Shown here: in pieces, positions 1 to 63,277 of the stretch
Position numbering within the stretch: the stretch's first letter is position 1
How the letters are laid out: each line of letters starts with the position of its first letter
Source of the DNA: Candidatus Daviesbacteria bacterium
GTDB lineage: Bacteria > Patescibacteriota > Microgenomatia > Daviesbacterales > UBA10151
Assembly: GCA_016176405.1 (NCBI GenBank)
Contig: JACOXG010000011.1
Location: 1 to 63,277 of the forward strand
Reading direction: 5' to 3'
Length of the DNA stretch: 63,277 nt
Notes under the pieces: model-generated
What the model saw: only the letters and a program-made list of their open reading frames with translations
Database searches by the model: none
What the model was told of the DNA's origin: nothing
Position numbers and translations under genes: made by a program

Positions 1-439
1 ATATTTTCTCCTTAGAATAATATACAGTTCTTTCAGCTGACCGACTGTCTCCGCTGCCATCAAAAACCGCCACGCTGATATTATTAACCCCTTCATCCAG
101 TTCTAAAACTGTGGAAAAATTTCCCTCTACAGAGGATTTAATGATCACATCTTGTGTCTCAGTCATGATTAAAACATTGGAGGATGGAGCACTCTTGCCC
201 GAAATTACCACCGATGGATCAAACACCAATAAATTATCCTCCGGCTGTTCCAGTTCCAGCCTTAAACTTTTGGGAGCGGCAGTAACTGGTTCTCCCTTTT
301 TCAGATAACCTCGATCAGCGGCTGTCTGAATATTAACCAGATAATGAAGATATCCTAAAAAGAGAAGACTAAGGATAAAAATAATCAGTTGGGCCAACAG
401 AAACTGTTTGGTAGATAATTTTTTAGTCAATTTGAGCAT
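1..439 (-). CDS. hypothetical membrane-anchored protein, C-terminal part cut by window edge
   Basis: Not in ORF track. Hand translation of the reverse strand from ATG (complement of 437-439) gives MLKLTKKLSTKQFLLAQLIIFILSLLFLGYL..., open to position 1. N-terminal TM helix. Confidence 0.55.
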   Translation of the reverse strand, partial: MLKLTKKLSTKQFLLAQLIIFILSLLFLGYLHYLVNIQTAADRGYLKKGEPVTAAPKSLRLELEQPEDNLLVFDPSVVISGKSAPSSNVLIMTETQDVIIKSSVEGNFSTVLELDEGVNNISVAVFDGSGDSRSAERTVYYSKEKI

Positions 440-500
440 TGAAGCTATTCTACCATATTGTCTCACCGCAAAAATTTTGGTAGGATTGTTCCTTGCTCCC

Positions 501-1154
501 ATGGATATCTATTGGTATGGCCAAGCCTGTTTTAAGTTGAAAGGTAAATCAACCACCATTGTGATTGACCCGTTTAGTCCTGAATTTACTGGTTTGAAAA
601 AACCTAAAGATTTAGAAGCAGATGCTATTTTAGTCACCCATGAGCATGAAGATCATAATTTCACTGATTTGGTGGCTCCCAAAGAGGGGATGATGGTGTT
701 TAGCCGTCCTGGTGAATATGAGGTGAGTGGTGCGGTGATTACTGGCATAGACTCCTTTCATGATGAATCTTTGGGTTCACAGCGCGGTTCAAATACCATT
801 TTTCATTTAATGATGGATGGATTAAATATTGTGCATTTGGGAGATCTGGGTCAAAGTAAGTTGAGCGAAGAGCAACTGACTCAGATTGGGGATGCAGATA
901 TTTTGCTGACCCCGGTAGGCTCAATCTATACTATTGATGCCAAGGCAGCCTCGGATATTGTAGCCCAGCTGGAACCAAAAATTATCATCCCCATGCATTA
1001 TTTGATTGAGGGTTTAAAGTTCCAATTAGAGGGCGTGGATAAATTTTTGAAAGAAATGGGAGTGGAAGGGGTGGTCCCACAACCCAAGTTATCCATTACA
1101 AAAGAAAAATTGCCTGAAGAACCACAGGTGATTTTGCTTGCAAAATCATCCTGA
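501..1154 (+). CDS. MBL-fold metallo-hydrolase (UPF0173-like)
   Basis: HEHEDH metal motif. MDIYWYGQACFKLKG start is typical of the family. ATG 501 is preferred because 408-500 overlaps the divergent gene at 1-439. Confidence 0.8.
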   Translation: MDIYWYGQACFKLKGKSTTIVIDPFSPEFTGLKKPKDLEADAILVTHEHEDHNFTDLVAPKEGMMVFSRPGEYEVSGAVITGIDSFHDESLGSQRGSNTIFHLMMDGLNIVHLGDLGQSKLSEEQLTQIGDADILLTPVGSIYTIDAKAASDIVAQLEPKIIIPMHYLIEGLKFQLEGVDKFLKEMGVEGVVPQPKLSITKEKLPEEPQVILLAKSS

Positions 1155-1174
1155 GCGATTAGCGAAGGATCTGG
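1146..1174 (+). repeat. single copy of the GTCATCCTGAGCG..CGAAGGATC repeat family
   Basis: TCATCCTGAGCGATTAGCGAAGGATCTGG overlaps the stop codon of the MBL gene. Related copies at 25102, 25149, 26830, 27149, 42071, 42115, 45529 and 57000. Confidence 0.7.
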
Positions 1175-1187
1175 AACATTTAAGAAT

Positions 1188-2546
1188 ATGGCACAAGCTA
1201 CCAAACTTCCGCCCCAAAATATAGATGCTGAGCAATCCCTGTTGGGAGCTTTGCTTATTGATAAAGATGCCATTGTTCGGGTATCAGAGGTTTTGCATCC
1301 CTCCAACTTTTACAGAAGCGAGCAACATGGCCCAATTTATGAAGTCATCCAAAAATTGTTTGATCGACGCGAGCCAATTGATCTGATCACTGTTACTGAA
1401 GAGTTAAAAAGAGAAGGTTTTTACGATAAGGTAGGTGGAGCAGCCTATCTGACCACCTTGGTTAATATTGTGCCAACCTCTGCTCATATTGAGCATTATG
1501 CCAAGATTGTCAAAGATCATGCTGTCAGGAGAGCTTTAATTTCTCAAGCTACCCAACTGATTGAGAAAGCCTATAATGAACAAGAGGCAGTGGAGGAATT
1601 GTTGGAAGGGGCTGAGGCAGCCATCTTTTCTCTATCTCAACAACACGTCAGCCGCGACTTTTTACCCATTAAAGATGCCTTAACAGAATCTTTTGATAGA
1701 TTGGATGAATTACAAAAATCTTCTGGAAAACTTCGGGGAGTACCCACTGGTTTTAGGGATTTGGATAATAAGCTGGCTGGCATGCAGGATTCTAACCTTT
1801 TAATTTTGGCTTCCCGCCCAGGTCAAGGAAAAACTAGTATGGCCTTAAATATTGCCCAGCATGTGGCAGTTAATGCTACTCTCCCGGTGGGAATTTTTTC
1901 TTTGGAGATGAGCCAGGAGGAGTTGGTGGATAGATTGTTGGTAGGACAAGCTGATATTGATGCTTGGAAGCTAAAAACAGGTAGATTAGATGAGAAGGAT
2001 TTTGACAGGCTGTCTTTGGCCATGGGAGAGTTGGCTGAGGCACCTATTTTTATTGATGATACTCCTGGTATTTCTATTTCTGAGATGAGAACTAAGGCCA
2101 GAAGATTGCAGGTTGAACATGGTTTGAAACTGCTGATAGTGGATTATTTGCAGCTGATCAGGGGCAGAAATTTGGAAAATCGGGTTCAGGAAGTTTCAGA
2201 AATTTCCCAGCAGCTAAAAAATCTGGCTAGAGAATTAAAGATTCCGGTTCTGGCCATTTCTCAACTGTCCCGGGCAGTGGAACAAAGAGGTACCAGAAAG
2301 CCACAGCTGGCGGATTTAAGGGAATCTGGAGCTATTGAGCAGGATGCAGATGTGGTGATGTTTATCTGGAGGGAAGATTCGGAGAAACCGGAACTGGTGA
2401 CTTTGGATATTCAAAAACACAGAAATGGCCCAACAGGAGAAATTCAATTATTCTTTCATGCAGAAAGAGTCAGGTTTCATGGTATGGAAAAACAACGCGG
2501 CCGACCTCCCAAAGAAGAAGAAACTAAGGAAGCTGCAGCAGCCTAA
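1188..2546 (+). CDS. dnaB: replicative DNA helicase DnaB
   Basis: PPQNIDAEQSLLGALL N-terminus, Walker A GQGKTSMALNIA, full-length 452 aa with no intein. Confidence 0.95.
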   Translation: MAQATKLPPQNIDAEQSLLGALLIDKDAIVRVSEVLHPSNFYRSEQHGPIYEVIQKLFDRREPIDLITVTEELKREGFYDKVGGAAYLTTLVNIVPTSAHIEHYAKIVKDHAVRRALISQATQLIEKAYNEQEAVEELLEGAEAAIFSLSQQHVSRDFLPIKDALTESFDRLDELQKSSGKLRGVPTGFRDLDNKLAGMQDSNLLILASRPGQGKTSMALNIAQHVAVNATLPVGIFSLEMSQEELVDRLLVGQADIDAWKLKTGRLDEKDFDRLSLAMGELAEAPIFIDDTPGISISEMRTKARRLQVEHGLKLLIVDYLQLIRGRNLENRVQEVSEISQQLKNLARELKIPVLAISQLSRAVEQRGTRKPQLADLRESGAIEQDADVVMFIWREDSEKPELVTLDIQKHRNGPTGEIQLFFHAERVRFHGMEKQRGRPPKEEETKEAAAA

Positions 2547-2550
2547 ATTG

Positions 2551-2634
2551 TGCCGAGAGAGGGAGTCGAACCCACATGAGGTTTGCCCTCAAAGGTTTTT
2601 GAGACCTTCGCGTCTACCATTCCGCCACCTCGGC
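2551..2634 (-). tRNA. tRNA-Leu (anticodon CAA), long variable arm, CCA not encoded
   Basis: Reverse complement GCCGAGGTGGCGGAATGGTAGACGC..AAGGTCTCAAAAACCTT..GGGTTCGACTCCC..TCTCGGCA folds as a cloverleaf. Anticodon loop is CTCAAAA. There is one T-T mismatch in the T stem. Confidence 0.85.
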
Positions 2635-2699
2635 TTGGAGCTCATTATATCAATTGTAAAATGAATAGGAAAGTAAAAGAAAGTAAAGAAAGGTAATAG

Positions 2700-2724
2700 A
2701 CAAATTTCCTCCGATCGTGGTAAA
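2700..2724 (+). repeat. direct repeat copy 1 (ACAAATTTCCTCCGATCGTGGTAAA)
   Basis: 22/25 identical to 3251-3275; ends 11 nt before ATG 2736. Confidence 0.7.
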
Positions 2725-2735
2725 GTTGTCTACTA

Positions 2736-3251
2736 ATGGCGGCACCACCGAGTAAACGCAAAACTCTGACTAATATAATCCTTTTAATTCTTGAGAAATC
2801 AGTCGATGGCACAGTGAGAATAAATGACTTTCTCAACAATCCTAGTTTTTATGCTTACAAAGGAGGCTGGGACTATCCTCTTAAAAAGAGTTCTTTAGCT
2901 AGAACAGTCAAAAGACTCAGAGAGAATGGTTTGATCGATTTTATCAGCGATCAGGAATTGCTTATTAGATTGACTGATGAGGGTAGGGATAGAGCATTAT
3001 GGGAAAAGGTGAGGTCTGAAAATACAAAATGGGATGGGAAGTGGAGACTGGTGATTTGGGATGTTCCAGAAAAAAGAAGGCAAGCAAGAGATTTACTTCG
3101 GTATAAACTTAAACAACTGGGCTTTAAACAGTGGCAGCAAAGTGTCTGGGCTACCAAAGTAAACTGTACAAAACTCTTAAGAGATTTTATTAGGAAGGTA
3201 GGGATAGAGGACTGGGTGATGGTAGTAGAATCTGATAATGTGGGATTGTAA
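2736..3251 (+). CDS. PaaX-like transcriptional regulator (C-terminal PaaX-type domain)
   Basis: WDGKWRLVIWDVPEKRRQARDLLRYKLKQLGFKQWQQSVW matches the PaaX-family signature as I recall it. Confidence 0.65.
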   Translation: MAAPPSKRKTLTNIILLILEKSVDGTVRINDFLNNPSFYAYKGGWDYPLKKSSLARTVKRLRENGLIDFISDQELLIRLTDEGRDRALWEKVRSENTKWDGKWRLVIWDVPEKRRQARDLLRYKLKQLGFKQWQQSVWATKVNCTKLLRDFIRKVGIEDWVMVVESDNVGL

Positions 3252-3275
3252 CAAATTTCCTCCGGCCGTGGGAAA
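3251..3275 (+). repeat. direct repeat copy 2 (ACAAATTTCCTCCGGCCGTGGGAAA)
   Basis: Starts at the last base of the PaaX-like stop codon; 22/25 identical to 2700-2724. Confidence 0.7.
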
Positions 3276-3293
3276 AATGAAATTTTGAGATAA

Positions 3294-3728
3294 TTAAACT
3301 TTAGGAGATAAATTACGTGTGACTAGTCTCACCACCATGTATAGAGCTCTAAGGATTGTTGAATACATTTCTGGGTTAGGTTTTCCGTCTTCAGAAAAGT
3401 AATCAGGGAAATTAATTTCCAAGTCCCTCTTAAATGCGAGAGTTTCAGTTAGTATTGTGTGAAATTCTGGAAATTCTCCATTCTGCAATAAAAAAACGTT
3501 CTCGAGTCTTCCCACAGGTCTGCCTGCTGAATCAACTCTAACTGTTCTTTCACCAAACTGTCTGGTTGTCCAAGGAGCAGATTCGATTCTAGGGCGAGGA
3601 ATTCGTTTATGCCAAAGAGCAACAGATGTTTCTCTGTATATATCAAAATCATCTCTTTCTGTACGTACCTCAGTAAATGAATGAGAATATTCTCCTATTG
3701 AGCGTTCTCTAATCTCTTCACGCAACAT
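3294..3728 (-). CDS. hypothetical protein, no recognisable motif
   Basis: 144-aa ORF with no better competing frame. Confidence 0.5.
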   Translation of the reverse strand: MLREEIRERSIGEYSHSFTEVRTERDDFDIYRETSVALWHKRIPRPRIESAPWTTRQFGERTVRVDSAGRPVGRLENVFLLQNGEFPEFHTILTETLAFKRDLEINFPDYFSEDGKPNPEMYSTILRALYMVVRLVTRNLSPKV

Positions 3729-3824
3729 ATGTGTAGAATTATATACCTTTTAAATTTGAAAGTCAACTTATAGTAATAATTGTGTAGGATAGACAAAATA
3801 ATAGCAATTGAGTATAAATAGTGC

Positions 3825-6374
3825 ATGCAAAACCCACATAGATTACCTGCTCATGTTAGGCCTGAGAGATATAAAATTATGCTTAAGCCTGATTTGGAAA
3901 ATTTTATTTTTGAAGGTGAAGAGACTATTTACCTTGTGTTGGAAAAGCCCACTAAGCAAATTACCTTACATTCAGCTGATTTGGAAATAATTTCTGCAGA
4001 ATGGATCCATAAAACCAAAGAAGTTTGGGCAGGTAAGATCTCATATAACAAAGAGGGGGAGACTGCCACATTTACTTTCCCTAAAAATTTGGAGCCTGGA
4101 AAGGGTGAATTAAGGTTGAAGTTTAGGGGAATCTTAACTGATAAAATGAGGGGTTTTTATAGGAGTAAATATACTCATGAAGGAGTTGATAAACACTTAT
4201 CTGTTACCCAATTTGAAGCAACGGATGCTCGTCGTGCTTTTCCTTGTTTTGATGAGCCATCTCAAAAAGCTATTTTTGATGTAACTTTAATGATTCCTTC
4301 TCACACAGTGGCTATCTCAAATACCATTGAGTCCAGCATAAAAGAACATGAATCAGGTATAAAAATTGTGGAGTTTGAGCCTACTCCTACAATGAGTACT
4401 TATCTTTTGGCTTTTATTGTGGGGGAGTTTGAGTACATCGAAGGGAAAAGCGGAAAGGGGAAAGCGGTAAGGGTCTTCACTACGCCTGGCAAAAAAGAGC
4501 AAGGCAGTTTTGCTTTGGAGGTGGCCATAAAATGTTTGGACTTTTACGAAGAATACTTCGGAATAGACTATCCCTTGCCAGTTTTAGATTTAATTGCCAT
4601 TCCTGATTTTGCCTCAGGAGCCATGGAAAATTGGGGAGCAGTCACTTATAGGGAATCAACCCTGTTAATTGATGAAGAAAAATCATCTTTGGGTAATAAA
4701 CAATGGGTAGGGATGGTAATAGCACATGAATTAGCTCATCAGTGGTTTGGCAATTTAGTGACTATGGAGTGGTGGACACATCTTTGGTTAAATGAGGGAT
4801 TTGCTTCTTTTATAGAGTATTTAGCAATAGATCACATATTCCCAAGTTGGGATATTTGGACTCAATTTGTCTCATCTGAGATGGGCACAGCCTATTCTCT
4901 AGATGCTTTGAAAAATACCCATCCTATTGAGGTAGAGGTGGGGCATCCGGCAGAGATTTCTGAGATTTTTGATAAGGTTTCTTATTCAAAGGGAGCATCT
5001 ATTTTAAGAATGCTTCATGAATATTTAGGGCCAAAAGATTTTAGGGATGGATTAAGGCATTATTTAAAAAAACATTCCTATTCTAATGCTCAAACAGAGG
5101 ATTTATGGAAATCTTTAGAAGAAGTTTCAGGAAAACCAGTTTCTAAAGTGATGAGGAATTGGACCTCAAAACCTGGGCACCCAGTAATTATAGTAGTTGA
5201 TAGTGGGAAAGATTTAAAACTAACACAATCTAGATTTTTTTCCAGCCCAATTTCTAAAAAAGAAAGTAAAGATAAAACTGTCTGGAGTATTCCTATAAGT
5301 ACCAAGTACCAAAATTCAAGTACCAAACAAATTCTAATGGACCAAAAATCAATAGTAATTCCAGATAAAGGAGAAAAATTAAACTTAGGAGAAGCTTCTT
5401 TTGTTAGAGTTGATTATCCACATCAGTATTTAAAGAAGTTAGAAAAAGAGGTGAAAAGTGGAAAGTTGTCAGCTCCAGATAGGTTGGGGTTAATCAGGGA
5501 TAGTTTTAGTTTAGCTCAAGCAGGGGATTCTCCAACAACTTTAGCTTTGGAGTTAGCTCAAAGTTATGTTGATGAGGAAGATTACACTGTTTGGGCAGAG
5601 CTGACAGGCCAGCTAAGTCAGCTAGACAGCCTTCTTGCTTATGAGTCCTTTTATAACAATTATAAAATTTATAACAGATATATTTACCAAAGAATTGCTA
5701 AAAAAATGGCATGGAATAAAAAGCCTCATGAGAAGCATACAGATGCACTTTTAAGAGGAATGGTACTTTATAAATTGGGAAGCTATGGGGATAAAGAAAC
5801 AGTTGAAATGGCTCAGAAATTGTGGAAGAGCGGGGAAAAGGTGGATCCAGATTTGAAGGGAGTAGTTTATAACTTGGTGGCTGAAAATGGAGCAGAGAGT
5901 GAGTGGAGCAGTTTAGTTAAAATGTATAAAGAAGAAGATAATCAGCAGGAAAAAGACAGATTAGGTAGAGCATTAGGGCTTTTTAAGAATAAAACTCTTC
6001 TTAAAAAAACTTTGGAGTTTGCAATTTCTAAACATGTTAGATTTCAAAGTGCTTTGGGGATAATTTCTTCTGTTTGGGGAAATCCAAAGGGTAGATATTT
6101 AGCCTGGGAGTTTGTTAAAAAGAATTGGAAGTTACTTAAGGAAAGATATGCAGGAGGACATTATTTTACTAGAGTTTTTGGACCAGCCACAGAGTTTACC
6201 AAAGTTTCTGATGCTAGGGATATTGAGAGGTTTACCACCAAAAACCCAATTCCTGAGGCTAAAAGAACTATAGCTCAGGCTTTAGAGCAAATTTATTCAA
6301 ATAGTGAGTGGCTGAGGCGGGATAGAGCCGCGGTTAAAAAGTTTTTAGAAAAATTTGTGCCTGAAAGGATCTAA
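3825..6374 (+). CDS. pepN: M1-family aminopeptidase N with ERAP1-like C-terminal domain
   Basis: GAMEN exopeptidase motif and HELAHQWFGNLVTMEWW..WLNEGFA (HEXXH-18-E) zinc site. Confidence 0.93.
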   Translation: MQNPHRLPAHVRPERYKIMLKPDLENFIFEGEETIYLVLEKPTKQITLHSADLEIISAEWIHKTKEVWAGKISYNKEGETATFTFPKNLEPGKGELRLKFRGILTDKMRGFYRSKYTHEGVDKHLSVTQFEATDARRAFPCFDEPSQKAIFDVTLMIPSHTVAISNTIESSIKEHESGIKIVEFEPTPTMSTYLLAFIVGEFEYIEGKSGKGKAVRVFTTPGKKEQGSFALEVAIKCLDFYEEYFGIDYPLPVLDLIAIPDFASGAMENWGAVTYRESTLLIDEEKSSLGNKQWVGMVIAHELAHQWFGNLVTMEWWTHLWLNEGFASFIEYLAIDHIFPSWDIWTQFVSSEMGTAYSLDALKNTHPIEVEVGHPAEISEIFDKVSYSKGASILRMLHEYLGPKDFRDGLRHYLKKHSYSNAQTEDLWKSLEEVSGKPVSKVMRNWTSKPGHPVIIVVDSGKDLKLTQSRFFSSPISKKESKDKTVWSIPISTKYQNSSTKQILMDQKSIVIPDKGEKLNLGEASFVRVDYPHQYLKKLEKEVKSGKLSAPDRLGLIRDSFSLAQAGDSPTTLALELAQSYVDEEDYTVWAELTGQLSQLDSLLAYESFYNNYKIYNRYIYQRIAKKMAWNKKPHEKHTDALLRGMVLYKLGSYGDKETVEMAQKLWKSGEKVDPDLKGVVYNLVAENGAESEWSSLVKMYKEEDNQQEKDRLGRALGLFKNKTLLKKTLEFAISKHVRFQSALGIISSVWGNPKGRYLAWEFVKKNWKLLKERYAGGHYFTRVFGPATEFTKVSDARDIERFTTKNPIPEAKRTIAQALEQIYSNSEWLRRDRAAVKKFLEKFVPERI

Positions 6375-6489
6375 AAATCCGCAGGTGCAGCTACAGTTTC
6401 ACCCCAAGGGTGCAATCAGGGTGCAATCACAAGGGTGTAATCATGCCCTTTGTGTCAATGCAAGTAGGATAATTGAAAAAATCCCTAGG

Positions 6490-6789
6490 TTACCTATCTA
6501 AAATCTGTTTTAGAAATAAATAAACTAAGGCCGCCAACCCAATTATAATATAAACTAGTATTCCAATTGAACGTCCCCTATTATAATCTGGCTTGTCCAT
6601 TTGTTCTCGGTTTGCCAAATAATGCCATATGAAAAGTGGTATAAGAATTAATGTAGGTAATAGGTATACCAAATATGACAAGTTTCGATTACCCTTAAAA
6701 GCCTCTCCAAATGAAATGATAAGGATTGCTGGTAACGTAAGAACATTGAAAAAAATTGACAAAAGAATATAAACAAACAAATTTTTCAT
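6490..6789 (-). CDS. small integral membrane protein
   Basis: 99 aa with three hydrophobic helices. Confidence 0.5.
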   Translation of the reverse strand: MKNLFVYILLSIFFNVLTLPAILIISFGEAFKGNRNLSYLVYLLPTLILIPLFIWHYLANREQMDKPDYNRGRSIGILVYIIIGLAALVYLFLKQILDR

Positions 6790-6854
6790 TCTTATTAATT
6801 ATATATTTATTTTCATTACTAAAAGCAAATAATTTATGATAGAATTCCTTGATT

Positions 6855-7418
6855 ATGGCACTTAATGTAACTGAGTTAAGAAATGGTACTGTTTATAAAG
6901 AAGGCAATAATTTGCTTCAAGTTCTCACATATGAACATGTGAAGGTGGGCAGAGGTTCTGGGAATATTAAAGTTAAAGTTAAAAATTTAAGATCAGGAAG
7001 TATAGTTGAGAAATCCTTTATTACTGGAGCAAGGGTAGAGGAGGCAAATGTGGAAAAGAAAAAAGCTCAGTTCCTTTATAAGGATGGAGATACATTTAAC
7101 TTCATGGACGGTATATCTTTTGAGCAGTTCTCATTATCCTTATCTGTTTTAGGTGAGCAAGCTAAATATTTAAAAGATGGGTTAGAGGTAATCTTAATAG
7201 TTTCAGAGGGGGAAGCTTTAGGTTTGGAACTTCCTAATAGCTTAGTGTATGAAATAGCTGAAACTGGTCCAGGTGAAAGGGGCAATACTGTTTCGAATGT
7301 TTACAAAGAAGCAACTTTAGAAAATGGATTAGTAGTAAAGGTGCCTATGTTTATGAAAGTGGGGGAAAAGGTGAAGATTGATACTAGGTCTGGGGAATAT
7401 GTAGAGCGGGTTAAATGA
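6855..7418 (+). CDS. efp: translation elongation factor P
   Basis: MALNVTELRNGTVY..KVGRGSGNIKVKVKNLRSG, three-domain length. ATG 6855 preferred over TTG 6849. Confidence 0.93.
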   Translation: MALNVTELRNGTVYKEGNNLLQVLTYEHVKVGRGSGNIKVKVKNLRSGSIVEKSFITGARVEEANVEKKKAQFLYKDGDTFNFMDGISFEQFSLSLSVLGEQAKYLKDGLEVILIVSEGEALGLELPNSLVYEIAETGPGERGNTVSNVYKEATLENGLVVKVPMFMKVGEKVKIDTRSGEYVERVK

Positions 7419-7420
7419 TT

Positions 7421-7487
7421 TATGAGATATGAAATATGATTTATGATTAAACTCATAAATCCTAAATCATTGTTCATAAATCATGTA
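7421..7487. repeat. heptamer-periodic hairpin spacer (TATGANN)x4 - AAAC - (TCATNNN)x5
   Basis: Read directly: tatgaga tatgaaa tatgatt tatgatt aaac tcataaa tcctaaa tcattgt tcataaa tcatgta. Confidence 0.8.
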
Positions 7488-7498
7488 TAATCAAATTT

Positions 7499-8392
7499 AT
7501 GAGTAAAAAGATTACAAAAGCCCTCATTCCCGCCGCAGGCTTCGGAACGCGCTTCTTGCCACAAACTAAGGCCATGCCTAAGGAAATGATGCCTTTGGTG
7601 GATAAACCTATCATCCAAAGAGTGGTGGAAGAGTTAGTTGATGCAGGAATAGAAACAATCGTCATTATCACTGGTTGGAATAAAAGATCTATTGAGGACC
7701 ATTTTGATAATAATTTTGAACTTGAGGAAAGATTACAAGAAGCGGGTAAAACTGATGCTTTGGAAGAAGTAAGAAGAATCTCAGATCTGGCTGAATTTGT
7801 TTACATTAGACAAAAAGGACCAGAAGGAAATGCCACCCCTATTTTAAATGCCAAACATATTATGAGAGATGATCCTTTTTTGGTTTTTTTTGGAGATGAT
7901 TTTGTGGATGCAGAGCCTAGTAGGGCCAAACAAGTGATTGCAGCCTATGAAAAATATGATTCGACTATTTTTAGTGGTGTTAGAGCCAGGGAAGATGAGG
8001 ATTATCAAAAGTATGGTTTTGCAGCAGGCCAAAATGTTAATGGACGTGTCATAAAATTGGAAAAAATAATAGAAAAACCAGGTTCCAAAGAGACTTCACC
8101 TTCTGATTTGGCTATAGTTTCAGGCTATCTTTATACTCCTGAAATTTACAAACATTTGGAAAAGGCTCTGGCTAATCTGAAAGAGGGAGAGGAACTTGTT
8201 TATACCATGGGTGTCCAAAGCATGATAGATGCTGGTATACCAGTTCATGCAGTAGAACTGGAGAATGCTATTTATAGAGATACTGGTAATAAGTTAGAAT
8301 ATCTCAAAACACTAATTGAATATGGTAAAGAACATCCGGAAATAGGGGAAGAGTTCCAAAAATATCTTAAGTCTTTAGTGAACAAATCTTAA
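7499..8392 (+). CDS. galU: UTP--glucose-1-phosphate uridylyltransferase
   Basis: ALIPAAGFGTRFLPQTKAMPKEMMPLVDKPIIQ nucleotidyltransferase signature. Confidence 0.9.
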   Translation: MSKKITKALIPAAGFGTRFLPQTKAMPKEMMPLVDKPIIQRVVEELVDAGIETIVIITGWNKRSIEDHFDNNFELEERLQEAGKTDALEEVRRISDLAEFVYIRQKGPEGNATPILNAKHIMRDDPFLVFFGDDFVDAEPSRAKQVIAAYEKYDSTIFSGVRAREDEDYQKYGFAAGQNVNGRVIKLEKIIEKPGSKETSPSDLAIVSGYLYTPEIYKHLEKALANLKEGEELVYTMGVQSMIDAGIPVHAVELENAIYRDTGNKLEYLKTLIEYGKEHPEIGEEFQKYLKSLVNKS

Positions 8393-8815
8393 GGCAAAAA
8401 CTAGACCTCCCACCGTGACTGCTTGAGTGACAATTCCCCAAGGTAATTTAGCTTTTCCATTAATATCATGTTGAAACTTATAAAAGGTGGAAAAAGGGAA
8501 CTTCCATCCCCAAAGAAGATATGGCATCTGCATTAAATCCCAAACCTCAGACATAAAAATGGCTGATATTAAGTAAACTGGTTCAGTGGATCTGCCAAAT
8601 AAAAGAAAGGCCAAAGTCAAACCAAAGATTAAATCAAAGGAAGATTGGACAAATAATTTAAATTTGGTCTTTTTCTTCCAGCCCCAGCCAAAATCCCAGT
8701 GAGGCACCATATCAGCAATTGGGTGGGATAGAGCAGCTAAGGGTAAACCAATTGAGGGATTAGAAATGGAGGCAGCAATGGCTCCTCCAATAAGGGCATG
8801 GGCTGTTGCAGTCAT
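8375..8815 (-). CDS. hypothetical integral membrane protein
   Basis: 146 aa, four or more hydrophobic segments; 3' end overlaps galU by 18 nt. Confidence 0.55.
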   Translation of the reverse strand: MTATAHALIGGAIAASISNPSIGLPLAALSHPIADMVPHWDFGWGWKKKTKFKLFVQSSFDLIFGLTLAFLLFGRSTEPVYLISAIFMSEVWDLMQMPYLLWGWKFPFSTFYKFQHDINGKAKLPWGIVTQAVTVGGLVFALRFVH

Positions 8816-8883
8816 TCGTCATTACAGTGTATCATGTTTTGTCAATTTGATTCAACTAAATATGTATGGTAGGCTAGTTACTT

Positions 8884-9801
8884 ATGTTTCCGGTGCTCTT
8901 GGCGATAGATGGATTTTCTCTCTCCTCTTTTGGAGTATTTTTGGCAGCTGGATTTATTTTTGGAGTCTTTTTGGTCTGGAGGCTCTCCCGTGCCTGGGAT
9001 TTAAATGAGGAAAAAGTTTTAGATTTAACTTTATTAACATTTTTAGGCGGACTAGTCACTTCCAGAATTTATTTTGCTTTAGAACATTGGCAATTCTTTT
9101 TTCCCAATATTTTGAATCTAATTTTGGTCCTAAAAAATCCGGGATTTTCCTTTTGGGGAGGATTTCTAGGCGGTTGGCTGAGCTTGTATTTTTTTGCCAG
9201 AAAATTCAGGATAGATTTTTGGCAAGTGGCAGACATTGCCGCAGTCGGGTTTTTGGGAGGCTTAATTTTTGCCCAAATTGGCTGCTTTTTGGGAGGCTGT
9301 GATATTGGCATTGTGCAAAAAGGGTTTTTATCAGTTTCTATGGTAGGAGCTATTGGGAGTAGGTTTCCCATCCAAATATTTGAAGCAGCAGTTTTATTTT
9401 TGATTTTGCGAAAAATTTGGGCCAAAGCCACCCATTTTCATCAAAGAGGTCAAATCATTTCCCTGACCTTAATTTCCATCGGGATAGTGAAACTGTTGGC
9501 CTTACCCTGGAAAGAAAGAGCTCAGCTGGAATTTATATTTCCTCTGATTTTGCTCATTTTAGGCATCATCATCTTCTATAAAATGCAGCCCACAAGAACT
9601 CCTTTATCCGATTTTAAAAATCTGGGCAAATTTGTTTGGGGACTTTTCAGCAATGGGGAAGTCAGAGAAAAGGTAGTTATTAACATTAAAAAAAGTTGGT
9701 ATAATCAAAGGGTTAATTTGGTTTGGAAAGTTAAAAGTTTGATTAAACTATTAAGGAGGCTAAATGTTAGATCTTCCCCAAAAAACACTGCAAACTATTA
9801 G
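8884..9801 (+). CDS. lgt: prolipoprotein diacylglyceryl transferase-like
   Basis: Polytopic membrane protein. The FGVFLAAGFIFGVFLVWR N-terminus and glycine-rich helices are typical of Lgt. Basic C-terminal tail. Confidence 0.72.
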   Translation: MFPVLLAIDGFSLSSFGVFLAAGFIFGVFLVWRLSRAWDLNEEKVLDLTLLTFLGGLVTSRIYFALEHWQFFFPNILNLILVLKNPGFSFWGGFLGGWLSLYFFARKFRIDFWQVADIAAVGFLGGLIFAQIGCFLGGCDIGIVQKGFLSVSMVGAIGSRFPIQIFEAAVLFLILRKIWAKATHFHQRGQIISLTLISIGIVKLLALPWKERAQLEFIFPLILLILGIIIFYKMQPTRTPLSDFKNLGKFVWGLFSNGEVREKVVINIKKSWYNQRVNLVWKVKSLIKLLRRLNVRSSPKNTANY

Positions 9802-10123
9802 AAAATACTTGCTGAGGCAAAAAAGTGAGGTGGAAAAAAACTTAAAAGAGGTGGTGGAGGATGATCCAGCCACTACCCCTGCTTTGGCTGAATCCTCAGA
9901 GCCTGGGACAGATTCTTGGGTGGCAGATGCACATAATAGGGCTTTGGTTTTTAGGGATCAGCTAAAAAAAAGAGGAGACAGCATTAAAAAAGCCTTAGGA
10001 AAAATAAGAAAAGGGACTTATGGTAAATGTGAAAGATGTGGTCAGAGAATTGAGCTATCCAGGCTTTTAGCTATGCCCACAGCTCAATATTGCTTATCTT
10101 GCTCAAAAAAGTTCTCCAAATAA
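9764..10123 (+). CDS. DksA/TraR-family C4 zinc-finger protein
   Basis: CERCGQRIELSRLLAMPTAQYCLSCSKK C4 finger at the C-terminus. Confidence 0.8.
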   Translation: MLDLPQKTLQTIRKYLLRQKSEVEKNLKEVVEDDPATTPALAESSEPGTDSWVADAHNRALVFRDQLKKRGDSIKKALGKIRKGTYGKCERCGQRIELSRLLAMPTAQYCLSCSKKFSK

Positions 10124-10168
10124 TTCCTTGATAATTAAAATATCCTTGAATAAAAGTTAAAAAATGTA

Positions 10169-10197
10169 TTGACAAATAATCAATGAATTAGTATAAT
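10169..10197 (+). promoter_or_regulatory. sigma70-type promoter TTGACA-17-TATAAT upstream of vapB
   Basis: Perfect consensus hexamers with a 17-nt spacer; -10 ends 9 nt before ATG 10207. Confidence 0.6.
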
Positions 10198-10206
10198 ATA
10201 CTTGAT

Positions 10207-10461
10207 ATGCAGCAAATAGCGACTATTACAGGGAAGATGCAACTGACAGTGCCAATGCGTTTGGCAAAGAAGTTCGGTCTTAAACGAGGCCAAAAAATAG
10301 TTTTCGCAGAGAAAGACGGCCAGCTTGTTCTTACTCCGGCTACAGAGTTAGTTGAACAACTAGCTGGTTCTTTGAAAACATATAGAAAAAGAAGTTCAAA
10401 ATCACTTGATAAAATTATTGAGGAAGCAAAAGAAATCTATTTTAAAAATCATAAAGTATGA
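10207..10461 (+). CDS. vapB: AbrB/SpoVT-fold antitoxin (VapB-type)
   Basis: MQLTVPMRLAKKFGLKRGQKIVF swapped-hairpin motif; 4-nt overlap with the PIN gene. Confidence 0.8.
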   Translation: MQQIATITGKMQLTVPMRLAKKFGLKRGQKIVFAEKDGQLVLTPATELVEQLAGSLKTYRKRSSKSLDKIIEEAKEIYFKNHKV

Positions 10462-10853
10462 TATTTGTTGATACCAACTATTTTCTTCGGTATCTGCTTC
10501 AGGATGATCCCAGGCAATATAATGTAGCAAAACAACTTTTTGTGGATGCAGCCAGTGGCCAAAAGCAACTGATTACCTCAACGATTGTATTATTTGAAAT
10601 ATTTTGGGTATTAAAGTCATATTATAATATGGAAAAAGCTCTGATTATTGTTACAATACGCAATATACTAAAGCTACAGTTCATCACCCTTGACGATCGC
10701 AGCATTTTAGAAAAAGCCTTAGGCTATTTTGCTAAAACAAACTTAAGTCTGGAAGATTGCTATAATATAGCATATGCGAAATCGAAAGTGGCAAAGGTAT
10801 TTAAAACTTTTGATGTAAAATTAGAAAAGGAGTTTAAAAAGAAAACTAATTAG
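10458..10853 (+). CDS. vapC: PIN-domain ribonuclease toxin (VapC-type)
   Basis: MIFVDTNYFLRYL with conserved acidic residues (D5, E, D near LEDCYN). Confidence 0.85.
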   Translation: MIFVDTNYFLRYLLQDDPRQYNVAKQLFVDAASGQKQLITSTIVLFEIFWVLKSYYNMEKALIIVTIRNILKLQFITLDDRSILEKALGYFAKTNLSLEDCYNIAYAKSKVAKVFKTFDVKLEKEFKKKTN

Positions 10854-10855
10854 CC

Positions 10856-10906
10856 ATGCCCACCGCCCAATATTGCTTATCTTGTTCAAAAAAGGTTTCT
10901 AAATAA
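10856..10906 (+). pseudogene. relic duplicate of the last 17 codons of the DksA/TraR-type gene
   Basis: 45/51 nt identical to 10073-10123. Encodes MPTAQYCLSCSKKVSK* versus MPTAQYCLSCSKKFSK* in the intact gene. Confidence 0.8.
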
Positions 10907-10920
10907 TTTCTGGTTGTCTT

Positions 10921-11178
10921 TCAGTCTATTTGAGAGATTACAATCCTGTAGGTTCTTTCGGGAGTTATCACATCTACTTCCTCACCAACACTTCTATTTA
11001 AGATAGCTTTAGCAACAGGAGCTTTGGGGGAAATATAAATAAGATTTTCCTCATTTTGTCTCTTTTGTTCCTCTTCTGGGACAACACAAACTCTGATAGG
11101 TTTCTCTTTGGGATCCCTATAACGGATTGTGACAATTTTATTATATTCAACCTTCGGTAAAATTGTTTCCATCTCCAC
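10921..11178 (-). CDS. stand-alone GreA/GreB C-terminal-domain-like protein
   Basis: ISPKAPVAKAILNRSVGEEVDVITPERTYRIVISQI resembles the GreA C-terminal (FKBP-like) domain; no coiled-coil N-domain. Confidence 0.6.
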   Translation of the reverse strand: MEMETILPKVEYNKIVTIRYRDPKEKPIRVCVVPEEEQKRQNEENLIYISPKAPVAKAILNRSVGEEVDVITPERTYRIVISQID

Positions 11179-11292
11179 GAGTTAGTATTTATATAACACA
11201 ACAATTATTAAATATCAAGTATTTGATAGCTAATATTTGATAACTAATATATGATATCAATAAATTATGACATAAAATGGTAAAATTAAAGT

Positions 11293-12102
11293 ATGTTAAC
11301 TGCGACACTGGGGGGACTTATTAAAGATTATAGAATCAAGAAAAGACTTTCACAACTGGAGGTCTCTTTGCGTATTGGTTGGAAAGACACCTCTAGGCTT
11401 TCAAAAATAGAGCAGGGAAGAGTAGGAAAGCCAACTAGGGAAACAGCTGAAAAAATAATTAAGGCCTTAGATTTAAATATGCAAGAAAAAGGGGAGCTTT
11501 TACTTATGGGAGGATATTTGCCGACAGCCCAAGAAATAAAGAAAATATTGAAAGTTCTTGTTCCGCAAGTGGATAACTGGTCATATCCAGCCTACGTTAT
11601 GGATTTTAGTTGGAGACTGCTTTATAGCAATGACCTTAATTTAAAGGTTTTAACTTTACCCCTATCTGTAAAAGATTTTATAGAAAAAGAATATCCGAAT
11701 GTATTACTTTTTGCCTTCTTGCCTAAAGAACAATTTCCTGCTGAGGTAGAAAAAGGAGAAGATAAAAACCATTTAAAACCTTTTCAGATTGCCCAAATAG
11801 CTGCTTTTAAAACAGAAACTCATCAATTTCAAAATGAGGGTTGGTATAACAAACTTGTCCAAGATTTGATGAAATTTGAAAAATTTAGGGAACTCTGGTC
11901 AAAAATTGATCAAAAGGATTACCATAAAAAGCTTTATGATTATGAATATAAAAAGATTAATAGTGTCTATGAAGGTAAAAAAAGATCATTTGAGTTTCAT
12001 ATTTTTACGGCCAAGATAATTTATGATCCCAGGTTTCAATTAGTCCTTTATTTCCCGGCCAATAAGGAAACAGATAGGTATTGGGAGAAATTTAAAAGGT
12101 AA
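11293..12102 (+). CDS. XRE-family HTH regulator with MmyB-like C-terminal ligand-binding domain
   Basis: LSQLEVSLRIGWKDTSRLSKIEQGRVGKPTRETAEKIIKALDL, followed by a VPQVDNWSYPAYVMDFSWRLLYSN segment resembling MmyB-type regulators. Confidence 0.7.
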   Translation: MLTATLGGLIKDYRIKKRLSQLEVSLRIGWKDTSRLSKIEQGRVGKPTRETAEKIIKALDLNMQEKGELLLMGGYLPTAQEIKKILKVLVPQVDNWSYPAYVMDFSWRLLYSNDLNLKVLTLPLSVKDFIEKEYPNVLLFAFLPKEQFPAEVEKGEDKNHLKPFQIAQIAAFKTETHQFQNEGWYNKLVQDLMKFEKFRELWSKIDQKDYHKKLYDYEYKKINSVYEGKKRSFEFHIFTAKIIYDPRFQLVLYFPANKETDRYWEKFKR

Positions 12103-12146
12103 TAACTTAATCCCACCCCATAGTATTTGATTTTTTGATGATATTT

Positions 12147-12177
12147 GTTATATGATTTGACGATTGCTCATATAACA
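12147..12177. promoter_or_regulatory. inverted repeat GTTATATGA-N13-TCATATAAC, candidate operator
   Basis: Perfect 9-bp arms in the leader between the regulator and the orphan operon. Confidence 0.35.
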
Positions 12178-12247
12178 TGAGTAAAATAAAATAAAATATA
12201 TAATCTAAATATTTCCTTGCAGCACTGCTGCGGAAAAGTTTATTCTT

Positions 12248-13228
12248 ATGGGTTCACCCGAACAAAGGCAAACAAAACTAAATTCACCCCTGCTTTACAC
12301 ACAAGCAGATAGATCTAGACTTCTTGAGTGGCATTTTAATATTGCAGAAAAATTTGGTGTTAAAGAACCCTACTTTAACTTCTCGACAGATTTACCTTCA
12401 GAAAAAAAATCGCTCATTAGGGTAAGAAATTATTTCCCAGGGATTGATCTTATCATCGGCCCTCTAAGAGCATTTTCCAGAGGGGAAGTCGCTGCTGTCA
12501 TTCATGATCAAGTAGTAATCTATGTAATGGATCGGGCATTGGGTAATTTTCCTATTGGAGATACAGAGGCGGAAGAAGAATTAGTAGCGAGTATGATTGG
12601 GGGGTTTAATCAGCACGATGTATTTATTAGCTTTCACGTACGATCACAAGAGAGTTTCAAACCCGTAGCTGGAGGTAGACTAACCTTTGGTAGATCACAA
12701 GAAAGCCTAGTTAAAAATATAACTAGAGAAGACGACTCCCATATTCAAACCTTTAATGCACTTCATGTTAAGGAAGAAACTTTATCAAAATCCCCATTGG
12801 CAAATACTTCTGAGAGTGAGGTAGTTTGTATTTCTCGTTATTTTTGTCAACCTCGTCAAGTACTAAAGGAATTAAGATTAGAAAATATAGGATATAGATT
12901 ACCATTGTACACAGTTGCTCATTTCGTTGGAGGGTATGTTGGATATGCTCAACGAGAGGGTCTGCCGGTCCCTAAGTTTGCAGTTTACGATACTCATTTA
13001 TCATCATTAGCTGAAGTTACTAGGAAAAAGTTCGGAGCCGAGGTTATTGCTTCCGGAGAAGATGTCAGTCCAACAAAGTTGATTCTAGGAACCATTTTAA
13101 GATATCATTACGGTGGCCTTGAATATGGGGGATATAAAAACCATATAATGGTTGTCGCTTTTCCCACAACAGAATATTTAAAAGGTGCAGAAAGGGTATT
13201 AGGATCATCTTTGGCGCTTCCTTTTTAA
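12248..13228 (+). CDS. hypothetical protein, first gene of the orphan operon
   Basis: 326-aa ORF with no confident motif; a weak GNAT/LuxI-like impression around VVCISRYF is unverified. Confidence 0.65.
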   Translation: MGSPEQRQTKLNSPLLYTQADRSRLLEWHFNIAEKFGVKEPYFNFSTDLPSEKKSLIRVRNYFPGIDLIIGPLRAFSRGEVAAVIHDQVVIYVMDRALGNFPIGDTEAEEELVASMIGGFNQHDVFISFHVRSQESFKPVAGGRLTFGRSQESLVKNITREDDSHIQTFNALHVKEETLSKSPLANTSESEVVCISRYFCQPRQVLKELRLENIGYRLPLYTVAHFVGGYVGYAQREGLPVPKFAVYDTHLSSLAEVTRKKFGAEVIASGEDVSPTKLILGTILRYHYGGLEYGGYKNHIMVVAFPTTEYLKGAERVLGSSLALPF

Positions 13229-13231
13229 ACT

Positions 13232-14653
13232 ATGTCTTATTCAGAGCTTTCACCAGAACTTAACAATCAGAGGCTTGCTAGGTTACCTCAACTGAATCAT
13301 TTAAGGCAGCCTCCTTCATCTAGTGATTTAGATCCTAATTCTTACCGACCTGAAATTATTGATCACCATACATCTTCGGGGATTGATAGATTAGCAGGGT
13401 TAATATCACAATGCCCTTTACCTGAACAAAACATTACAATACGTCCATTTTTAAAAGGAGTTGACGAGTTAATTAGTCTTGATGGATTTTTTAAAAGGGC
13501 TTTTGAAGATGTTGATTTTACAGGTTCAGATGCAATTATTCAGGTAAGAGATCAAGTGGCGCAAAGATTGATTCAGGCAAGTCAAGGTGTTATTGAGAAA
13601 AGTCAAATAGATATTTTATTAACAGAGAATACTCTAGTTCCGGATTTAACAACTCTGATACAGCGAGTTTCACAATATAGTGTCCCTGAGGCTTTGGAAG
13701 CAGAATCTAAATGGATATGGGATCCTCTGGATTTAACACTTACAAAGTTTATTGGACCGGATGCAAAAAGGACATTATCTGCATCAAGAGTATTAGGTCT
13801 TATACCTTTTGATGCTATTAACAGAATACAAACAACCAGGTTTAGAGTTTTAGGAGCAAGTGTGGCTGCATCAACTATTGATCTATTAGTGGCGCTAGGT
13901 GCTGAGGATATTGTATTTGTTGATGGAGGATTATTAGATCCTTCGAATGAAGGCAAAATGTTAGGTGATATGGCAGATTTCAGGAGCAATGGTGAATCAA
14001 AAGCGATGATCTTAATGCATCAGATGTATAAACGCAATCCCTATGGTAGTTATTTAGGTTACTCTGGAAAAGTTGTAACTTTAGATGAATCAAAAGGTCC
14101 CTATGATAAAACCATTGATGAATTAGTCAAAGATGCTGACGAAGTGATTGAGGTGGTGGATAGTGCGCATATGAAAATCTATACAAGGTTTTACATGCAA
14201 GGACAATATCCCAGTACACCTATTGGATTTATTGCTGATGTGGGTAGTCAACCCTTTGCAGGAAGAGAAGTTCCTTCGGAGGGAAACTTTTTCCATCAAA
14301 ATTTATCTAATGAGGAAAAACAAAGAATGGAAATGTTATTAGCAGAAACAGATAAAGTTAGAATAGCAACTGAGGGGTTACGATCTGTTTATCAGATGGT
14401 CAGGAGAAATTTTCCACCAGAGCATCAACTGCAATTTTTGCTAAGTAGCCTAGGTATGATACCTTTTTGGTCACAGACACCAATATCTGCCAGAGAATCA
14501 GCCGCAACCTATGCTAAAATTTTCATAAGAGAGGTGAGTGGAGAAAATATTACCTTCGACCAAGCCCCTAGGACTTTGATAAAAGAATTGTCTGAAGAGC
14601 AAATACGAACTATTCAAGCTATTTGTAAAAAAGTTTTTGATATTCAATCTTGA
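13232..14653 (+). CDS. hypothetical protein with degenerate E1/ThiF-like Rossmann core
   Basis: RFRVLGASVAASTIDLLVALGAEDIVFVDGGLLDPSN ... DEVIEVVDSAHMKIY follows the ThiF/MoeB topology but lacks GxGxxG; 3-nt gap to the upstream gene. Confidence 0.65.
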   Translation: MSYSELSPELNNQRLARLPQLNHLRQPPSSSDLDPNSYRPEIIDHHTSSGIDRLAGLISQCPLPEQNITIRPFLKGVDELISLDGFFKRAFEDVDFTGSDAIIQVRDQVAQRLIQASQGVIEKSQIDILLTENTLVPDLTTLIQRVSQYSVPEALEAESKWIWDPLDLTLTKFIGPDAKRTLSASRVLGLIPFDAINRIQTTRFRVLGASVAASTIDLLVALGAEDIVFVDGGLLDPSNEGKMLGDMADFRSNGESKAMILMHQMYKRNPYGSYLGYSGKVVTLDESKGPYDKTIDELVKDADEVIEVVDSAHMKIYTRFYMQGQYPSTPIGFIADVGSQPFAGREVPSEGNFFHQNLSNEEKQRMEMLLAETDKVRIATEGLRSVYQMVRRNFPPEHQLQFLLSSLGMIPFWSQTPISARESAATYAKIFIREVSGENITFDQAPRTLIKELSEEQIRTIQAICKKVFDIQS

Positions 14654-14691
14654 AATTGACTCTTTAAGCGCAACCCTCGTATAGTATATAT

Positions 14692-16926
14692 ATGGTATTT
14701 GGGTTACTGGGATTGCCAGTTGTTAGCTTTACCTTTTTTGCAAATTTATTTATTGCTTATCTCGTATATAGAAAAAACCCTCGATCCATAACCCATATCT
14801 TGATTGCAGCCTTAGCTCTTTGCATGGGACTTTGGGCCGCTTTTAATTATCTTGCTCTTTCACCTGGACCAGAATCAATGCGCTTATTTTGGGTAAGAGT
14901 AGTTATGTTTGTTACCACCCCCTTCGGTCCCTTGATTTTTCTCTTAGCAAAGGTTTTTCCTCAAACAAAATCTGCAATTAACAAGTTGACCATTGGGATA
15001 ACGGCGGTATTTGTTTTAGCTACTGCAGTATTAGCCCTATCTCCTTATATGTTTATTAAATTAGAAAATCAACCTGATGGTAGTTTCAATCTTTCCCCCG
15101 GTTTAGCAATTGTACTTTATGCCATCACTTTACTAGGTTTTATGGCCTATGGATTTATAATCCTAATTAAAAAATATAAAGGTAGCGTAGGGCTTCAAAA
15201 GAAGCAACTTAGTTTATTTTTAACTGGTATTGTTGTGGCTTTTATATTAATGACTGCTACAAATTTTATAGCAGTAGTTGTCTTCAAAACTATTAGCCTA
15301 ACCTTTTTAGGGCCCACCTTCACTCTAATCATGGTGGGTTTTATGGCCTATGCTATTATTAAACACCGTTTTCTAGACATAAAATTAATTATTGCTCGTA
15401 CTATTGGATATACCTTGCTTGTCACATTGATTGCTATTTTCTATGTGACGACAACTTTCATATTAAGCACTCTGTTTTTTGATTTTCTTAGCAGAAGAGC
15501 CCAGTTAATTGCTTATATGGCCTTAACTATATTAATCGCTTTATCTTTTAATAGCTTAAGGTCAGTAATTGAAAAGGTTACTGATAAAATCTTCTTTAAA
15601 GGAAATTATGATTCTTCTAAGCTGCTGTCATCTTTTGGTTCAATCATGAGCACCATGATTGAGTTAAGGCCATTATCTACGGCTATTTTACAAACACTTA
15701 CCTCTGAGATGAGAATTAGTAGGGGAGCTATTGTTCTTTTGGAAAAAGAGGCAATATATGACATTATCAGGGTTGGTTTTTCCAAGCAATATCCTTACTC
15801 ATATTCAACAGTAGCTTCTTTTTTAGCAGGGGTAAATACTGTTATTTTTGATGAATTAGAAGAGGGGAATTTAAAACAGTTAATGCGTGATTTAAATATA
15901 GCTATTGCTCACCTTCTTGTGGTTAAAGGTGAAATAGTGGGATTGTTATTACTGGGTGAAAAAGCCTCAGGAGAAGTTTATTCAGAGGGGGATTTAAGAG
16001 TATTGGATATTTTTTCACCAGAACTGGCAATTGCCATTCAAAATGCTAAATCCTATGATAAAATCCAAAAATTTAATATTACTTTACAAGAAGAAGTACA
16101 GAAAGCTACCAGTGATCTTAAGGTTGCTAATCAAAAACTAAAAGAGCTGGATCAGCTTAAAGATGAGTTTGTCTCCATTACCTCCCATGAACTAAGGACT
16201 CCCATGACTGTCATCCGCTCCTATGCCTGGATGGCTTTAAATAAAGCTGATATAGACCTTTCTGACAAAATGAAAAAATCATTGGTGAGAATTTTAATTT
16301 CCGCAGAAAGATTGATTAATTTAGTCAATGATCTTTTGAATGTGTCTAGAATTGAGGCTCAAAGAATAGAGATTTCCCCCCGTCCACTGGATTTAATCAG
16401 CTTGGTCAAAGATATTATAGATGAGATCTATTATTCCAAATCAACCGAGAAAAACATTCAATTTAATATTTTGGAGCAAAAGTTACCAGAAGTTTTTGCT
16501 GATCCTGATAAATTAAGACAAGTTTTACTAAATTTGGTGGGTAATTCTGTCAAATTTACTCCTCCGGGAGGCAAAATTATCTTTAGTTTTTTTACTGATG
16601 GAAAAGTGGTTGAGACATCTGTTAAAGATACCGGTGTTGGTATTTCCCAAGAAGATTTGGGCAGGCTGTTTACCAAGTTTGGCAGATTAGATACTTCTTA
16701 TGTATCTATTTCCACATCCGGTGGTACAGGTTTAGGTCTTTATATCTCCAAAAAACTGATCGAGCTAATGCATGGGAAAATTTGGGCCTCTTCAGAGGGA
16801 GTAGGGAAGGGGACCACCTTTACTTTTTCTCTACCTGTTGCCTCTTCTGAAATTTTACAGCATGCTGATCAGTTTAAGATTAAGCCTAAAGGAGAGATTA
16901 AAGGATTGGAACCGGTGGCAATATAA
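14692..16926 (+). CDS. sensor histidine kinase (polytopic N-terminus, GAF-like, HisKA, HATPase_c)
   Basis: H-box SHELRTPMT, N box LVGNSVKFT, G boxes DTGVGIS and GGTGLGLYISK. Confidence 0.9.
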   Translation: MVFGLLGLPVVSFTFFANLFIAYLVYRKNPRSITHILIAALALCMGLWAAFNYLALSPGPESMRLFWVRVVMFVTTPFGPLIFLLAKVFPQTKSAINKLTIGITAVFVLATAVLALSPYMFIKLENQPDGSFNLSPGLAIVLYAITLLGFMAYGFIILIKKYKGSVGLQKKQLSLFLTGIVVAFILMTATNFIAVVVFKTISLTFLGPTFTLIMVGFMAYAIIKHRFLDIKLIIARTIGYTLLVTLIAIFYVTTTFILSTLFFDFLSRRAQLIAYMALTILIALSFNSLRSVIEKVTDKIFFKGNYDSSKLLSSFGSIMSTMIELRPLSTAILQTLTSEMRISRGAIVLLEKEAIYDIIRVGFSKQYPYSYSTVASFLAGVNTVIFDELEEGNLKQLMRDLNIAIAHLLVVKGEIVGLLLLGEKASGEVYSEGDLRVLDIFSPELAIAIQNAKSYDKIQKFNITLQEEVQKATSDLKVANQKLKELDQLKDEFVSITSHELRTPMTVIRSYAWMALNKADIDLSDKMKKSLVRILISAERLINLVNDLLNVSRIEAQRIEISPRPLDLISLVKDIIDEIYYSKSTEKNIQFNILEQKLPEVFADPDKLRQVLLNLVGNSVKFTPPGGKIIFSFFTDGKVVETSVKDTGVGISQEDLGRLFTKFGRLDTSYVSISTSGGTGLGLYISKKLIELMHGKIWASSEGVGKGTTFTFSLPVASSEILQHADQFKIKPKGEIKGLEPVAI

Positions 16927-16974
16927 AGGGTTTAGGGTATAGCGTTTAGGGTCTAGTTATGATATATAGAAATT

Positions 16975-17355
16975 ATGGATGGTACTAAAAAAAGAATTCT
17001 GATAGTTGAGGATGATCAATTCTTAAGGGAATTTTACCAAGAATTGTTGGAGGGAGAAGGCTTTCAGGTGGAGGTGGCTTCCGATGGGGAAGTTGGTTTG
17101 GAAAAAATGCATCAAGGAGGATTTGATGTGGTTCTTTTGGATATCATGCTACCCAAAAAAGACGGTTTACAGATCTTAAGAGATCTAAAAGCTTCTCCAC
17201 CCCAAAATAATAATAAAGCCATTGTGACTTTGACCAATTTAGGTCAAGATACCATCATCAAACAATGTTTTGAACTGGGAGCCTCAGGCTATTTAATCAA
17301 ATCAGCCTTAAATCCAGAGCAGGTATTAGAAGAAATTAAAACCTACCTAAAGTAA
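16975..17355 (+). CDS. single-domain response regulator (CheY-like receiver)
   Basis: ILIVEDD..VLLDIMLPKKDG..LTNL receiver motifs; no output domain. Confidence 0.9.
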   Translation: MDGTKKRILIVEDDQFLREFYQELLEGEGFQVEVASDGEVGLEKMHQGGFDVVLLDIMLPKKDGLQILRDLKASPPQNNNKAIVTLTNLGQDTIIKQCFELGASGYLIKSALNPEQVLEEIKTYLK

Positions 17356-17358
17356 TTG

Positions 17359-18144
17359 ATGTCCCCTAAAGTTGTTTTTGAAGATGATCATGTTTTAGTG
17401 TTAGGAAAGCCTGCCGGGATGGTGGTGACCCCTGCTGAGACCCAAAAAGAGGAAACGCTGATTGATTGGTTGAGAGAAAACTATGATTCTTCCGAGTACC
17501 ATAGTAAGGAGGCTCAAGACAGAATGGGAGTGGTCCATAGATTGGATAAAGAGACCTCTGGGTTATTGATAATCGGAAAAACAGATCAGGCTTTTGCCAA
17601 TCTCCAAAAGCAATTTAAGGAAAGAAAAGTTAAAAAAGAGTACATTGCCTTGGTTCATGGTCATGTTATGGAAGCTGGTAGAGTGGAAGGGGGTATTGGT
17701 AGAAATCCTAGAAACAGGGAGAAGTTTGCAGTACTTTTAGAAGGAAAAGAAGCAGTTACTGAGTATGAACCACTGAAGAGGTTACAGTTTACAGGGGACA
17801 GGTTACAGGAAATATTTTCTGATTTTAATAAGATACAAATGAGAAAACTGTCCACTATCCATTATAACCTGTTCACTCTATTATCTTGCCATCCGCTTAC
17901 TGGACGGACACACCAGATTAGGGTACATTTAAAATATGTGGGGCATCCAATTGTGGCAGATGAAAAGTATGTGGGTAGGAAAATGTACAGGTTAGATAAA
18001 AGATGGTGTCCCAGAATGTTTCTACATGCAGAAAAGCTGGGATTTTATCATCCAGATGGTGGGAAATGGATGGAGGTGGAAAGTAAGTTACCGGAGGATC
18101 TGAGAGAAGTACTGAATAAGCTGACTAGCGAATTGGCTAACTAG
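17359..18144 (+). CDS. RluA-family pseudouridine synthase
   Basis: HRLDKETSGLLIIGK catalytic Asp motif and HQIRVHL motif. Confidence 0.88.
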   Translation: MSPKVVFEDDHVLVLGKPAGMVVTPAETQKEETLIDWLRENYDSSEYHSKEAQDRMGVVHRLDKETSGLLIIGKTDQAFANLQKQFKERKVKKEYIALVHGHVMEAGRVEGGIGRNPRNREKFAVLLEGKEAVTEYEPLKRLQFTGDRLQEIFSDFNKIQMRKLSTIHYNLFTLLSCHPLTGRTHQIRVHLKYVGHPIVADEKYVGRKMYRLDKRWCPRMFLHAEKLGFYHPDGGKWMEVESKLPEDLREVLNKLTSELAN

Positions 18145-18167
18145 TTAACTAGTACACTGATTCGCTA
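18136..18167 (+). repeat. 32-nt repeat GCTAACTAGTTAACTAGTACACTGATTCGCTA
   Basis: 31/32 identical to 26433-26464; contains the palindrome CTAGTTAACTAG and the rluA-like stop codon. Confidence 0.8.
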
Positions 18168-18179
18168 ATTCACTAAAAC

Positions 18180-19874
18180 ATGGATAATATCTTCATACAA
18201 CTGGCTATCATACTTGGCTTGGCTTCTGTTTTAGGTTTTATCACCCATAAATTTAAACTGCCGCTTTTAATTGCTTATTTAATTGGTGGCTTAATTATTG
18301 CCATAATTGGGATCTTTGATATTAAAACCTCTGCCGCCCTGTCTTTCTTACCGGAAATAGGTATTGCTTTTGTATTATTTCTGGTCGGAATGGAGCTGGA
18401 TTTAAGACAACTGAAAAGCCTTGGTACCCCAATTATTGTCTCAGGCTTACTGCAGATTGTGATTACTTCTATTTTAGGCACATTTATTGCCCAAAGCTTT
18501 AATTTTTCCTTAGTTGAATCAATTTATCTGGGAATTGGTTTATCTTTCTCCTCAACTATTGTAGTGGTAAAACTTTTGATCGAAAAAAATACACTAGACT
18601 CCTTATATGGCAAACTATCAGTAGGCATTCTTCTTTTAGAAGACCTTTTGGCAGTGGTGATACTTCTAGGTTTAACTTCCTTTAACTCATCAATTTTTCA
18701 TTTAGGACTGACCGAACTTTTTCCTCTTTTATCTTTTGCAGGGAAGGTCGTGATTCTTTTATCTTTTGCCATACTACTTAGCAAATATATTTTGGGCTCT
18801 TTATTTAAGGCTGTATCTTCCTCGGGGGAGCTACTCTTTTTAACAGCTTTAGCTTGGTGTTTTATTTATATTACATTTGCGCAAAGTTTAGGCTTTTCAG
18901 TTTTGATAGGAGCATTTCTAGCTGGGGTGGCTTTGGCCAATTCTCCTTACCATTTTCAAATTCAAGGTAAGGTTAAACCAATGAGGGATTTTTTTGTGGC
19001 CCTCTTTTTTGTTTATTTAGGCACCAGGGTAGATTTTTCTCAGATTCAATCCACTTTTCTTTTAATTTTAGTTTTCACAACTTATGCAGTTATATTTAAA
19101 CCGGTTCTGTTTTTATTAATCTTGGGTAGTTTTGGTTTTAAAAAACATCCCCTTTTTCAAACAGCTATCAATTTATCACAAATTTCTGAATTTTCTTTGA
19201 TTATTCTTTTGGTCGGGTTATCAGAGGGGATTGTCTCTCAATCTGCTTTAACAGTTATTGCAGCTTCCGGAGTGTTATCAATTATTATCTCATCGGTGGT
19301 GATTTCTAAATCCAACCGGCTTTATAAACAGTTGGCCTTTTTGATTAGTTTTTTTGAAAGGGGAGAAAGACACCTGGTTGAGGGAGTAGATACCAAGACT
19401 CTAGAGGATCATGTGGTGTTGCTAGGTTCTCATAATGTTGGTGCTCAGCTGATCCGCTTTTTTAGAAGAGAGAGGATTCCCTTTATAGTTTTGGATTTTA
19501 ACCCTTATCAGGTGGAAAAACTGGCAAAGGAGGGAATTCCAGTAGTTTTTGGAGATATGGGTGATCCGGAAGTGTTGGATTTTTTAAATCTTCATAAAGC
19601 CATCCTTATCATATCCACTGTGCCGGATATTCATGATAATAAACTGTTGATTGAGGATTTAAAAAATATGAGATTGGGTATTCCCATTATTGTTCGAGCA
19701 GAAAGTTTGGAGGAGGCTAAGGATTTGTATAAGTTTGGAGCCAGTTTCGTTTATATTCCGGACATTGTTTCCGGAGAATTTTTGGTGCAAACTTTAAAAG
19801 ATCATATGAAAGATAGGGAATATTTTAAAGAAAGACCCCGCATTGAACTGGAAAAATTATCCCACCAAATCTAA
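18180..19874 (+). CDS. Kef-type cation:proton antiporter with C-terminal RCK/TrkA-N domain
   Basis: About 12 TM helices followed by VVLLGSHNVGAQLIRFF Rossmann-like RCK. Confidence 0.88.
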   Translation: MDNIFIQLAIILGLASVLGFITHKFKLPLLIAYLIGGLIIAIIGIFDIKTSAALSFLPEIGIAFVLFLVGMELDLRQLKSLGTPIIVSGLLQIVITSILGTFIAQSFNFSLVESIYLGIGLSFSSTIVVVKLLIEKNTLDSLYGKLSVGILLLEDLLAVVILLGLTSFNSSIFHLGLTELFPLLSFAGKVVILLSFAILLSKYILGSLFKAVSSSGELLFLTALAWCFIYITFAQSLGFSVLIGAFLAGVALANSPYHFQIQGKVKPMRDFFVALFFVYLGTRVDFSQIQSTFLLILVFTTYAVIFKPVLFLLILGSFGFKKHPLFQTAINLSQISEFSLIILLVGLSEGIVSQSALTVIAASGVLSIIISSVVISKSNRLYKQLAFLISFFERGERHLVEGVDTKTLEDHVVLLGSHNVGAQLIRFFRRERIPFIVLDFNPYQVEKLAKEGIPVVFGDMGDPEVLDFLNLHKAILIISTVPDIHDNKLLIEDLKNMRLGIPIIVRAESLEEAKDLYKFGASFVYIPDIVSGEFLVQTLKDHMKDREYFKERPRIELEKLSHQI

Positions 19875-19946
19875 TCTCTAGTAGAAGTAGGTGGGTATTT
19901 AAAAAAAGTCTCCTTTTATCTACCCACCATACTCTCAAAATTTCAC

Positions 19947-20222
19947 TTAAACTGCTGGTGGAGCTCCTGGAGCAGGTTCTCCTCCTGGTGCTTGTGGTGG
20001 GCAAGTACAAGCTGCCTCATTTTGTCCACAAGTCATACAGTTGCCAGCTGATTTATCTGCACCACATTTGGCGCATTTCTCAGCGGGAGCTGCGGGTGGT
20101 GCACCTTGCGGAGGCATGCCACCGCCCATTGGAGGCTCACCGCCAGCCGGTGGAGTTTGACCACCTTGAGGGGCATTGGGATCTGGTGGTGGTGTACCAC
20201 CTTGATTACTTTGTTCATCCAT
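19947..20222 (-). CDS. small Pro/Gly-rich protein with a Cys cluster
   Basis: GGGGGTGAG Shine-Dalgarno 9 nt before the ATG. Sequence includes CAKCGADKSAGNCMTCGQNEAACTC. The two other ORFs here are frame shadows. Confidence 0.5.
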   Translation of the reverse strand: MDEQSNQGGTPPPDPNAPQGGQTPPAGGEPPMGGGMPPQGAPPAAPAEKCAKCGADKSAGNCMTCGQNEAACTCPPQAPGGEPAPGAPPAV

Positions 20223-20334
20223 AATTTAAAACTCACCCCCTTTGTTTAGACAGACCTGAAATCTGTTACTTAACAATTAGTTTAACGAGAACTGCTTGCT
20301 AGGTCAATACCTTTTTGCGTACACTAATATTGTA

Positions 20335-21357
20335 ATGCCTAAAAGATCTGCCCAAAGTAAAAAGAATGATGATTGGAGACAGTTACAAAGTAGAATAAAA
20401 GTTAAAAAACAGACTAAATTAGCCCTGATAGTTTTAGGAGCAATCATCCTGATATTTCTATTTAGCCAATTAGTCAATCTAACCAAGACTATTTTAAGTC
20501 CTTGGAGTATGGTAGATACAACCAGAGCTTATCGTTGGGATGATCAATTTAATTTAAATTTGCTAATTAAAGAAGAGCATTTATCTGTTATTTCCTTTAA
20601 CCCAATTGAGAAAAAAGTAGTCAAAATAATTATTCCCGACGAGACCTATATTGATTTACCTTTAGATTTGGGTAAGTGGCAGGTTCGTGGCATCCAGGGA
20701 GTTGGTGGTAATCAGATTCTTAAAGATTCAATCAGCTCTTTTTTGGGAATTCCTTTAGATGGGCTGATTCAATTTGAGGGGGATTTAATTGCCATCAGCC
20801 GCCGAAATCCTTTAGGAGTGCTGATGAGTCTTTCCAAAATCAAAACTGATCTGACCCCGCTAGAACTTATAAAATTTCAGATGGCTTTATCATCTGTTCG
20901 GTATGACAAGATTGAAGCTTTAGATCTAGCAGACTTAAATGTTTTAGAATCCGAGAAACTGGCAGATGGTACAGAAGTTTTTGTCTCTGATCCATTCCGG
21001 TTAGATAGTATCCTATCGGATTTTGCTGATCAAACTATAGTCACGGAACATAAAACTATTGCAGTTTTTAATGCCACCTCCTACCCACAACTGGCTCAAA
21101 AAGGAACCAGGATGATTGCTAACTTAGGAGGGAATGTTACTCAAATAGCCAATGCCACTGCCATGAGCGAGAAAAGTTTAGTCTTAGGGGAACCCTCTGA
21201 AACTTTGACAAGGTTAGGACAAATTTTTGATTCTAGTTGTGAAAAGAAGAATGAATGTGATAAACTCAGCACTCAGAGCTTAGGATTAGAATCATCCCGG
21301 GCTCAAATCAATGTGATTTTGGGACAAGATTTTTATCAAAGGTTTGGCAATAAATGA
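20335..21357 (+). CDS. LytR/CpsA/Psr (LCP)-like protein with LytR_C-like tail
   Basis: N-terminal TM anchor; IIIPDETYIDLP core; TIAVFNATSYPQLAQKGTRMIANLGGNV resembles LytR_C. Divergent. Confidence 0.55.
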   Translation: MPKRSAQSKKNDDWRQLQSRIKVKKQTKLALIVLGAIILIFLFSQLVNLTKTILSPWSMVDTTRAYRWDDQFNLNLLIKEEHLSVISFNPIEKKVVKIIIPDETYIDLPLDLGKWQVRGIQGVGGNQILKDSISSFLGIPLDGLIQFEGDLIAISRRNPLGVLMSLSKIKTDLTPLELIKFQMALSSVRYDKIEALDLADLNVLESEKLADGTEVFVSDPFRLDSILSDFADQTIVTEHKTIAVFNATSYPQLAQKGTRMIANLGGNVTQIANATAMSEKSLVLGEPSETLTRLGQIFDSSCEKKNECDKLSTQSLGLESSRAQINVILGQDFYQRFGNK

Positions 21358-22031
21358 TTGAGGCGATTGTGTTATTTGTTTTGATTGTGGTCATTTCTTT
21401 CTTTTTGGCCCTACGGTCCATGAGAGATTACCAGGAGGTGGGGAATCCTGCTGAATATGCCTTGTTTTTAATCCGTAAATCTGCCGGTCTGACTGAAGAG
21501 CTTTTAGACAATCTTTTTGATGATCTCTTCCAAAAATCACAAGTCTTATCGCTGGAGAGGTTGTTTAAAGGTCAAAATAGTGCCCTGACTGTTTTTGGAC
21601 CAAAAGATATTCTTTTAAAGTATGCCCAGCCGTTAGATCTTTTGGAGCTGGAAGACTATACCAATCTGCCGGAAGATAGACTGACTGTCTGGGAAGTGAC
21701 TCTGAAAAATTCCGCTCCAGAAGATTTCTCTTTTGCCTCCTTTCCCAAATTATTGCCCGATGAACAATTTTTTTGGCAACTGGTTTTTAAGGGCAAAAAA
21801 AACAAAGGGGAAAAAGTATTTTTAGGTCAAATCAGACTGGCGGTAGTGGTACCAGATTCAAGAAGGAAGCAGTTAATTTCCCAGTTACAAAATGTCAACC
21901 ATTTATTAAAAATTCCCCGCCCCTTCTCTCAAATCAAAATGTGGCAATTCTATCAGCAGAGAAGTTTGGAAAATCAGAAGGATAATTTGATCTTGACTGC
22001 ACAGCAAGTTATTAAACTGATTATGCTGTAA
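21354..22031 (+). CDS. hypothetical membrane-anchored protein
   Basis: 4-nt start/stop overlap with the upstream gene; N-terminal TM helix. Confidence 0.55.
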   Translation: MIEAIVLFVLIVVISFFLALRSMRDYQEVGNPAEYALFLIRKSAGLTEELLDNLFDDLFQKSQVLSLERLFKGQNSALTVFGPKDILLKYAQPLDLLELEDYTNLPEDRLTVWEVTLKNSAPEDFSFASFPKLLPDEQFFWQLVFKGKKNKGEKVFLGQIRLAVVVPDSRRKQLISQLQNVNHLLKIPRPFSQIKMWQFYQQRSLENQKDNLILTAQQVIKLIML

Positions 22032-22033
22032 GA

Positions 22034-22825
22034 TTAAACTGGCAGCTCTTCTTCCTCTTCAAAAACTTCCTCTTCTTCATCATCTGTTCTGGTGATAATT
22101 TCAGAAGTGGGATGGTAGCTGACTCCATCCAAAAAAGAGGGCTGATTTTTAAATCTTTTGCTTCGGTAAATCTCTTTGATTAAAACTGATAAGGCATTGA
22201 TGCGAATGGATTTAATAAAGAGCTCGTATTTGTTGCCACCTTTGATTAGCCTGATTAAATGATGACAAATATCATCTGGTAGTACCCCAAAATAATTGTC
22301 ATCGTGATCTACAATGATCACCTTTCTATTTTTGACAACCAGAGCTACTTTCATGCCGCAAAAAGCTTTACTTAGCATCTTGGGTTCAGCTACTTTTAAA
22401 AGAGAGACCACCTTGGTTTTGCCTGGTTCTTGCAGAAAAAGGGAGGGAGAAACTTTATCTTGACCATTAAATTTGTGTGGCCGGCCGTTATGTTTAAAGG
22501 ATTTGATGATTTTTAAATTTTTGGCAGCAATCGGATTATAAGGATCAAACTTTAGGGCTTCAGCATAATATTTTTTGGCCAAGTTAAATTTGCCCAGCTC
22601 CATATAGGCTCTGGCAAATCTATTGAGGCCATCAACATTGGTGGGATCAATTTTAAGGATTTGGCGGTTGATTTTAAGGGCGTCTGTCCATCGGGCCTCA
22701 ATGGCTGCTTGGATGGCCTGATCAGCTAAGCTAGAAGAAATAAGAGATGGACCTTCCACTAAGGAAAAAAGTATAGGACTTCCCATTAACCTTGTCAATA
22801 TTTCGCCTTTTCTTTGTTTAACCAT
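22034..22825 (-). CDS. TPR-repeat protein with unassigned C-terminal domain and acidic tail
   Basis: ARAYMELGKFNLAKKYYAEALKFDPYNPIAAKNL TPR units. Confidence 0.7.
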   Translation of the reverse strand: MVKQRKGEILTRLMGSPILFSLVEGPSLISSSLADQAIQAAIEARWTDALKINRQILKIDPTNVDGLNRFARAYMELGKFNLAKKYYAEALKFDPYNPIAAKNLKIIKSFKHNGRPHKFNGQDKVSPSLFLQEPGKTKVVSLLKVAEPKMLSKAFCGMKVALVVKNRKVIIVDHDDNYFGVLPDDICHHLIRLIKGGNKYELFIKSIRINALSVLIKEIYRSKRFKNQPSFLDGVSYHPTSEIITRTDDEEEEVFEEEEELPV

Positions 22826-22862
22826 GAATTAAATAAGTACAGACATTGTCAGTACATTTTTG

Positions 22863-22871
22863 TGATATAAT
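22863..22871 (+). promoter_or_regulatory. extended -10 element TGaTATAAT upstream of the Phd-like antitoxin
   Basis: TGATATAAT ends 9 nt before ATG 22881; no Shine-Dalgarno between. Confidence 0.45.
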
Positions 22872-22880
22872 ATTTACATC

Positions 22881-23123
22881 ATGCCAAGAAAAGTGTTTAA
22901 AAATGGTAATTCTTTAGCTGTAACTGTGCCTAAAGCTTACGCTCATGAATTGAGCATTAGGGATGGATCAAGGGTGGAGTGGCAAAAAACAGATCGAGGC
23001 TTGCTACTGGTAAACAAGAGAAAAGCTAAAGGCGCCAGAGAAATTGATCCAAGAGTGGCTGAGTTAATCGATGAGATTGATAAGAAGTATACAAAAGTGT
23101 GGCAAGATTTAGCAGACCTCTAA
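22881..23123 (+). CDS. AbrB/SpoVT-fold antitoxin (Phd-like partner of Doc)
   Basis: KNGNSLAVTVPKAYAHELSIRDGSRVEW swapped-hairpin motif. Confidence 0.8.
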   Translation: MPRKVFKNGNSLAVTVPKAYAHELSIRDGSRVEWQKTDRGLLLVNKRKAKGAREIDPRVAELIDEIDKKYTKVWQDLADL

Positions 23124-23518
23124 TAAATTATCTCTCAGAAGGTGAAGTTATAGCCATTAATTCCAAGATGGTTGCTAAATATGGTGGGTTACACGGCGTT
23201 AAGGATGTAAACCTTCTTAGTCTAGCTATTGGCAGACCACAAATGTCAGTCGGATTCCAAGATGCTTATAAAACAATTTTTGATAAAGCAGCTGCCATGT
23301 TTCATTCCATAATTAATAACCATCCTTTCTTAGACGGGAACAAAAGAACCTCGCTATTCAGTGCAGTTTTATTTCTAAAATATAACGGATGGTCCGTAGA
23401 ATTTAGAAGAAAAGAAGCTGTTAAATTTACCAGAAGAGCACACAATCAAGATTATACTGTTGAACAAATCTCCAAATGGCTAAAAGAACATTCTGTAAAA
23501 GTGCCCACAGGGTTATAA
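23099..23518 (+). CDS. doc: Fic/Doc-family toxin (death-on-curing type)
   Basis: HPFLDGNKRTS Fic motif variant typical of Doc; GTG start overlaps the antitoxin by 25 nt. Confidence 0.88.
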   Translation: MARFSRPLINYLSEGEVIAINSKMVAKYGGLHGVKDVNLLSLAIGRPQMSVGFQDAYKTIFDKAAAMFHSIINNHPFLDGNKRTSLFSAVLFLKYNGWSVEFRRKEAVKFTRRAHNQDYTVEQISKWLKEHSVKVPTGL

Positions 23519-23524
23519 ACTAGC

Positions 23525-23561
23525 TTCCCACCTTCCAAGCGGGGATGTAGAGTATTTGATC
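23525..23561 (+). repeat. intergenic copy of the TTCCCAC..GTGGGA hairpin element
   Basis: TTCCCACCTTCCAAGCGGGGATGTAGAGTATTTGATC aligns with 45436-45470 inside holB. Confidence 0.7.
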
Positions 23562-23695
23562 TTGCAACTAAACCCTATTCACTATACACTATACCCTTAC
23601 TATGTCAGGACATTCCAGGTCAATAATAAGCAAAGCTTGATTTCTCGTAAACTCGAAATTAAGCAAAGCTTGTTGTCGACCAGAAAGGACTAAAG

Positions 23696-24490
23696 ATGAG
23701 TGGTCATAGTAAATGGTCGACAATAAAAAGGCAAAAAGGGGCTGCGGATATTAAAAGGGGCCAGACTTTTACCAAAGTGGCCAATGCTATTACTATTGCC
23801 ACTAAAATGGGAGGCTCAGGAGATCCTGAGTCTAATCCCAGGCTGAGGATGGTCATGGATGCAGCCAGGGTTGTGAATATGCCCAAGGATAATGTGCAAA
23901 GGGCCATTGATAGAGGTTTGGGTAAAGGAGAAGGTGGAGCACTGGATGAGGTTTTATATGAAGGTTTCGGGCCCTCCAAAGTGGCATTTTTGGTTGAAGG
24001 AGTAACTGATAATAAGTTGAGGACTTTACAAGAAGTGAAAAGTCTTTTTGAAAGAAATGGTGGTAGTTTGGCAGGGCAGGGTAGTGTAGCATATATGTTT
24101 GACAGAAAAGGGGAAATTAGAGTGAAGGGTAAAGGGCTCGCTTCGCGAAGCGAGGGAAGTAAGGATGAAGAAATGTTGGAACTGATAGATTTAGGAGCAG
24201 AGGATGTGGAGGATTATTTGGAGGAACCCTTCGATGGTACTCAGGGCAAGAATATACAAAAATATTTAGTATACGTAGATGGCTCAGAATTAAATACTAT
24301 GAGTACAAAAATTACTCAAGCAGGGTTTGGGGTAGAGAGCAGTGAAGTAGTGCTAAAACCAAATAGTTTGGTGCAAATTAATGACAAAGAAACTGCACAA
24401 AAAGTATTAGAATTTGCGGAGAAGTTAGAAGAACTGGATGATGTACAAAAGGTGTATAGTAACTTTGATATACCTCAGGAGCTTTTGTAG
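23696..24490 (+). CDS. YebC/PmpR (TACO1) family protein
   Basis: MSGHSKWSTIKRQKGAADIKRG N-terminus is diagnostic. Confidence 0.93.
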   Translation: MSGHSKWSTIKRQKGAADIKRGQTFTKVANAITIATKMGGSGDPESNPRLRMVMDAARVVNMPKDNVQRAIDRGLGKGEGGALDEVLYEGFGPSKVAFLVEGVTDNKLRTLQEVKSLFERNGGSLAGQGSVAYMFDRKGEIRVKGKGLASRSEGSKDEEMLELIDLGAEDVEDYLEEPFDGTQGKNIQKYLVYVDGSELNTMSTKITQAGFGVESSEVVLKPNSLVQINDKETAQKVLEFAEKLEELDDVQKVYSNFDIPQELL

Positions 24491-24558
24491 CTATCAGCTG
24501 TCAGCTTTCAGTCGTCAGATAATTTTAAGTCTGATAGCTGAAGACTGATGACTGACGA
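24491..24558. repeat. heptamer-periodic hairpin spacer (NNNTCAG)x4 - loop - (CTGANNN)x4, possible terminator
   Basis: ctatcag ctgtcag ctttcag tcgtcag ataattttaagt ctgatag ctgaaga ctgatga ctgacga. Confidence 0.8.
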
Positions 24559-24560
24559 CT

Positions 24561-25094
24561 ATGATAATCCTTGGTATTGATCCTGGAACTGCCACTACTG
24601 GTTGGGGACTGATTAAAGTCCCTGATGATATATTAGGCAGGCAGTTTGAATATGGAATTGAGTTAATCAGTTATGGCAACATTTTTACTGATAAGGACAA
24701 ACCCATGGCTGAAAGACTTTGGAAATTATCCAGAGAACTGGATGATTTAATTAAGAAATATCAACCAGATCAGATAGTGACCGAGATGTTATTTTTTGGG
24801 GCTAATCTAAAAACAGCCATCATGGTGGGGCAGGCCAGGGGAATAGTCTTGATGTCCTCTGCCAAATATAGGGTACCTATTACAGAATATACTGGCTTAC
24901 AGGTAAAACTAATGGTAGCCGGAGCAGGCAGAGCTGATAAGGCTCAGGTACATGAGGGAGTAAGAAGATTTTTGGGGAGTAATGGAAGAAGACGCAAAGC
25001 TTTAAAGGTTAATTGGGTAGGAGGACATTTGGATGATGCTACAGATGCCTTGGCCATAGCAATATGCCATGTGCTGAAGCTGGTTTCGAAGTAA
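24561..25094 (+). CDS. ruvC: crossover junction endodeoxyribonuclease RuvC
   Basis: ILGIDPGTATTGWG and C-terminal DDATDALAIAICH. Confidence 0.92.
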   Translation: MIILGIDPGTATTGWGLIKVPDDILGRQFEYGIELISYGNIFTDKDKPMAERLWKLSRELDDLIKKYQPDQIVTEMLFFGANLKTAIMVGQARGIVLMSSAKYRVPITEYTGLQVKLMVAGAGRADKAQVHEGVRRFLGSNGRRRKALKVNWVGGHLDDATDALAIAICHVLKLVSK

Positions 25095-25101
25095 TGAGAA
25101 A

Positions 25102-25183
25102 CCATCCTGAGCGCTCACTAAAGAGCGCGAAGGATCTCGATCATATAGGAGATCCTTCGTCGCTAATCGCTCCTCAGGATGAC
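25102..25183. repeat. empty inverted pair of the GTCATCCTGAGCG..CGAAGGATC family
   Basis: Forward CCATCCTGAGCGCTCACTAAAGAGCGCGAAGGATCTC (25102-25138) and reverse GAGATCCTTCGTCGCTAATCGCTCCTCAGGATGAC (25149-25183). Confidence 0.8.
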
Positions 25184-25215
25184 AAACTGCGTTAAGAAAT
25201 TGTACGCAGTTTGTC
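25181..25215. other. perfect 12-bp stem-loop GACAAACTGCGT-N11-ACGCAGTTTGTC
   Basis: Read directly; no T-tract, so terminator function is uncertain. Confidence 0.6.
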
Positions 25216-25222
25216 AAATAAT

Positions 25223-25999
25223 ATGAACCTAAACAAACGCCAAAAAATAATCATTACCACCATCTTACTAACCTTAGGTTTACTTTCCACCCAGTTGGTG
25301 GATTTTAATTTAAGATTTAGATTTATTGCCGGGCTCGGCGTGGTGGCCTACTTTCTATCACTTTGGGCACTTTGGGAAGGTTTAAATAAGACCAAAGCTA
25401 TCATACTGATGATTTTGCCAACCTTTTTCACTGTGGCTGTGGCCAGTTTTTATTTTTTGCTGCCTGTCAGATGGCTGACCAGGCTGCCAGTGGCTTTATC
25501 TTTTGGTTTAACTTTCTACCTGTTACTTTTATCACAAAATGTGTTCAATGTGGCTTCAATCCGGACCATCCCACTTTATCGAGCTGCCTCTACGGCAGCT
25601 TTTCTTTTTACGCTGCTTTCAGCATTCTTTATATATAATGTAGTTTATGCTTTTAATCTGTTATTTTTTTGGAACGGGTTACTGGTGGCCTTGATTAGTT
25701 TTCCTTTAATTTTACAAGTACTTTGGTCAATAGAGATGGGGGAGAAAATTACAGCCTCAATTTTGGTTCAAGCAGCCATTTTAAGTTTAGTGATAGGGGA
25801 ACTGGCACTGGCATTCTCATTTTGGCCAATGGTTACCACCATTTGGTCTTTATCTTTATCCTCAGCCATGTATGTACTGTTAGGTTTAACCACCAATGTT
25901 TTAAGAGGCAGGGTAAATAGCAGGGTAGTGTGGGAGTATTTGGGGATAGGGGTAGTGGTTTTAATTATCAGCTTCTTTACTACCTCATGGACTGGGTGA
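25223..25999 (+). CDS. polytopic integral membrane protein, unknown function
   Basis: About 8 hydrophobic helices; ATG 25223 preferred over TTG 25211, which lies in the stem-loop. Confidence 0.65.
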   Translation: MNLNKRQKIIITTILLTLGLLSTQLVDFNLRFRFIAGLGVVAYFLSLWALWEGLNKTKAIILMILPTFFTVAVASFYFLLPVRWLTRLPVALSFGLTFYLLLLSQNVFNVASIRTIPLYRAASTAAFLFTLLSAFFIYNVVYAFNLLFFWNGLLVALISFPLILQVLWSIEMGEKITASILVQAAILSLVIGELALAFSFWPMVTTIWSLSLSSAMYVLLGLTTNVLRGRVNSRVVWEYLGIGVVVLIISFFTTSWTG

Positions 26000-26002
26000 T
26001 TA

Positions 26003-26100
26003 GATGCGAGAAGTTAGAAGTGGGAAGATGGATTATTGAGATGAGAAGTGAGATAATCACACATCATTATCCATATTCACATTTCCCATATCTCATATCT
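26003..26100. repeat. heptamer-periodic array (GANNNNN)x8 followed by six inverted-type units
   Basis: gatgcga gaagtta gaagtgg gaagatg gattatt gagatga gaagtga gataatc | acacatc attatcc atattca catttcc catatct catatct. Its reverse complement resembles 63233-63277. Confidence 0.8.
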
Positions 26101-26425
26101 GTTATAAATATCAAGAATAGAGCTATATAACAAGCTAAAGTAGAGGAGTGGAGTAAAGATTTTCCGACGAAAGCGTGAAAACTTATAGGATATTTCGTGA
26201 AAAAAAATCTATGTTATAGTATGATATATTTGCCAGGCACAAATGTGGAAAACTATGGGGTCTATTATGCCTACTCTTGGCATCCTATGTATATAATTGC
26301 TAATGTTGTTCTTTAGATAACCTCGTTATCGCAAGAACTGATAAGTTCTTACATAACCCGAAGCTCCTCGGAGAAGAGAGGTGCTCTGTCCCTTCGCAAT
26401 TTTAATGATTTAATAGTTGACTAGT

Positions 26426-26477
26426 GAAATAAGCTAACTAGTTAACTAGTCCACTGATTCGCTAGTTAGCTTATTTC
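26426..26477. repeat. perfect 16-bp inverted repeat GAAATAAGCTAACTAG-N20-CTAGTTAGCTTATTTC
   Basis: Read directly; embeds the 32-nt repeat shared with 18136-18167. Confidence 0.85.
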
Positions 26478-26829
26478 CCTCTCTTCGGTCTTCCCTATAT
26501 TATCTTGTCGGACAATGTATCTTATGCGATGTCAAAGAAGTGGTTTCCTGGAGAAGTGGCTTTGGTACAACTTAAGCATCTAATTAATGCCAAAGCCAGC
26601 GGATTTTGACTACTATATTTTGGTATCTATTTTGTTATATTCCCGACCAAAATTTTTATTAATAATTATTGCCAAATTATAAACTATATCAATTAAGTCT
26701 TTAGGGCTTTGGGACGGCCTAACCTAAGGATGACTCAATATAGCTCTTATCCCCTGAGAAGCCGTTTTTAGGCCCTTGCAAGGCTTCATGCCTAACTAGC
26801 CTCAGAAGATGTAATGGACCCCAGCCCGT

Positions 26830-27175
26830 GTCATCCTGAACGAAGTGAAGGATCTGATTAAGTGTTTAAATCATTCCAATATGGATTCATACTCATAATA
26901 AGGGAATTTTTCTTTTTTCTAGTCCACCCTTTAAGTCGTTTTTCTGCCGCAATAGCATCATTAACCTGACCAAATTCTTCATAGTATAAAAGTTTAGTGA
27001 TGTTATATTTTTTAGTAAAACCCTCAATTAATTTATTTTTATGTTCATAAATTCTTCTAGTTAGATTGTCAGTAATACCTATGTATATGACTTTATTATT
27101 AGGATTACTCATTATATAAACCCAATAGCTCATCTTTAGATATTATCAGATTCTTCGCTAATCGCTCAGAATGAC
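26830..27175 (-). mobile_element. GIY-YIG nuclease gene flanked by inverted copies of the GTCATCCTGAGCG..CGAAGGATC repeat (candidate autonomous unit)
   Basis: GTCATCCTGAACGAAGTGAAGGATC at 26830-26854. The reverse complement of 27149-27175 is GTCATTCTGAGCGATTAGCGAAGAATC. Confidence 0.45.
26858..27133 (-). CDS. GIY-YIG nuclease-domain protein (UPF0213/YhbQ-like)
   Basis: YWVYIMSN..VIYIGITDNLTRRIYEHK..E..K motifs. Confidence 0.88.
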   Translation of the reverse strand: MSYWVYIMSNPNNKVIYIGITDNLTRRIYEHKNKLIEGFTKKYNITKLLYYEEFGQVNDAIAAEKRLKGWTRKKKNSLIMSMNPYWNDLNT

Positions 27176-27258
27176 ATTCTTGATCTGTCCTTTTGTTGTC
27201 GGACAATATAACTCACTGCTTGACAGCTTGTCTTGTTTTGTTCTACTGTAAACTTATA

Positions 27259-28230
27259 GTGGAAGAAAAGCTTTTCTCCAAGAAAAACCTGATCACCTAT
27301 TTAGGTATGGCCATTTTAATTGTGGCCATTCCTCTGGCAGTCAGATTGGTCCAAACTCAACAACAATTTAAATCCCGGGCAGCCGGCGATGAGATTAAAT
27401 TTGTGGAATCTGAAACCTTAACTTGTGATGATCAGGGAGCTTGTACCACCTCATCCACCACCATTGCCATGGAGTTAACCTCACCTTTGGGTCCGCCAGG
27501 ATCAGTGACTCCTCCACCCCCACCACCTGGACCTCCGCCACCGCCTCCTCCACCAGAACCACCCCCACCACCTCCGCCCCCACCCCCACCAGCCGGGGAT
27601 TCTGCCTCTGTCACCGGTTCCCAAACAGCCATCACTGGCCAAGCAGTCACTTATACAGCCACTTTATCCGGAGCATATATCACCGGTGAAATTCATATAG
27701 CCAAAGGTGATGGATTATCTCCAGTACCAGGATGTTCCACTCCACCTCAAGACCAAGATAATAGTAAGGGAGAATATTGGTGCAGAATTGCCAGAGGAAG
27801 TGCCCCATCTTTTAGTGGGAATTTCACATTTACTGAGGCAGGTACATACAGAGTGGCTGTTAATGGGTATAAATTTGATATTAATACTACTGACTATGAT
27901 GCTACCAAAACTTGTTCTGGTAATCCTTTTGGTAGATATGATTCTGATCCCAATAAAGGTTGGGTTAGTTGTGGCCCAGAAGATGATTTAACTGTTACAG
28001 TCACCGGTTCCTCCATCACTGTTCCCACTGCCAGTCTGTCTGTTTCATCAACTTCTGTTACTCCTGGTCAAACAGTCAATGTGGCTGCCACTCTCGGTGG
28101 TACTGCTCAATATGGAGAATTATTTGTCACCAAAGGTGATGGAAAAACAGAATGGAATTGCCCAGCAGGCACAACTCGAGCCAGCGGCTGGCCAAATAGT
28201 AAAGGTGAATATTGGTGTAAATTAAACTAA
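27259..28230 (+). CDS. secreted/anchored repeat protein with 27-residue poly-proline linker
   Basis: N-terminal anchor conserved with the next gene (VRLVQTQQQFKSRAAG). Contains 1.5 copies of a NSKGEYWC..ATKTCSGNP..GWVSCGP module. GTG 27259 chosen by analogy with the paralog. Confidence 0.7.
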   Translation: MEEKLFSKKNLITYLGMAILIVAIPLAVRLVQTQQQFKSRAAGDEIKFVESETLTCDDQGACTTSSTTIAMELTSPLGPPGSVTPPPPPPGPPPPPPPPEPPPPPPPPPPPAGDSASVTGSQTAITGQAVTYTATLSGAYITGEIHIAKGDGLSPVPGCSTPPQDQDNSKGEYWCRIARGSAPSFSGNFTFTEAGTYRVAVNGYKFDINTTDYDATKTCSGNPFGRYDSDPNKGWVSCGPEDDLTVTVTGSSITVPTASLSVSSTSVTPGQTVNVAATLGGTAQYGELFVTKGDGKTEWNCPAGTTRASGWPNSKGEYWCKLN

Positions 28231-28234
28231 TAAT

Positions 28235-29224
28235 ATGAGTAACAAAATTTTAACCAAGAGAAATATTATTTTATATGTGGTTATAGCAATAATTTTGGTG
28301 GCAATCCCAGTTACCCTTAGGTTGGCGCAGACACAACAGCAACTTAAATCAAAAGCAGCAGGCGAAGGCATCACCATTAATGGTAGCTTTACCCCCCAAG
28401 AGGTAGGTACCTATATCGTGGCTGTTAATGCCTATGGTTATCCTCAAGGTTCTACTTATGATGCTACCAAAACCTGTTCTGGTAATCCTTTAAATAATTA
28501 TGATCCAGCTAACCGTGGTTGGGTAGATTGTGGACCTAATGATAATGTGACAGTAAATGTGGCTAACTTACCAGACCTAATTACTACCAACCTCAATGTT
28601 TTAGCCAATACTTCAGCAGGACTAGTAGTTGGTCTGGTCGCCAATCTGGAAGGAACCATTAAAAATCAGGGTACTGCCATGGCCTCCGCTGCCGCAGTCA
28701 GTTATAAAGTTGATAACCAACTTATTGCAGAGCAATCTACTCCTGAAATTGCTCCGAATTATGCCACCACCAAGTCTGCTGCTTGGACAGCCACCACTGC
28801 CGGTACACACACCTTTACCATTTGTGCTGATAGTAACAATGTGGTGACTGAATCTGATGAGATTAACAATTGTTCTAATCTAGAATTTACCGTGGAAGCC
28901 ACTGCTCCTCCCCCACCACCGCCTCCACCAGCCAATTCTATCAATGGTACAGCCTATTGGTTTTCCAGTGGTGGTTGGTGGGTGCCGGATAGTAATATCA
29001 CCGTTACTGTCTACATTGGCAGTACGGTGGTAGCTACAGGTATTTCGGGTACAGATGGAATCTATTCAGTCACCAATGTACCAGCTGGTACTTATACAGT
29101 CACAGGTGAAACAAATATCACTGGTCAATACTTAGGTGGTGGTTACTACAGTGATGTTAAAAATAATATTACTGTGACAGATGGTCAAGCCACCACCAAT
29201 GTGAACTTATACTTATTGCCATGA
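28235..29224 (+). CDS. secreted/anchored protein: module remainder + CARDB-like + carboxypeptidase-regulatory-like domain
   Basis: PDLITTNLNV..IKNQGTAMA..ESDEINN (CARDB pattern), poly-Pro linker, GTDGIYSVTNVPAGTYTV. Confidence 0.75.
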   Translation: MSNKILTKRNIILYVVIAIILVAIPVTLRLAQTQQQLKSKAAGEGITINGSFTPQEVGTYIVAVNAYGYPQGSTYDATKTCSGNPLNNYDPANRGWVDCGPNDNVTVNVANLPDLITTNLNVLANTSAGLVVGLVANLEGTIKNQGTAMASAAAVSYKVDNQLIAEQSTPEIAPNYATTKSAAWTATTAGTHTFTICADSNNVVTESDEINNCSNLEFTVEATAPPPPPPPPANSINGTAYWFSSGGWWVPDSNITVTVYIGSTVVATGISGTDGIYSVTNVPAGTYTVTGETNITGQYLGGGYYSDVKNNITVTDGQATTNVNLYLLP

Positions 29225-31422
29225 AAAAAATATTTTTAATTATATTTAGCTTGATAGTAATGTTTAGTTTTGTAAGTCCTGTAAATGCAGGACATGAATG
29301 TCCAAATGCTTTCAATTTCTGTGGTTCTGATGGTAATCTCTGGCAAGACAGATGTGACCCTTATGATCATGTTCAAATTCAGGATTGTGGTGGTAGAGGG
29401 TGTAGTAATGGACAATGTGTTGGATCTACAGCCCCCCCACCTCCCCCACCCCCTGGTGGAACCAGTACCTGTACCACCGGAGTTTGTAATACAGTTTCCT
29501 GTAGAAGTTTGGAACCTTCTGAAACAGGTACAGTGGGCGGAGATGTCTGTGATGCTAACCATATCTGGCAAGCAGATTGTTCTAAGACATGTAGTACCAA
29601 TGCTGAGTGTCCTCAGAATACAGATCAGCCTGATTATATCAATGCTTCTACCAGTGCTTGGTGTTATGAGTTTAAAGATGATGATGGTGATACTACCAAT
29701 AATAATCGTTGCCTACAATTAAGATTTGATGGATTTGGTAACCCCAGTTGTGGTGGAACTGGAGGTTCATGTACTCTAGGTAGGCAATCACCAACTGTGA
29801 CAGATGCTTGTGCCAGCTGTATAGTAGGTCAAAGATCTGATCTTAGAACATTTTATAATGATAATGGTCATAGTGCCTGCTCAAGTGTCCAAATAGTTAA
29901 TGATTGGTGCAACGGAGTAGATCCAAATAGTTGTAACAGTGTAAAGTCCGGTGCTTGTGCCTCTTCTTGCGGTGGGACTGGAACAAGACCTGCTTTATGT
30001 CAAAGTATGAGCATTAGTCAAAGTTCCATAAGTAGTGGGCAAACTGTCACTATTACCTCAACAGCCAATACTACTGTCTCTAAATTTATGTATGCATTTT
30101 ATAACAATGATCACCGTGATCCGTCAACCACTACCCCCCAACCTATCTATTACGAGGGATCTACCCACTATACTCCAACAGATACTAGAACAGCTACCTC
30201 TGATACTCAAACATTCAGTTATGAGGAACTAGCACGTCCTGATCATAATTTCTCTGATCAAGTTCCTTCAAGCATTCAGATTAATGGCTACTTTTTTGAT
30301 TCAGCTGGTAATCAATCAGCAGCAGATGCAAATTGTGTAGTACAGTTGGCAGTGGCCGCACCTGCCCCAAGTGCATCCATTGCTCCTACTGAACCCCCTC
30401 CCCCACCTGAGGGAACTGTGTGTTATTCTGTTGCCGAAAGCGAAGCAGCTTTGGCCACAGATTGTTCACAATCCAATGCTCTCTCTTACAATGAACATCC
30501 TAAACTAACTACCTATACCCTACAAGACCAAACTCCTGGGGTTAAAAGAATCTATGTCAGATTTATTGGAACCAAGGGGACTCTCAGTACTCATTTTAAA
30601 GACATCACTTATCAAATTCCAGCTCAAATCAGCAATCTGGTTTGTCATTATGGCACCACTGGTAGCAAGACCGAAGCCACCATCAAAGGTACTAATTTTG
30701 GGGCTCAAGGAACCAATTCCAAAGTCACCATTTCCGGCCAAAATGCCACCATCACCACTTGGGACGGCATAGATACCATTGTAGCTTCCATTAACAGTAA
30801 GCCAGAAGGACAATTAACAGTTGAGGTGACCACTAATGATGGTAGAACTGTTTCTTCAACCTGTACAGTTGGTTTAACCACAGTTTCCTTTAATGCCAAA
30901 AATCAGTGTAAGCAAACCGGTAAATTTGATGCCTCGGATGTGTCTGTGAAGATTTATGATCTAATTTCCAGCGTGACCAAGCCAATTGTTGATCAAAAGG
31001 TCAGTCTGGAAGCAAAAGAGGGAGCTGCTCAAGGATTTAATCCCCAGCTGGAGATTGGTAAGGATTATGCCATAAGTGTGGATGCTCCACAAACTCTGAC
31101 TGAGGTGGTTCAATTTAAGGCAGAAGAAGGCACCACGGTTTTACCAGATATTATCTTACCACCTGGTGATATTTCCGGTAGAGGGGCCACTGTTGGTGCA
31201 TCTGATGGAGTGATTAATTCTGTTGACTACTCTGAGATGGTCAGACAATGGAATCTGGTCCAGGATGTGACCAGAACTGGTGATCTTAATGCAGATAAAA
31301 GAGTTAACAGTGTGGATTATTCCTGTATGGTTTTAAATTTCAATGATTCGGATGAGAAAATACCAGAAGCTACTTCTTCTGCTCAGCTAACATCAAGTGA
31401 CAATTCTAGCAGTTTGTTCTAA
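29221..31422 (+). CDS. large Cys-rich secreted protein with IPT/TIG-like domain and C-terminal dockerin-like repeats
   Basis: Signal peptide, many Cys, EATIKGTNFG..VTISGQNATITTW (IPT/TIG pattern), GDLNADKRVNSVDYSCMV calcium-loop repeat. Confidence 0.75.
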   Translation: MKKIFLIIFSLIVMFSFVSPVNAGHECPNAFNFCGSDGNLWQDRCDPYDHVQIQDCGGRGCSNGQCVGSTAPPPPPPPGGTSTCTTGVCNTVSCRSLEPSETGTVGGDVCDANHIWQADCSKTCSTNAECPQNTDQPDYINASTSAWCYEFKDDDGDTTNNNRCLQLRFDGFGNPSCGGTGGSCTLGRQSPTVTDACASCIVGQRSDLRTFYNDNGHSACSSVQIVNDWCNGVDPNSCNSVKSGACASSCGGTGTRPALCQSMSISQSSISSGQTVTITSTANTTVSKFMYAFYNNDHRDPSTTTPQPIYYEGSTHYTPTDTRTATSDTQTFSYEELARPDHNFSDQVPSSIQINGYFFDSAGNQSAADANCVVQLAVAAPAPSASIAPTEPPPPPEGTVCYSVAESEAALATDCSQSNALSYNEHPKLTTYTLQDQTPGVKRIYVRFIGTKGTLSTHFKDITYQIPAQISNLVCHYGTTGSKTEATIKGTNFGAQGTNSKVTISGQNATITTWDGIDTIVASINSKPEGQLTVEVTTNDGRTVSSTCTVGLTTVSFNAKNQCKQTGKFDASDVSVKIYDLISSVTKPIVDQKVSLEAKEGAAQGFNPQLEIGKDYAISVDAPQTLTEVVQFKAEEGTTVLPDIILPPGDISGRGATVGASDGVINSVDYSEMVRQWNLVQDVTRTGDLNADKRVNSVDYSCMVLNFNDSDEKIPEATSSAQLTSSDNSSSLF

Positions 31423-31435
31423 TATTAAAATATAC

Positions 31436-32032
31436 ATGGAAGACCAACTTGCCCAATTTAAAAGTACCAAAATAACTCGCGGCAGATTAATTCTGATAAT
31501 TTTGGCTCTGATTATTTTAGGTGAAGTGATTTGGGCTGTTTTAACACTCAAGCCTTCCTCAAATATTCCCTCTGCAGTGCAACAGCAAACTGCCACCTCT
31601 GTTTCCCTAAATTCTGAGAAGGCTACAGTTAAAGTTGGTGAACAAATCAATACTACCATTAATTTGTCATCTGATATTAAAACAGATGGGGTAGATTTGA
31701 TTATTAAGTTTGATCCTAATTTGTTGGCTGTAAGTGAGGCCACAGCTGGTGCTGGTCCGGTTAAAGTTGGCTCTATTTATTCAGCCTATCCCCAGAATTT
31801 GCTGGAGAGCCCTGGTCGAATCGTCATTTCTGGTATTACTAATCAACCTGGGGGTATTTTAGCAAATGGGGTTTTTGGCACCATCACTTTCAAAGCTAAA
31901 AAGGTAGGGGTGACTGATATTTCTTTTGAATTTACCCCCTCCACCACCACGGATTCTAATATAATTGAATCAGGGACTGGCAAGGATGTTTTGGAAAAAG
32001 TTAATAATTTACAGCTAAATATAACCCCATGA
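31436..32032 (+). CDS. membrane-anchored cohesin-like domain protein
   Basis: N-terminal TM. VKVGEQINTTINLSSD..GVDLIIKFDPNLLAV..GVFGTITFKAKKVG follows the cohesin pattern. ATG 31436 preferred. Confidence 0.68.
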   Translation: MEDQLAQFKSTKITRGRLILIILALIILGEVIWAVLTLKPSSNIPSAVQQQTATSVSLNSEKATVKVGEQINTTINLSSDIKTDGVDLIIKFDPNLLAVSEATAGAGPVKVGSIYSAYPQNLLESPGRIVISGITNQPGGILANGVFGTITFKAKKVGVTDISFEFTPSTTTDSNIIESGTGKDVLEKVNNLQLNITP

Positions 32033-32727
32033 AACAGATAATAGTTATAATTATTATAATATTTATAACGGTTATACTAACCCCGGCTGCCTTTGCTCAG
32101 CAAGCCACCTTAGTCCTCTCCCCTGCTTCAGGCACTTTTAATAAGGGCTGTAATTTTTCTTTGAATATAGATTTAAATACTGGTGGAGCCCAAACAGACG
32201 GCACAGATGCCATAATTTTGTATGATACCTCTCGCTTTACTGCTACCTCCATCCAATCAGGCACCATTTATCCGGATTATCCTGGTAATAATATTGATGA
32301 GGCTAATGGTAGAATCACTGTTTCCGGTTTAGCCTCTGTTTCCACTCCTTTTACTGGTCAGGGTACTTTGGCTACCCTTAATTTTACGGTCAAGGATACT
32401 GCTCCCACCGGAGCAGTTCAAGTTCGGTTTGATTTTGATCCCAATGATAAAGCCAAAACCACTGACTCAAATGTAGTTCAAAGAGGCACAGTGGCTGATA
32501 TTTTAAGTTCAGTGACTAATGGTAATTACACCATTGGCAGCGGAGCTTGTGGTGGTCAAGGTCAGACTGGCTTAACTCCGCCACCACCAGGTGGCACCCC
32601 TTCTGCCTCTTTGCAGCCCAAGCCCACTCCTCTGCCCCCTGCCGGAACTGAAACATTCACCTTTACTTTAGCCATTGTGGGCTCAATATTGACTATATTG
32701 GGTATACTGGGATTAGCACTTTTGTAA
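32029..32727 (+). CDS. secreted cohesin-like domain protein with Pro-rich stalk and C-terminal TM anchor
   Basis: Signal peptide, FNKGCNFSLNIDLNTGG..GTDAIILYD..GTLATLNFTVKD, C-terminal FTFTLAIVGSILTILGILGLALL. Confidence 0.72.
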   Translation: MKQIIVIIIIIFITVILTPAAFAQQATLVLSPASGTFNKGCNFSLNIDLNTGGAQTDGTDAIILYDTSRFTATSIQSGTIYPDYPGNNIDEANGRITVSGLASVSTPFTGQGTLATLNFTVKDTAPTGAVQVRFDFDPNDKAKTTDSNVVQRGTVADILSSVTNGNYTIGSGACGGQGQTGLTPPPPGGTPSASLQPKPTPLPPAGTETFTFTLAIVGSILTILGILGLALL

Positions 32728-32730
32728 TCC

Positions 32731-33648
32731 ATGACCATCTCTGCCCTAATCACTGACTTTTTGGAATATCTGGAGCTGGAGAGAAATACCTCACAGCTAA
32801 CCATTAAAAATTATGATCATTATTTAAAAAGATTCTTAGAGTTTGCGGGAGATTTAGATCCCAAAGATATTGATTTAAACTTAATTAAAAAATATCGATT
32901 ATATTTGGCCCGCTACTCTGACCCAAAAACCAAAAGGCCCTTAAAAAGGATCACTCAGAATTATTTTATGATCGCTTTACGAGCTTTTTTAAGATATCTG
33001 GCCAGAGTAGATATTAAAACCCTTTCTCCTGAGAGGGTAGAACTGGGAGAGAGTGAGCCCAGGCCACTGAAAATATTGGATGAAACTCAGCTTAAATCTC
33101 TTTTGGATGCACCGGACACTTCTAAAAAGGATGGTTTAAGAGATAGAGCTATTTTAGAGACACTTTTTTCCACAGGGCTTCGGGTATCTGAATTGGCTTC
33201 GCTAAATTGCGATCAGATTAATTTAAGTAGAGGTGAGTTTGGGGTGGTGGGAAAAGGTGGCAAAGAGCGGGTGGTTTTTTTATCTGATTCCTCCAGAGAG
33301 TGGATCCAAAAATATTTACAAATGAGAAAAGATTTTTTTAAACCATTATTTATTAGGTTTCAAGGTAGAGTAGATCCTTCTAATAACGGAGAGAGTATGA
33401 GGTTGACTACTCGTTCTATTGAGAGAATTATTGAAAAGTATGTTAAAGCACTGGGATTACCTGTTAAGGCAACACCTCATACTTTAAGACATAGCTTTGC
33501 CACTGATTTATTAATCAATGGAGCAGATATTAGAAGCGTCCAAGAAATGTTAGGACATAGTAATATCTCCACCACCCAAATCTATACTCACGTCACCAAC
33601 GCCCACCTAAAAGACGTACACAAATCATTCCACAGTGGAAATAAATAG
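32731..33648 (+). CDS. tyrosine recombinase XerC/XerD family
   Basis: R..HTLRHSFAT..GHSNISTTQIYTHV catalytic signature. Confidence 0.9.
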   Translation: MTISALITDFLEYLELERNTSQLTIKNYDHYLKRFLEFAGDLDPKDIDLNLIKKYRLYLARYSDPKTKRPLKRITQNYFMIALRAFLRYLARVDIKTLSPERVELGESEPRPLKILDETQLKSLLDAPDTSKKDGLRDRAILETLFSTGLRVSELASLNCDQINLSRGEFGVVGKGGKERVVFLSDSSREWIQKYLQMRKDFFKPLFIRFQGRVDPSNNGESMRLTTRSIERIIEKYVKALGLPVKATPHTLRHSFATDLLINGADIRSVQEMLGHSNISTTQIYTHVTNAHLKDVHKSFHSGNK

Positions 33649-33684
33649 ATTTACACACCTGGTGTAATAGCTTTACACCTAAGG

Positions 33685-34044
33685 TCACTTGGTCAGTTTA
33701 CCAACATCTTTTAGCACTGATGATAAAACTGTTGAGACTACCGATAAAACTATGGCTCCAAGTATAGCTGGCATCAATCCATCAATCATCAGTCCTTGAG
33801 GAACTATTGCTGAAACTAATAATAAGACCACGGCATTGATGACAAAAGCAAAAAGACCCAAGGTGACGATTGAGATTGGTGCCGTGACAAAGCTTAAGAT
33901 AGGTTTAATGAAAGTATTGACTACCCCAAGCACAATTGCCACCAGAATTAAGGAGGCTGGATCCCCTACATTAAATCCGGGGACAACTTGAGCTGTTATC
34001 CAAAGAGCCACCGCATTTAAAAATAAAGCTACTAAAAGCTGCAT
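33685..34044 (-). CDS. phage-holin-4_2/YvlD-like membrane protein
   Basis: LNAVALWITAQVVPGF.. and four TM helices; recalled family pattern. Confidence 0.65.
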   Translation of the reverse strand: MQLLVALFLNAVALWITAQVVPGFNVGDPASLILVAIVLGVVNTFIKPILSFVTAPISIVTLGLFAFVINAVVLLLVSAIVPQGLMIDGLMPAILGAIVLSVVSTVLSSVLKDVGKLTK

Positions 34045-34109
34045 TATTTAATCACCTCCCTTTTTAATAGATAATTTAATAGTGGAATAAATTTTAGAAG
34101 TTGTCAATA

Positions 34110-34319
34110 TCAGATGGGTTTTCCAAGAAGTCCATAGATGGATAGATCACGCAGAAATCCAATAGCTTGATATGGCCAAGTTAAAATTACGGAATAAAAT
34201 TGTGGTGATAAGAAAGAAAGAAAAGGCCACCTGTAATAGATGGCAAAGATAATGGCAAAAATAAAGCCAAACATAAAATAGAATATGGCAATGGTTGATA
34301 AAAGCTTTTCTTTAGACAT
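34110..34319 (-). CDS. small membrane protein
   Basis: 69 aa, two hydrophobic helices, abuts the gyrA stop. Confidence 0.45.
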   Translation of the reverse strand: MSKEKLLSTIAIFYFMFGFIFAIIFAIYYRWPFLSFLSPQFYSVILTWPYQAIGFLRDLSIYGLLGKPI

Positions 34320-36811
34320 TACTCAACCCTATCCCCTGATGAAACCACGGTGGCAGCAGCCACCTTTTCCCCCGCTCTTACTCTCATCAAAATTACTCCC
34401 TGAGTTTGTCTTTGCAAAGTGGGTACCTGTTTAAGATCCATCTTAATCAGCTGCCCCTTGGTAGAGGTTAAAACCAGGGTATCCATCTTTTTATCAACAA
34501 CTTGTGCTGTCACAATTTGGCCGGTTTTAGAAGTGACTTGAGCAGCCTTGACTCCCTGTCCTCCCCGACCTTGTCTATTCCAGGATGTGGTGAGAGTCTT
34601 TTTACCTAAACCATTCTCCATCACTACCAGGAGTTCCCCTTCATCTTTACCAATTATATTAAGTGAAACTACCTCATCATCTTTGCCTAACTTGATACCT
34701 CTAACACCTGAGGTATCCCGGTGTGTAGCCTTAACCTGACCCTCGGAAAACCTGATACTTTTCCCTTTTAGAGAGACAATCATGGCATCATCCTCCCCAC
34801 TGGTAGGACAAACCCAACCCAACTGATCACCTTGATCTAACTTAATGGCCACCAGGCCGTTTTTGCGAATATTGGCATATTCCTCAAGGGTGGTTTTTTT
34901 GACAGTCCCCTTTTTAGTACACATTAAGAAATATTTGGCCACCTCAGCCTTGGCCCGGCTGGTTAAAACCGCGGTGATTTTCTCACCTTGCTCAATATTG
35001 ATTAAATTAACCACAGCCTGTCCTTTGGCAGCTCTTTGAGTCTCCGGAATCTCCCAAACCTTGATTTGAAAAACCTTGCCTTTATCTGAGAAAAATAATA
35101 AATTATCATGGGTTTGAGTGTAAAAGATGTGGGAAACAGCATCTGTTTCCTTGGTAGCAATACCCATCACCCCTTTGCCACCTCTTTGTTGGGTTCTAAA
35201 TGAATGGGGTGATTGTCTCTTTATATAACCACCTTCAGTGATAGTGACAATAGTCACCTCATTTTGGACCAAATCTTCTTCGGAAAACTCCCCTACTTTT
35301 TGTTTATAAACCCGGGTTTTCCTATCATCGGCATATTTTTCTTTAATATTGATCAGCTCATCTTTAATAACTTTGAGAATTTTTTCCGGGTGAGAGAGCA
35401 AATCCTCCAGATAAGCAATAGTTTCCCTAACCATTTTTAGCTCATCCTCAATTTTTTGCCGCTCCAATGCTGCTAATCTTCGAAGTTGCATATCCAAAAT
35501 AGCAATTGATTGGATTTCAGTTAATTTGAATTTTTTCATTAAATTAGTCTTAGCCTCATCAGCATCCTTGGATTTTTTGATAGTCTCAATCACCGCATCA
35601 ATATTGTCTACCGCAATTTTTAATCCTTCTAAAATATGCTCTCTAGCTTTTGCCTCAGCCAGTTCAAACTCTGATCTTTTTCTGACAATGATTTGCCTAT
35701 GATGAATAAACTCAGTTAGGATCTGTTTTAGAGTTAAAAGATGAGGTACTCCATCTGATAAAGCCACTAAATTAACATTAAAAACAGACTGCATGGCAGT
35801 TGATTTATATAAATTGTTTAATAAAGACTGGGGTTTGGCATCTCTTTTTAGATCAAAGACAATTCTGACCATTTGTTTTCTGTCTGATTCATCCCTAAGG
35901 TCAGAGATTCCCTCCAGCTTTTTGTCCTTGACCAGTTCGGCAATTCTGGCAATTAGAGTGGCTTTATTAACCTGGTATGGCAGTTCTGAAACAATAATTT
36001 GCATTTTTCCCTTAACATCCTCATCAACTTCAGCTTTAGCTCTCATCACAATCCTGCCCTTGCCAGTGGCATAGGCTGCTATAATTTCTTGAGCATCATA
36101 AATTGAGGCACCTGTGGGAAAATCTGGGCCTTTAATATACTGCATTAGATCTTCAACTGTGGCATCAGATTCAAAGGATTCTTCTTTTTTGGCTTCTCCA
36201 TTAGCTTTGATCTGATGGTCAATCATGTAAATTAAGCCGTCACAAACCTCCCCTAAATTATGAGGTGGGATTTGGGTGGCCATACCAACAGCAATACCGG
36301 AGGCTCCATTTAATAACAGGTTGGGTATAACTGAGGGTAAAAGTATTGGTTCTTGGGTAGTGCCAGAATAATTATCAATAAATTTGACAGTATTTTTGTT
36401 GATGTCTCTTAACAGTTCATCTGAAATTGCAGCTAGCCTGGCCTCAGTATATCTCATGGCAGCCGGAGAATCCCCATCTATTGATCCAAAATTTCCCTGT
36501 CCATCAATCAGCATATACCTTAGGGAAAAATTTTGAGCCATTCTGACTAAGGCTTCATAAACAGGAGCATCTCCGTGTGGATGGAAGTTTTTTAAGACTT
36601 CACCTACAACGGCAGCAGACTTTTGGTATCTGGAAGTATGATGAAGTCCTTGCTGGTGCATGGCATAAATAATTCTTCGCTGAACTGGTTTAAGACCATC
36701 CCGGACATCAGGAAGTGCCCTAGATACAATCACAGACATGGCATAGTCCAAATAGGACCTTTGCATCTCTTCCACTATGGGAGCCGGTTGTACTTTACCA
36801 ACGTTTTGCAT
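34319..36811 (-). CDS. gyrA: DNA gyrase subunit A
   Basis: AAMRYTEARL active-site Tyr region; C-terminal beta-pinwheel repeats. Confidence 0.97.
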   Translation of the reverse strand: MQNVGKVQPAPIVEEMQRSYLDYAMSVIVSRALPDVRDGLKPVQRRIIYAMHQQGLHHTSRYQKSAAVVGEVLKNFHPHGDAPVYEALVRMAQNFSLRYMLIDGQGNFGSIDGDSPAAMRYTEARLAAISDELLRDINKNTVKFIDNYSGTTQEPILLPSVIPNLLLNGASGIAVGMATQIPPHNLGEVCDGLIYMIDHQIKANGEAKKEESFESDATVEDLMQYIKGPDFPTGASIYDAQEIIAAYATGKGRIVMRAKAEVDEDVKGKMQIIVSELPYQVNKATLIARIAELVKDKKLEGISDLRDESDRKQMVRIVFDLKRDAKPQSLLNNLYKSTAMQSVFNVNLVALSDGVPHLLTLKQILTEFIHHRQIIVRKRSEFELAEAKAREHILEGLKIAVDNIDAVIETIKKSKDADEAKTNLMKKFKLTEIQSIAILDMQLRRLAALERQKIEDELKMVRETIAYLEDLLSHPEKILKVIKDELINIKEKYADDRKTRVYKQKVGEFSEEDLVQNEVTIVTITEGGYIKRQSPHSFRTQQRGGKGVMGIATKETDAVSHIFYTQTHDNLLFFSDKGKVFQIKVWEIPETQRAAKGQAVVNLINIEQGEKITAVLTSRAKAEVAKYFLMCTKKGTVKKTTLEEYANIRKNGLVAIKLDQGDQLGWVCPTSGEDDAMIVSLKGKSIRFSEGQVKATHRDTSGVRGIKLGKDDEVVSLNIIGKDEGELLVVMENGLGKKTLTTSWNRQGRGGQGVKAAQVTSKTGQIVTAQVVDKKMDTLVLTSTKGQLIKMDLKQVPTLQRQTQGVILMRVRAGEKVAAATVVSSGDRVE

Positions 36812-36882
36812 CTTAGTGAGGCATTAAAAAAAGGCTTTTAAGCCATAATAATTATATCCTTTTTAAGGCTGCAAAAGCAAGG

Positions 36883-37518
36883 TTATACTTCCTCAAATTT
36901 GGCATTTTTGTAAAATTTTGGGCCTGATTCTAGAATAAATTCTTTGGGATCGCCTCTGTCTAAATTTATGATTCCATCTAAATGATCAATTTCGTGTTGA
37001 AAAACTCTATTTAGCTTTTTGCCCAACAGAGTATGGTGCTTGGTTTTCCATTCTTGCAGCTGACCCATTTCATCAAAATATTCAAACTCAATCCAGGTAG
37101 GTCTGATTAAAGGTACAATTACTGGATTAGCACTCATACACATTTCAGGGTACTTATTCTTTTCCTTTGAAAATTTAGTAATTTTGGGATTAATGATGGT
37201 AACTAGCTTCCCACTTGACGAGTGGGAATTCGGATTATAGATGACGGCAAATCTCTCATGAATTCCCACTTGAGGAGCAGCAATTCCTCTACCCATGCCA
37301 GTTAGTTTTCTATATTTTAGTAAACAATTTTTTAAATATTTAATTTTTTGCTGAAAAATTTTAGAAGTAATTTGATTGACCGGAACTGGTTTTGAGGACT
37401 GTCTTAAAATAGGAGACTCCCCTATTTGATAAATAAAATTAGAAACCAAAGCCGCCCTCTCAAAAACTTTAACTTTGTATTTCCTAAATGGAGCTAAATC
37501 TGGTTTCCAAGATTTCAT
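36883..37518 (-). CDS. def: peptide deformylase
   Basis: GRGIAAPQVG, EMCMS and HEIDHLDG motifs. Contains the in-frame hairpin 37208-37228. Confidence 0.9.
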   Translation of the reverse strand: MKSWKPDLAPFRKYKVKVFERAALVSNFIYQIGESPILRQSSKPVPVNQITSKIFQQKIKYLKNCLLKYRKLTGMGRGIAAPQVGIHERFAVIYNPNSHSSSGKLVTIINPKITKFSKEKNKYPEMCMSANPVIVPLIRPTWIEFEYFDEMGQLQEWKTKHHTLLGKKLNRVFQHEIDHLDGIINLDRGDPKEFILESGPKFYKNAKFEEV

Positions 37519-38405
37519 TTCAAAGCTAATTTGATGATTTTATCTAAAAGTTTAGGAAAAGTAATGCCAATAGCTTGAGCTGCTTTGGGAAATAATGAGG
37601 CAGCTGTTAAACCCGGGATTGTATTAATCTCCAATACGTAAGGTGTTCCATTATAAACTATGAAATCTATTCTGGAAAATTGGCCTAGATTTAAAGTTTT
37701 GTGAATTTTTAATGCTATTTTTTGAGCTTGTTGTTGGATCTTTTTACTTACAGATGGAGCATGAGGTATTTCTTGAGTTACCCCAGAATATTTATTTTGA
37801 TAATCAAACCAACCGCCTTTAGGTGGAACAATTTCTATAATTGGTAAAGCATAGTTTTGCAAAATTGCCACTGTAATTTCTACACCTTCCAGATATTTTT
37901 CTACTAGAAGAGGTAATTTTGATTTCAATAATTTATTAATTAGAGAGCTTTTTAAATCACTTACTGTTTTTAAAATAACTACTTCCCTGGAAGATCCACC
38001 AGAAGAACTTTTTAAAACAGAGGGAAAGCCAAATTCCTGTATCTCTTTTTTCGTTTTAACTATTTTCCAAGCTGCCGTTGGAATATTTAAATCTTCACAG
38101 AATTTCTTAAAGGGAATTTTGTACCAGCCCTTTTTATAACCTTGCCACTTACCTCCCACAAATGATATCCCTAAATTTGATAAAAACTTTTGTAAGCCCC
38201 CTCCTTCTCCTTCTTCACCGTGAAGAACTGGAAAAATAACATCAAAATTTTTTGATATTTTTTTAAGCTCCTTAAAACCTTTTTTAAGGTCAAAAAGTTT
38301 TACTGAATGTCCAATTTCTGCCAAGCCCTTTTTAACTTGTTTGGCAGACATAAGAGAAATTCTTCTTTCAGATGATGTTCCACCGGTAATGATTAAAACC
38401 CTCAT
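37515..38405 (-). CDS. ddl: D-alanine--D-alanine ligase
   Basis: GGTSSERRISL..FPVLHGEEGEGG..ATP-grasp C-terminus EINTIPG. Confidence 0.9.
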   Translation of the reverse strand: MRVLIITGGTSSERRISLMSAKQVKKGLAEIGHSVKLFDLKKGFKELKKISKNFDVIFPVLHGEEGEGGGLQKFLSNLGISFVGGKWQGYKKGWYKIPFKKFCEDLNIPTAAWKIVKTKKEIQEFGFPSVLKSSSGGSSREVVILKTVSDLKSSLINKLLKSKLPLLVEKYLEGVEITVAILQNYALPIIEIVPPKGGWFDYQNKYSGVTQEIPHAPSVSKKIQQQAQKIALKIHKTLNLGQFSRIDFIVYNGTPYVLEINTIPGLTAASLFPKAAQAIGITFPKLLDKIIKLALK

Positions 38406-38470
38406 AACAACAAATTATAACCCATAGCGTACATTATTTCGACTATCCAATATCTTGTGGATTGACAAAG

Positions 38471-39025
38471 ATGGTTATCTTGTTTATTGTGGGTTTTATG
38501 CAGCTGAAACTTTTAGCAATAGGGATTATTTTAATGGGAATATTTTCCCGCCTTGTTCCCCATGCTCCCAATATTGCAGCCATCGGGGCTTTAATGCTTT
38601 TTGGAGGAGTATATTTGCCTAAAAAGATTTTCTGGCTGCCTATTTTGGCTTTATTTATTACTGATTTTTTTATTGGCTTTTATGGAACAGATATGATTTA
38701 TGTTTATGGAAGCTATCTACTTGTTGGTTTGATTGGGCTTTGGCTAAGAAAACATAAGAAACCTTTAATTGTTTTAGGTTCTGCTTTAACCTCCTCAGTA
38801 TTATTTTTCTTAATTACTAACTTTGGAGTTTGGGCCCCACCTAATAATTGGTATCCTCACACCCTGGATGGATTACTAACCAGCTACACCATGGCCCTAC
38901 CCTTTTTTAGAAATTCTTTAATAGGAGATTTGGGATATACTGTTTTACTCTTTGGCGGATATGAAATTATTCAATATCTTTCTAAGAAATATTTGCCCCG
39001 AAAACTTTTTCAACTGCTTTATTAA
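38471..39025 (+). CDS. integral membrane protein, unknown function
   Basis: Five or six TM helices; 3' end overlaps the convergent murD by 44 nt. Confidence 0.55.
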   Translation: MVILFIVGFMQLKLLAIGIILMGIFSRLVPHAPNIAAIGALMLFGGVYLPKKIFWLPILALFITDFFIGFYGTDMIYVYGSYLLVGLIGLWLRKHKKPLIVLGSALTSSVLFFLITNFGVWAPPNNWYPHTLDGLLTSYTMALPFFRNSLIGDLGYTVLLFGGYEIIQYLSKKYLPRKLFQLLY

Positions 39026-40415
39026 ATTTTCTGCCTCTATCAAATTCATTTTGGAATAAATTAAAAGAAGTAGCTGCTGGGGAAAAGAGAATGATATCCC
39101 CTTTTTTGACTATTTCTTTTACATCAATAAGTAATTTTTCTAAATCATCATAAGTCCCTGCTATTAAATCTTTGTTTTTCATTAATTTTTTAATTTGATC
39201 CGTAGAATCTCCTTCTAAAAAGAAAACTTTCTTGACAGAATTCCCTACGATCGTTGCATATTTTGTATAGTCCATTCCTTTGTTCATCCCTCCACAAATT
39301 AGGATACACCCTGGAAATGTTTTGATGGCTTGAATCCCCGCTTCAGGGGAAGTGGCAGTTGTATCATTGATAATTTTGACTCCATTCCAAACCTTGATAA
39401 GTTCCATCCGAAATGAGATACCTTTAAAATGTAATGTAACCTCCAAAATGGTTTCTTCATCCATCCCAAACGTCTTGGTTATAGCAAAAGCAGCTGCTAT
39501 GTTTTCTAAGTTATGTTCCCCCTTCAATCTTGGTTTAAAATCTTTAGGAAGGTCCTCTTTTGAAAAATAAATTATTTGAGCCTTTAATCCTTTTAGGAAG
39601 TTAGGTTTACTGGTTATTGGATCAAATTTTTTTAAAAATAAGTAATCAGACTTTGTTTGGTATTTTCCTATTATTATTTTTGACTGAATATATTCTTCCA
39701 TGGTTTGGTAATAATTAAGGTGGTCAGGTGTAATGTTGGTGATCACAGCCCACTTGGGAGAAACCTTATGTTGCTCGAAAGCTTCCAGCTGAAATGAGGA
39801 AATTTCTAAAACTACCAGAGTATCTGGTTTAACATGAGGTATGGTATCCAAAACACTTTTACCAATGTTTCCTGCTAAAATTATATTATTCCATGTATGT
39901 ATGCGTTGTACATGCCCGGCATGGGTTAGCTTGACATGCCAGGATTTTGCCAGATATTTGTTCAAAACATCATAAATCAAGGAAGCTATAGTGGATTTGC
40001 CTTTGGTGCCGGTGATTCCAATAATTTGAGAAGGTTTTACAAAATCTAGAAAAATTCCCATGTCTTGTTGTACCTTTTTGCCCTGTTTTCTAGCATATTC
40101 AATATGAACATTCCCAGGTTTTACAGCAGGATTTTTAATGATTAGATCAGCCCACTCTATATCCTCATTTTTATGTTCACCTAAAGTATAGGTAATATTG
40201 GGAAAGCTTTTTAATTGATCTAATGAGAGCTTAAGAATCTGTTTTGATTTTAAATCAGTTACTCTAACTGTTGCCCCCTGTTGGGCAAAAAATTTAGCAG
40301 ATCCCACTCCACCCTGATTTAACCCCAAGCCAAAGATAAGAACCCGCGTTCCACGGAACCTTGCCTTTTTGCTTCGCAAAAACGTAAGTACCTTCTTTCC
40401 TTTAAATTCATCCAT
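38982..40415 (-). CDS. murD: UDP-N-acetylmuramoylalanine--D-glutamate ligase
   Basis: GITGTKGKST P-loop; Mur ligase middle and C-terminal domains. Confidence 0.9.
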   Translation of the reverse strand: MDEFKGKKVLTFLRSKKARFRGTRVLIFGLGLNQGGVGSAKFFAQQGATVRVTDLKSKQILKLSLDQLKSFPNITYTLGEHKNEDIEWADLIIKNPAVKPGNVHIEYARKQGKKVQQDMGIFLDFVKPSQIIGITGTKGKSTIASLIYDVLNKYLAKSWHVKLTHAGHVQRIHTWNNIILAGNIGKSVLDTIPHVKPDTLVVLEISSFQLEAFEQHKVSPKWAVITNITPDHLNYYQTMEEYIQSKIIIGKYQTKSDYLFLKKFDPITSKPNFLKGLKAQIIYFSKEDLPKDFKPRLKGEHNLENIAAAFAITKTFGMDEETILEVTLHFKGISFRMELIKVWNGVKIINDTTATSPEAGIQAIKTFPGCILICGGMNKGMDYTKYATIVGNSVKKVFFLEGDSTDQIKKLMKNKDLIAGTYDDLEKLLIDVKEIVKKGDIILFSPAATSFNLFQNEFDRGRKFNKAVEKVFGANIS

Positions 40416-40437
40416 GGTATGGTATTATATCGCCCAT

Positions 40438-41244
40438 ATGAATAACAATCCAATTGGCATATTTGATTCAGGGATCGGTGGTTTAACAGTTGTTAAGGAA
40501 ATTTTAAAAGAATTACCCAGTGAAAATATTATTTATCTAGGTGATACAGCCAGAGTGCCTTATGGCACTAGAGGTAAGGAAGTTATCACTAAATTTGCTT
40601 TGGATCTGGCCAATTTCCTTTTAAAAAAGAAAGTCAAATTTTTAGTAGTTTCTTGTAATACCATTTCCTCTATCTGTTTGGATGTAATTGAATATATTTC
40701 CCCTGTGCCAGTTCTGGGAGTTATCCAACCGGCTGTAGATGAAGCCTTAAAGACTACCAGATCTGGTGTAATAGGGGTAATAGGAACTCCTGCCACCATT
40801 GCTTCTAAAATTTATGAGAAAAAACTTAAAAGGAAAAATCCCAAATTAAAAGTAAAGACTGTCTCCTGTCCTTTATTTGTGCCTCTGGCTGAAGAGGGAT
40901 TGATAAATCATGCTGCCACTAAATTGGTAGCCAAAGAATATCTTAAAGGATTCAAAAATAATGGAATTGATACTTTAATTTTGGGTTGCACTCACTATCC
41001 CATCCTAAGATCCATTATCCAGCAAACAGTTGGACCAAAAGTAACTTTGATTGATTCAGCCAAACCTACGGCCAAAAAACTGAACGAGCTTTTAGAAGAA
41101 AAAAATTTACTAAGAAGTGAGGAAAAAGTTAGGCATGAGTTTTTTGTGACAGATGCACCAGAGAGGGTGTATAAAGTGGCTGACAATTTTTTTGGCGATC
41201 ACCTAAATGGGAAGTTAAAAGAGATTAACCTACCAATTGCTTAG
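40438..41244 (+). CDS. murI: glutamate racemase
   Basis: IGIFDSGIGGLTV and LGCTHYP catalytic Cys motifs; ATG 40438 preferred. Confidence 0.92.
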   Translation: MNNNPIGIFDSGIGGLTVVKEILKELPSENIIYLGDTARVPYGTRGKEVITKFALDLANFLLKKKVKFLVVSCNTISSICLDVIEYISPVPVLGVIQPAVDEALKTTRSGVIGVIGTPATIASKIYEKKLKRKNPKLKVKTVSCPLFVPLAEEGLINHAATKLVAKEYLKGFKNNGIDTLILGCTHYPILRSIIQQTVGPKVTLIDSAKPTAKKLNELLEEKNLLRSEEKVRHEFFVTDAPERVYKVADNFFGDHLNGKLKEINLPIA

Positions 41245-42604
41245 CAATTTTATCTATATCCCCTGCTCCCATGAAAAAGATAATATCACCACTTTGAACA
41301 TGGTGTTTAAGCATTGGTATTATTTGGTCCTTGGTATGATAGACTAGATTACTTGACCCAACTGCCTCTACTAATTGTTTTGAAGTAACTAAACCTGTGT
41401 CCACTTCCCTACTTGGATAAATATCAGTAATAATTATTTTGTCCACAGGTAATTCTTTAAATACTTTGACAAAATCATCAAAAAGGGCTTTTGTTCTAGA
41501 AAACATGTGGGGTTGATAAATTAAAATAATTCTATTTTTAGGAAATTTTTCCCTGGCAGCTTGCATGGTGGTTTTTATTTCTGTTGGGTGATGTCCAAAA
41601 TCAGAATAAACCTTAGCTCCCACTTGTCCTGAGCTTGTCGAAGGATGGTACTCCCCAATATACTCAAATCTTCTGCCTATTCCAGGGTAATTGGATAAAC
41701 TTTTTTGAATAGTTTGTGGACTAATTCCTAAAAGAAGTCCAACTTGATAAGCTGCTGAGGCATTCCATCTGTTAAATTCACCAGGAATCTCTAAGGAAAA
41801 ATCTATGGGTTTCTTTGAATAATCTAAAGTTATATTGCCACCCTTGGGGTGGACATTCAGAATTTCTGTTACTACAGGATCCGAAAGATTGGCCACAATG
41901 GTCTGTTTTGTGGATTCCAAGAATTTTTTAAAACTATCTTTGTACGAATCAAAATCCTGAAAATACTCCGGATGATCCATTTCAATATTGGTGACAACTG
42001 AAATATCAGGAGAGGTTGCTAAAAAATTATCATTAAACTCATCAGCTTCAACTAGGAAAAAACCCTTTTTGTCATCTCGAGTGATTAACGAGAGATCTCT
42101 AGATTTTGAATCATGAGATTCCTCACTTCGTTCGGAATGACGTGAGGAAATTCTGTAATTTGCTTTCCACCAAGGGACTATGGTTCCTAGTTCCACCGTA
42201 GGATCTAGCCCAGCATCCTCTAAAATTTTAGCAATCATGGCAGTGGTGGTAGTTTTACCATGAGTTCCACAAACAGCTATTACAAATTTATCCTTCATTA
42301 AATACTTTCCCATAAACTCCTGCCAAGTAAGAATAGGAATTTCCCCCCCCTTTGCCTCTAAAAGTTCTGGATTATTGGGATCTAAAGAGTATATGGCAGG
42401 TGTTACTGCCAATATATCTACGTTCCCACTTTTCAAGTGGGAAGCTGAATGCCCTTGGGATAACTTGACACTTCCGATGTGTAAAGTGAATTCGTTGTTT
42501 GGCTCAAGGTCACAGCCACTAACTTCAAATCCATAAGCTTTTGCAATAGCTGCAGCAGCAGATGCTCCAGACCCCCCAATTCCTAAAAAATGTACTTTTT
42601 TCAT
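41225..42604 (-). CDS. murC: UDP-N-acetylmuramate--L-alanine ligase
   Basis: GIGGSGASA, GTHGKTTT, EADEF, NIEMDH, GHHPTE motifs. Carries repeat insertions. Confidence 0.93.
   Translation of the reverse strand: MKKVHFLGIGGSGASAAAAIAKAYGFEVSGCDLEPNNEFTLHIGSVKLSQGHSASHLKSGNVDILAVTPAIYSLDPNNPELLEAKGGEIPILTWQEFMGKYLMKDKFVIAVCGTHGKTTTTAMIAKILEDAGLDPTVELGTIVPWWKANYRISSRHSERSEESHDSKSRDLSLITRDDKKGFFLVEADEFNDNFLATSPDISVVTNIEMDHPEYFQDFDSYKDSFKKFLESTKQTIVANLSDPVVTEILNVHPKGGNITLDYSKKPIDFSLEIPGEFNRWNASAAYQVGLLLGISPQTIQKSLSNYPGIGRRFEYIGEYHPSTSSGQVGAKVYSDFGHHPTEIKTTMQAAREKFPKNRIILIYQPHMFSRTKALFDDFVKVFKELPVDKIIITDIYPSREVDTGLVTSKQLVEAVGSSNLVYHTKDQIIPMLKHHVQSGDIIFFMGAGDIDKIAKQLVG
42071..42141. repeat. in-frame inverted pair of the GTCATCC..GGATC family inside murC
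   Basis: GTCATCTCGAGTGATTAACGAGAGATCTC (42071-42099) and GAGATTCCTCACTTCGTTCGGAATGAC (42115-42141), translated as SRHSERSEESHDSKSRDLSLITRDD. Confidence 0.8.
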
Positions 42605-42682
42605 TTGACAAATTATATGATTTTTAAGGTGTAAAAGCGACTAATTGATTATTTTATTATTAAGATATAAACTAATTCTAAA

Positions 42683-44859
<2,177 letters not shown>

Positions 44860-44870
44860 TTATTTTATCA

Positions 44871-45524
44871 TTATTTGGAGGGCATCACCAGCATTAAATA
44901 TTCCAAAATGGCCCGGATATTGACATTTTGATTGGCCCATTCTTCAGCCTGCAGTAATTCTTTTATAAAATCTGTGCTCCCACTTTGAATGTGGGAAGCT
45001 AGATTTTTATGAAAATAATTTACTAAGGCATATAAAAATTCTTCTCTATCCTTTAGTTTTTCAATGTATTCAAATCTTTCTTCTATGCTTATTCTTAAAA
45101 GTCTTTCAATATCAGCTATATAGATACCAACCCCCGGTGTTGGATAGCTTGAAACCTCGGGTATATGGATAACCTGGCAGCGTGAGATGATAGTGGGTAA
45201 CAACTTTGACTCATTATCCACCCCCAAAATAAAAAGCCCCTCCTTCGGTAGTTCCTCAAGGGTTTTTAACAGGGCATTTTGGGCCTCAATTGTCAAATTA
45301 GAAGCATCTTCCAAAACGACTGCTCTGCCTTTGGCAGAATATGGTTTTAGGGAAAAATGTTCTTTAATTTTTCTGGCCTCAGCAATTCCTAATTTAGAAT
45401 CAGCATTAAAATATAAAACATCCGGATGATTTGTATTCCCACTTCCCAAGTGGGAACGTAGAGTTTGATCAATTTCTTTTTTGATATCTTCTAAAGATGG
45501 TGAAATCAAAAGTTTGGCTATCAT
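44871..45524 (-). CDS. holB: DNA polymerase III delta-prime-like subunit (short form)
   Basis: EAQNALLKTLEELP and SRCQVIHI motifs. 217 aa. Contains three repeat-derived segments. Confidence 0.78.
   Translation of the reverse strand: MIAKLLISPSLEDIKKEIDQTLRSHLGSGNTNHPDVLYFNADSKLGIAEARKIKEHFSLKPYSAKGRAVVLEDASNLTIEAQNALLKTLEELPKEGLFILGVDNESKLLPTIISRCQVIHIPEVSSYPTPGVGIYIADIERLLRISIEERFEYIEKLKDREEFLYALVNYFHKNLASHIQSGSTDFIKELLQAEEWANQNVNIRAILEYLMLVMPSK
45126..45163 (+). repeat. REP copy (ACCAACCCCCGGTGTTGGATAGCTTGAAACCTCGGGTA) inside holB
   Basis: Same element as at 52932, 53684 (inverted) and 62874; translated as IPEVSSYPTPGVGI. Confidence 0.8.
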
Positions 45525-45528
45525 AATA

Positions 45529-45587
45529 GAGATCCTTCACTAATCGCTCAGGTCTTCGACCCTGAGGCTCAGACCCGAAGGGATGAC
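45529..45587 (-). repeat. reverse-orientation copy of the GTCATCC..GGATC family with an internal 28-nt insert
   Basis: GAGATCCTTCACTAATCGCTCAGG + TCTTCGACCCTGAGGCTCAGACCCGAAG + GGATGAC. Confidence 0.7.
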
Positions 45588-45628
45588 ACTTCGTGTCAGT
45601 TTTAACTTTTTAGCATTGACATGTCAAG

Positions 45629-47410
45629 ATGGATCTGGACATAATAGATCTAGACCCAAAAAATAATTTGGGTTTTAAGCTTATGGCAAATCAGGCTGCC
45701 CAAACTACTCAGACCAATAGAGACCAAATAGAAGATATTTTATTTAAGCAAGGACTGTTAACCTCTGATCAGCTGTCTGCAATTAAATTAGAAAGTATCA
45801 ATTCTGGCCAACCGATTGATAAAATCTTGGTTCAGCACAATTTAGTGCCCCTAGATAAGTTAACTCAGGCCAAGGCCCAGCTTCTTAATGTCCCCTTTAT
45901 CAAGCTGGAGGGTAAGGCCATCTCGGCAGATATTTTAAATCTGATTCCTGAACCTGCTGCCAGACGTTATCAGATCATTCCCTTTGACAGACGAGAAGAT
46001 GAGCTCATGGTAGCCATGGTAGATCCTTTGGATATTCAAATCATCCAATTTATTGAAAAAAGGTCAGGTTTTAGAGTTAAGCCCTTTTTGGCTTTAGGGG
46101 ATGATATTTTAAAAGCTATCAGGGATCAATATGCCCAAAATTTAACTAGTGAGGTGACCTCAGCCTTAAGGGAAGTAGAAGAGGTTAAGCCAGAAGAAGT
46201 TCAAGAACAAGGGCCAGAAATGATCAGGGAGGCACCTGTCTCCAATATCATCAACCAACTCTTGGAATATGCTGTTAAAACTCGGGCCTCTGATATTCAT
46301 ATTGAACCGCAAGATGATCGGACCAGAGTCAGATATAGAATTGATGGAATTTTACAGGAGAAGATCTTACTGCCAAAAGGGGTGCATGAGGCCTTGATTT
46401 CTAGAGTGAAAATTTTGGCAGTCTTAAAAATTGATGAAAAAAGACTGCCCCAGGATGGTAGATTCACCTTTAATTATGGATCAAATGAGGTGGATTTGAG
46501 AATTTCCACTGTCCCCACAGTTTTTGGAGAAAAAGTGGTGATGAGACTTTTACCTAAATCATCTGCCGCTCCCTCTCTTTTCGAATTAGGTCTAAGAGGT
46601 ACCTCTTTGAGAAATCTGGAGGCTCAGCTGCTTCGGACTCATGGTATCATCTTAATTTGTGGCCCCACCGGTTCTGGTAAAACTACCACGCTGTATTCGA
46701 TACTCACCAAAGTTTCCACCACCAAGGTGAACGTGGTTACTATTGAAGATCCGGTCGAGTATCAAATTCCTGGTGTTAATCAGGTTCAGGTTAATCCTCA
46801 AGTAGGTTTAACCTTTGCCTCAGCCTTAAGGAGTTTCCTTCGGCAAGATCCTAATATAATAATGGTAGGAGAGATTAGAGATACGGAAACCGCGGATTTG
46901 GCCATTCAGGCGGCTTTGACTGGTCACCAAGTTTTCTCCACTGTCCATACCAATTCTGCTGCCGGTGCTCCACCCAGGTTGTTGGACATGGGAGTTGAAC
47001 CATTTCTTCTTACCTCTTCCCTTTATGCCGCAGTCGGCCAAAGGGTGGTCAGAAAAATTTGCCCAAAATGTAGAGTGGAATTTGTAGCTATTCCAGAGGT
47101 GGTGGAAAATATCAAAACGGTTTTAGGCAAACTGTTGCCGCAATCTGCAGTCAATGGTAGTTTAAAACTTTTTAAAGGAAAGGGCTGTAACTTTTGTGCA
47201 ACCACTGGTTATTTGGGTAGAATTGGTATTTTTGAATCACTGATTGTGACAGATGCCATTGCCAAGTTGATTTTAGAGCATGCTTCTTCCTCAATCATTG
47301 AGAAAGAAGCCATCGCCTCCGGCATGATTACCATGAAACAGGATGGATATTTAAAGGTGCTGGAGGGCATAACAACTTTGGAGGAGGTACTTAGAGTTGC
47401 ACAAGATTAA
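45629..47410 (+). CDS. pilB: type IV pilus assembly ATPase PilB (GspE family)
   Basis: N-terminal GspE_N-type domain, Walker A GPTGSGKTTT, Asp/His boxes, C-terminal CPKC..CNFC zinc cluster. An alternative ATG lies at 45683. Confidence 0.93.
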   Translation: MDLDIIDLDPKNNLGFKLMANQAAQTTQTNRDQIEDILFKQGLLTSDQLSAIKLESINSGQPIDKILVQHNLVPLDKLTQAKAQLLNVPFIKLEGKAISADILNLIPEPAARRYQIIPFDRREDELMVAMVDPLDIQIIQFIEKRSGFRVKPFLALGDDILKAIRDQYAQNLTSEVTSALREVEEVKPEEVQEQGPEMIREAPVSNIINQLLEYAVKTRASDIHIEPQDDRTRVRYRIDGILQEKILLPKGVHEALISRVKILAVLKIDEKRLPQDGRFTFNYGSNEVDLRISTVPTVFGEKVVMRLLPKSSAAPSLFELGLRGTSLRNLEAQLLRTHGIILICGPTGSGKTTTLYSILTKVSTTKVNVVTIEDPVEYQIPGVNQVQVNPQVGLTFASALRSFLRQDPNIIMVGEIRDTETADLAIQAALTGHQVFSTVHTNSAAGAPPRLLDMGVEPFLLTSSLYAAVGQRVVRKICPKCRVEFVAIPEVVENIKTVLGKLLPQSAVNGSLKLFKGKGCNFCATTGYLGRIGIFESLIVTDAIAKLILEHASSSIIEKEAIASGMITMKQDGYLKVLEGITTLEEVLRVAQD

Positions 47411-47415
47411 GTGAG

Positions 47416-47482
47416 AAAATTCCAAATCACAAATTCCAAATAACAAACTATTTGTAATTTGGTGCTTGGAATTTGGAATTTT
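47416..47482. repeat. long imperfect hairpin spacer built from CAAATNN / NNATTTG heptamers
   Basis: Arms 47416-47447 and 47451-47482 pair at 26 of 32 positions by hand alignment. Confidence 0.75.
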
Positions 47483-47486
47483 ATTT

Positions 47487-48539
47487 ATGAACATTAACCA
47501 GCTCTTAGACTTAACTATCTTAAGAAAAGCCTCAGATTTACATCTGTCTGTTGGTTTTCCTCCCACACTCAGGATTAACGGAGAACTGATCCCCATCCCT
47601 GGTGAAGAGGTCATGACCGAGTCCCAGATTGAAAGTTTGGTCACGCCCTTGTTGTCTGAGATCCAAAAAAATATCTTTGCTCAGACTTTTGAATTAGACT
47701 TTTCCTTTGAATTTGAAAATAAGGGTAGGTTTAGAGTCAATATTTATAAACAAAGAGGTAATATAGCAGCTGCCTTAAGATTAATCCCTTTCCGTATTCC
47801 CCTTTTGGAAGAAACTGGCTTGCCTCAAGTAGTTTCCAAACTGACCGAGCTTAGACAGGGTTTTATTTTGGTGACAGGGCCGACCGGCCATGGTAAAACC
47901 ACCACCCAGGCAGCCTTTATCAACAAAATTAACCATGATCGAGCTGTTCATGTGATTACAGTAGAAGATCCGATTGAGTACGTTTATCCAAAGGGCAAAT
48001 CTTTGATTGATCAGCGGGAGATGTATCGAGACACCAAATCCTGGTCCAATGCCCTGAGGGCTATACTTAGGGAAGACCCAGATGTGGTGTTGATCGGAGA
48101 AATGAGGGATTTGGAAACAATTGCCTCGGCCATGACCATTGCTGAAACTGGACATTTGGTGTTTGGTACCTTGCATACCAACTCAGCTGCTCAATCAGTG
48201 GATAGAATTATCGATGTCTTTCCTGAGATTCAACAGCCGCAAATTAAGTTACAGCTAGCTGCTACCTTAGAAGCCATTATTTCTTTAAGACTAATTCCCA
48301 CCATCGAACCTGGTCGAACTTTGGCAGCAGAGATTCTGTTTGCCACTCCGGCTGTCCGCAACATCATCAGAGAAGGTAAATCATACCTGATAGATAATAT
48401 TATTGAAACTTCAGCTGAGTTGGGCATGCAAAGTATCGAGCGCTCCCTGGCAGAGCTGGTTAAAAAAGGCAAGATCTCTCAAGATGTGGCCTTAAGGTAT
48501 GCTCTACGCCCGGAACTACTCAATAAGCTTATTAAATAA
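47487..48539 (+). CDS. pilT: twitching-motility retraction ATPase PilT
   Basis: ASDLHLSVG, Walker A GPTGHGKTTT, GHLVFGTLHTNSA. Confidence 0.95.
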   Translation: MNINQLLDLTILRKASDLHLSVGFPPTLRINGELIPIPGEEVMTESQIESLVTPLLSEIQKNIFAQTFELDFSFEFENKGRFRVNIYKQRGNIAAALRLIPFRIPLLEETGLPQVVSKLTELRQGFILVTGPTGHGKTTTQAAFINKINHDRAVHVITVEDPIEYVYPKGKSLIDQREMYRDTKSWSNALRAILREDPDVVLIGEMRDLETIASAMTIAETGHLVFGTLHTNSAAQSVDRIIDVFPEIQQPQIKLQLAATLEAIISLRLIPTIEPGRTLAAEILFATPAVRNIIREGKSYLIDNIIETSAELGMQSIERSLAELVKKGKISQDVALRYALRPELLNKLIK

Positions 48540-48540
48540 T

Positions 48541-48629
48541 GATCAAATCACAAGCACCAAATGACAAATAAATCTCAAATCACAAGCACCAAATTCCAAA
48601 CGTTTGTAATTTGTAATTTGTAATTTTTT
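48541..48629. repeat. heptamer-word spacer ending in (TTTGTAA)x3
   Basis: caaatca caagcac caaatga caaataa .. caaattc caaacg tttgtaa tttgtaa tttgtaa. Confidence 0.75.
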
Positions 48630-48638
48630 ATCCAACCT

Positions 48639-49841
48639 ATGGCTGAATTCATCTATAGAGCTAAAGACCTGAATGGCAAAGAATATAGCGGCGACGTTCA
48701 GTCTGCCGATATTCGCACTGCAGTGGGGATTTTAAGAAAAAGAGGCTTGGTGGTGATTACGGTCAAGCCAAAATTTAAATCAGCCGCTCCCTTTTTGGAG
48801 GCTTTTTTAAACCGGGTCAGTTTTTCCGAATTGGTAGTCACCACCAGGCAGCTGGCCACCATGGTAGGTAGCGGTTTGGTGCTGTCTGAGGCTATTGATA
48901 TTTTAGAAGAACAACAGACCAATAAAACTTTTAAAAAGGCTCTGGGAGAAATATCATCAGATGTCAAAGGTGGTTTAACTTTGGCTCAGGCTTTAAGTCG
49001 GCATCCCAAAATTTTCCCTCGACTTTATGTCAATCTGGTCAGAAGCGGAGAAACTTCCGGAAAATTGGATGAGGTACTTCTTCGAATGGCCACTGGATTG
49101 GAGAAGGAAAGAGAATTTCAAGCCAGGGTCAGAGGAGCTATGATCTATCCGGCGGTGGTGTTAACTATGATGGGGGTAGTAATTATCATCATGATGGTCT
49201 TTGTCATCCCCAAATTGGTCACCCTATATGATCAGTCAACTTTGGAACTTCCTTGGCCAACCAAGATTTTAATTGCTTCCTCAAATCTTTTTATCAATTT
49301 CTGGTGGGCTTTTATTATCTTAGTAGTGGCGGCTATTTTTGGCCTAAAAAGGTGGAACAAAACTCCTGAAGGCCATCTATTTTTAAGCAACCTAATACTT
49401 AAGCTGCCGATTGTTGGTAAAATTGTCTCAAATGTTACTTTGACTAACTTTAACCGCACCTTTGGGCTACTCACCTCAGCTGGTATTCCCCTTTTGGACT
49501 CAATCTCAATTGTGGAAGATATGACAGAGAATGCTGCTTTTAAAAAGGTGTTAAAAGAAGCGCATGGGGGAGTAGAAAAGGGGTTGCCACTTTCCTCGCT
49601 TTTGACTAGTACCATTTTCCCCCGGATTGTGGGGCAGATGGTTAAGGTAGGTGAAGAAACAGGCAAGATTGATGAAATATTTTTGAAACTGGCAGACTAT
49701 TTTGAGTCAGAGTCTGATCATTTAATTAAAAATCTGACAGTGGCTATTGAGCCAATTATCTTGATTATTTTGGGAATTGGAGTAGGATTTTTGGTTATAT
49801 CCATTATTTTGCCGATCTACCAATTAACCACCAGCTTTTAA
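48639..49841 (+). CDS. pilC: type IV pilus platform protein PilC (GspF family)
   Basis: Two T2SSF repeats, three TM segments, 400 aa. Confidence 0.93.
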   Translation: MAEFIYRAKDLNGKEYSGDVQSADIRTAVGILRKRGLVVITVKPKFKSAAPFLEAFLNRVSFSELVVTTRQLATMVGSGLVLSEAIDILEEQQTNKTFKKALGEISSDVKGGLTLAQALSRHPKIFPRLYVNLVRSGETSGKLDEVLLRMATGLEKEREFQARVRGAMIYPAVVLTMMGVVIIIMMVFVIPKLVTLYDQSTLELPWPTKILIASSNLFINFWWAFIILVVAAIFGLKRWNKTPEGHLFLSNLILKLPIVGKIVSNVTLTNFNRTFGLLTSAGIPLLDSISIVEDMTENAAFKKVLKEAHGGVEKGLPLSSLLTSTIFPRIVGQMVKVGEETGKIDEIFLKLADYFESESDHLIKNLTVAIEPIILIILGIGVGFLVISIILPIYQLTTSF

Positions 49842-49911
49842 ATGACCCCTTGACGAAAGAGTAGAGGTTATGAATACAATAAAATATAGAGTGAAGGGGG
49901 GTGAGTAGTTT

Positions 49912-50481
49912 TTGAGAAAATCTGCCCAGGTTCTAACTAGAGGGTTTACCCTAGTGGAACTTTTGGTTGTTATTGCTATTATTGCCATTTTGGCGGCAGT
50001 GGTGGTACTGATTGTTAATCCCTTAGAGGTAACTAGAAGGGCTCGTGATGCCACCAGATTTGCTGATGTGACTAATGTTCAACAAGCCATCAATGTGACT
50101 GTTCAAGAAGCAACTGGATCAGGAGCTGAAGTGCTTTGTGCTGGAGGATCTGCTCCCTGTGTAGGTAGAAGTACAGATAGTGGTTCCCAATCATCAGCTG
50201 GTACTGGATGGGTTAAAGTTGATTTGACTGTGCAAAATGCAGTGGCTGTACCAAACTTGCCAAATGATCCGCAAAATACATCCGGTGCAACCGGCATGCA
50301 CTATACTTATTGTTCTGACGGTAATGCTTGGGAAATCAATACCAGGCTAGAGTCAACCCGATATACAGTGGATGAAGATCGTGATGGTGGAGATGGTGGG
50401 GATGATCCTGATATATACGAGACTGGTTCTGACCCAGGTTTGAATTTGATCTCACCATCAGGTGGTTCATGTACTTATTAA
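49912..50481 (+). CDS. type IV pilin (class III signal peptide)
   Basis: RGFTLVELLVVIAIIAILAA prepilin cleavage/methylation motif; TTG start 6 nt after GGGGGGTGAG. Confidence 0.85.
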   Translation: MRKSAQVLTRGFTLVELLVVIAIIAILAAVVVLIVNPLEVTRRARDATRFADVTNVQQAINVTVQEATGSGAEVLCAGGSAPCVGRSTDSGSQSSAGTGWVKVDLTVQNAVAVPNLPNDPQNTSGATGMHYTYCSDGNAWEINTRLESTRYTVDEDRDGGDGGDDPDIYETGSDPGLNLISPSGGSCTY

Positions 50482-51380
50482 GTTTAGTTGCTTCTGGCTT
50501 TATTTTAGGGACGATTTTAGGTAGTTTAACCAAAGCCCTAGCTGACAGAAGTTTAACTAATGGTAAGTTTTTGGGAAGGTCGTACTGCCCGCATTGCAAA
50601 AAAGTCTTGCGATGGTACGACCTTCTTCCTATTGTCTCCTACCTACTTCTAAAAGGAAAATGTCATTATTGCCACAAAAATATTGGCAAAGAATATTTAA
50701 TGGTGGAGTTAGTGATGGGGCTTTTGATAGCCTATTTATTCTATCAGAACTTCTCATACTTTAACTTTCCCCTTTCTCCTTTACCCTTTACCCTTTTTTT
50801 CTTAGATCTTATTTATAAAATCTTCTTTATCACGGTTTTAGCCATTCTATTTATAACAGATCTTAAGAAGATGTTAATTCCGGATCGGATAGTTATTCCA
50901 GCAATCATCATCAGCTCTATCTATCTAATTATGACCACCATTCTAAAAATTGGCTTCCTATATTATTCCCTCTCCCAAACTCAAATAGGCAGATACTTAC
51001 TTCCTCCTCACAGTGAATTTTTTCAAAGGCATGCCTTAATTGCGGCTGAGGGAGCAATAGGAGCATTTTTAGTGGCGCTTACAATTGGAGGACTCTTTTT
51101 ATTTTTGGCAAAAATTACTGGAGGTCGAGGTATGGGAGGTGGAGATGTCAAGTTAGGATTTTTAATGGGATTAGGCTTAGGTTTCCCCAATGCTTTGGTG
51201 GCCTTAATGGGAGGATTTTTATCAGGGGCAGTGGTAGCCATCATCTTAATTATTTTAGGTAAAAAACATTTTGGCCAGTCTATCCCCTTTGGACCATTTT
51301 TGGTGTTAGGTAGTTTAGTGGCTCTTTTTTGGGGTAATCAAATAATGGGGTGGTATCTGAGATTATCATTCTCAGGCTAA
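50469..51380 (+). CDS. pilD: prepilin peptidase/N-methyltransferase PilD (A24 family)
   Basis: CPHCKKVL..CHYCHK zinc motif and GGGDVKL catalytic Asp motif. Confidence 0.92.
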   Translation: MYLLSLVASGFILGTILGSLTKALADRSLTNGKFLGRSYCPHCKKVLRWYDLLPIVSYLLLKGKCHYCHKNIGKEYLMVELVMGLLIAYLFYQNFSYFNFPLSPLPFTLFFLDLIYKIFFITVLAILFITDLKKMLIPDRIVIPAIIISSIYLIMTTILKIGFLYYSLSQTQIGRYLLPPHSEFFQRHALIAAEGAIGAFLVALTIGGLFLFLAKITGGRGMGGGDVKLGFLMGLGLGFPNALVALMGGFLSGAVVAIILIILGKKHFGQSIPFGPFLVLGSLVALFWGNQIMGWYLRLSFSG

Positions 51381-51436
51381 ATTGGGGTCTTGACAAGATG
51401 TTAATTCATATGCAAATAATGGAATAGAACTAAAAA

Positions 51437-51877
51437 ATGAAAAAGTATCTGCCCAAAACTTCTGGTTTCACCTTAGTTGAACTTTTGGTAGTTGTGGCCA
51501 TTATTGCCATTTTAGCAATAATTGGTATTGCTATTTTCTCCGGTCTTCAACCAAGGGCTAGAGATGCCACCAGAAAATCAGATCTAGAAGCTATTTCTAA
51601 GGCTATGGAAACTCAGTATGTAGAAAGTACTGCTCAATATGCTGCCTTGGCTGCGACCTTCTTTGCAGGTGGAACAATTCCCACAGATCCACTAAACGGA
51701 ACAACTACCTGTCAATCAAATACTTGTAAATACTGTGTGAGAACAAGCAATGGCAATTGTACAACTACAGACACTACTGTAGCAGCTGGGCAACCTCCTG
51801 CAGGTACCAGCTATAGAGTTTGTACTAATTTAGAACAAGGTACACCCACTTTTCTTTGTTACGCCAGTCAACGCTAA
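51437..51877 (+). CDS. type IV pilin
   Basis: SGFTLVELLVVVAIIAILA motif; Cys-containing C-terminal region. Confidence 0.88.
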   Translation: MKKYLPKTSGFTLVELLVVVAIIAILAIIGIAIFSGLQPRARDATRKSDLEAISKAMETQYVESTAQYAALAATFFAGGTIPTDPLNGTTTCQSNTCKYCVRTSNGNCTTTDTTVAAGQPPAGTSYRVCTNLEQGTPTFLCYASQR

Positions 51878-51885
51878 CTTACTAC

Positions 51886-51915
51886 TTGCATTTTAAAAAA
51901 ATTTATTGGAATAAT
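51886..51915 (+). promoter_or_regulatory. candidate promoter TTGCAT-18-AATAAT
   Basis: -10-like box ends 8 nt before ATG 51924; no Shine-Dalgarno. Confidence 0.35.
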
Positions 51916-51923
51916 AAATTAAC

Positions 51924-52841
51924 ATGCCCAACAAAAAAGGTTTTACCCTGGTTGAACTGCTGGTAGTTATAGCTATCCTGGCCATCCTGGCTATTATTGG
52001 CATAGTGATTTTCACCGGGCTGACCAAAAATGCTAATGAAAGTAGAAAAAAATCCGATGTGGAAACCATAGCCAAAGTTTTGGAAGCACAGTATAGTCCA
52101 ATAGCTGGTTACCCTAATCCTCTGGCAGGCACTTTCTTTGCTTCAGGAATAGTACCAACACCTCCTGAGGGAGGTACCTACAATGTTGTATATAGTACTG
52201 GTAATGTTGGTTTTAGAGTTTGTGCAGATTCTGCTGATACTGATCCCCTTACAACCTGTAGTGCGTCTTCTAGTACTTGTTTCTGTAAAGATTCCAGCCA
52301 ATCACAATACGTAGCCGCTGGTGGTCCCCCACCAGGAGGTGGTGGAAATCCCAAACGGGTCTTTGTGACCAGTACCACATCTAATGGTAATTTAGGTGGA
52401 TTAGCTGGAGCTGATACTACCTGTAACACACGCGCCAGTTCAGAAGGATTAGGAGGTACTTGGGTGGCTTGGCTGTCCACTACTACAGTTGCTGCCAGTT
52501 CAAGGGTGAATCAAACAGGTGCTCCTTATGAGTTAGTCAATGGTACAGATATTGCCGATGATTGGACAGATTTAACCACTCTTCATGATGGAACTAATTA
52601 CCTAAAAGCTGCAATTAATATTAATGAAAGTGGAACAACAGTAACAGCTAATGTCTGGACCAATACAACTGTAACTGGAGGTATACCCGCCACATCAGCT
52701 GATTGTAGTGGTTGGACCTCGCCAGATTCTGCTGTTACTGGAAAAGGTGGCACTACCACAAGTACCACTGCTACCTGGACTGCTGCTGGTAGTACTCCAA
52801 CCTGTAATAATTCTTATCGTTTATATTGTTTTGAGCAATAA
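51924..52841 (+). CDS. type IV pilin fused to a C-terminal endostatin/DUF1554-like domain
   Basis: KGFTLVELLVVIAILAILA, then a Gly/Pro linker, then KRVFVTSTTSNGNLGGLAGADTTCNTRA..GGTWVAWLS..YRLYCFEQ. Confidence 0.85.
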   Translation: MPNKKGFTLVELLVVIAILAILAIIGIVIFTGLTKNANESRKKSDVETIAKVLEAQYSPIAGYPNPLAGTFFASGIVPTPPEGGTYNVVYSTGNVGFRVCADSADTDPLTTCSASSSTCFCKDSSQSQYVAAGGPPPGGGGNPKRVFVTSTTSNGNLGGLAGADTTCNTRASSEGLGGTWVAWLSTTTVAASSRVNQTGAPYELVNGTDIADDWTDLTTLHDGTNYLKAAININESGTTVTANVWTNTTVTGGIPATSADCSGWTSPDSAVTGKGGTTTSTTATWTAAGSTPTCNNSYRLYCFEQ

Positions 52842-52931
52842 TTTAAATTTACCTAGTACCACTACGCCCTTTATCAAATTTATCAAACAGGTATGCCCCT
52901 CGCTACTAGTCGCACTACTAATTACGTGTTA

Positions 52932-53727
52932 CCAACCCCCGGTGTCAACACCCGGGGTTTAATAGCTTGAAACCTAAGGATATTTTGTGGTAATGTAGCC
53001 TTATGCCATACCGTAAGACTCCCCTATCCCAAGGAGAGATTTATCACATCTTCAATCGCAGTGTTGCCAGACAACCCATCTTTTTAGGAAATAGAGATTA
53101 TCAAAGAGCTTTGGAGACGATCAGATTTTATCTCTTTTCCGGAGCTCATTTAAGTTTCTCCCATTATGACAGGTTACCTCTGCAACAACGCTCTGATTTT
53201 ATGAAAAAACTGGAAGAGTCAAATGAAAGGCAGATAGAAATCTTTGCTTACTGTCTCATGCCAAATCACCTCCATTTCTTAATGAAGTGCCTAAGGGATA
53301 AAGGTATTAGCAATTTCATGAATTGGTTGCAAAATAGCTACGCCAAATACTTCAATATTAAAACGGAGAGAAGTGGGGCTTTATTCCAATCAATGTTTAA
53401 GGCAGTCAGAATTGAATCAGATGAACAATTCATCCATGTGGGGCGTTATATCCATCTTAATCCCTTAACTGCCTATATTATAAAAAACTCAGCCCAACTA
53501 GAGAACTATCCATGGTCTTCCTTTGCAGAGTATCTGGATAATCAGGATCCCAAAATTATCAGCAGAGAGCTCATGTTAGGTCACTTCTCTTCCGTAGAAG
53601 CCTTTAAAAGATTCACTTTTGATCAAATAGATTATCAAAGAAAATTAGCCGAAATTAAACACTTACTAAATGAGTAAACTTTGGATTTTCCTTAGGTTTC
53701 TATTCAACCAACCCCCGGTGTTGGTTT
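52932..53727 (+). mobile_element. RAYT (REP-associated Y1 transposase) unit with flanking inverted REPs
   Basis: Left REP 52932-52980 and inverted right REP 53684-53727 bracket the IS200-like gene. Confidence 0.75.
53003..53677 (+). CDS. IS200-like/REP-associated tyrosine transposase (RAYT)
   Basis: HIFNRSVARQPIF, HUH motif in CLMPNHLHFLM, catalytic Tyr region GRYIHLNPL. Confidence 0.88.
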   Translation: MPYRKTPLSQGEIYHIFNRSVARQPIFLGNRDYQRALETIRFYLFSGAHLSFSHYDRLPLQQRSDFMKKLEESNERQIEIFAYCLMPNHLHFLMKCLRDKGISNFMNWLQNSYAKYFNIKTERSGALFQSMFKAVRIESDEQFIHVGRYIHLNPLTAYIIKNSAQLENYPWSSFAEYLDNQDPKIISRELMLGHFSSVEAFKRFTFDQIDYQRKLAEIKHLLNE

Positions 53728-53732
53728 TCTCG

Positions 53733-53761
53733 TTGACGAGGCATTAATGGTAGTGAATAAT
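53733..53761 (+). promoter_or_regulatory. candidate promoter TTGACG-17-AATAAT
   Basis: -10-like box ends 7 nt before ATG 53769. Confidence 0.4.
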
Positions 53762-53768
53762 AAAGATA

Positions 53769-54284
53769 ATGCCTAGAAGTAAGCCAAAAGTTTCTGGTTT
53801 TACCCTTATAGAGCTTCTGGTAGTAATCACCATTATAGCTGTTTTGGCTGCTATTGGACTTTTAAGCTATTCCAAATTTATTGAAACTTCTAGAAATGCC
53901 AAAAGACAATCTGACCTAAAATTAATTCAATCAGCCCTAGAACAATATCATGCTGACCAAAAATTCTATCCAAATGAGGGATTAAATTTAGGGAGTGGTA
54001 CAACTCTAACAAACTGTACTGGTAACGCTACAGGTTGTTCTGTTAGTAAAACCTATTTAAATTCCATACCCAAAGATCCTAAAGCCAGTCCTGCTTATTG
54101 CTATAGATCAATGATTAGTTCTTCTCGGACAGGTGATAATTGTAGTAGTGGTTGGTATGATGATTCAGGTCATGAAAAATGTCAGTATTACCGCATATGT
54201 GCAACTTTAGAAAATCCCAGCTCTTCTACATCCTGTGATTGTGGGGGTGGTAAAACTGGTAACTTTGAAGTAAATCCCCCATAA
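53769..54284 (+). CDS. type IV pilin
   Basis: SGFTLIELLVVITIIAVLAA motif; Cys-rich C-terminus. Confidence 0.88.
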   Translation: MPRSKPKVSGFTLIELLVVITIIAVLAAIGLLSYSKFIETSRNAKRQSDLKLIQSALEQYHADQKFYPNEGLNLGSGTTLTNCTGNATGCSVSKTYLNSIPKDPKASPAYCYRSMISSSRTGDNCSSGWYDDSGHEKCQYYRICATLENPSSSTSCDCGGGKTGNFEVNPP

Positions 54285-54322
54285 AGCTTTAGATTTTCCC
54301 CAATTTATGTTACTTTTAAATC

Positions 54323-54865
54323 ATGCCCACTTCATCTACCAACTCCTCAGGTTTCACATTGCTTGAGCTTTTAATTGTTTTGGTAATTTTAGCAATTTTA
54401 GCAGTAACTGCCGGAATCAATTTTAGGACCCTTTCGGAGGATCAAGTTTTAAAAAAAGCCACCTCTGATATTCAATCCTTTTTAAGGCTGGCCCAATCTA
54501 ATTCCACTGCAGGAGTTAAATGTCCTGGTACATCTACAGCGGGTAGCTGGTCAGTGGTATTCAATGGCAGTGATAAAAAAAAATTAGAGATGAATTGCAG
54601 TTATGTTTCTGGAGATAGTGGTATTTTGATTGCTAATGCAAAACCACCCCTGGTATTAGAAAATGCAGAGGTTTCATCAATTACTGGTAGCAGTTGTACT
54701 GCTGGCCCACCCTTTACAGTTTACTATGCCACTCTTTATGGCACTGTGACATTTAATTCTGATACTAATTGTTCAAAGGCGACTGTTACAGTCAAAAGAG
54801 TCAATTCTACCAGCACCAAAGACTTTTATATTACCAAAGGAGGATCCATAGATGCAGCGCCGTGA
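54323..54865 (+). CDS. minor pilin / pseudopilin
   Basis: SGFTLLELLIVLVILAILA motif. Confidence 0.85.
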   Translation: MPTSSTNSSGFTLLELLIVLVILAILAVTAGINFRTLSEDQVLKKATSDIQSFLRLAQSNSTAGVKCPGTSTAGSWSVVFNGSDKKKLEMNCSYVSGDSGILIANAKPPLVLENAEVSSITGSSCTAGPPFTVYYATLYGTVTFNSDTNCSKATVTVKRVNSTSTKDFYITKGGSIDAAP

Positions 54866-55400
54866 AGGTGGGCAGACATTGTTGGAATTGACCATAGTAG
54901 TGGGAATTACCGTGATTGTGGTGACAGCTTTAGTCTTTGCCACTATTTTCAGCCTCAGAAACGCTCAATTGGCTAAAAATCAAACTCAAGCTACTAAACT
55001 GGCCCAGGAAGGACTGGAAAGAGTCAGAAGCGGCAGGAGTAGAAACCTACCCATTACCGGTATCGGAAGTGTGACCAGTTGGAATGGTGATACGAGTGGG
55101 GCTGGAGCTATCTGGAGCTACACTATTAATGGAAATTGTGGGAATACCACTCTCCCTACCCCCACCTATTGCTACTTTACTCTCTCTTCTAAAACCTCTG
55201 ATAATTCACTAAACTACCTGGCTGTTTCTGATAAGTTTCCAGTCAGCAGCAGTGTTGAGAAAATTGATCAATTCGAGAGAGCCATTATTATTAGTGATGG
55301 CTCCTCTGCTTCCGAAAAAAAAGTCACATCTGTTGTTAAATGGACTGATGCGGCAGGTCCGCATGAGGCCAAAGTGACTACCATATTAGGGAAACTATGA
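54852..55400 (+). CDS. minor pilin-like protein (atypical +1 Gln)
   Basis: GGQTLLELTIVVGITVIVV with Glu at +5. Confidence 0.7.
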   Translation: MQRREGGQTLLELTIVVGITVIVVTALVFATIFSLRNAQLAKNQTQATKLAQEGLERVRSGRSRNLPITGIGSVTSWNGDTSGAGAIWSYTINGNCGNTTLPTPTYCYFTLSSKTSDNSLNYLAVSDKFPVSSSVEKIDQFERAIIISDGSSASEKKVTSVVKWTDAAGPHEAKVTTILGKL

Positions 55401-56065
55401 TAAGAAAAGTTCAAAGTTCGAAGTTCAAAGTTCGAAGTTCAAAGGGTTTTACCTTGGTTGAAATGCTGGTAGTGATAGCAGTATTGGGGGTGATTGGGTC
55501 ATTAATTTTAGCCATTTTCACCTCAACTTTGCGGGGCAGTAATAAATCTCAAATAATTTCTATTATTAAGCAAAACGGCCAATCTGTTTTAGAAACGATG
55601 GATAAAACTATCCGAAATTCTGAGGGTGTGGTCTGTGTATCTAGCGCAAATGATGTGATTGCTGTTGTCCAGGATAATATCTATACCAGATATAAATTTG
55701 TCACATCCTCCTCCTCAGCTAAAAGTGATTGCGTCACAGAAAATGGTTGCATACTGCAAGACAATCCGGTGAGGCCATCTTCCGGTTCAGAAGCTGATAT
55801 AGACCTATTCCTCGATAGTCTTTGTGTAAATCCTCTAGATTCACCCAAAATATTAACAGATACCAACAAGAAAACAGGTGTTTCTGTTAGAAAAACCAAG
55901 GATGCTTCAGGTAGTGAGCTGCCCTACATTAGCCGCAGTGAAAGATCAGGTTTTAAGGATGTGGTGACTATTCGCTTTAGCTTGGAGGAAGGTAAAGAGG
56001 CTCCTCCCGAGGTGGCTGGGCAGATTGATCCCATACCTTTTCAAACAAGCATAGAGTTAAGATGA
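55397..56065 (+). CDS. minor pilin / pseudopilin with long repeat-encoded leader
   Basis: KGFTLVEMLVVIAVLGV motif. The leader MIRKVQSSKFKVRSSK is encoded by the (AGTTCRA)x5 array. Confidence 0.8.
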   Translation: MIRKVQSSKFKVRSSKGFTLVEMLVVIAVLGVIGSLILAIFTSTLRGSNKSQIISIIKQNGQSVLETMDKTIRNSEGVVCVSSANDVIAVVQDNIYTRYKFVTSSSSAKSDCVTENGCILQDNPVRPSSGSEADIDLFLDSLCVNPLDSPKILTDTNKKTGVSVRKTKDASGSELPYISRSERSGFKDVVTIRFSLEEGKEAPPEVAGQIDPIPFQTSIELR

Positions 56066-56991
56066 GACTGTTGACAAATGTCCGTCAAAAATTGACAATT
56101 AAAGTAATGAAAGGCCAAACTCTGTTGGTAATTATTTTGGTTGTAACTGTGGCCTTGGCAATTGGACTCTCAGTGGTACAAAGAAGCTTAACAGACATAT
56201 CTACCTCCTCCAAAGTAGAAGAATCTGCCCGGGCTTTTTCCGCAGCTGAGGCAGGGATAGAGAGAGTCTTGCAGTCAGCTCCGGCAGGACCAACCAGTTT
56301 CACCTTACCTCTTACTGAAACCCAAGCTTCAGCCCAAGTTACTGATACCGGTTTACTTCCCATCACCTCGGCAGGTAGTACTCAGGTGGCTTTGGAAGAG
56401 GATCCGCCCTTATCCAAAGAGGAAGTCTCCCATATCTGGCTGGCTGATCCTGCTTCAAGTAGCAATACTCCCTCTGAATACTACAATCAGGATACTCTGG
56501 ATATCTATTGGGGTGAAAAAAATACCAGCCAAAAACCGGCCTTAGAACTTAAGATAGTCTGGCATGATGGCACAAATTATCAAGTACTACCCTTTTATTG
56601 GGATTCAGCCCCAGCCACCAGGACTACTCCTAATGGTTTTGATGACAAATCTGGCAATTGTTCGGATGATCCCGCTAGAAATACTGTCAATACCACCTCT
56701 GGTAATAACAGACCATTTTATTGCAAGACTACCATCACTGGATTATCCAGCAATAGAAGATTGATCCTCTTAAGAGCCAGAATTTTGTATAGTGGGGATC
56801 CTCAGCCTTTTGCGGTGGGACCTATTGGTAGTTGTGGTCAAGGTTGTTCTCTCCCCCGTCAGGTCCAAATTCTCACTTCCACCGGTACTGCTGGAGAGAC
56901 ACAAAGAAAGGTTCGAGTCTCTAAAAAGATTAAGGTTGTTCCCTTCTATTTTGACTATGCCATCTTCTCGGCAGGAGATATAAGTAAGTGA
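56062..56991 (+). CDS. PilX-like pilus-associated protein
   Basis: MKGQTLLVIILVVTVALAIG hydrophobic N-terminus without Glu5; alternative start ATG 56107. Confidence 0.6.
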   Translation: MRLLTNVRQKLTIKVMKGQTLLVIILVVTVALAIGLSVVQRSLTDISTSSKVEESARAFSAAEAGIERVLQSAPAGPTSFTLPLTETQASAQVTDTGLLPITSAGSTQVALEEDPPLSKEEVSHIWLADPASSSNTPSEYYNQDTLDIYWGEKNTSQKPALELKIVWHDGTNYQVLPFYWDSAPATRTTPNGFDDKSGNCSDDPARNTVNTTSGNNRPFYCKTTITGLSSNRRLILLRARILYSGDPQPFAVGPIGSCGQGCSLPRQVQILTSTGTAGETQRKVRVSKKIKVVPFYFDYAIFSAGDISK

Positions 56992-56999
56992 CGCTTTGC

Positions 57000-57037
57000 G
57001 TCATCCTGAGGAGCCATAAAGGCGACGAAGGATCTGG
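57000..57037 (+). repeat. single copy of the GTCATCCTGAG..CGAAGGATC family
   Basis: GTCATCCTGAGGAGCCATAAAGGCGACGAAGGATCTGG between two pilin-like genes. Confidence 0.75.
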
Positions 57038-57042
57038 AAATT

Positions 57043-57441
57043 ATGTCAAATGAAAAAGGTCTTTCCCTCATTGAAGTACTGCTGATCATTGCCATCATTG
57101 GGGTAACAGTCATACTTTTAGCCAATATTCCCAATGCCATGAATTTAATTACCAGAAGCAGACATACCTCTTTAGCCAGAGAAATTGCCACCAAACAAAT
57201 TGAAGATAAAAGAGCGGTAAATTATATAAATTTGGCTAATGGTTCCTCAAATATTAGCGATTCCCGAATGAGTCAACTTCCCCAAGGATCAGGTACTATT
57301 TTAATCGAAGATTGCGATCTGTCAGTTTGCACCAACTCAGAAGCCATTAAAACAATTACCGTCACTGTCAATTGGTTAAATAACAGTAAACCACAGACTC
57401 TGACCTTAACTACTTTTATTGGCCAAGGAGGACTACAGTGA
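57043..57441 (+). CDS. minor pilin / pseudopilin
   Basis: KGLSLIEVLLIIAIIGV motif. Confidence 0.75.
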   Translation: MSNEKGLSLIEVLLIIAIIGVTVILLANIPNAMNLITRSRHTSLAREIATKQIEDKRAVNYINLANGSSNISDSRMSQLPQGSGTILIEDCDLSVCTNSEAIKTITVTVNWLNNSKPQTLTLTTFIGQGGLQ

Positions 57442-58010
57442 AAGAGAGAGGGGTGACTATTTCCGAGGCTTTGATTGTTTTGGCCATCACCGCTTTAGTG
57501 GGTTCAATACTCACAGCCATTATTGTCAACAGTACTGGCTTATTTTATAAAGAATCTTCCAAAGTCCAACAGGGTTTGGGATTAAATGATGCTCTAGCCA
57601 AAATTAGGGTGAATGTTAAAGAGGCCTCCTCGATTGCCTCTTCATTTGTTGATCAAGGCACGACTTACACATCTTCTGCTACTCAGCTAGTTTTACAAGT
57701 ACCCTCGATTGACTCAGGGGGTAATATCATTGCCAATACCTTTGATCATGTGGTAATTTATCTGGATGGAACTCTACTTCGATTTAAACTATTTCCTAAT
57801 CAACTAAGTAGCAGGATATTGGTTGATGAAATCCTGACGACTGTGGCAGAAGCTATTGTTTTTAAATATTATGACAGCGCTAATCCTCCCCAAGAAGTCT
57901 CGCCTATTGCAGCCGAAAAAGTGCAGATTAGTCTGACAGTCAAACAAAAGGCGGGAGCCAACTTTGAAACAGCCACAGCCACATCGGAGGCAAATTTAAG
58001 AAATGATTAA
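57438..58010 (+). CDS. minor pilin-like protein
   Basis: RGVTISEALIVLAITALVG with Glu at +5. Confidence 0.7.
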   Translation: MKERGVTISEALIVLAITALVGSILTAIIVNSTGLFYKESSKVQQGLGLNDALAKIRVNVKEASSIASSFVDQGTTYTSSATQLVLQVPSIDSGGNIIANTFDHVVIYLDGTLLRFKLFPNQLSSRILVDEILTTVAEAIVFKYYDSANPPQEVSPIAAEKVQISLTVKQKAGANFETATATSEANLRND

Positions 58011-59787
58011 TCAGAAGGGTCAAGTATTAGTAATTGTCATTGCTGCCTTAGGGATAGTTCTTTTTACAGTGCTTTTTATTATTGCCGGAGCCCAGCTTTA
58101 TTTCCAAAACTCTGCCTATAATGTTAACGCAGAAAAGGCCACAGCTTTGGCTGAGGCAGGAATTGACAAAGCCATCAATGCTTTAAATGCCACCGGCGGA
58201 AATTATACTGGTGAGACAGAAACCAGCTTGGGTGATGGTTCATTCTCTGTGACAATCACCCCGGTTGATACTACCACCTCCATCATAGAATCGACCGGTT
58301 ATGTGCCAAATAAATCAAATCCCAAAGCTAAAAGAACCATCAAAATTACCACCTCCAAAGGAGTAGGGATAGCTTTTAATTACGGTATCCAGGTTGGTGA
58401 GGGCGGTTTGGAGTTAGGTAATAGTAATTTAGTGAAAGGATCAGTCTATTCCAATGGTAGTATCACAGCTGGCAATACCAATGAGATCACAGGTGATGTT
58501 TGGGTGGCAGGCGGGCCACAGCCTAATCCTGATCAGGCTGCTCCCGATTGTGTGGATAATAATTGTCAAGATTTTATTTTTGGTAGATCTGTTAATGGCG
58601 AGAGTCATCTTGATGTGGCTCAAAGCTTTAAACCCCAAGAGAGCGGAGTTTTAAACAAGGTCTCGATCAGAATAAAAAAATTTGGTTCTCCCCCCAATAT
58701 CACAGTCAGGATTTTACAAGATGATGATGGTGAACCAGACAAAAATGCTGTTTTAACTACCGGAACACTCTATGCTTCTTTAGTCACCGCCAGCTACGGT
58801 TGGATTGATATCACTTTCAACTCCTCCCCTGCTTTAACCCAAGACGAATCATATTGGTTAATGTTTGATACCTCATCAGATAATAATAATTATTGGTCTT
58901 GGCAAAATGATCTGGCTCAAAGTTATACTCGAGGAGTGCCCAAGTGGTCCCCCAATTGGTCAATCGGCAATGCTCAGTGGAACTCTTTTAATGGAGATTT
59001 AGCCTTCAAGGACTATTTGGGAGGAGCTCCCACATCTGTGAGAGCCAACAGCAGTAAAATGGAGGTAGGAGGCGAAGTCCATGCCAACACCATCCAAAAT
59101 CTGGAAATTGAGGGAAATGCTTATTATCAAACCATCATTACCTCAACAGTTAATGGTACTTCTAATCCTGGTTCAGCTGATCCTCCGCCCAAAGTTTTTC
59201 CCATTTCTGAGGCCAATATAGCAGAATGGAAGGATCAGGCAGATGGAGAAGATAATGATAATACCACCGGGCCTATCTCAAATTGTGTCTCAACTTTGGG
59301 GCCAATCAAGGTGATAGGCGATGTTAATTTTGACAGTGGTTGTAGGGTTACTATCAAAAGTCCCATCTGGATCACAGGCAATTTGACCATGAATAGTAAC
59401 AATGTTTTAACTTTGGATTCCTCATGGGGAGCGGGCTCAGGGGTGATGGTGGTGGATGGAACAATCGAGATGAACAGCAATAACCACTTAAATGGTACTG
59501 GAGTGGGTACCAGCTTGCTGATGGGGTTGTCCAATTATAATTCTCCTCAAAATGGGGGATTAGCAGCCATCAAGGTTAATAGTAATGGTAATACGGGAGT
59601 TTATTATGCCTCCTCTGGTATTATTGAGCCTGGTACCGCCAACTCCTTTAAGGAATTAACTGCCTGGGGAATCAGATTGGTCAGTAACTCTGTCATTGAT
59701 TATGAAACAGGCTTATCCTCTACCCTTTTTACTTCAGGACCGACGGGTGCATATACTTTACTGAAAGGAACATATCAGGTTAAATAG
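58003..59787 (+). CDS. large pilus-associated protein (PilX/PilY-like position), beta-helix-like repeats
   Basis: KGQVLVIVIAALGIVLF N-terminus; GSVYSNGSITAGNTNEITGDVWVAG repeat-like stretch. Confidence 0.6.
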   Translation: MINQKGQVLVIVIAALGIVLFTVLFIIAGAQLYFQNSAYNVNAEKATALAEAGIDKAINALNATGGNYTGETETSLGDGSFSVTITPVDTTTSIIESTGYVPNKSNPKAKRTIKITTSKGVGIAFNYGIQVGEGGLELGNSNLVKGSVYSNGSITAGNTNEITGDVWVAGGPQPNPDQAAPDCVDNNCQDFIFGRSVNGESHLDVAQSFKPQESGVLNKVSIRIKKFGSPPNITVRILQDDDGEPDKNAVLTTGTLYASLVTASYGWIDITFNSSPALTQDESYWLMFDTSSDNNNYWSWQNDLAQSYTRGVPKWSPNWSIGNAQWNSFNGDLAFKDYLGGAPTSVRANSSKMEVGGEVHANTIQNLEIEGNAYYQTIITSTVNGTSNPGSADPPPKVFPISEANIAEWKDQADGEDNDNTTGPISNCVSTLGPIKVIGDVNFDSGCRVTIKSPIWITGNLTMNSNNVLTLDSSWGAGSGVMVVDGTIEMNSNNHLNGTGVGTSLLMGLSNYNSPQNGGLAAIKVNSNGNTGVYYASSGIIEPGTANSFKELTAWGIRLVSNSVIDYETGLSSTLFTSGPTGAYTLLKGTYQVK

Positions 59788-59789
59788 AA

Positions 59790-59817
59790 TCTAGAGTCTA
59801 GAATCTAGATTCTAGAT
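59790..59817. repeat. (TCTAGAN)x4 heptamer array, with CTAG-rich partner arm near 59840-59870
   Basis: tctagag tctagaa tctagat tctagat read directly. Confidence 0.8.
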
Positions 59818-59878
59818 AGTGTAAAGTTTAATTATTGTCTAGTCTCTAGACTCTAGCGACTAGTCACTATTACTGCCT

Positions 59879-60916
59879 ATGGCAAAAGTTACTGTTGGTT
59901 TAGATATTGGTCTTTCCTCGATTAAAGCAGTTTCCTTAGCTGCCGATCATGGTCAATTTAAACTCCTCTCCTTAGCCACCATTTCCTCTCCCCAACCAGG
60001 CATGTTATCTGATAATGAGGCTGATTTAGAGGCAGTGGCTCAATCCATCAAAAAGTTACTCTCCTCAGCCAGAATTGATACCAGGGAGGTAGTGATGGCT
60101 TTGCCAGAATCCAAAGTCTTCACCAGGGTAATAGATGATTTGCCGTATCTGACCGATCAAGAGCTTTCCTCCGCCATCCGTTATGCTGCTGAGGAGTTTA
60201 TTCCCATGCCCCTTTTAGATGTTAATTTAAATTGGCAAGTCCTATCACGCTCCGACAACAAGAATAAAAAAGAAAGAACTGTGGTTTTTGTGATAGCTTC
60301 TCCCAAAAATATTGTATCCAAATATATTAAGGTTTTGGGATTGGCAGGACTGACCCCCAAAGCTTTAGAAACTGAGATTATTGCCGTAACCCGTTCTTTG
60401 GTGGGTAATAATCCCTTTTCACCAAATACTTTAATAGTGCAGCTTGGTTCCACTACCACAGATTTTGCCACCGTGGCTGGTGGCTTAATCTGGCTAACCA
60501 GATCCATCTCCACTGGCGGCATGTCTTTAACCAGATCTTTGGCTCAACAATTTAACTTTGAGGTGGTTCAGGCAGAAGAATATAAAAAGGTTTATGGACT
60601 TTTGGAAGATCAACTGGAAGGTAAAGTGTTGGAGGCTTTAAAACCGATTGTGGATATTATTGTGACCGAATCAAAAAGAGTCATCCAAGGTTATAACACC
60701 AAATATCCCCAGAATCCTGTTAAAAGGGTGGTTTTATCCGGCGGTGGAGCTAAGATGCCAGGACTAGTGATTTATTTTGCCAACAATTTAGGCTTAGAAG
60801 TGCAAGAGGCTGATCCCTGGTTTTCTATTTCTAAAGACCGGGCCATTGCCTCAAAACTGACCAAAGATGCTCCACTCTACTCTGTGGCAGTCGGGTTGGC
60901 TTTAAGAGAGGGGTAG
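59879..60916 (+). CDS. pilM: type IV pilus assembly protein PilM (actin-like ATPase fold)
   Basis: VGLDIGLSSIKAV start, 345 aa, GGGAKMPGL motif. Confidence 0.9.
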   Translation: MAKVTVGLDIGLSSIKAVSLAADHGQFKLLSLATISSPQPGMLSDNEADLEAVAQSIKKLLSSARIDTREVVMALPESKVFTRVIDDLPYLTDQELSSAIRYAAEEFIPMPLLDVNLNWQVLSRSDNKNKKERTVVFVIASPKNIVSKYIKVLGLAGLTPKALETEIIAVTRSLVGNNPFSPNTLIVQLGSTTTDFATVAGGLIWLTRSISTGGMSLTRSLAQQFNFEVVQAEEYKKVYGLLEDQLEGKVLEALKPIVDIIVTESKRVIQGYNTKYPQNPVKRVVLSGGGAKMPGLVIYFANNLGLEVQEADPWFSISKDRAIASKLTKDAPLYSVAVGLALREG

Positions 60917-60924
60917 GTTTCAAA

Positions 60925-61458
60925 ATGATCAACATTAATTTATTACCTCAGGAATTTACATTTGAAAGAAGTAAGAAGGTGAGATTTTTTAAAATCCAAG
61001 CTTTGGGAGTAGCAATCTTACTCTTTTTTATTTTTCTCTCCTCCTTGACCGTGGCTTTGAGAATTTTGCAAAGTCGAAATATTGATTTAGTCCGTACCAA
61101 GCTAAGTGCGGTGGAGCAAAGAATCACCAGTGAAATAGATAAACAAGGTTCAGTTCTGCTGGTCAAAGATAGATTAAACACAATTAATCAATTTTTGGGG
61201 GTTTCTTCTGAGCAAGCCTCCATATATAAATTAATCACCTCTCTGATTCCTGCAGGCGTTTTGGTCTCTAACATGTCCATAGATAAAAACAGTGATGTGA
61301 CTTTACAAATAACTGTGCCTGATGCTAATTCTTTAGATAATCTGATCAGCTCTCTTTTAAATACAGAGAAGAATGAAGGTAAAATTACTAAAATCGATGT
61401 GGAAAATTTAAGTCGAGCTCAGGGTGGCATTTATAGAGTAGGTTTGAAGGTTAAATAA
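60925..61458 (+). CDS. pilN: PilN-like bitopic protein
   Basis: MININLLPQE followed by a single TM helix. Confidence 0.78.
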   Translation: MININLLPQEFTFERSKKVRFFKIQALGVAILLFFIFLSSLTVALRILQSRNIDLVRTKLSAVEQRITSEIDKQGSVLLVKDRLNTINQFLGVSSEQASIYKLITSLIPAGVLVSNMSIDKNSDVTLQITVPDANSLDNLISSLLNTEKNEGKITKIDVENLSRAQGGIYRVGLKVK

Positions 61459-61483
61459 GGAACAGGAGACAAAAACATAAAGA

Positions 61484-62173
61484 ATGAACAAAGAAGCTCT
61501 AGGTAAATTTTACTATGCATATAGGCTCTACATATTTCCCCTGGTGATAGGGTTGTCTTGCATAATTTTAATAATTTTGGTGATTTATCCACAAATCTCT
61601 AAATTGATTAGCAATAGGAAGGTGGAAGGGGAGCTTAAAGACAAAACAATACTTTTGGAGGCTAAAGCCGAACAGTTGGAAAGTTTTGATGCGCAAGCTT
61701 TGTCAAAAAGAGTTGATTATGTGCTAAGTTCTTATCCAGCTGAGAAAGATTTTGCCACCACGGTGGGTTTGATTCCCCAAATAGCAGCCAATTCCGGGTT
61801 TAGTGTGACATCGCTTAATTTCGCCTCATCATCATCTGAAGGAGAAAAAAATTACAGGGTCTCCCTTGATGTGATTGGTCCAGGATCGTTAATCGACACT
61901 TTTGTGTCAGATATTGAAAGCTCGGCCAGATTGATGAGAGTCAGTAATCTGGAAATATCAGCAGGTAGAAGTGGTGATGAGATTAATGCCACCATTGGGA
62001 TTGATGTTTTGTATAGTTCACTGCCTGCGGAATTTGGCACAGTTGATACTCCTTTACCTGAGTTCTCTGCCAAAGATGAAGATGTTATTGCCAAATTGGC
62101 TCAAACTGCTCCAGCAGTTGCTACTGTCTTTATTTCATCCGGTCCAAAAGGAAAAACTAATCCATTTGAGTAA
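61484..62173 (+). CDS. pilO: PilO-like bitopic protein
   Basis: N-terminal TM, coiled-coil segment, position after pilN. Confidence 0.62.
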   Translation: MNKEALGKFYYAYRLYIFPLVIGLSCIILIILVIYPQISKLISNRKVEGELKDKTILLEAKAEQLESFDAQALSKRVDYVLSSYPAEKDFATTVGLIPQIAANSGFSVTSLNFASSSSEGEKNYRVSLDVIGPGSLIDTFVSDIESSARLMRVSNLEISAGRSGDEINATIGIDVLYSSLPAEFGTVDTPLPEFSAKDEDVIAKLAQTAPAVATVFISSGPKGKTNPFE

Positions 62174-62175
62174 AG

Positions 62176-62871
62176 TTACAAAAGGTCTGGCCTGACCTTT
62201 TTAGTCTTCTTAATAGCTTGTTCTTTTCTCCATTTAGCAATTTTTTGATGGTTTCCAGAAAGTAGGATAGCAGGAACTTTTTTACCTTCAAATATTTCTG
62301 GTCTGGTATATTGAGGATGCTCTAGTAATTTGTAATTTGGAATTTGAAATTTGAAATTTGAGAATGATTCATTCTGTGTGGCTTCCTCCTTTTCAAGAAC
62401 TCCAGGGATTAATCTCACCACAGAATCCACAATTACCATGGCAGGAATTTCTCCACCAGTTAAAACATAGTCTCCAATAGAGATTTCCAAATCTACGTAT
62501 TCATCTATAAATCTTTGATCAACTCCTTCGTAATGCCCACAGACTATGATTAAATGTTCTATTTTTGATAGTCTTTGGGCATCTGATTGTTTGTAAGGTT
62601 TACCTGATGCAGAGGTGAGGATAACTTTCCCCTTTCCCCTTTCCCCTTTCCCCTTTTTTAATGCCTTAGCCAAAATATCAGCTCTTAGAACCATTCCTGC
62701 TCCCCCACCATAGACTCTATCATCTACAACTTTATGTTTTCCTTCACCAAAGTCTCTTAAATTAATAAGTTCAAATTTGACCATGCCTTTTTGTTGGGCT
62801 CTTTTAAGGATAGATGAATTTAATATGGGATCAAAAACTTGGGGGAAAAGAGTGATTATAGATATCTTCAT
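62176..62871 (-). CDS. trmD: tRNA (guanine37-N1)-methyltransferase
   Basis: YGGGAGMVL, VCGHYEGVDQR, LTGGE motifs. Contains two heptamer arrays. Confidence 0.95.
   Translation of the reverse strand: MKISIITLFPQVFDPILNSSILKRAQQKGMVKFELINLRDFGEGKHKVVDDRVYGGGAGMVLRADILAKALKKGKGERGKGKVILTSASGKPYKQSDAQRLSKIEHLIIVCGHYEGVDQRFIDEYVDLEISIGDYVLTGGEIPAMVIVDSVVRLIPGVLEKEEATQNESFSNFKFQIPNYKLLEHPQYTRPEIFEGKKVPAILLSGNHQKIAKWRKEQAIKKTKKVRPDLL
62180..62201. terminator. stem-loop AAAAGGTC-N6-GACCTTTT at the pilO/trmD convergence
   Basis: 8-bp perfect stem with a T-run on the 3' arm; lies in the last codons of trmD. Confidence 0.4.
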
Positions 62872-62873
62872 GT

Positions 62874-62909
62874 AAACACCGGGTGTTGGTTAGCTTGAAA
62901 CCTCGGGAT
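62874..62909 (+). repeat. REP copy overlapping the 3' end of the KH-domain gene
   Basis: AAACACCGGGTGTTGGTTAGCTTGAAACCTCGGGAT. The reverse strand reads ..NPEVSS-stop. Confidence 0.8.
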
Positions 62910-63150
62910 TTTGTCCACCTGGTTCAGCAAGTTGCAAATTCACTCTAACGTTTTCAGCTATAGCTCTGACAGTTAAAAGCTTTCTAATTGCCCTAATTGT
63001 CTGGCCATTTTTACCAATAATTAGTCCCATATCAGATGGATCAACAGTTAAATTAAGATCTACATTACCCTCCTGATTGTTTTCTTCAATTTTAACAGCA
63101 TCCGGTTTGGTCACCAAACTGGTGACAATAAAATTAAGCAGGTCTTTCAT
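62890..63150 (-). CDS. KH-domain RNA-binding protein (YlqC/UPF0109-like)
   Basis: MKDLLNFIVTSLV..GLIIGKNGQTIRAIRKLL (GxxG KH motif). ATG 63150 preceded by AGGAG. The upstream ORF extension lies in heptamer-repeat DNA. Confidence 0.85.
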   Translation of the reverse strand: MKDLLNFIVTSLVTKPDAVKIEENNQEGNVDLNLTVDPSDMGLIIGKNGQTIRAIRKLLTVRAIAENVRVNLQLAEPGGQNPEVSS

Positions 63151-63277
63151 CTTTAGGCTCCTTTTCAGATGTGGGAGGTGTGACATGTGAGGTGGGATTT
63201 TGAGGTGGGATTTCTTGATTTTCTTGATCTTGATTCTCACTTCTCACCTCATTATCCATTTTCTCACTTCCCACTTC

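Follow-up and report, generated by a model that had tools for sequence, protein, structure and literature searches.

An uncharacterised modular type IV pilin with a predicted endostatin-fold module in a pilus locus of Candidatus Daviesbacteria

The DNA analysed here is a stretch of 63,277 nucleotides, hereafter the window. It encodes a GyrB (42955..44853, - strand) with 82-85% identity to proteins of Candidatus Daviesbacteria, and we therefore place the organism, a tiny, uncultured bacterium of groundwater type, in the Microgenomates within the Patescibacteria/CPR. A cluster of type IV pilus genes occupies the following positions of the window.

45629..47410, + strand: PilB, the extension ATPase (Pfam T2SSE/T2SSF scan)
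47466..48539, + strand: PilT, the retraction ATPase (TIGR01420, 436 bits against a cut-off of 319)
48639..49841, + strand: PilC (Pfam T2SSE/T2SSF scan)
49912..50481, + strand: 189-aa pilin, upstream of PilD (N_methyl, E 2.7e-7)
50469..51380, + strand: prepilin peptidase PilD (Pfam A24_N_bact, E 4e-23, and Peptidase_A24)
51437..51877, + strand: adjacent 146-aa pilin (N_methyl; 42% identity to residues 1-116 of the fusion pilin)
51924..52841, + strand: bimodular type IV pilin, whole gene (ORF list; 305 amino acids plus stop codon), the fusion pilin
53003: REP-associated tyrosine-transposase-like gene
53769..58010, + strand: seven minor-pilin-like genes (N_methyl or PilX_N matches), starting at 53769, 54323, 54852, 55397, 56062 (PilX-like), 57043 and 57438
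58003: 594-aa protein with a pilin-like N-terminus
59879..60916, + strand: PilM (Pfam PilM_2, E 1.7e-52)
60925..61458, + strand: probable PilN (by position only)
61484..62173, + strand: PilO (Pfam PilO, E 6e-7)

Judged from sequence, the cluster is a complete retractile type IV pilus set, with PilB, PilT, PilC, PilD, about ten pilins and PilM/O. Among the scanned ORFs of the cluster, none encoded a recognisable secretin.

Pfam searches with the 305-aa product of 51924..52841 returned N_methyl, Endostatin and DUF1554. The residues quoted for this protein in a preliminary description of the locus are the exact translation of the ORF. The range given there for the C-terminal part, 52350..52841, begins with P143, where the GGPPPGGGGNP linker ends, and extends to the stop codon. 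We divided the gene into four segments.

51924..51941, + strand: prepilin leader MPNKKG, residues 1-6 (PF07963, TIGR02532; predicted cleavage before F7)
51942..52292, + strand: pilin module, residues 7-123 (AlphaFold2 model; 42% identity to the adjacent 146-aa pilin)
52293..52352, + strand: flexible linker, residues 124-143, SSQSQYVAAGGPPPGGGGNP (low pLDDT; spacers in homologs)
52353..52838, + strand: predicted endostatin-fold/DUF1554 module, residues 144-305 (PF06482, PDB sequence matches, Foldseek, conservation map)

The N-terminus reads as a canonical class III (prepilin) signal peptide. The leader MPNKKG is followed by FTLVELLVVIAILAILAIIGIVIF, with Gly at -1 (G6), Phe at +1 (F7) and Glu at +5 (E11), and these three residues are invariant or nearly so in the homolog alignment (A2). 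Matches exceeded the cut-offs for both N_methyl (PF07963, E 3.5e-9, 36.3 bits against 21.2) and TIGR02532 (32.4 bits against 16.3). These matches, with a PilD gene 0.5 kb upstream, bear out the normal pilin N-terminus that had been noted earlier. Full-length homologs of the fusion pilin share 34-58% identity. The possibility that the fusion is an artefact of assembly or of a frameshift was ruled out, as the same architecture occurs on many independent contigs.

We modelled the protein with AlphaFold2 from a 68-sequence alignment. The model has a mean pLDDT of 89, with 95-98 in the C-terminal domain and values below 50 only at residues 137-139 of the linker and at the first three residues. The pilin module is predicted to adopt a lollipop fold, with a long alpha-1 helix (residues 9-55, pLDDT 87-95) and a small beta-sheet (strands 87-90, 97-102 and 119-123), and it contains four Cys (C100, C112, C119 and C121). 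Foldseek matches to solved pilins were weak, at E 0.4-4 (4bhr at E 0.43). The alpha-1N segment is almost identical in the fusion pilin and the 146-aa pilin (GFTLVELLVV-AI-AILAIIGI), and the latter is a paralog of the pilin module. It is also the probable major pilin. Beyond the pilin module lies a Gly/Pro linker of about 20 residues (AAGGPPPGGGGNP), which is modelled as disordered, with a pLDDT of 51 for the block 131-140. In homologs, Pro/Thr-rich spacers of variable length occupy the same place.

The C-terminal domain opens with KRVFVTSTTSNGNLGGLAGADTTC and closes with RLYCFEQ, and both ends carry the DUF1554 signature (family consensus KRVFVTSTTYNGNLGGLxGADxKC ... LYCFEQ; window protein KRVFVTSTTSNGNLGGLAGADTTC ... 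LYCFEQ). The full protein matched the Pfam Endostatin profile (PF06482) at E 6.8e-8, with 32.8 bits against a gathering score of 29.4, and the domain alone matched it at 1e-8 and 35.4 bits. The match spans residues 151-304, which correspond to model positions 8-166 of 170. The DUF1554 profile (PF07588) matched at E 1.3e-5 and 25.5 bits, slightly below its gathering score of 27.5. Among 14 aligned fusion homologs, 12 matched the DUF1554 profile (best E 3.5e-12) and all 14 matched N_methyl. With the 163-residue domain as query, phmmer recovered mouse endostatin (1koe at E 1.2e-5; also 1dy0) and human endostatin (1bnl at E 2.9e-4) from the PDB. These alignments match C167, C261, C294 and C302 to endostatin C33, C135, C165 and C173. 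The profile and sequence matches go far past what chance would produce. Endostatin has two nested disulfides, C33-C173 and C135-C165. The four Cys of the domain thus appear to be those of the two endostatin disulfides, with C167-C302 and C261-C294 as the predicted pairs. All 68 homologs have C167 and C294, and at least 90% have C261 and C302.

Structural comparison gave the same picture. Foldseek against the PDB returned five significant matches, all of them endostatins of collagen XVIII or XV, with E from 6.4e-11 to 8.3e-9, target-normalised TM scores of 0.74-0.78 and a probability of 1.00. The best was 1koe (E 6.4e-11, TM 0.78 target-normalised, rmsd 3.0 over 176 columns). In combination, the profile, sequence and model evidence indicates that the C-terminal module of 160 residues has a predicted endostatin (DUF1554) fold. 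An endostatin/DUF1554-like domain with all four Cys in the endostatin positions had been proposed in the preliminary description, and it stands. The Endostatin profile passed its curated threshold, with DUF1554 marginally below its own; phmmer aligned the four Cys; and the search with the model, for which the adverse outcome would be no significant match, gave endostatins at E 6e-11 to 8e-9 as its only significant PDB matches.

The same description had also called the module C-type-lectin-like. Snake-venom and poxvirus C-type lectins appeared in the Foldseek output only as non-significant matches (E > 2), and Lectin_C gave no Pfam match at E <= 10. The viral structure library yielded nothing at E < 0.7, and thus no phage relationship.

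Conservation across the 68 homologs is unevenly distributed along the domain. Near-invariant positions of the first half are V146, F147, T149, S150, G155, L157, G158, G159, L160, G162, D164, C167, A171, G178, A182 and W183, and the last strand is near-invariant at L300, Y301, C302, F303, E304 and Q305. Residues ~191-300 are variable, apart from the anchor residues Y202, A211, L217, I231, E235, T246, G252, C261, W264, G276, W285, T286 and C294.

We checked whether the residues by which endostatin binds its ligands are retained. We take the heparin-binding arginines of endostatin to be R24, R27, R53, R62, R63 and R139, and its zinc ligands presumably are H1, H3, H11 and D76. In the phmmer alignment, four of the arginines are replaced (R24 by G158, R27 by A161, R53 by T187 and R139 by T265) and R62 falls in a deletion, which leaves R194, aligned with R63, as the sole kept arginine of the six. 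The zinc ligand D76 is aligned with G207, H11 falls at about R145, and H1 and H3 fall in the linker. The domain is acidic (pI 4.5), with seven K+R, twelve D+E and one His in total. Endostatin-like heparin or zinc binding was ruled out on this basis, given that five of the six Arg and the zinc ligands are absent and the charge is acidic. Because the module is acidic and has no counterpart of the arginine patch of endostatin, its ligand would not be heparin-like, and the alignment indicates that the specific functions of endostatin are not transferable to the window domain. The matrix or glycan binding suggested for the module in the preliminary description is hypothetical.

The DNA around the fusion gene was also searched. 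Consensus scans for a promoter or terminator of this gene gave nothing above shuffled controls, the RNA fold of the downstream intergenic stretch was not unusual (z -0.83), and an Rfam scan of the window found one tRNA and nothing else. The C-type-lectin fold is the usual scaffold of the variable proteins of diversity-generating retroelements. We rejected the fusion gene as a target of such an element, as no copy like a template repeat is present: the 63-kb window has no other stretch of DNA that resembles 52301-52960 over more than 18 nt. No second copy of the domain was detected by tblastn.

The pairing of a short pilin with a following DUF1554 fusion pilin was found in the window and on two other contigs. 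On one of these (L084) the gene order is PilB-PilT-PilC-x-PilD-pilin-pilin/LamG-x-pilin150-fusion325, and on the other (L087) it is pilin192-pilin146-fusion328. The short pilin and the pilin module of the fusion share 42% identity in the window and 30% and 44% in L084/L087, and the two pilin modules are paralogous within each of the three loci. The closest relative with a syntenic locus (L089) has a GyrB that is 85% identical. It encodes orthologs of the 189-aa pilin (60%), PilD, the 146-aa pilin (52%, directly after PilD), the 171-aa pilin (50%) and later genes of the cluster. In the interval between the orthologs of the 146-aa and 171-aa pilins of L089 there is no gene, and the fusion pilin is absent. 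Because this interval is empty, the fusion pilin and the transposase-like gene represent either an accessory insertion in the lineage of the window organism or a loss in L089. The absence of the fusion pilin from this syntenic locus also argues that it is dispensable for pilus assembly. The fusion pilin is thus an accessory, lineage-variable gene outside the core of the pilus locus.

The same architecture, PF07963 with PF07588 or PF06482, occurs in 26 of the best 120 homologs, and a prepilin motif is present in 35 of these 120. Most carriers of the fusion belong to the same radiation as Daviesbacteria. Those with names are from Candidatus Levybacteria and Portnoybacteria, where the annotation reads "DUF1554 domain-containing protein." A second group of fusions (P0039, P0035 and P0031) adjoins isoprenoid genes, away from core pilus genes. 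Some other hits (P0030, P0034, P0079, P0095 and P0114) have a pilin scaffold with 44-56% identity and carry a LamG or fn3 module instead. The domain alone is far more abundant: among 1.84 billion proteins, a search with it matched 12,570 cluster representatives at E <= 1e-3 and 7,583 at E <= 1e-10. Giant proteins with up to 11 copies of the domain are frequent among these matches. Among the best 150 domain-alone matches, 4 of the 143 newly returned proteins had a prepilin motif. Extracellular proteins that contain DUF1554 number in the thousands and are otherwise unrelated; their fusion partners include dockerin, LamG and fn3. IPR011448 is presumably DUF1554. The combination IPR012902-IPR011448 is listed for two proteins in Dataset S1 of a modular-pilin survey (PMC8179133), so that the survey apparently already contains the architecture of the window protein. 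To call this an unusual domain fusion, as was done initially, is therefore an overstatement, with at least 26 examples among the best 120 homologs and an apparent entry in the published list. A full-text search of the literature for "DUF1554" found no paper on this domain in pilins.

In the terms of Raynaud et al. (2021, PMC8179133), the window protein is a modular pilin, as it joins a pilin signature to a domain that is not specific to pili. Such pilins are widespread, and the vWA module of Streptococcus sanguinis PilB is an adhesin (PMC8179133). Like S. sanguinis PilB (vWA) and PilC (lectin), the window protein has a class III signal, a small pilin module and an unrelated C-terminal module (PMC8179133, PMC9934059). 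It also shares with them a gene in the pilus locus of a monoderm-type system that apparently lacks a secretin, and a proposed adhesive role. It differs in that the graft has a predicted endostatin/DUF1554 fold, not a vWA or concanavalin-like one, and in its disordered Gly/Pro linker of ~20 residues, where S. sanguinis PilB has a short loop. In contrast to PilB and PilC, the window protein is so far a prediction from sequence, with a pilin module that is closely paralogous to the probable major pilin.

Two other groups of proteins offer points of comparison. The Leptospira interrogans proteins LenA-LenF belong to the same domain family, start with ..FVTS..GNLGG..GAD..C and are surface-exposed (PMC2063517, PMC2387172). 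Their C-terminal C-x-EQ motif is CVEQ, and it is CFEQ in the window family (PMC2063517). Laminin, fibronectin and factor H are ligands of these DUF1554/Len proteins in vitro (PMC2063517); all are mammalian and irrelevant to a Daviesbacteria cell. The Len proteins are lipoproteins, whereas the window protein has a prepilin leader in place of a lipobox. Membership in the LenA/LenB family NF047482 itself was ruled out, with 22.9 bits against a cut-off of 300. In the same radiation as Daviesbacteria, Saccharibacteria have pilins with lectin-like C-terminal domains that are needed for host binding (PMC11623550). The PilX1 and PilX2 proteins of TM7x are pilus subunits that have, like the window protein, an additional domain at the C-terminus; efficient binding to the host bacterium depends on PilX2, and glycan recognition has been proposed (PMC11623550). 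Their folds, a beta-jelly roll and a beta-propeller, differ from the predicted endostatin fold of the window domain. The animal endostatins of collagen XVIII/XV (1koe, 1bnl and 1dy2) share this fold, with ~22% identity and the four Cys aligned. Unlike them, the window domain has no zinc site, is missing five of the six heparin arginines and is acidic instead of basic, and its context is a bacterial pilin, with no collagen, trimerisation, hinge or multiplexin NC1.

Because of three analogies, with S. sanguinis PilB, the Saccharibacteria pilins and Leptospira Len, the endostatin-like module is probably an adhesion module. The reading that we favour, and consider likely, is that of a modular type IV pilin in a retractile pilus, with an endostatin-like adhesion module directed at a partner or host microbe or at a substratum. 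PilD would cleave the prepilin leader, and the PilB/PilC/PilMNO machine would polymerise the pilin module into the filament, so that the linker would present the endostatin-like module to the outside of the cell. In that position the module may bind a ligand borne by a partner or host microbe at its surface, or by another substratum, and retraction driven by PilT would draw the cell onto its target. Within the module, the conserved N-terminal half and the terminal strand would form the scaffold, and the variable C-terminal half (residues ~191-300) is likely the specificity-determining surface. Given that the organism is a member of Candidatus Daviesbacteria, the "host" is more likely a microbe than an animal, and most likely another microbe.

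The modular pilins characterised so far, S. sanguinis PilB and PilC, CofB and TcpB, are low-abundance tip subunits (PMC8179133), and this precedent counts against a second, major-like subunit that would co-polymerise with the 146-aa pilin along the whole shaft and give a module-coated filament with multivalent binding. We regard such a shaft subunit as unlikely, yet several observations speak for it. The pilin module and the probable major pilin encoded beside it are close paralogs whose alpha-1N segments are nearly the same. The AlphaFold2 model shows the endostatin-like module suspended from a disordered linker, without packing onto the pilin part, and the Pro/Thr spacers of homologs are longer still. 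The absence of a diameter-limiting secretin from the cluster ORFs scanned also fits, as does the published view that, given a flexible enough linker, such pilins may also lie in the filament body (PMC8179133).

An extended form of this idea, which we likewise consider unlikely, is that the fusion pilin arose as a duplicated major pilin and sits along the shaft as part of an endostatin-fold-sheathed pilus, and that the site after the major pilin gene is one where related bacteria of this radiation swap modules and so retarget their pili to other host surfaces. At such a swap site, DUF1554 would have been placed here, and LamG or fn3 elsewhere on the pilin scaffold of 44-56% identity.

It is improbable that the module is not a host adhesin at all and serves instead in pilus bundling, self-aggregation or biofilm formation, binding to the cell's own wall, or shielding from phage. 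None of the known binding sites is conserved, and the occurrence of DUF1554 in thousands of unrelated extracellular proteins would fit a generic interaction or structural module. However, the fold has been tested only in the Len proteins and endostatin, all of which bind ligands, and a hypervariable half together with presence or absence among close relatives is typical of partner-specific recognition. Animal endostatin is made by proteolysis in a hinge region, where it is cut from collagen XVIII. This precedent and the exposed, unstructured linker of the AlphaFold2 model are what favours the idea of the pilin part as a mere secretion or anchoring device from which a soluble module is released, an idea that is hardly credible given that no protease site or dedicated protease is evident, that Gly/Pro and Pro/Thr linkers are typically protease-resistant spacers, and that we know of no precedent for a released module among type IV pilins.

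Life attached to other microbes is the presumed habit of bacteria in this radiation, and among their attachment organelles type IV pili have the best support. To our knowledge, host-recognition molecules are known only in a few cultivated Saccharibacteria. We conclude that the Daviesbacteria pilus locus encodes a real, uncharacterised modular pilin with a predicted endostatin-fold module. The finding leaves current concepts unchanged, as the principle of grafting and the domain family are already on record, the architecture apparently is too, and such fusions are frequent among the bacteria of this radiation. It is an extension of the published concept in which grafted modules give pilins new functions. 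The endostatin fold is known chiefly from animal collagens, and the searches made here show it to be highly abundant in bacteria as an extracellular module, for which the pilin is one recurrent display device. For Daviesbacteria, the favoured reading makes the fusion pilin a concrete, well-modelled candidate for a receptor-binding subunit, with a defined variable surface and in a form that can be expressed. The fusion pilin brings no conceptual surprise, but is well suited to experiments on how these bacteria recognise their hosts.

In L089, the syntenic pilus locus of the closest relative, the ortholog of the 146-aa pilin lies directly beside that of the 171-aa pilin (window 51878-53768 versus L089:2725-3694). 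Both the fusion pilin and a transposase-like gene are absent between these orthologs; thus, the two genes jointly represent one indel in a pilus locus that is otherwise collinear. The transposase-like gene is located after the fusion pilin and before the minor-pilin genes, with a palindromic element on either side:

52931-52960, palindromic element ACCAACCCCCGGTGTTGG
53003-53677, IS200-like / REP-associated tyrosine-transposase-like gene, 224 aa (Pfam Y1_Tnp, E 5e-11)
53706-53726, the same palindromic element
45127-45140 and 62876-62889 (-), further sites of the 14-mer of this element

The NCBIfam REP_Tyr_transpos score of the gene was 57 bits, under the cut-off of 80. The 14-mer occurs four times in the window, versus 0.12 occurrences expected by chance. 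A Y1_Tnp gene, also encoding 224 aa, was detected upstream of pilB in L084, a pilus locus with a DUF1554 fusion pilin.

The GyrB of this closest relative is 85% identical to that of the window. The latter (42955..44853) is without an intein, unlike several Daviesbacteria GyrB homologs of 844-1,099 aa (including P0322, P0340, P0350, P0353, P0365 and P0370), which have one (PF14890).

The pilus cluster of the window encodes another long protein with a hydrophobic pilin-like N-terminus:

58003-59787 (+), 594-aa protein with N-terminus MINQKGQVLVIVIAALG and an NCBIfam "choice-of-anchor R" domain

This domain spans residues 206-330 (38.3 bits, cut-off 30), and Pfam gave no match for the protein. 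It may be a second large surface protein associated with the pilus.

Some pilin-DUF1554 fusions occur away from core pilus genes. A second subgroup (P0039, P0035 and P0031) is encoded last in operons of unannotated proteins (L081, L082, L085 and L086), which are adjoined not by core pilus genes but by PIN-toxin and mevalonate/isoprenoid genes (prenyltransferase, polyprenyl synthase, and HMG-CoA reductase and synthase). The closest relatives of the endostatin-like domain (P0121-P0263) include giant proteins such as P0130 and P0143; these giants are 1,500-3,200 aa long, and as many as 11 endostatin-like/DUF1554 copies are arranged in tandem in them. Four long proteins in this set (P0144, P0148, P0189 and P0196; 876-1,460 aa) combine two to three copies with a prepilin motif.

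In the pilins P0030, P0034, P0079, P0095 and P0114, the pilin module is 44-56% identical to that of the fusion pilin, but the attached module is LamG (PF13385) or fn3 instead of DUF1554. Moreover, L084 encodes a 672-aa pilin/LamG protein (L084:6712-8730) in one cluster with its DUF1554 pilin. These findings suggest a common pilin scaffold on which DUF1554, LamG and fn3 modules are swapped.

Follow-up and report, generated by a model that had tools for sequence, protein, structure and literature searches.

A predicted RAYT-like Y1 transposase and low-copy hairpin repeats in a Candidatus Daviesbacteria genome fragment

A 63-kb stretch of DNA (63,277 nucleotides, referred to here as the window) from a tiny groundwater bacterium of the Candidatus Daviesbacteria (CPR) carries, within a pilin gene array, a transposase-like gene set between inverted hairpin repeats. 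The locus raises the question of whether gene and repeats form a RAYT/REP system, the best-known case of a (semi-)domesticated transposase accompanied by short repeats of its own, and if so, of what kind. An earlier note, made from the letters of the sequence, took it for the classical RAYT/REP arrangement described mainly in Proteobacteria. The taxonomic part of that statement is dated, with RAYT-like classes reported in Cyanobacteria, Bacteroidetes, and other phyla (PMC6006769). Study of RAYT/REP has been confined almost solely to Proteobacteria, Cyanobacteria, and Bacteroidetes, and we found no RAYT/REP-type arrangement described for the present bacterial group in the literature.

Class assignment of the 224-amino-acid protein

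The 224-amino-acid (aa) protein contains the motifs MPNHLHF (HUH) and GRYIHLNP (Tyr), with the HUH formed by H89-L90-H91, the catalytic tyrosine being Y149 in RYIHLNP, and a helical C-terminal extension beginning at about residue 175. The earlier note had identified both motifs, and its statements about the sequence are right to within 1 to 2 nt. The match to Pfam PF01797 (Y1_Tnp; E value of 5e-11, 43.2 bits against a gathering cutoff of 23) places the protein in the HUH/Y1 transposase superfamily; Y1_Tnp was the only Pfam domain found at E <= 0.1, with no HTH- or DnaA_C-like domain in the tail. Among NCBIfam models, REP_Tyr_transpos (NF047646) gave 57 bits, which does not reach its curated cutoff of 80 bits, and IS200 (NF033573) gave 15.4 bits, which does not reach its cutoff of 55 bits. 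The tyrosine motif, YIHLNP, is of the Y..NP type that marks TnpAY1 class 2 and not of the Y...Q type of class 1 (PMC6006769). The sole match in a PDB sequence search was 4ER8, and a Foldseek search with an AF2 model (pLDDT of 86.5) likewise returned 4ER8 TnpAREP first (E value of 4e-7, target TM score of 0.69), with ISDra2 and IS608 ranking lower; the top 29 matches were Y1 transposases without exception (4ER8, ISDra2, IS608, and IS200, including 2XMA, 2A6M, and 2VJU). By model score, tyrosine motif, and predicted fold, the protein is thus nearer to RAYT/TnpAREP than to IS200 and does not group with ordinary IS200 elements.

Some 80 homologs with 45 to 68% identity, from Daviesbacteria, Gottesmanbacteria, and metagenome contigs, have a cassette of matching layout, and in 22 homologs with 57 to 68% identity the HUH, the tyrosine, and other residues are invariant. 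This is a large and well-conserved clade of RAYT-like enzymes in Microgenomates-type CPR. The named homologs of the protein and of its neighbors belong to Candidatus Daviesbacteria, Gottesmanbacteria, and Microgenomates. In tblastn searches against plasmids, the best matches in cultured bacteria were "transposase" sequences merely 23 to 33% identical, too distant to be of use for subclass placement.

The gene appears to be single copy. The exact protein occurred on 4 contigs, all with the same genomic context, tblastn gave one match within the window, and each homolog looked up likewise had a single context. One gene per locus was present in 89 of 90 loci, the remaining one (L169) holding two divergent paralogs, each with its own repeat type.

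The neighbors of the gene are type IV pilin-like open reading frames (ORFs; N_methyl) and a prepilin peptidase, and the gene does lie between the third and fourth pilin-like ORFs, as previously noted. Two relatives (L007 and L128) have pilin arrays without the cassette, and the neighborhood of the cassette varies by genome (ileS/ftsZ, tyrS, trmD/pilus, or pilin array). The position in the pilin array is lineage specific, with no evident tie to pilus function, which suggests that the interruption of the array is incidental.

Repeat units and promoter of the cassette

The cassette spans ~800 bp and consists of an upstream unit, the gene, and an inverted downstream unit (Table 1). The basic unit is a GC-rich palindrome and an 8-nt linker, TAGCTTGA, followed by a repeat of the palindrome arm in direct orientation (the third arm). 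In upstream unit B the palindrome is enlarged (ACCAACCCCCGGTGT/CAACACCCGGGGTT, 52931-52959) and is followed by the linker TAATAGCTTGA, the third arm AAACCTAAGGA, and ATATTTTG; in unit C the palindrome AACCAACACCGGGGGTTGGTT (53706-53726) is followed by the linker GAATAGA and the third arm AACCTAAGGA. An inverted-repeat search confirmed that a single element flanks the gene on both sides in opposite orientations (left, 52931-52980; right, 53689-53726), with 35-nt arms that are 77% complementary. The 15-mer ACCAACCCCCGGTGT has 5 matches at <=3 mismatches (3 of them exact) compared with 0.66 expected, a count reached in 0 of 100 shuffles, and the 13-mer TAGCTTGAAACCT occurs exactly 3 times in the window.

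Table 1. Coordinates of the cassette and of the solo repeat units in the window
Feature	Coordinates	Strand	Basis and location
Solo unit E, arm type ACACC	33651..33685	+	Linker TAGCTTTA; third arm CACCTAAGG
Solo unit F, four arms, 54 nt, arm type CATGCC	39891..39944	+	Three-arm scan and linker; inside murD
Solo unit A, arm type CAACC	45126..45163	+	Repeat search; inside holB-like gene
Upstream unit B	52931..52988	+	Layout also found upstream of homologs
Probable promoter of the Y1 gene, within unit B	52967..52996	+	Sequence reading and family statistics
Predicted RAYT-like HUH/Y1 single-strand DNA nuclease/transposase	53003..53677	+	Pfam, NCBIfam, motifs, fold
Downstream unit C, inverted	53689..53726	-	Repeat comparison
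Solo unit D, arm type AACAC/CAACC	62875..62913	+	Repeat search; KH/trmD junction

The same arrangement, palindrome plus tail upstream and inverted downstream, is present in relatives L004, L006, and L007 and in the majority of 80 metagenome loci (L130-L209). The palindromes themselves vary among genomes (CACACC, CACCCC, CAAGCC, CAAACC, CCATGCC, CAACC, ACGAT, and others), and the third arm tends to follow the palindrome arm: the observed score was 4.66 versus 4.33 +/- 0.06 in permutations, none of 5,000 reaching the observed value, with relatedness among loci left uncorrected. We used this permutation test in place of a covariance model because the palindrome loops fell out of register in a MAFFT alignment of 58 units. 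Folding energies of the units as single-stranded DNA showed no clear gain over shuffles (z of +0.3 to -2.35), so that the structural support is comparative only; an Rfam search returned one tRNA and nothing else. The GT[AG]G tag, sought at the 5' foot of the hairpin, is absent, and the conserved part is instead the linker, which on the opposite strand reads TCAAGCTA and lies 5' of the hairpin. By eye, a loose (G/T)TA(C/G/A) precedes many of the palindromes.

Unit B probably doubles as a promoter, its TTGA(C/A)A supplying the -35 box of the Y1 gene, with a -10 element close enough to the ATG to predict a leaderless mRNA. In the window these elements are TTGAAA (52967-52972), an 18-nt spacer, and TGg-TAATGT (52991-52996), which lies 6 nt upstream of the ATG. 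With a match of 3/6, this -10 is itself weak, and a consensus promoter scan did not list it. Of 68 distinct upstream regions in the family, 53 have TTGA[CA] at a distance of 33 to 42 nt from the ATG; among those 53, 41 have a 17-nt spacer and 39 have a -10-like hexamer that ends 6 to 7 nt ahead of the start codon. The downstream units of homologs have TAGA[CA] in 37/74 cases versus TTGA[CA] in 6/74. On the plus strand, unit C forms a terminator-like hairpin followed by TTTTCTCGTT. A further promoter-like sequence downstream of the cassette, TTGACG-17-AATAAT, is present as had been noted (53733-53761, 10/12), although promoter-like sites in this stretch are no commoner than in shuffles.

Solo units, their sites, and their mobility

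The window contains six units, which fall into three arm types: the flanking pair, B and C, and the solo units A, D, E, and F. Two further copies of the hairpin plus its tail had been reported earlier, and both exist as units A and D; the hairpins therefore do occur elsewhere. Units E and F are additions to that list, and unit A is intragenic, not between genes. Units E and F were also considered as decayed copies of the flanking type, which was rejected in both cases: the third arm of unit E matches its own arms, indicating another arm type, and unit F likewise has an arm type of its own. In the best fold of either unit, arm 2 is paired with arm 3 and the central palindrome does not form (z of -2.35 for the minimum free energy fold of unit E). 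The arms of these 2 of the 4 solo units, unlike those flanking the Y1 gene, could reflect an arm-tolerant enzyme or another enzyme that is unseen or lost.

Of the four solo units, all but unit E overlap coding sequence. Unit A lies in a DNA polymerase III delta'-like gene (holB-like, 44871-45524, minus strand), where it is read in frame as PEVSS-Y-PTPGVG immediately past the SRC motif; in the holB of a relative (L129), a unit with other arms occupies the identical codon position and frame, and peptides spelled by such units are present in 11 of 87 holB homologs. Unit F is in frame within murD (38982-40415, minus strand), read as ..SWHVKLTHAGHVQRIHTW.., and at the DNA level the same site is occupied by differing arm types in the window, L213, and L212. 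The murD of L213 has a 54-nt element with the scaffold of unit F and different arms, and in L215 the site is empty. Unit D lies between the start codon of trmD (62871) and a KH-domain gene, and the KH reading frame ends in its tail, which supplies the five C-terminal residues and the stop codon (PEVSS*); at the equivalent junction in L007, a unit encodes PDVST*. Unit E, the fourth, fills a 36-nt spacer between convergent genes for a xerC-like recombinase and a holin-family membrane protein; L213 has an unrelated hairpin in the orthologous spacer.

Sites are thus of three sorts: permissive protein linkers (holB and murD), gene ends (KH/trmD), and convergent spacers. The use of such sites, and the small number of units, may follow from the very short intergenic space in this genome. 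Orthologous sites keep their scaffold with differing, self-consistent arms at the holB linker, the P-loop-to-GNIG segment of murD, and the KH stop codon. The coexistence of empty and occupied orthologous sites, 92 of 119 MurD homologs being without the insert and 27 with it, argues for past movement of the short units as read from these sequences.

Copy number is low throughout. Across a whole metagenome run, 4 to 5 contigs are >=85% like unit D, amounting to about four near-identical copies, and ~540 kb of relatives' loci held ~15 further units that we judged convincing by eye from the scanner list. That scan gave 41 matches in real sequence versus 23 in reversed controls, and we counted only those with a GC-rich palindrome and a recognizable linker. 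With two generic three-arm scanners, reversed-sequence controls were as rich in matches as the real sequence (14 against 14 and 14 against 11), and we therefore kept only matches with the linker motif. When contigs were scanned with TAGCTTGAAACCTNNGG (15 specified bases), the matches listed were single chance occurrences in unrelated phyla, none with the palindrome. Contigs from four runs of the source community covering 44000 to 54500 showed no form lacking a unit or the cassette, although rare variants would escape notice in contigs. The only clean joint, with 57 nt following 44274, is not a repeat unit and proved to be ordinary gyrB coding sequence missing from the window.

Comparison with known systems and weighing of explanations

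The closest characterized system is the Escherichia coli "REPtron" of TnpAREP (RayT/YafM) and REP/BIME sequences (4ER8; PMC3479197, PMC2817692), which provides the best sequence and fold match and shares the HUH/Y1 fold and the class 2 Y..NP motif. In both, a single-copy gene lies between inverted hairpin repeats that also occur elsewhere, and the repeat sequence changes with the gene variant. This much of the earlier proposal stands: a RAYT-side Y1 HUH enzyme accompanied by inverted hairpin repeats that recur outside the cassette. "Classical" is too strong, given that the protein falls short of the REP_Tyr_transpos cutoff, is only 16% identical to E. coli TnpAREP, and has 224 aa compared with 165 aa and a different C-terminal extension, and that the repeat lacks GT[AG]G and has instead the conserved 8-nt linker and a third arm. 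Classical REPs are extragenic and number ~100 or more per genome (hundreds in E. coli), whereas here a handful of copies, six units in 63 kb, mostly overlap coding sequence and hence are not extragenic.

The term is also too strong because the motifs largely match TnpAY1 subclass 2.1 (Group 1 of Bertels et al., TIRYT), reported without REPs (PMC6006769). We read the motifs NHLH, FQ (LFQ), YIHLNP, and PWSS of the protein against Table 1 of that paper, in which the subclass has an HUH of NH[VYF]H, FQ, Y[IV]HLNP, and an SS tail (PMC6006769); the leucine in NHLH is outside the listed variants, and the likeness is one of motifs. Members of the subclass (TIRYT-TIRtron; PMC6006769, PMC5581495, PMC3733652) are of similar length (median of 238 aa) and have, as here, low-copy flanking inverted repeats in small families at most. 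No REP-like hairpins have been reported for them, their terminal inverted repeats (TIRs) share GGGGWSAS, and their C termini are HTH-like (Bac_DnaA_C, HTH_23/28); in contrast, the present cassette has clear hairpin units at its ends, no GGGGWSAS in units B and C, and no HTH-like Pfam domain. The system is of a low-copy RAYT/REP (TIRYT-like) kind in CPR bacteria, distinct from the classical one.

The TnpA proteins of IS200/IS605 elements (IS608 and ISDra2) share the catalytic fold and presumably the chemistry, namely, recognition of a single-stranded DNA hairpin and cleavage offset from it. They differ from the present system in having Y...Q, several near-identical copies per genome, and two different subterminal hairpins on one strand, compared with Y..NP, no tnpB, a single-copy gene, and ends that are inverted copies of one unit.

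Rickettsia palindromic elements are short palindromic repeats that form in-frame insertions in protein genes. Short palindromes in frame at permissive protein loops are likewise known as intragenic REPs (PMC3733652), including some inside tnpAREP genes (PMC6006769), and Di Nocera et al. found many in replication and repair genes (PMC3733652). Unlike either, the units described here recur at the same sites across genomes with differing arms, and one of them supplies a stop codon.

We consider it likely that the ORF encodes a single-copy, class 2 (RAYT-like) HUH/Y1 single-strand DNA nuclease/transposase, carried in its ~800-bp cassette, that handles the short units. By analogy with E. coli TnpAREP and with the TnpA of IS608 and ISDra2, the enzyme would bind the hairpin formed by a unit on single-stranded DNA, and Y149 would cut and rejoin beside it, with the conserved linker and third arm fixing the position; the short units could be copied or moved in such a way. 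On this model the arms would need only to be self-consistent, and the linker would be the sequence-specific part.

That the repeats are chance or low-complexity likenesses beside an ordinary IS200-type gene might be suspected from the shortness of the units and from the generic scans, and we regard it as refuted and exceedingly improbable: exact 13- and 15-mers occur far above expectation, the layout is repeated in ~80 independent loci, and the IS200 model scored 15 bits against a cutoff of 55. That the whole cassette is an autonomous insertion sequence with terminal inverted repeats (a "TIRtron") and moves in one piece, the solo units being MITE-like derivatives or footprints, would explain ends that are inverted repeats of ~38 to 58 nt, the inverted termini and MITE-like look of unit F, and the fit of the motifs to a RAYT group that Bertels et al. 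place among the two most IS-like (PMC5581495). The neighborhood of the cassette also differs in every relative examined, although the compared genomes are distant enough (57 to 68% identity) that differing positions require only rare moves or transfers. We think this explanation unlikely, in view of the lack of duplicates, with one context each and one match per locus in 89/90 loci, the absence of truncated copies among those seen, the high conservation of the gene, and its intact promoter geometry.

It seems likewise unlikely that the enzyme is domesticated for a host function, or no longer active on the units, and that these are fixed structural or regulatory DNA or RNA (promoter, terminator, or mRNA hairpins) and not mobile DNA. 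The promoter within the upstream unit, the terminator-like downstream unit, the low copy number, the lack of polymorphism in contigs of the source population, and the use of the same sites in distant genomes (holB linker, KH/trmD junction, and murD) would all be expected in that case. Insertion into coding sequence, with the orthologous sites of most relatives empty, is hard to explain without movement, however, and the swapping of arm types at one site with the scaffold kept fits replacement better than slow drift. An active enzyme that handles the units, the reading we prefer, might go further and operate on a four-arm, two-hairpin element (arm(-), linker, a central palindrome of arm(+)/arm(-), linker, arm(+)) in which the linkers are fixed and the arms are rewritten jointly, the enzyme converting or replacing units at fixed sites in a homing-like "peel and paste" manner. 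We put this forward tentatively, as a possibility that is more doubtful than probable; if it is true, the units would survive in these tiny genomes both as gene ends and as in-frame segments of essential proteins.

What sets the CPR system apart is a fixed linker combined with free but self-consistent arms, an upstream repeat that also acts as the probable promoter, and few copies, mostly within essential genes. It offers a compact natural system for asking whether such enzymes recognize structure or sequence, and for studying how repeats survive with hardly any intergenic DNA and whether insertion sites are reused. For annotation, the units account for unusual, hypervariable stretches of peptide inserted into the holB, murD, and KH proteins of this clade. 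In one relative (L212), a unit is also found inside alr.

The Y1 protein and its flanking units

The earlier note had identified HUH and Tyr motifs in the 224-aa open reading frame of the pilin array, and both are present (MPNHLHF and GRYIHLNP), together with a Pfam Y1_Tnp match (E value 5e-11, 43 bits against a cutoff of 23). Scores of 57 bits for the NCBIfam REP-associated tyrosine transposase model and 15 bits for the IS200 model, under their respective cutoffs of 80 and 55, place this Y1 protein by sequence nearer to the REP-associated enzymes than to IS200. A PDB sequence search returned four weak matches, the top one and sole transposase being Escherichia coli TnpAREP (4ER8; E value 0.16). 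An AlphaFold model built with 22 homologues as input (mean pLDDT, 86.5) also retrieved 4ER8 first in Foldseek (E value 4e-7, TM score of 0.69 on the target), with the transposases of ISDra2, IS608, and IS200 next. Residues H89, H91, and Y149 and about 40 further positions are invariant in homologues at 57 to 68% identity. The Y..NP motif puts the protein, on motif grounds, in class 2, the RAYT side of the classification published by Quentin et al. (PMC6006769, Table 1). Its length and its combination of FQ, YIHLNP, and PWSS, motifs read by eye, fit subclass 2.1, which corresponds to the Group 1 defined in PMC5581495 (Bertels et al.) and to the majority of the TIRYTs in PMC3733652 (Di Nocera et al.). 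The gene is present once in the window by tblastn, and the exact protein occurs on four contigs with identical neighbors in all; the best matches on plasmids of cultured bacteria are just 23 to 33% identical.

Features of the window discussed in the text
Feature	Position (nt)	Arms	Third arm	Setting
Unit E	33651-33685	ACACC	ACACC	36-nt spacer between convergent genes
Unit F	39891-39944	CATGCC	CATGCC	inside murD
Unit A	45126-45163			inside DNA polymerase III delta'-like gene (holB)
Upstream 35-nt arm (unit B)	52946-52980			5' flank of Y1 gene
TTGAAA	52967-52972			probable Y1 promoter element
TGg-TAATGT	52991-52996			probable Y1 promoter element
Y1 gene	53003-53677 (+)			pilin array
Downstream 35-nt arm (unit C)	53689-53723			3' flank of Y1 gene, inverted
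TTGACG-17-AATAAT	53733-53761			immediately 5' of next pilin gene
Unit D	62875-62913			trmD start codon/KH-domain gene gap

A repeat search bore out the claim that the gene is bracketed by inverted copies of one element, with arms that are 77% complementary. The 15-mer ACCAACCCCCGGTGT flanks the gene at 52931 and 53707 and has five matches in the window at up to three mismatches (0.66 expected; 0 of 100 shuffles reach five), and the 13-mer TAGCTTGAAACCT has three exact occurrences. Both further copies listed in the earlier note (A and D) were recovered, and units E and F are additional to them. In an alignment of four copies, a GC-rich palindrome (consensus CCAACACCCGGTGTTGG) is followed by a single base, by the linker TAGCTTGA, by AACCTNGGG, and in many cases by ATTTTG. 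The third arm, AACCTNGGG, is a direct copy of the left arm of the palindrome and is therefore complementary to the right arm. The window thus has three arm types, each self-consistent, alongside a single Y1 gene. When folded as single-stranded DNA, the units were not clearly more stable than shuffles (z from +0.3 to -2.35), and Rfam contained no matching element. In the best folds of E and F, arm 2 pairs with arm 3 and the linker forms the loop, and thus the unit can form two mutually exclusive hairpins. Support for the unit structure is comparative, not thermodynamic.

The cassette across genomes

A protein search returned 1,304 relatives of the Y1 protein at an E value of ≤1e-5, the best 120 of which are 56 to 68% identical and 220 to 254 aa long (nearly all 220 to 241), with Candidatus Daviesbacteria or Gottesmanbacteria as the named sources among those 120. 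A scan of JGI metagenomes confirmed at least 549 relatives, and 80 loci were kept. Almost all loci examined share the same layout, with a palindrome and a (T)AGCTTGAC-type tail upstream and, inverted and directly 3' of the stop codon, a palindrome and a TAGGTAGAC-type tail downstream. The palindromes vary by genome and include CACACC-N-GGTGTG, CACCCC-N-GGGGTG, CAAGCC-A-GGCTTG, CAAACC-N-GGTTTG, CCATGCC-GGGCATGG, CACCT-TAGA-GGTG, and ATAACGAT..ATCGTTAT, and the third arm tends to follow the palindrome arm. Across 58 units the mean best match between the two was 4.66 of 6 positions, compared with 4.33 ± 0.06 after permutation of the third arms among units (0 of 5,000 permutations reached 4.66), in a test that treats units as independent of kinship and in which the signal comes from minority arm types because ACACC dominates. 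The clearest single case is a metagenome locus (L169, 3649-5716) where two divergent Y1 paralogues, 44% and 49% identical to our query, lie adjacent, one with ACGAT-type and the other with CCACCT-type units. The two repeat types are interleaved around both paralogues there, as a small "REPtron" cluster.

The window contains 6 units in 63 kb, and loci of relatives yielded about 15 convincing extra units in about 540 kb, several of them inverted, double-tailed doublets that resemble the overlapping REPINs or "double foot" REPs of PMC6006769. A comparison of all contigs of two sequencing runs with unit D at 85% likeness recovered only D, A, and two or three further sequences that differ in depth. 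Given these few D-like contigs and the unit counts, the cognate family is therefore small, perhaps a handful per genome.

The unit also appears to contribute a promoter. TTGA[CA] lies 33 to 42 nt 5' of the ATG (mode, 35 to 36) in 53 of 68 distinct Y1 upstream regions; among these 53, a -10-like hexamer follows a 17-nt spacer in 41 and ends 6 to 7 nt before the ATG in 39. No Shine-Dalgarno-like sequence was evident in this short gap in the upstream regions read. Because the geometry is conserved and such a sequence is not evident, the gene is probably transcribed from a promoter that uses the unit linker as its -35 box, giving a leaderless mRNA. The two elements in the window are 18 nt apart, and the -10 is weak (3 of 6 positions) and was not listed by a consensus promoter scan. 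Downstream units carry TAGA[CA] in 37 of 74 cases and TTGA[CA] in just 6; that of the window is also terminator-like on the plus strand.

Units within coding sequence

The host gene of unit A matches Pfam DNA_pol3_delta2, and on the minus strand the unit spells PEVSS-Y-PTPGVG in frame, right behind the SRC motif. In another locus (L129), the same holB codon position and frame are occupied by a unit whose arms are CCCATRCC, and 11 of 87 parsed holB homologues contain peptides derived from units, for example IPDVSIQHTPGVG or PGMSTYHIPGMG. Unit F sits in frame in the MurD segment that runs from the P-loop to GNIG; this segment has 28 to 34 residues in 92 of 119 homologues and 37 to 83 in 27, the window included. 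The murD site is empty in L215 (..AAA AAT AAA/AAA AAT GCC..) and holds a 54-nt element in L213 and, at the same place, in the window. These two elements share the scaffold TCCT..GTCAA(C/G)CTA..ACAACGCA..TGG and differ in their arms (CCACCCC in L213, CATGCC in the window); the target is A-rich, and no target duplication was evident in this comparison. A few codons from this site, L212, among the closest relatives, carries a double-tailed unit with CAACCCC arms. The KH protein takes its final five residues and its stop codon from the tail of unit D (CCC GAG GTT TCA AGC TAA, PEVSS-stop), and at the same junction in L007 a double-tailed unit with CACACC arms encodes PDVST-stop.

All three coding-overlapping units of the window and all seven checked in relatives run, from palindrome to tail, antisense to the host gene. 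Read in the sense direction, the linker TAGCTTGA would place stops in two of the three frames, and the bias may therefore come from reading-frame survival, an insertion strand preference, or both. The insertion of REPs in frame within genes has precedent, and Di Nocera et al. (PMC3733652) recorded many such cases among genes for replication and repair; the holB and murD cases extend this phenomenon and do not found a new one.

Other small elements were seen in coding sequence. L213 has a second unit-like element in murD (about 11047) and L212 one in the alanine racemase gene alr (about 7591), each with arms unlike the murD unit of the same contig. Many holB homologues have internal peptide repeats in the linker after the SRC motif (RITNN..RITNN, RVQG..RVQG, VHS..VHS, and TTNY..TTNY). 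The linker DNA has direct repeats GTAGTTGGTAGTTGG around a hairpin in L128 (10001-10675), three tandem GGGGACA copies, which fit the TIRYT-associated motif GGGGWSAS, in L215 (1127-1753), and an AT-richer palindrome in L213 (3054-3734). The holB linker appears to be a hot spot for small repeats of several kinds, beyond the unit. In gyrB (42955-44853, minus strand), 57 nt present in same-population Logan contigs (L210 and L211) are absent at 44274/44275. This stretch encodes TPDFDRLERQLKQVAYLVA, an ordinary GyrB segment, and was ruled out as a repeat unit; the window gyrB is therefore 19 aa shorter through a deletion that keeps the frame, which is either an error of the assembly or genuine variation.

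Relation to RAYT/REP systems and the pilin array

The reading of the locus as RAYT/REP is essentially right, but the "classical" form proposed in the earlier note does not hold. Like a RAYT/REP "REPtron," the system has a single-copy class 2 Y1 enzyme flanked on either side by cognate hairpin repeats in inverted orientation, dispersed copies of these, and repeats that covary with the gene. Unlike the classical form, its protein falls under the curated NCBIfam cutoff and its units lack the GT[AG]G tag, are few, and are mostly not extragenic. By its motifs the protein leans toward subclass 2.1/TIRYT. That group was reported to have ordinary inverted repeats with GGGGWSAS in common and to lack REP-like hairpins (PMC6006769), whereas the units here are obvious hairpins and GGGGWSAS is absent from those flanking the gene in the window. 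A full-text literature search found no paper joining CPR, Patescibacteria, or Microgenomates with RAYT, TnpAREP, or REP, and these groups are unmentioned by Quentin et al. (PMC6006769). We conclude that this is a new, low-copy, TIRYT-like variant of RAYT/REP, widespread in Microgenomates-type CPR bacteria and distinguished by its three- or four-arm unit, in-unit promoter, and in-frame residence in essential genes at recurrent sites. By homology, the enzyme would bind the hairpin on single-stranded DNA and use its Tyr to cut and rejoin beside it.

The pilin-array setting also proved correct, the neighbors being pilin-like genes and a prepilin peptidase, and the promoter-like sequence noted downstream of the cassette is in place. 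In the comparison with relatives that the earlier note proposed, the cassette is missing from the pilin arrays of both L007 and L128, and the interruption is therefore lineage specific. The cassette adjoins ileS/ftsZ in L004 and tyrS in L006, and in L007 it is next to trmD, at the distal end of the pilus operon. These differing positions, like the murD, holB, and KH/trmD comparisons, count as evidence for movement. Contigs from four groundwater runs containing this genome, in which rare variants are invisible, included no form without a unit or the cassette, which counts against current activity.

The pilus-locus stretch seems to tolerate insertions. In the syntenic relative L128 (GCA_964649615.1, 2679-3609), an AbiEii toxin-antitoxin pair, made up of the toxin gene and a small upstream open reading frame, lies between two pilin genes, with no cassette there. 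The interval between the pilB-like and pilT-like ATPase genes of the window (47410-47500) differs strongly between related organisms of the samples: in many contigs from the four runs the match stops at 47449 or starts at 47481, with unlike, AT-rich, repeat-like sequence (TTTGGAATTTGGAATT..) beyond. Directly 5' of the cassette, positions 51924-52841 encode a 305-aa pilin-like protein whose long C-terminal part is rich in Cys, Thr, and Gly and which has weak or faint precomputed Pfam matches to Endostatin and DUF1554.
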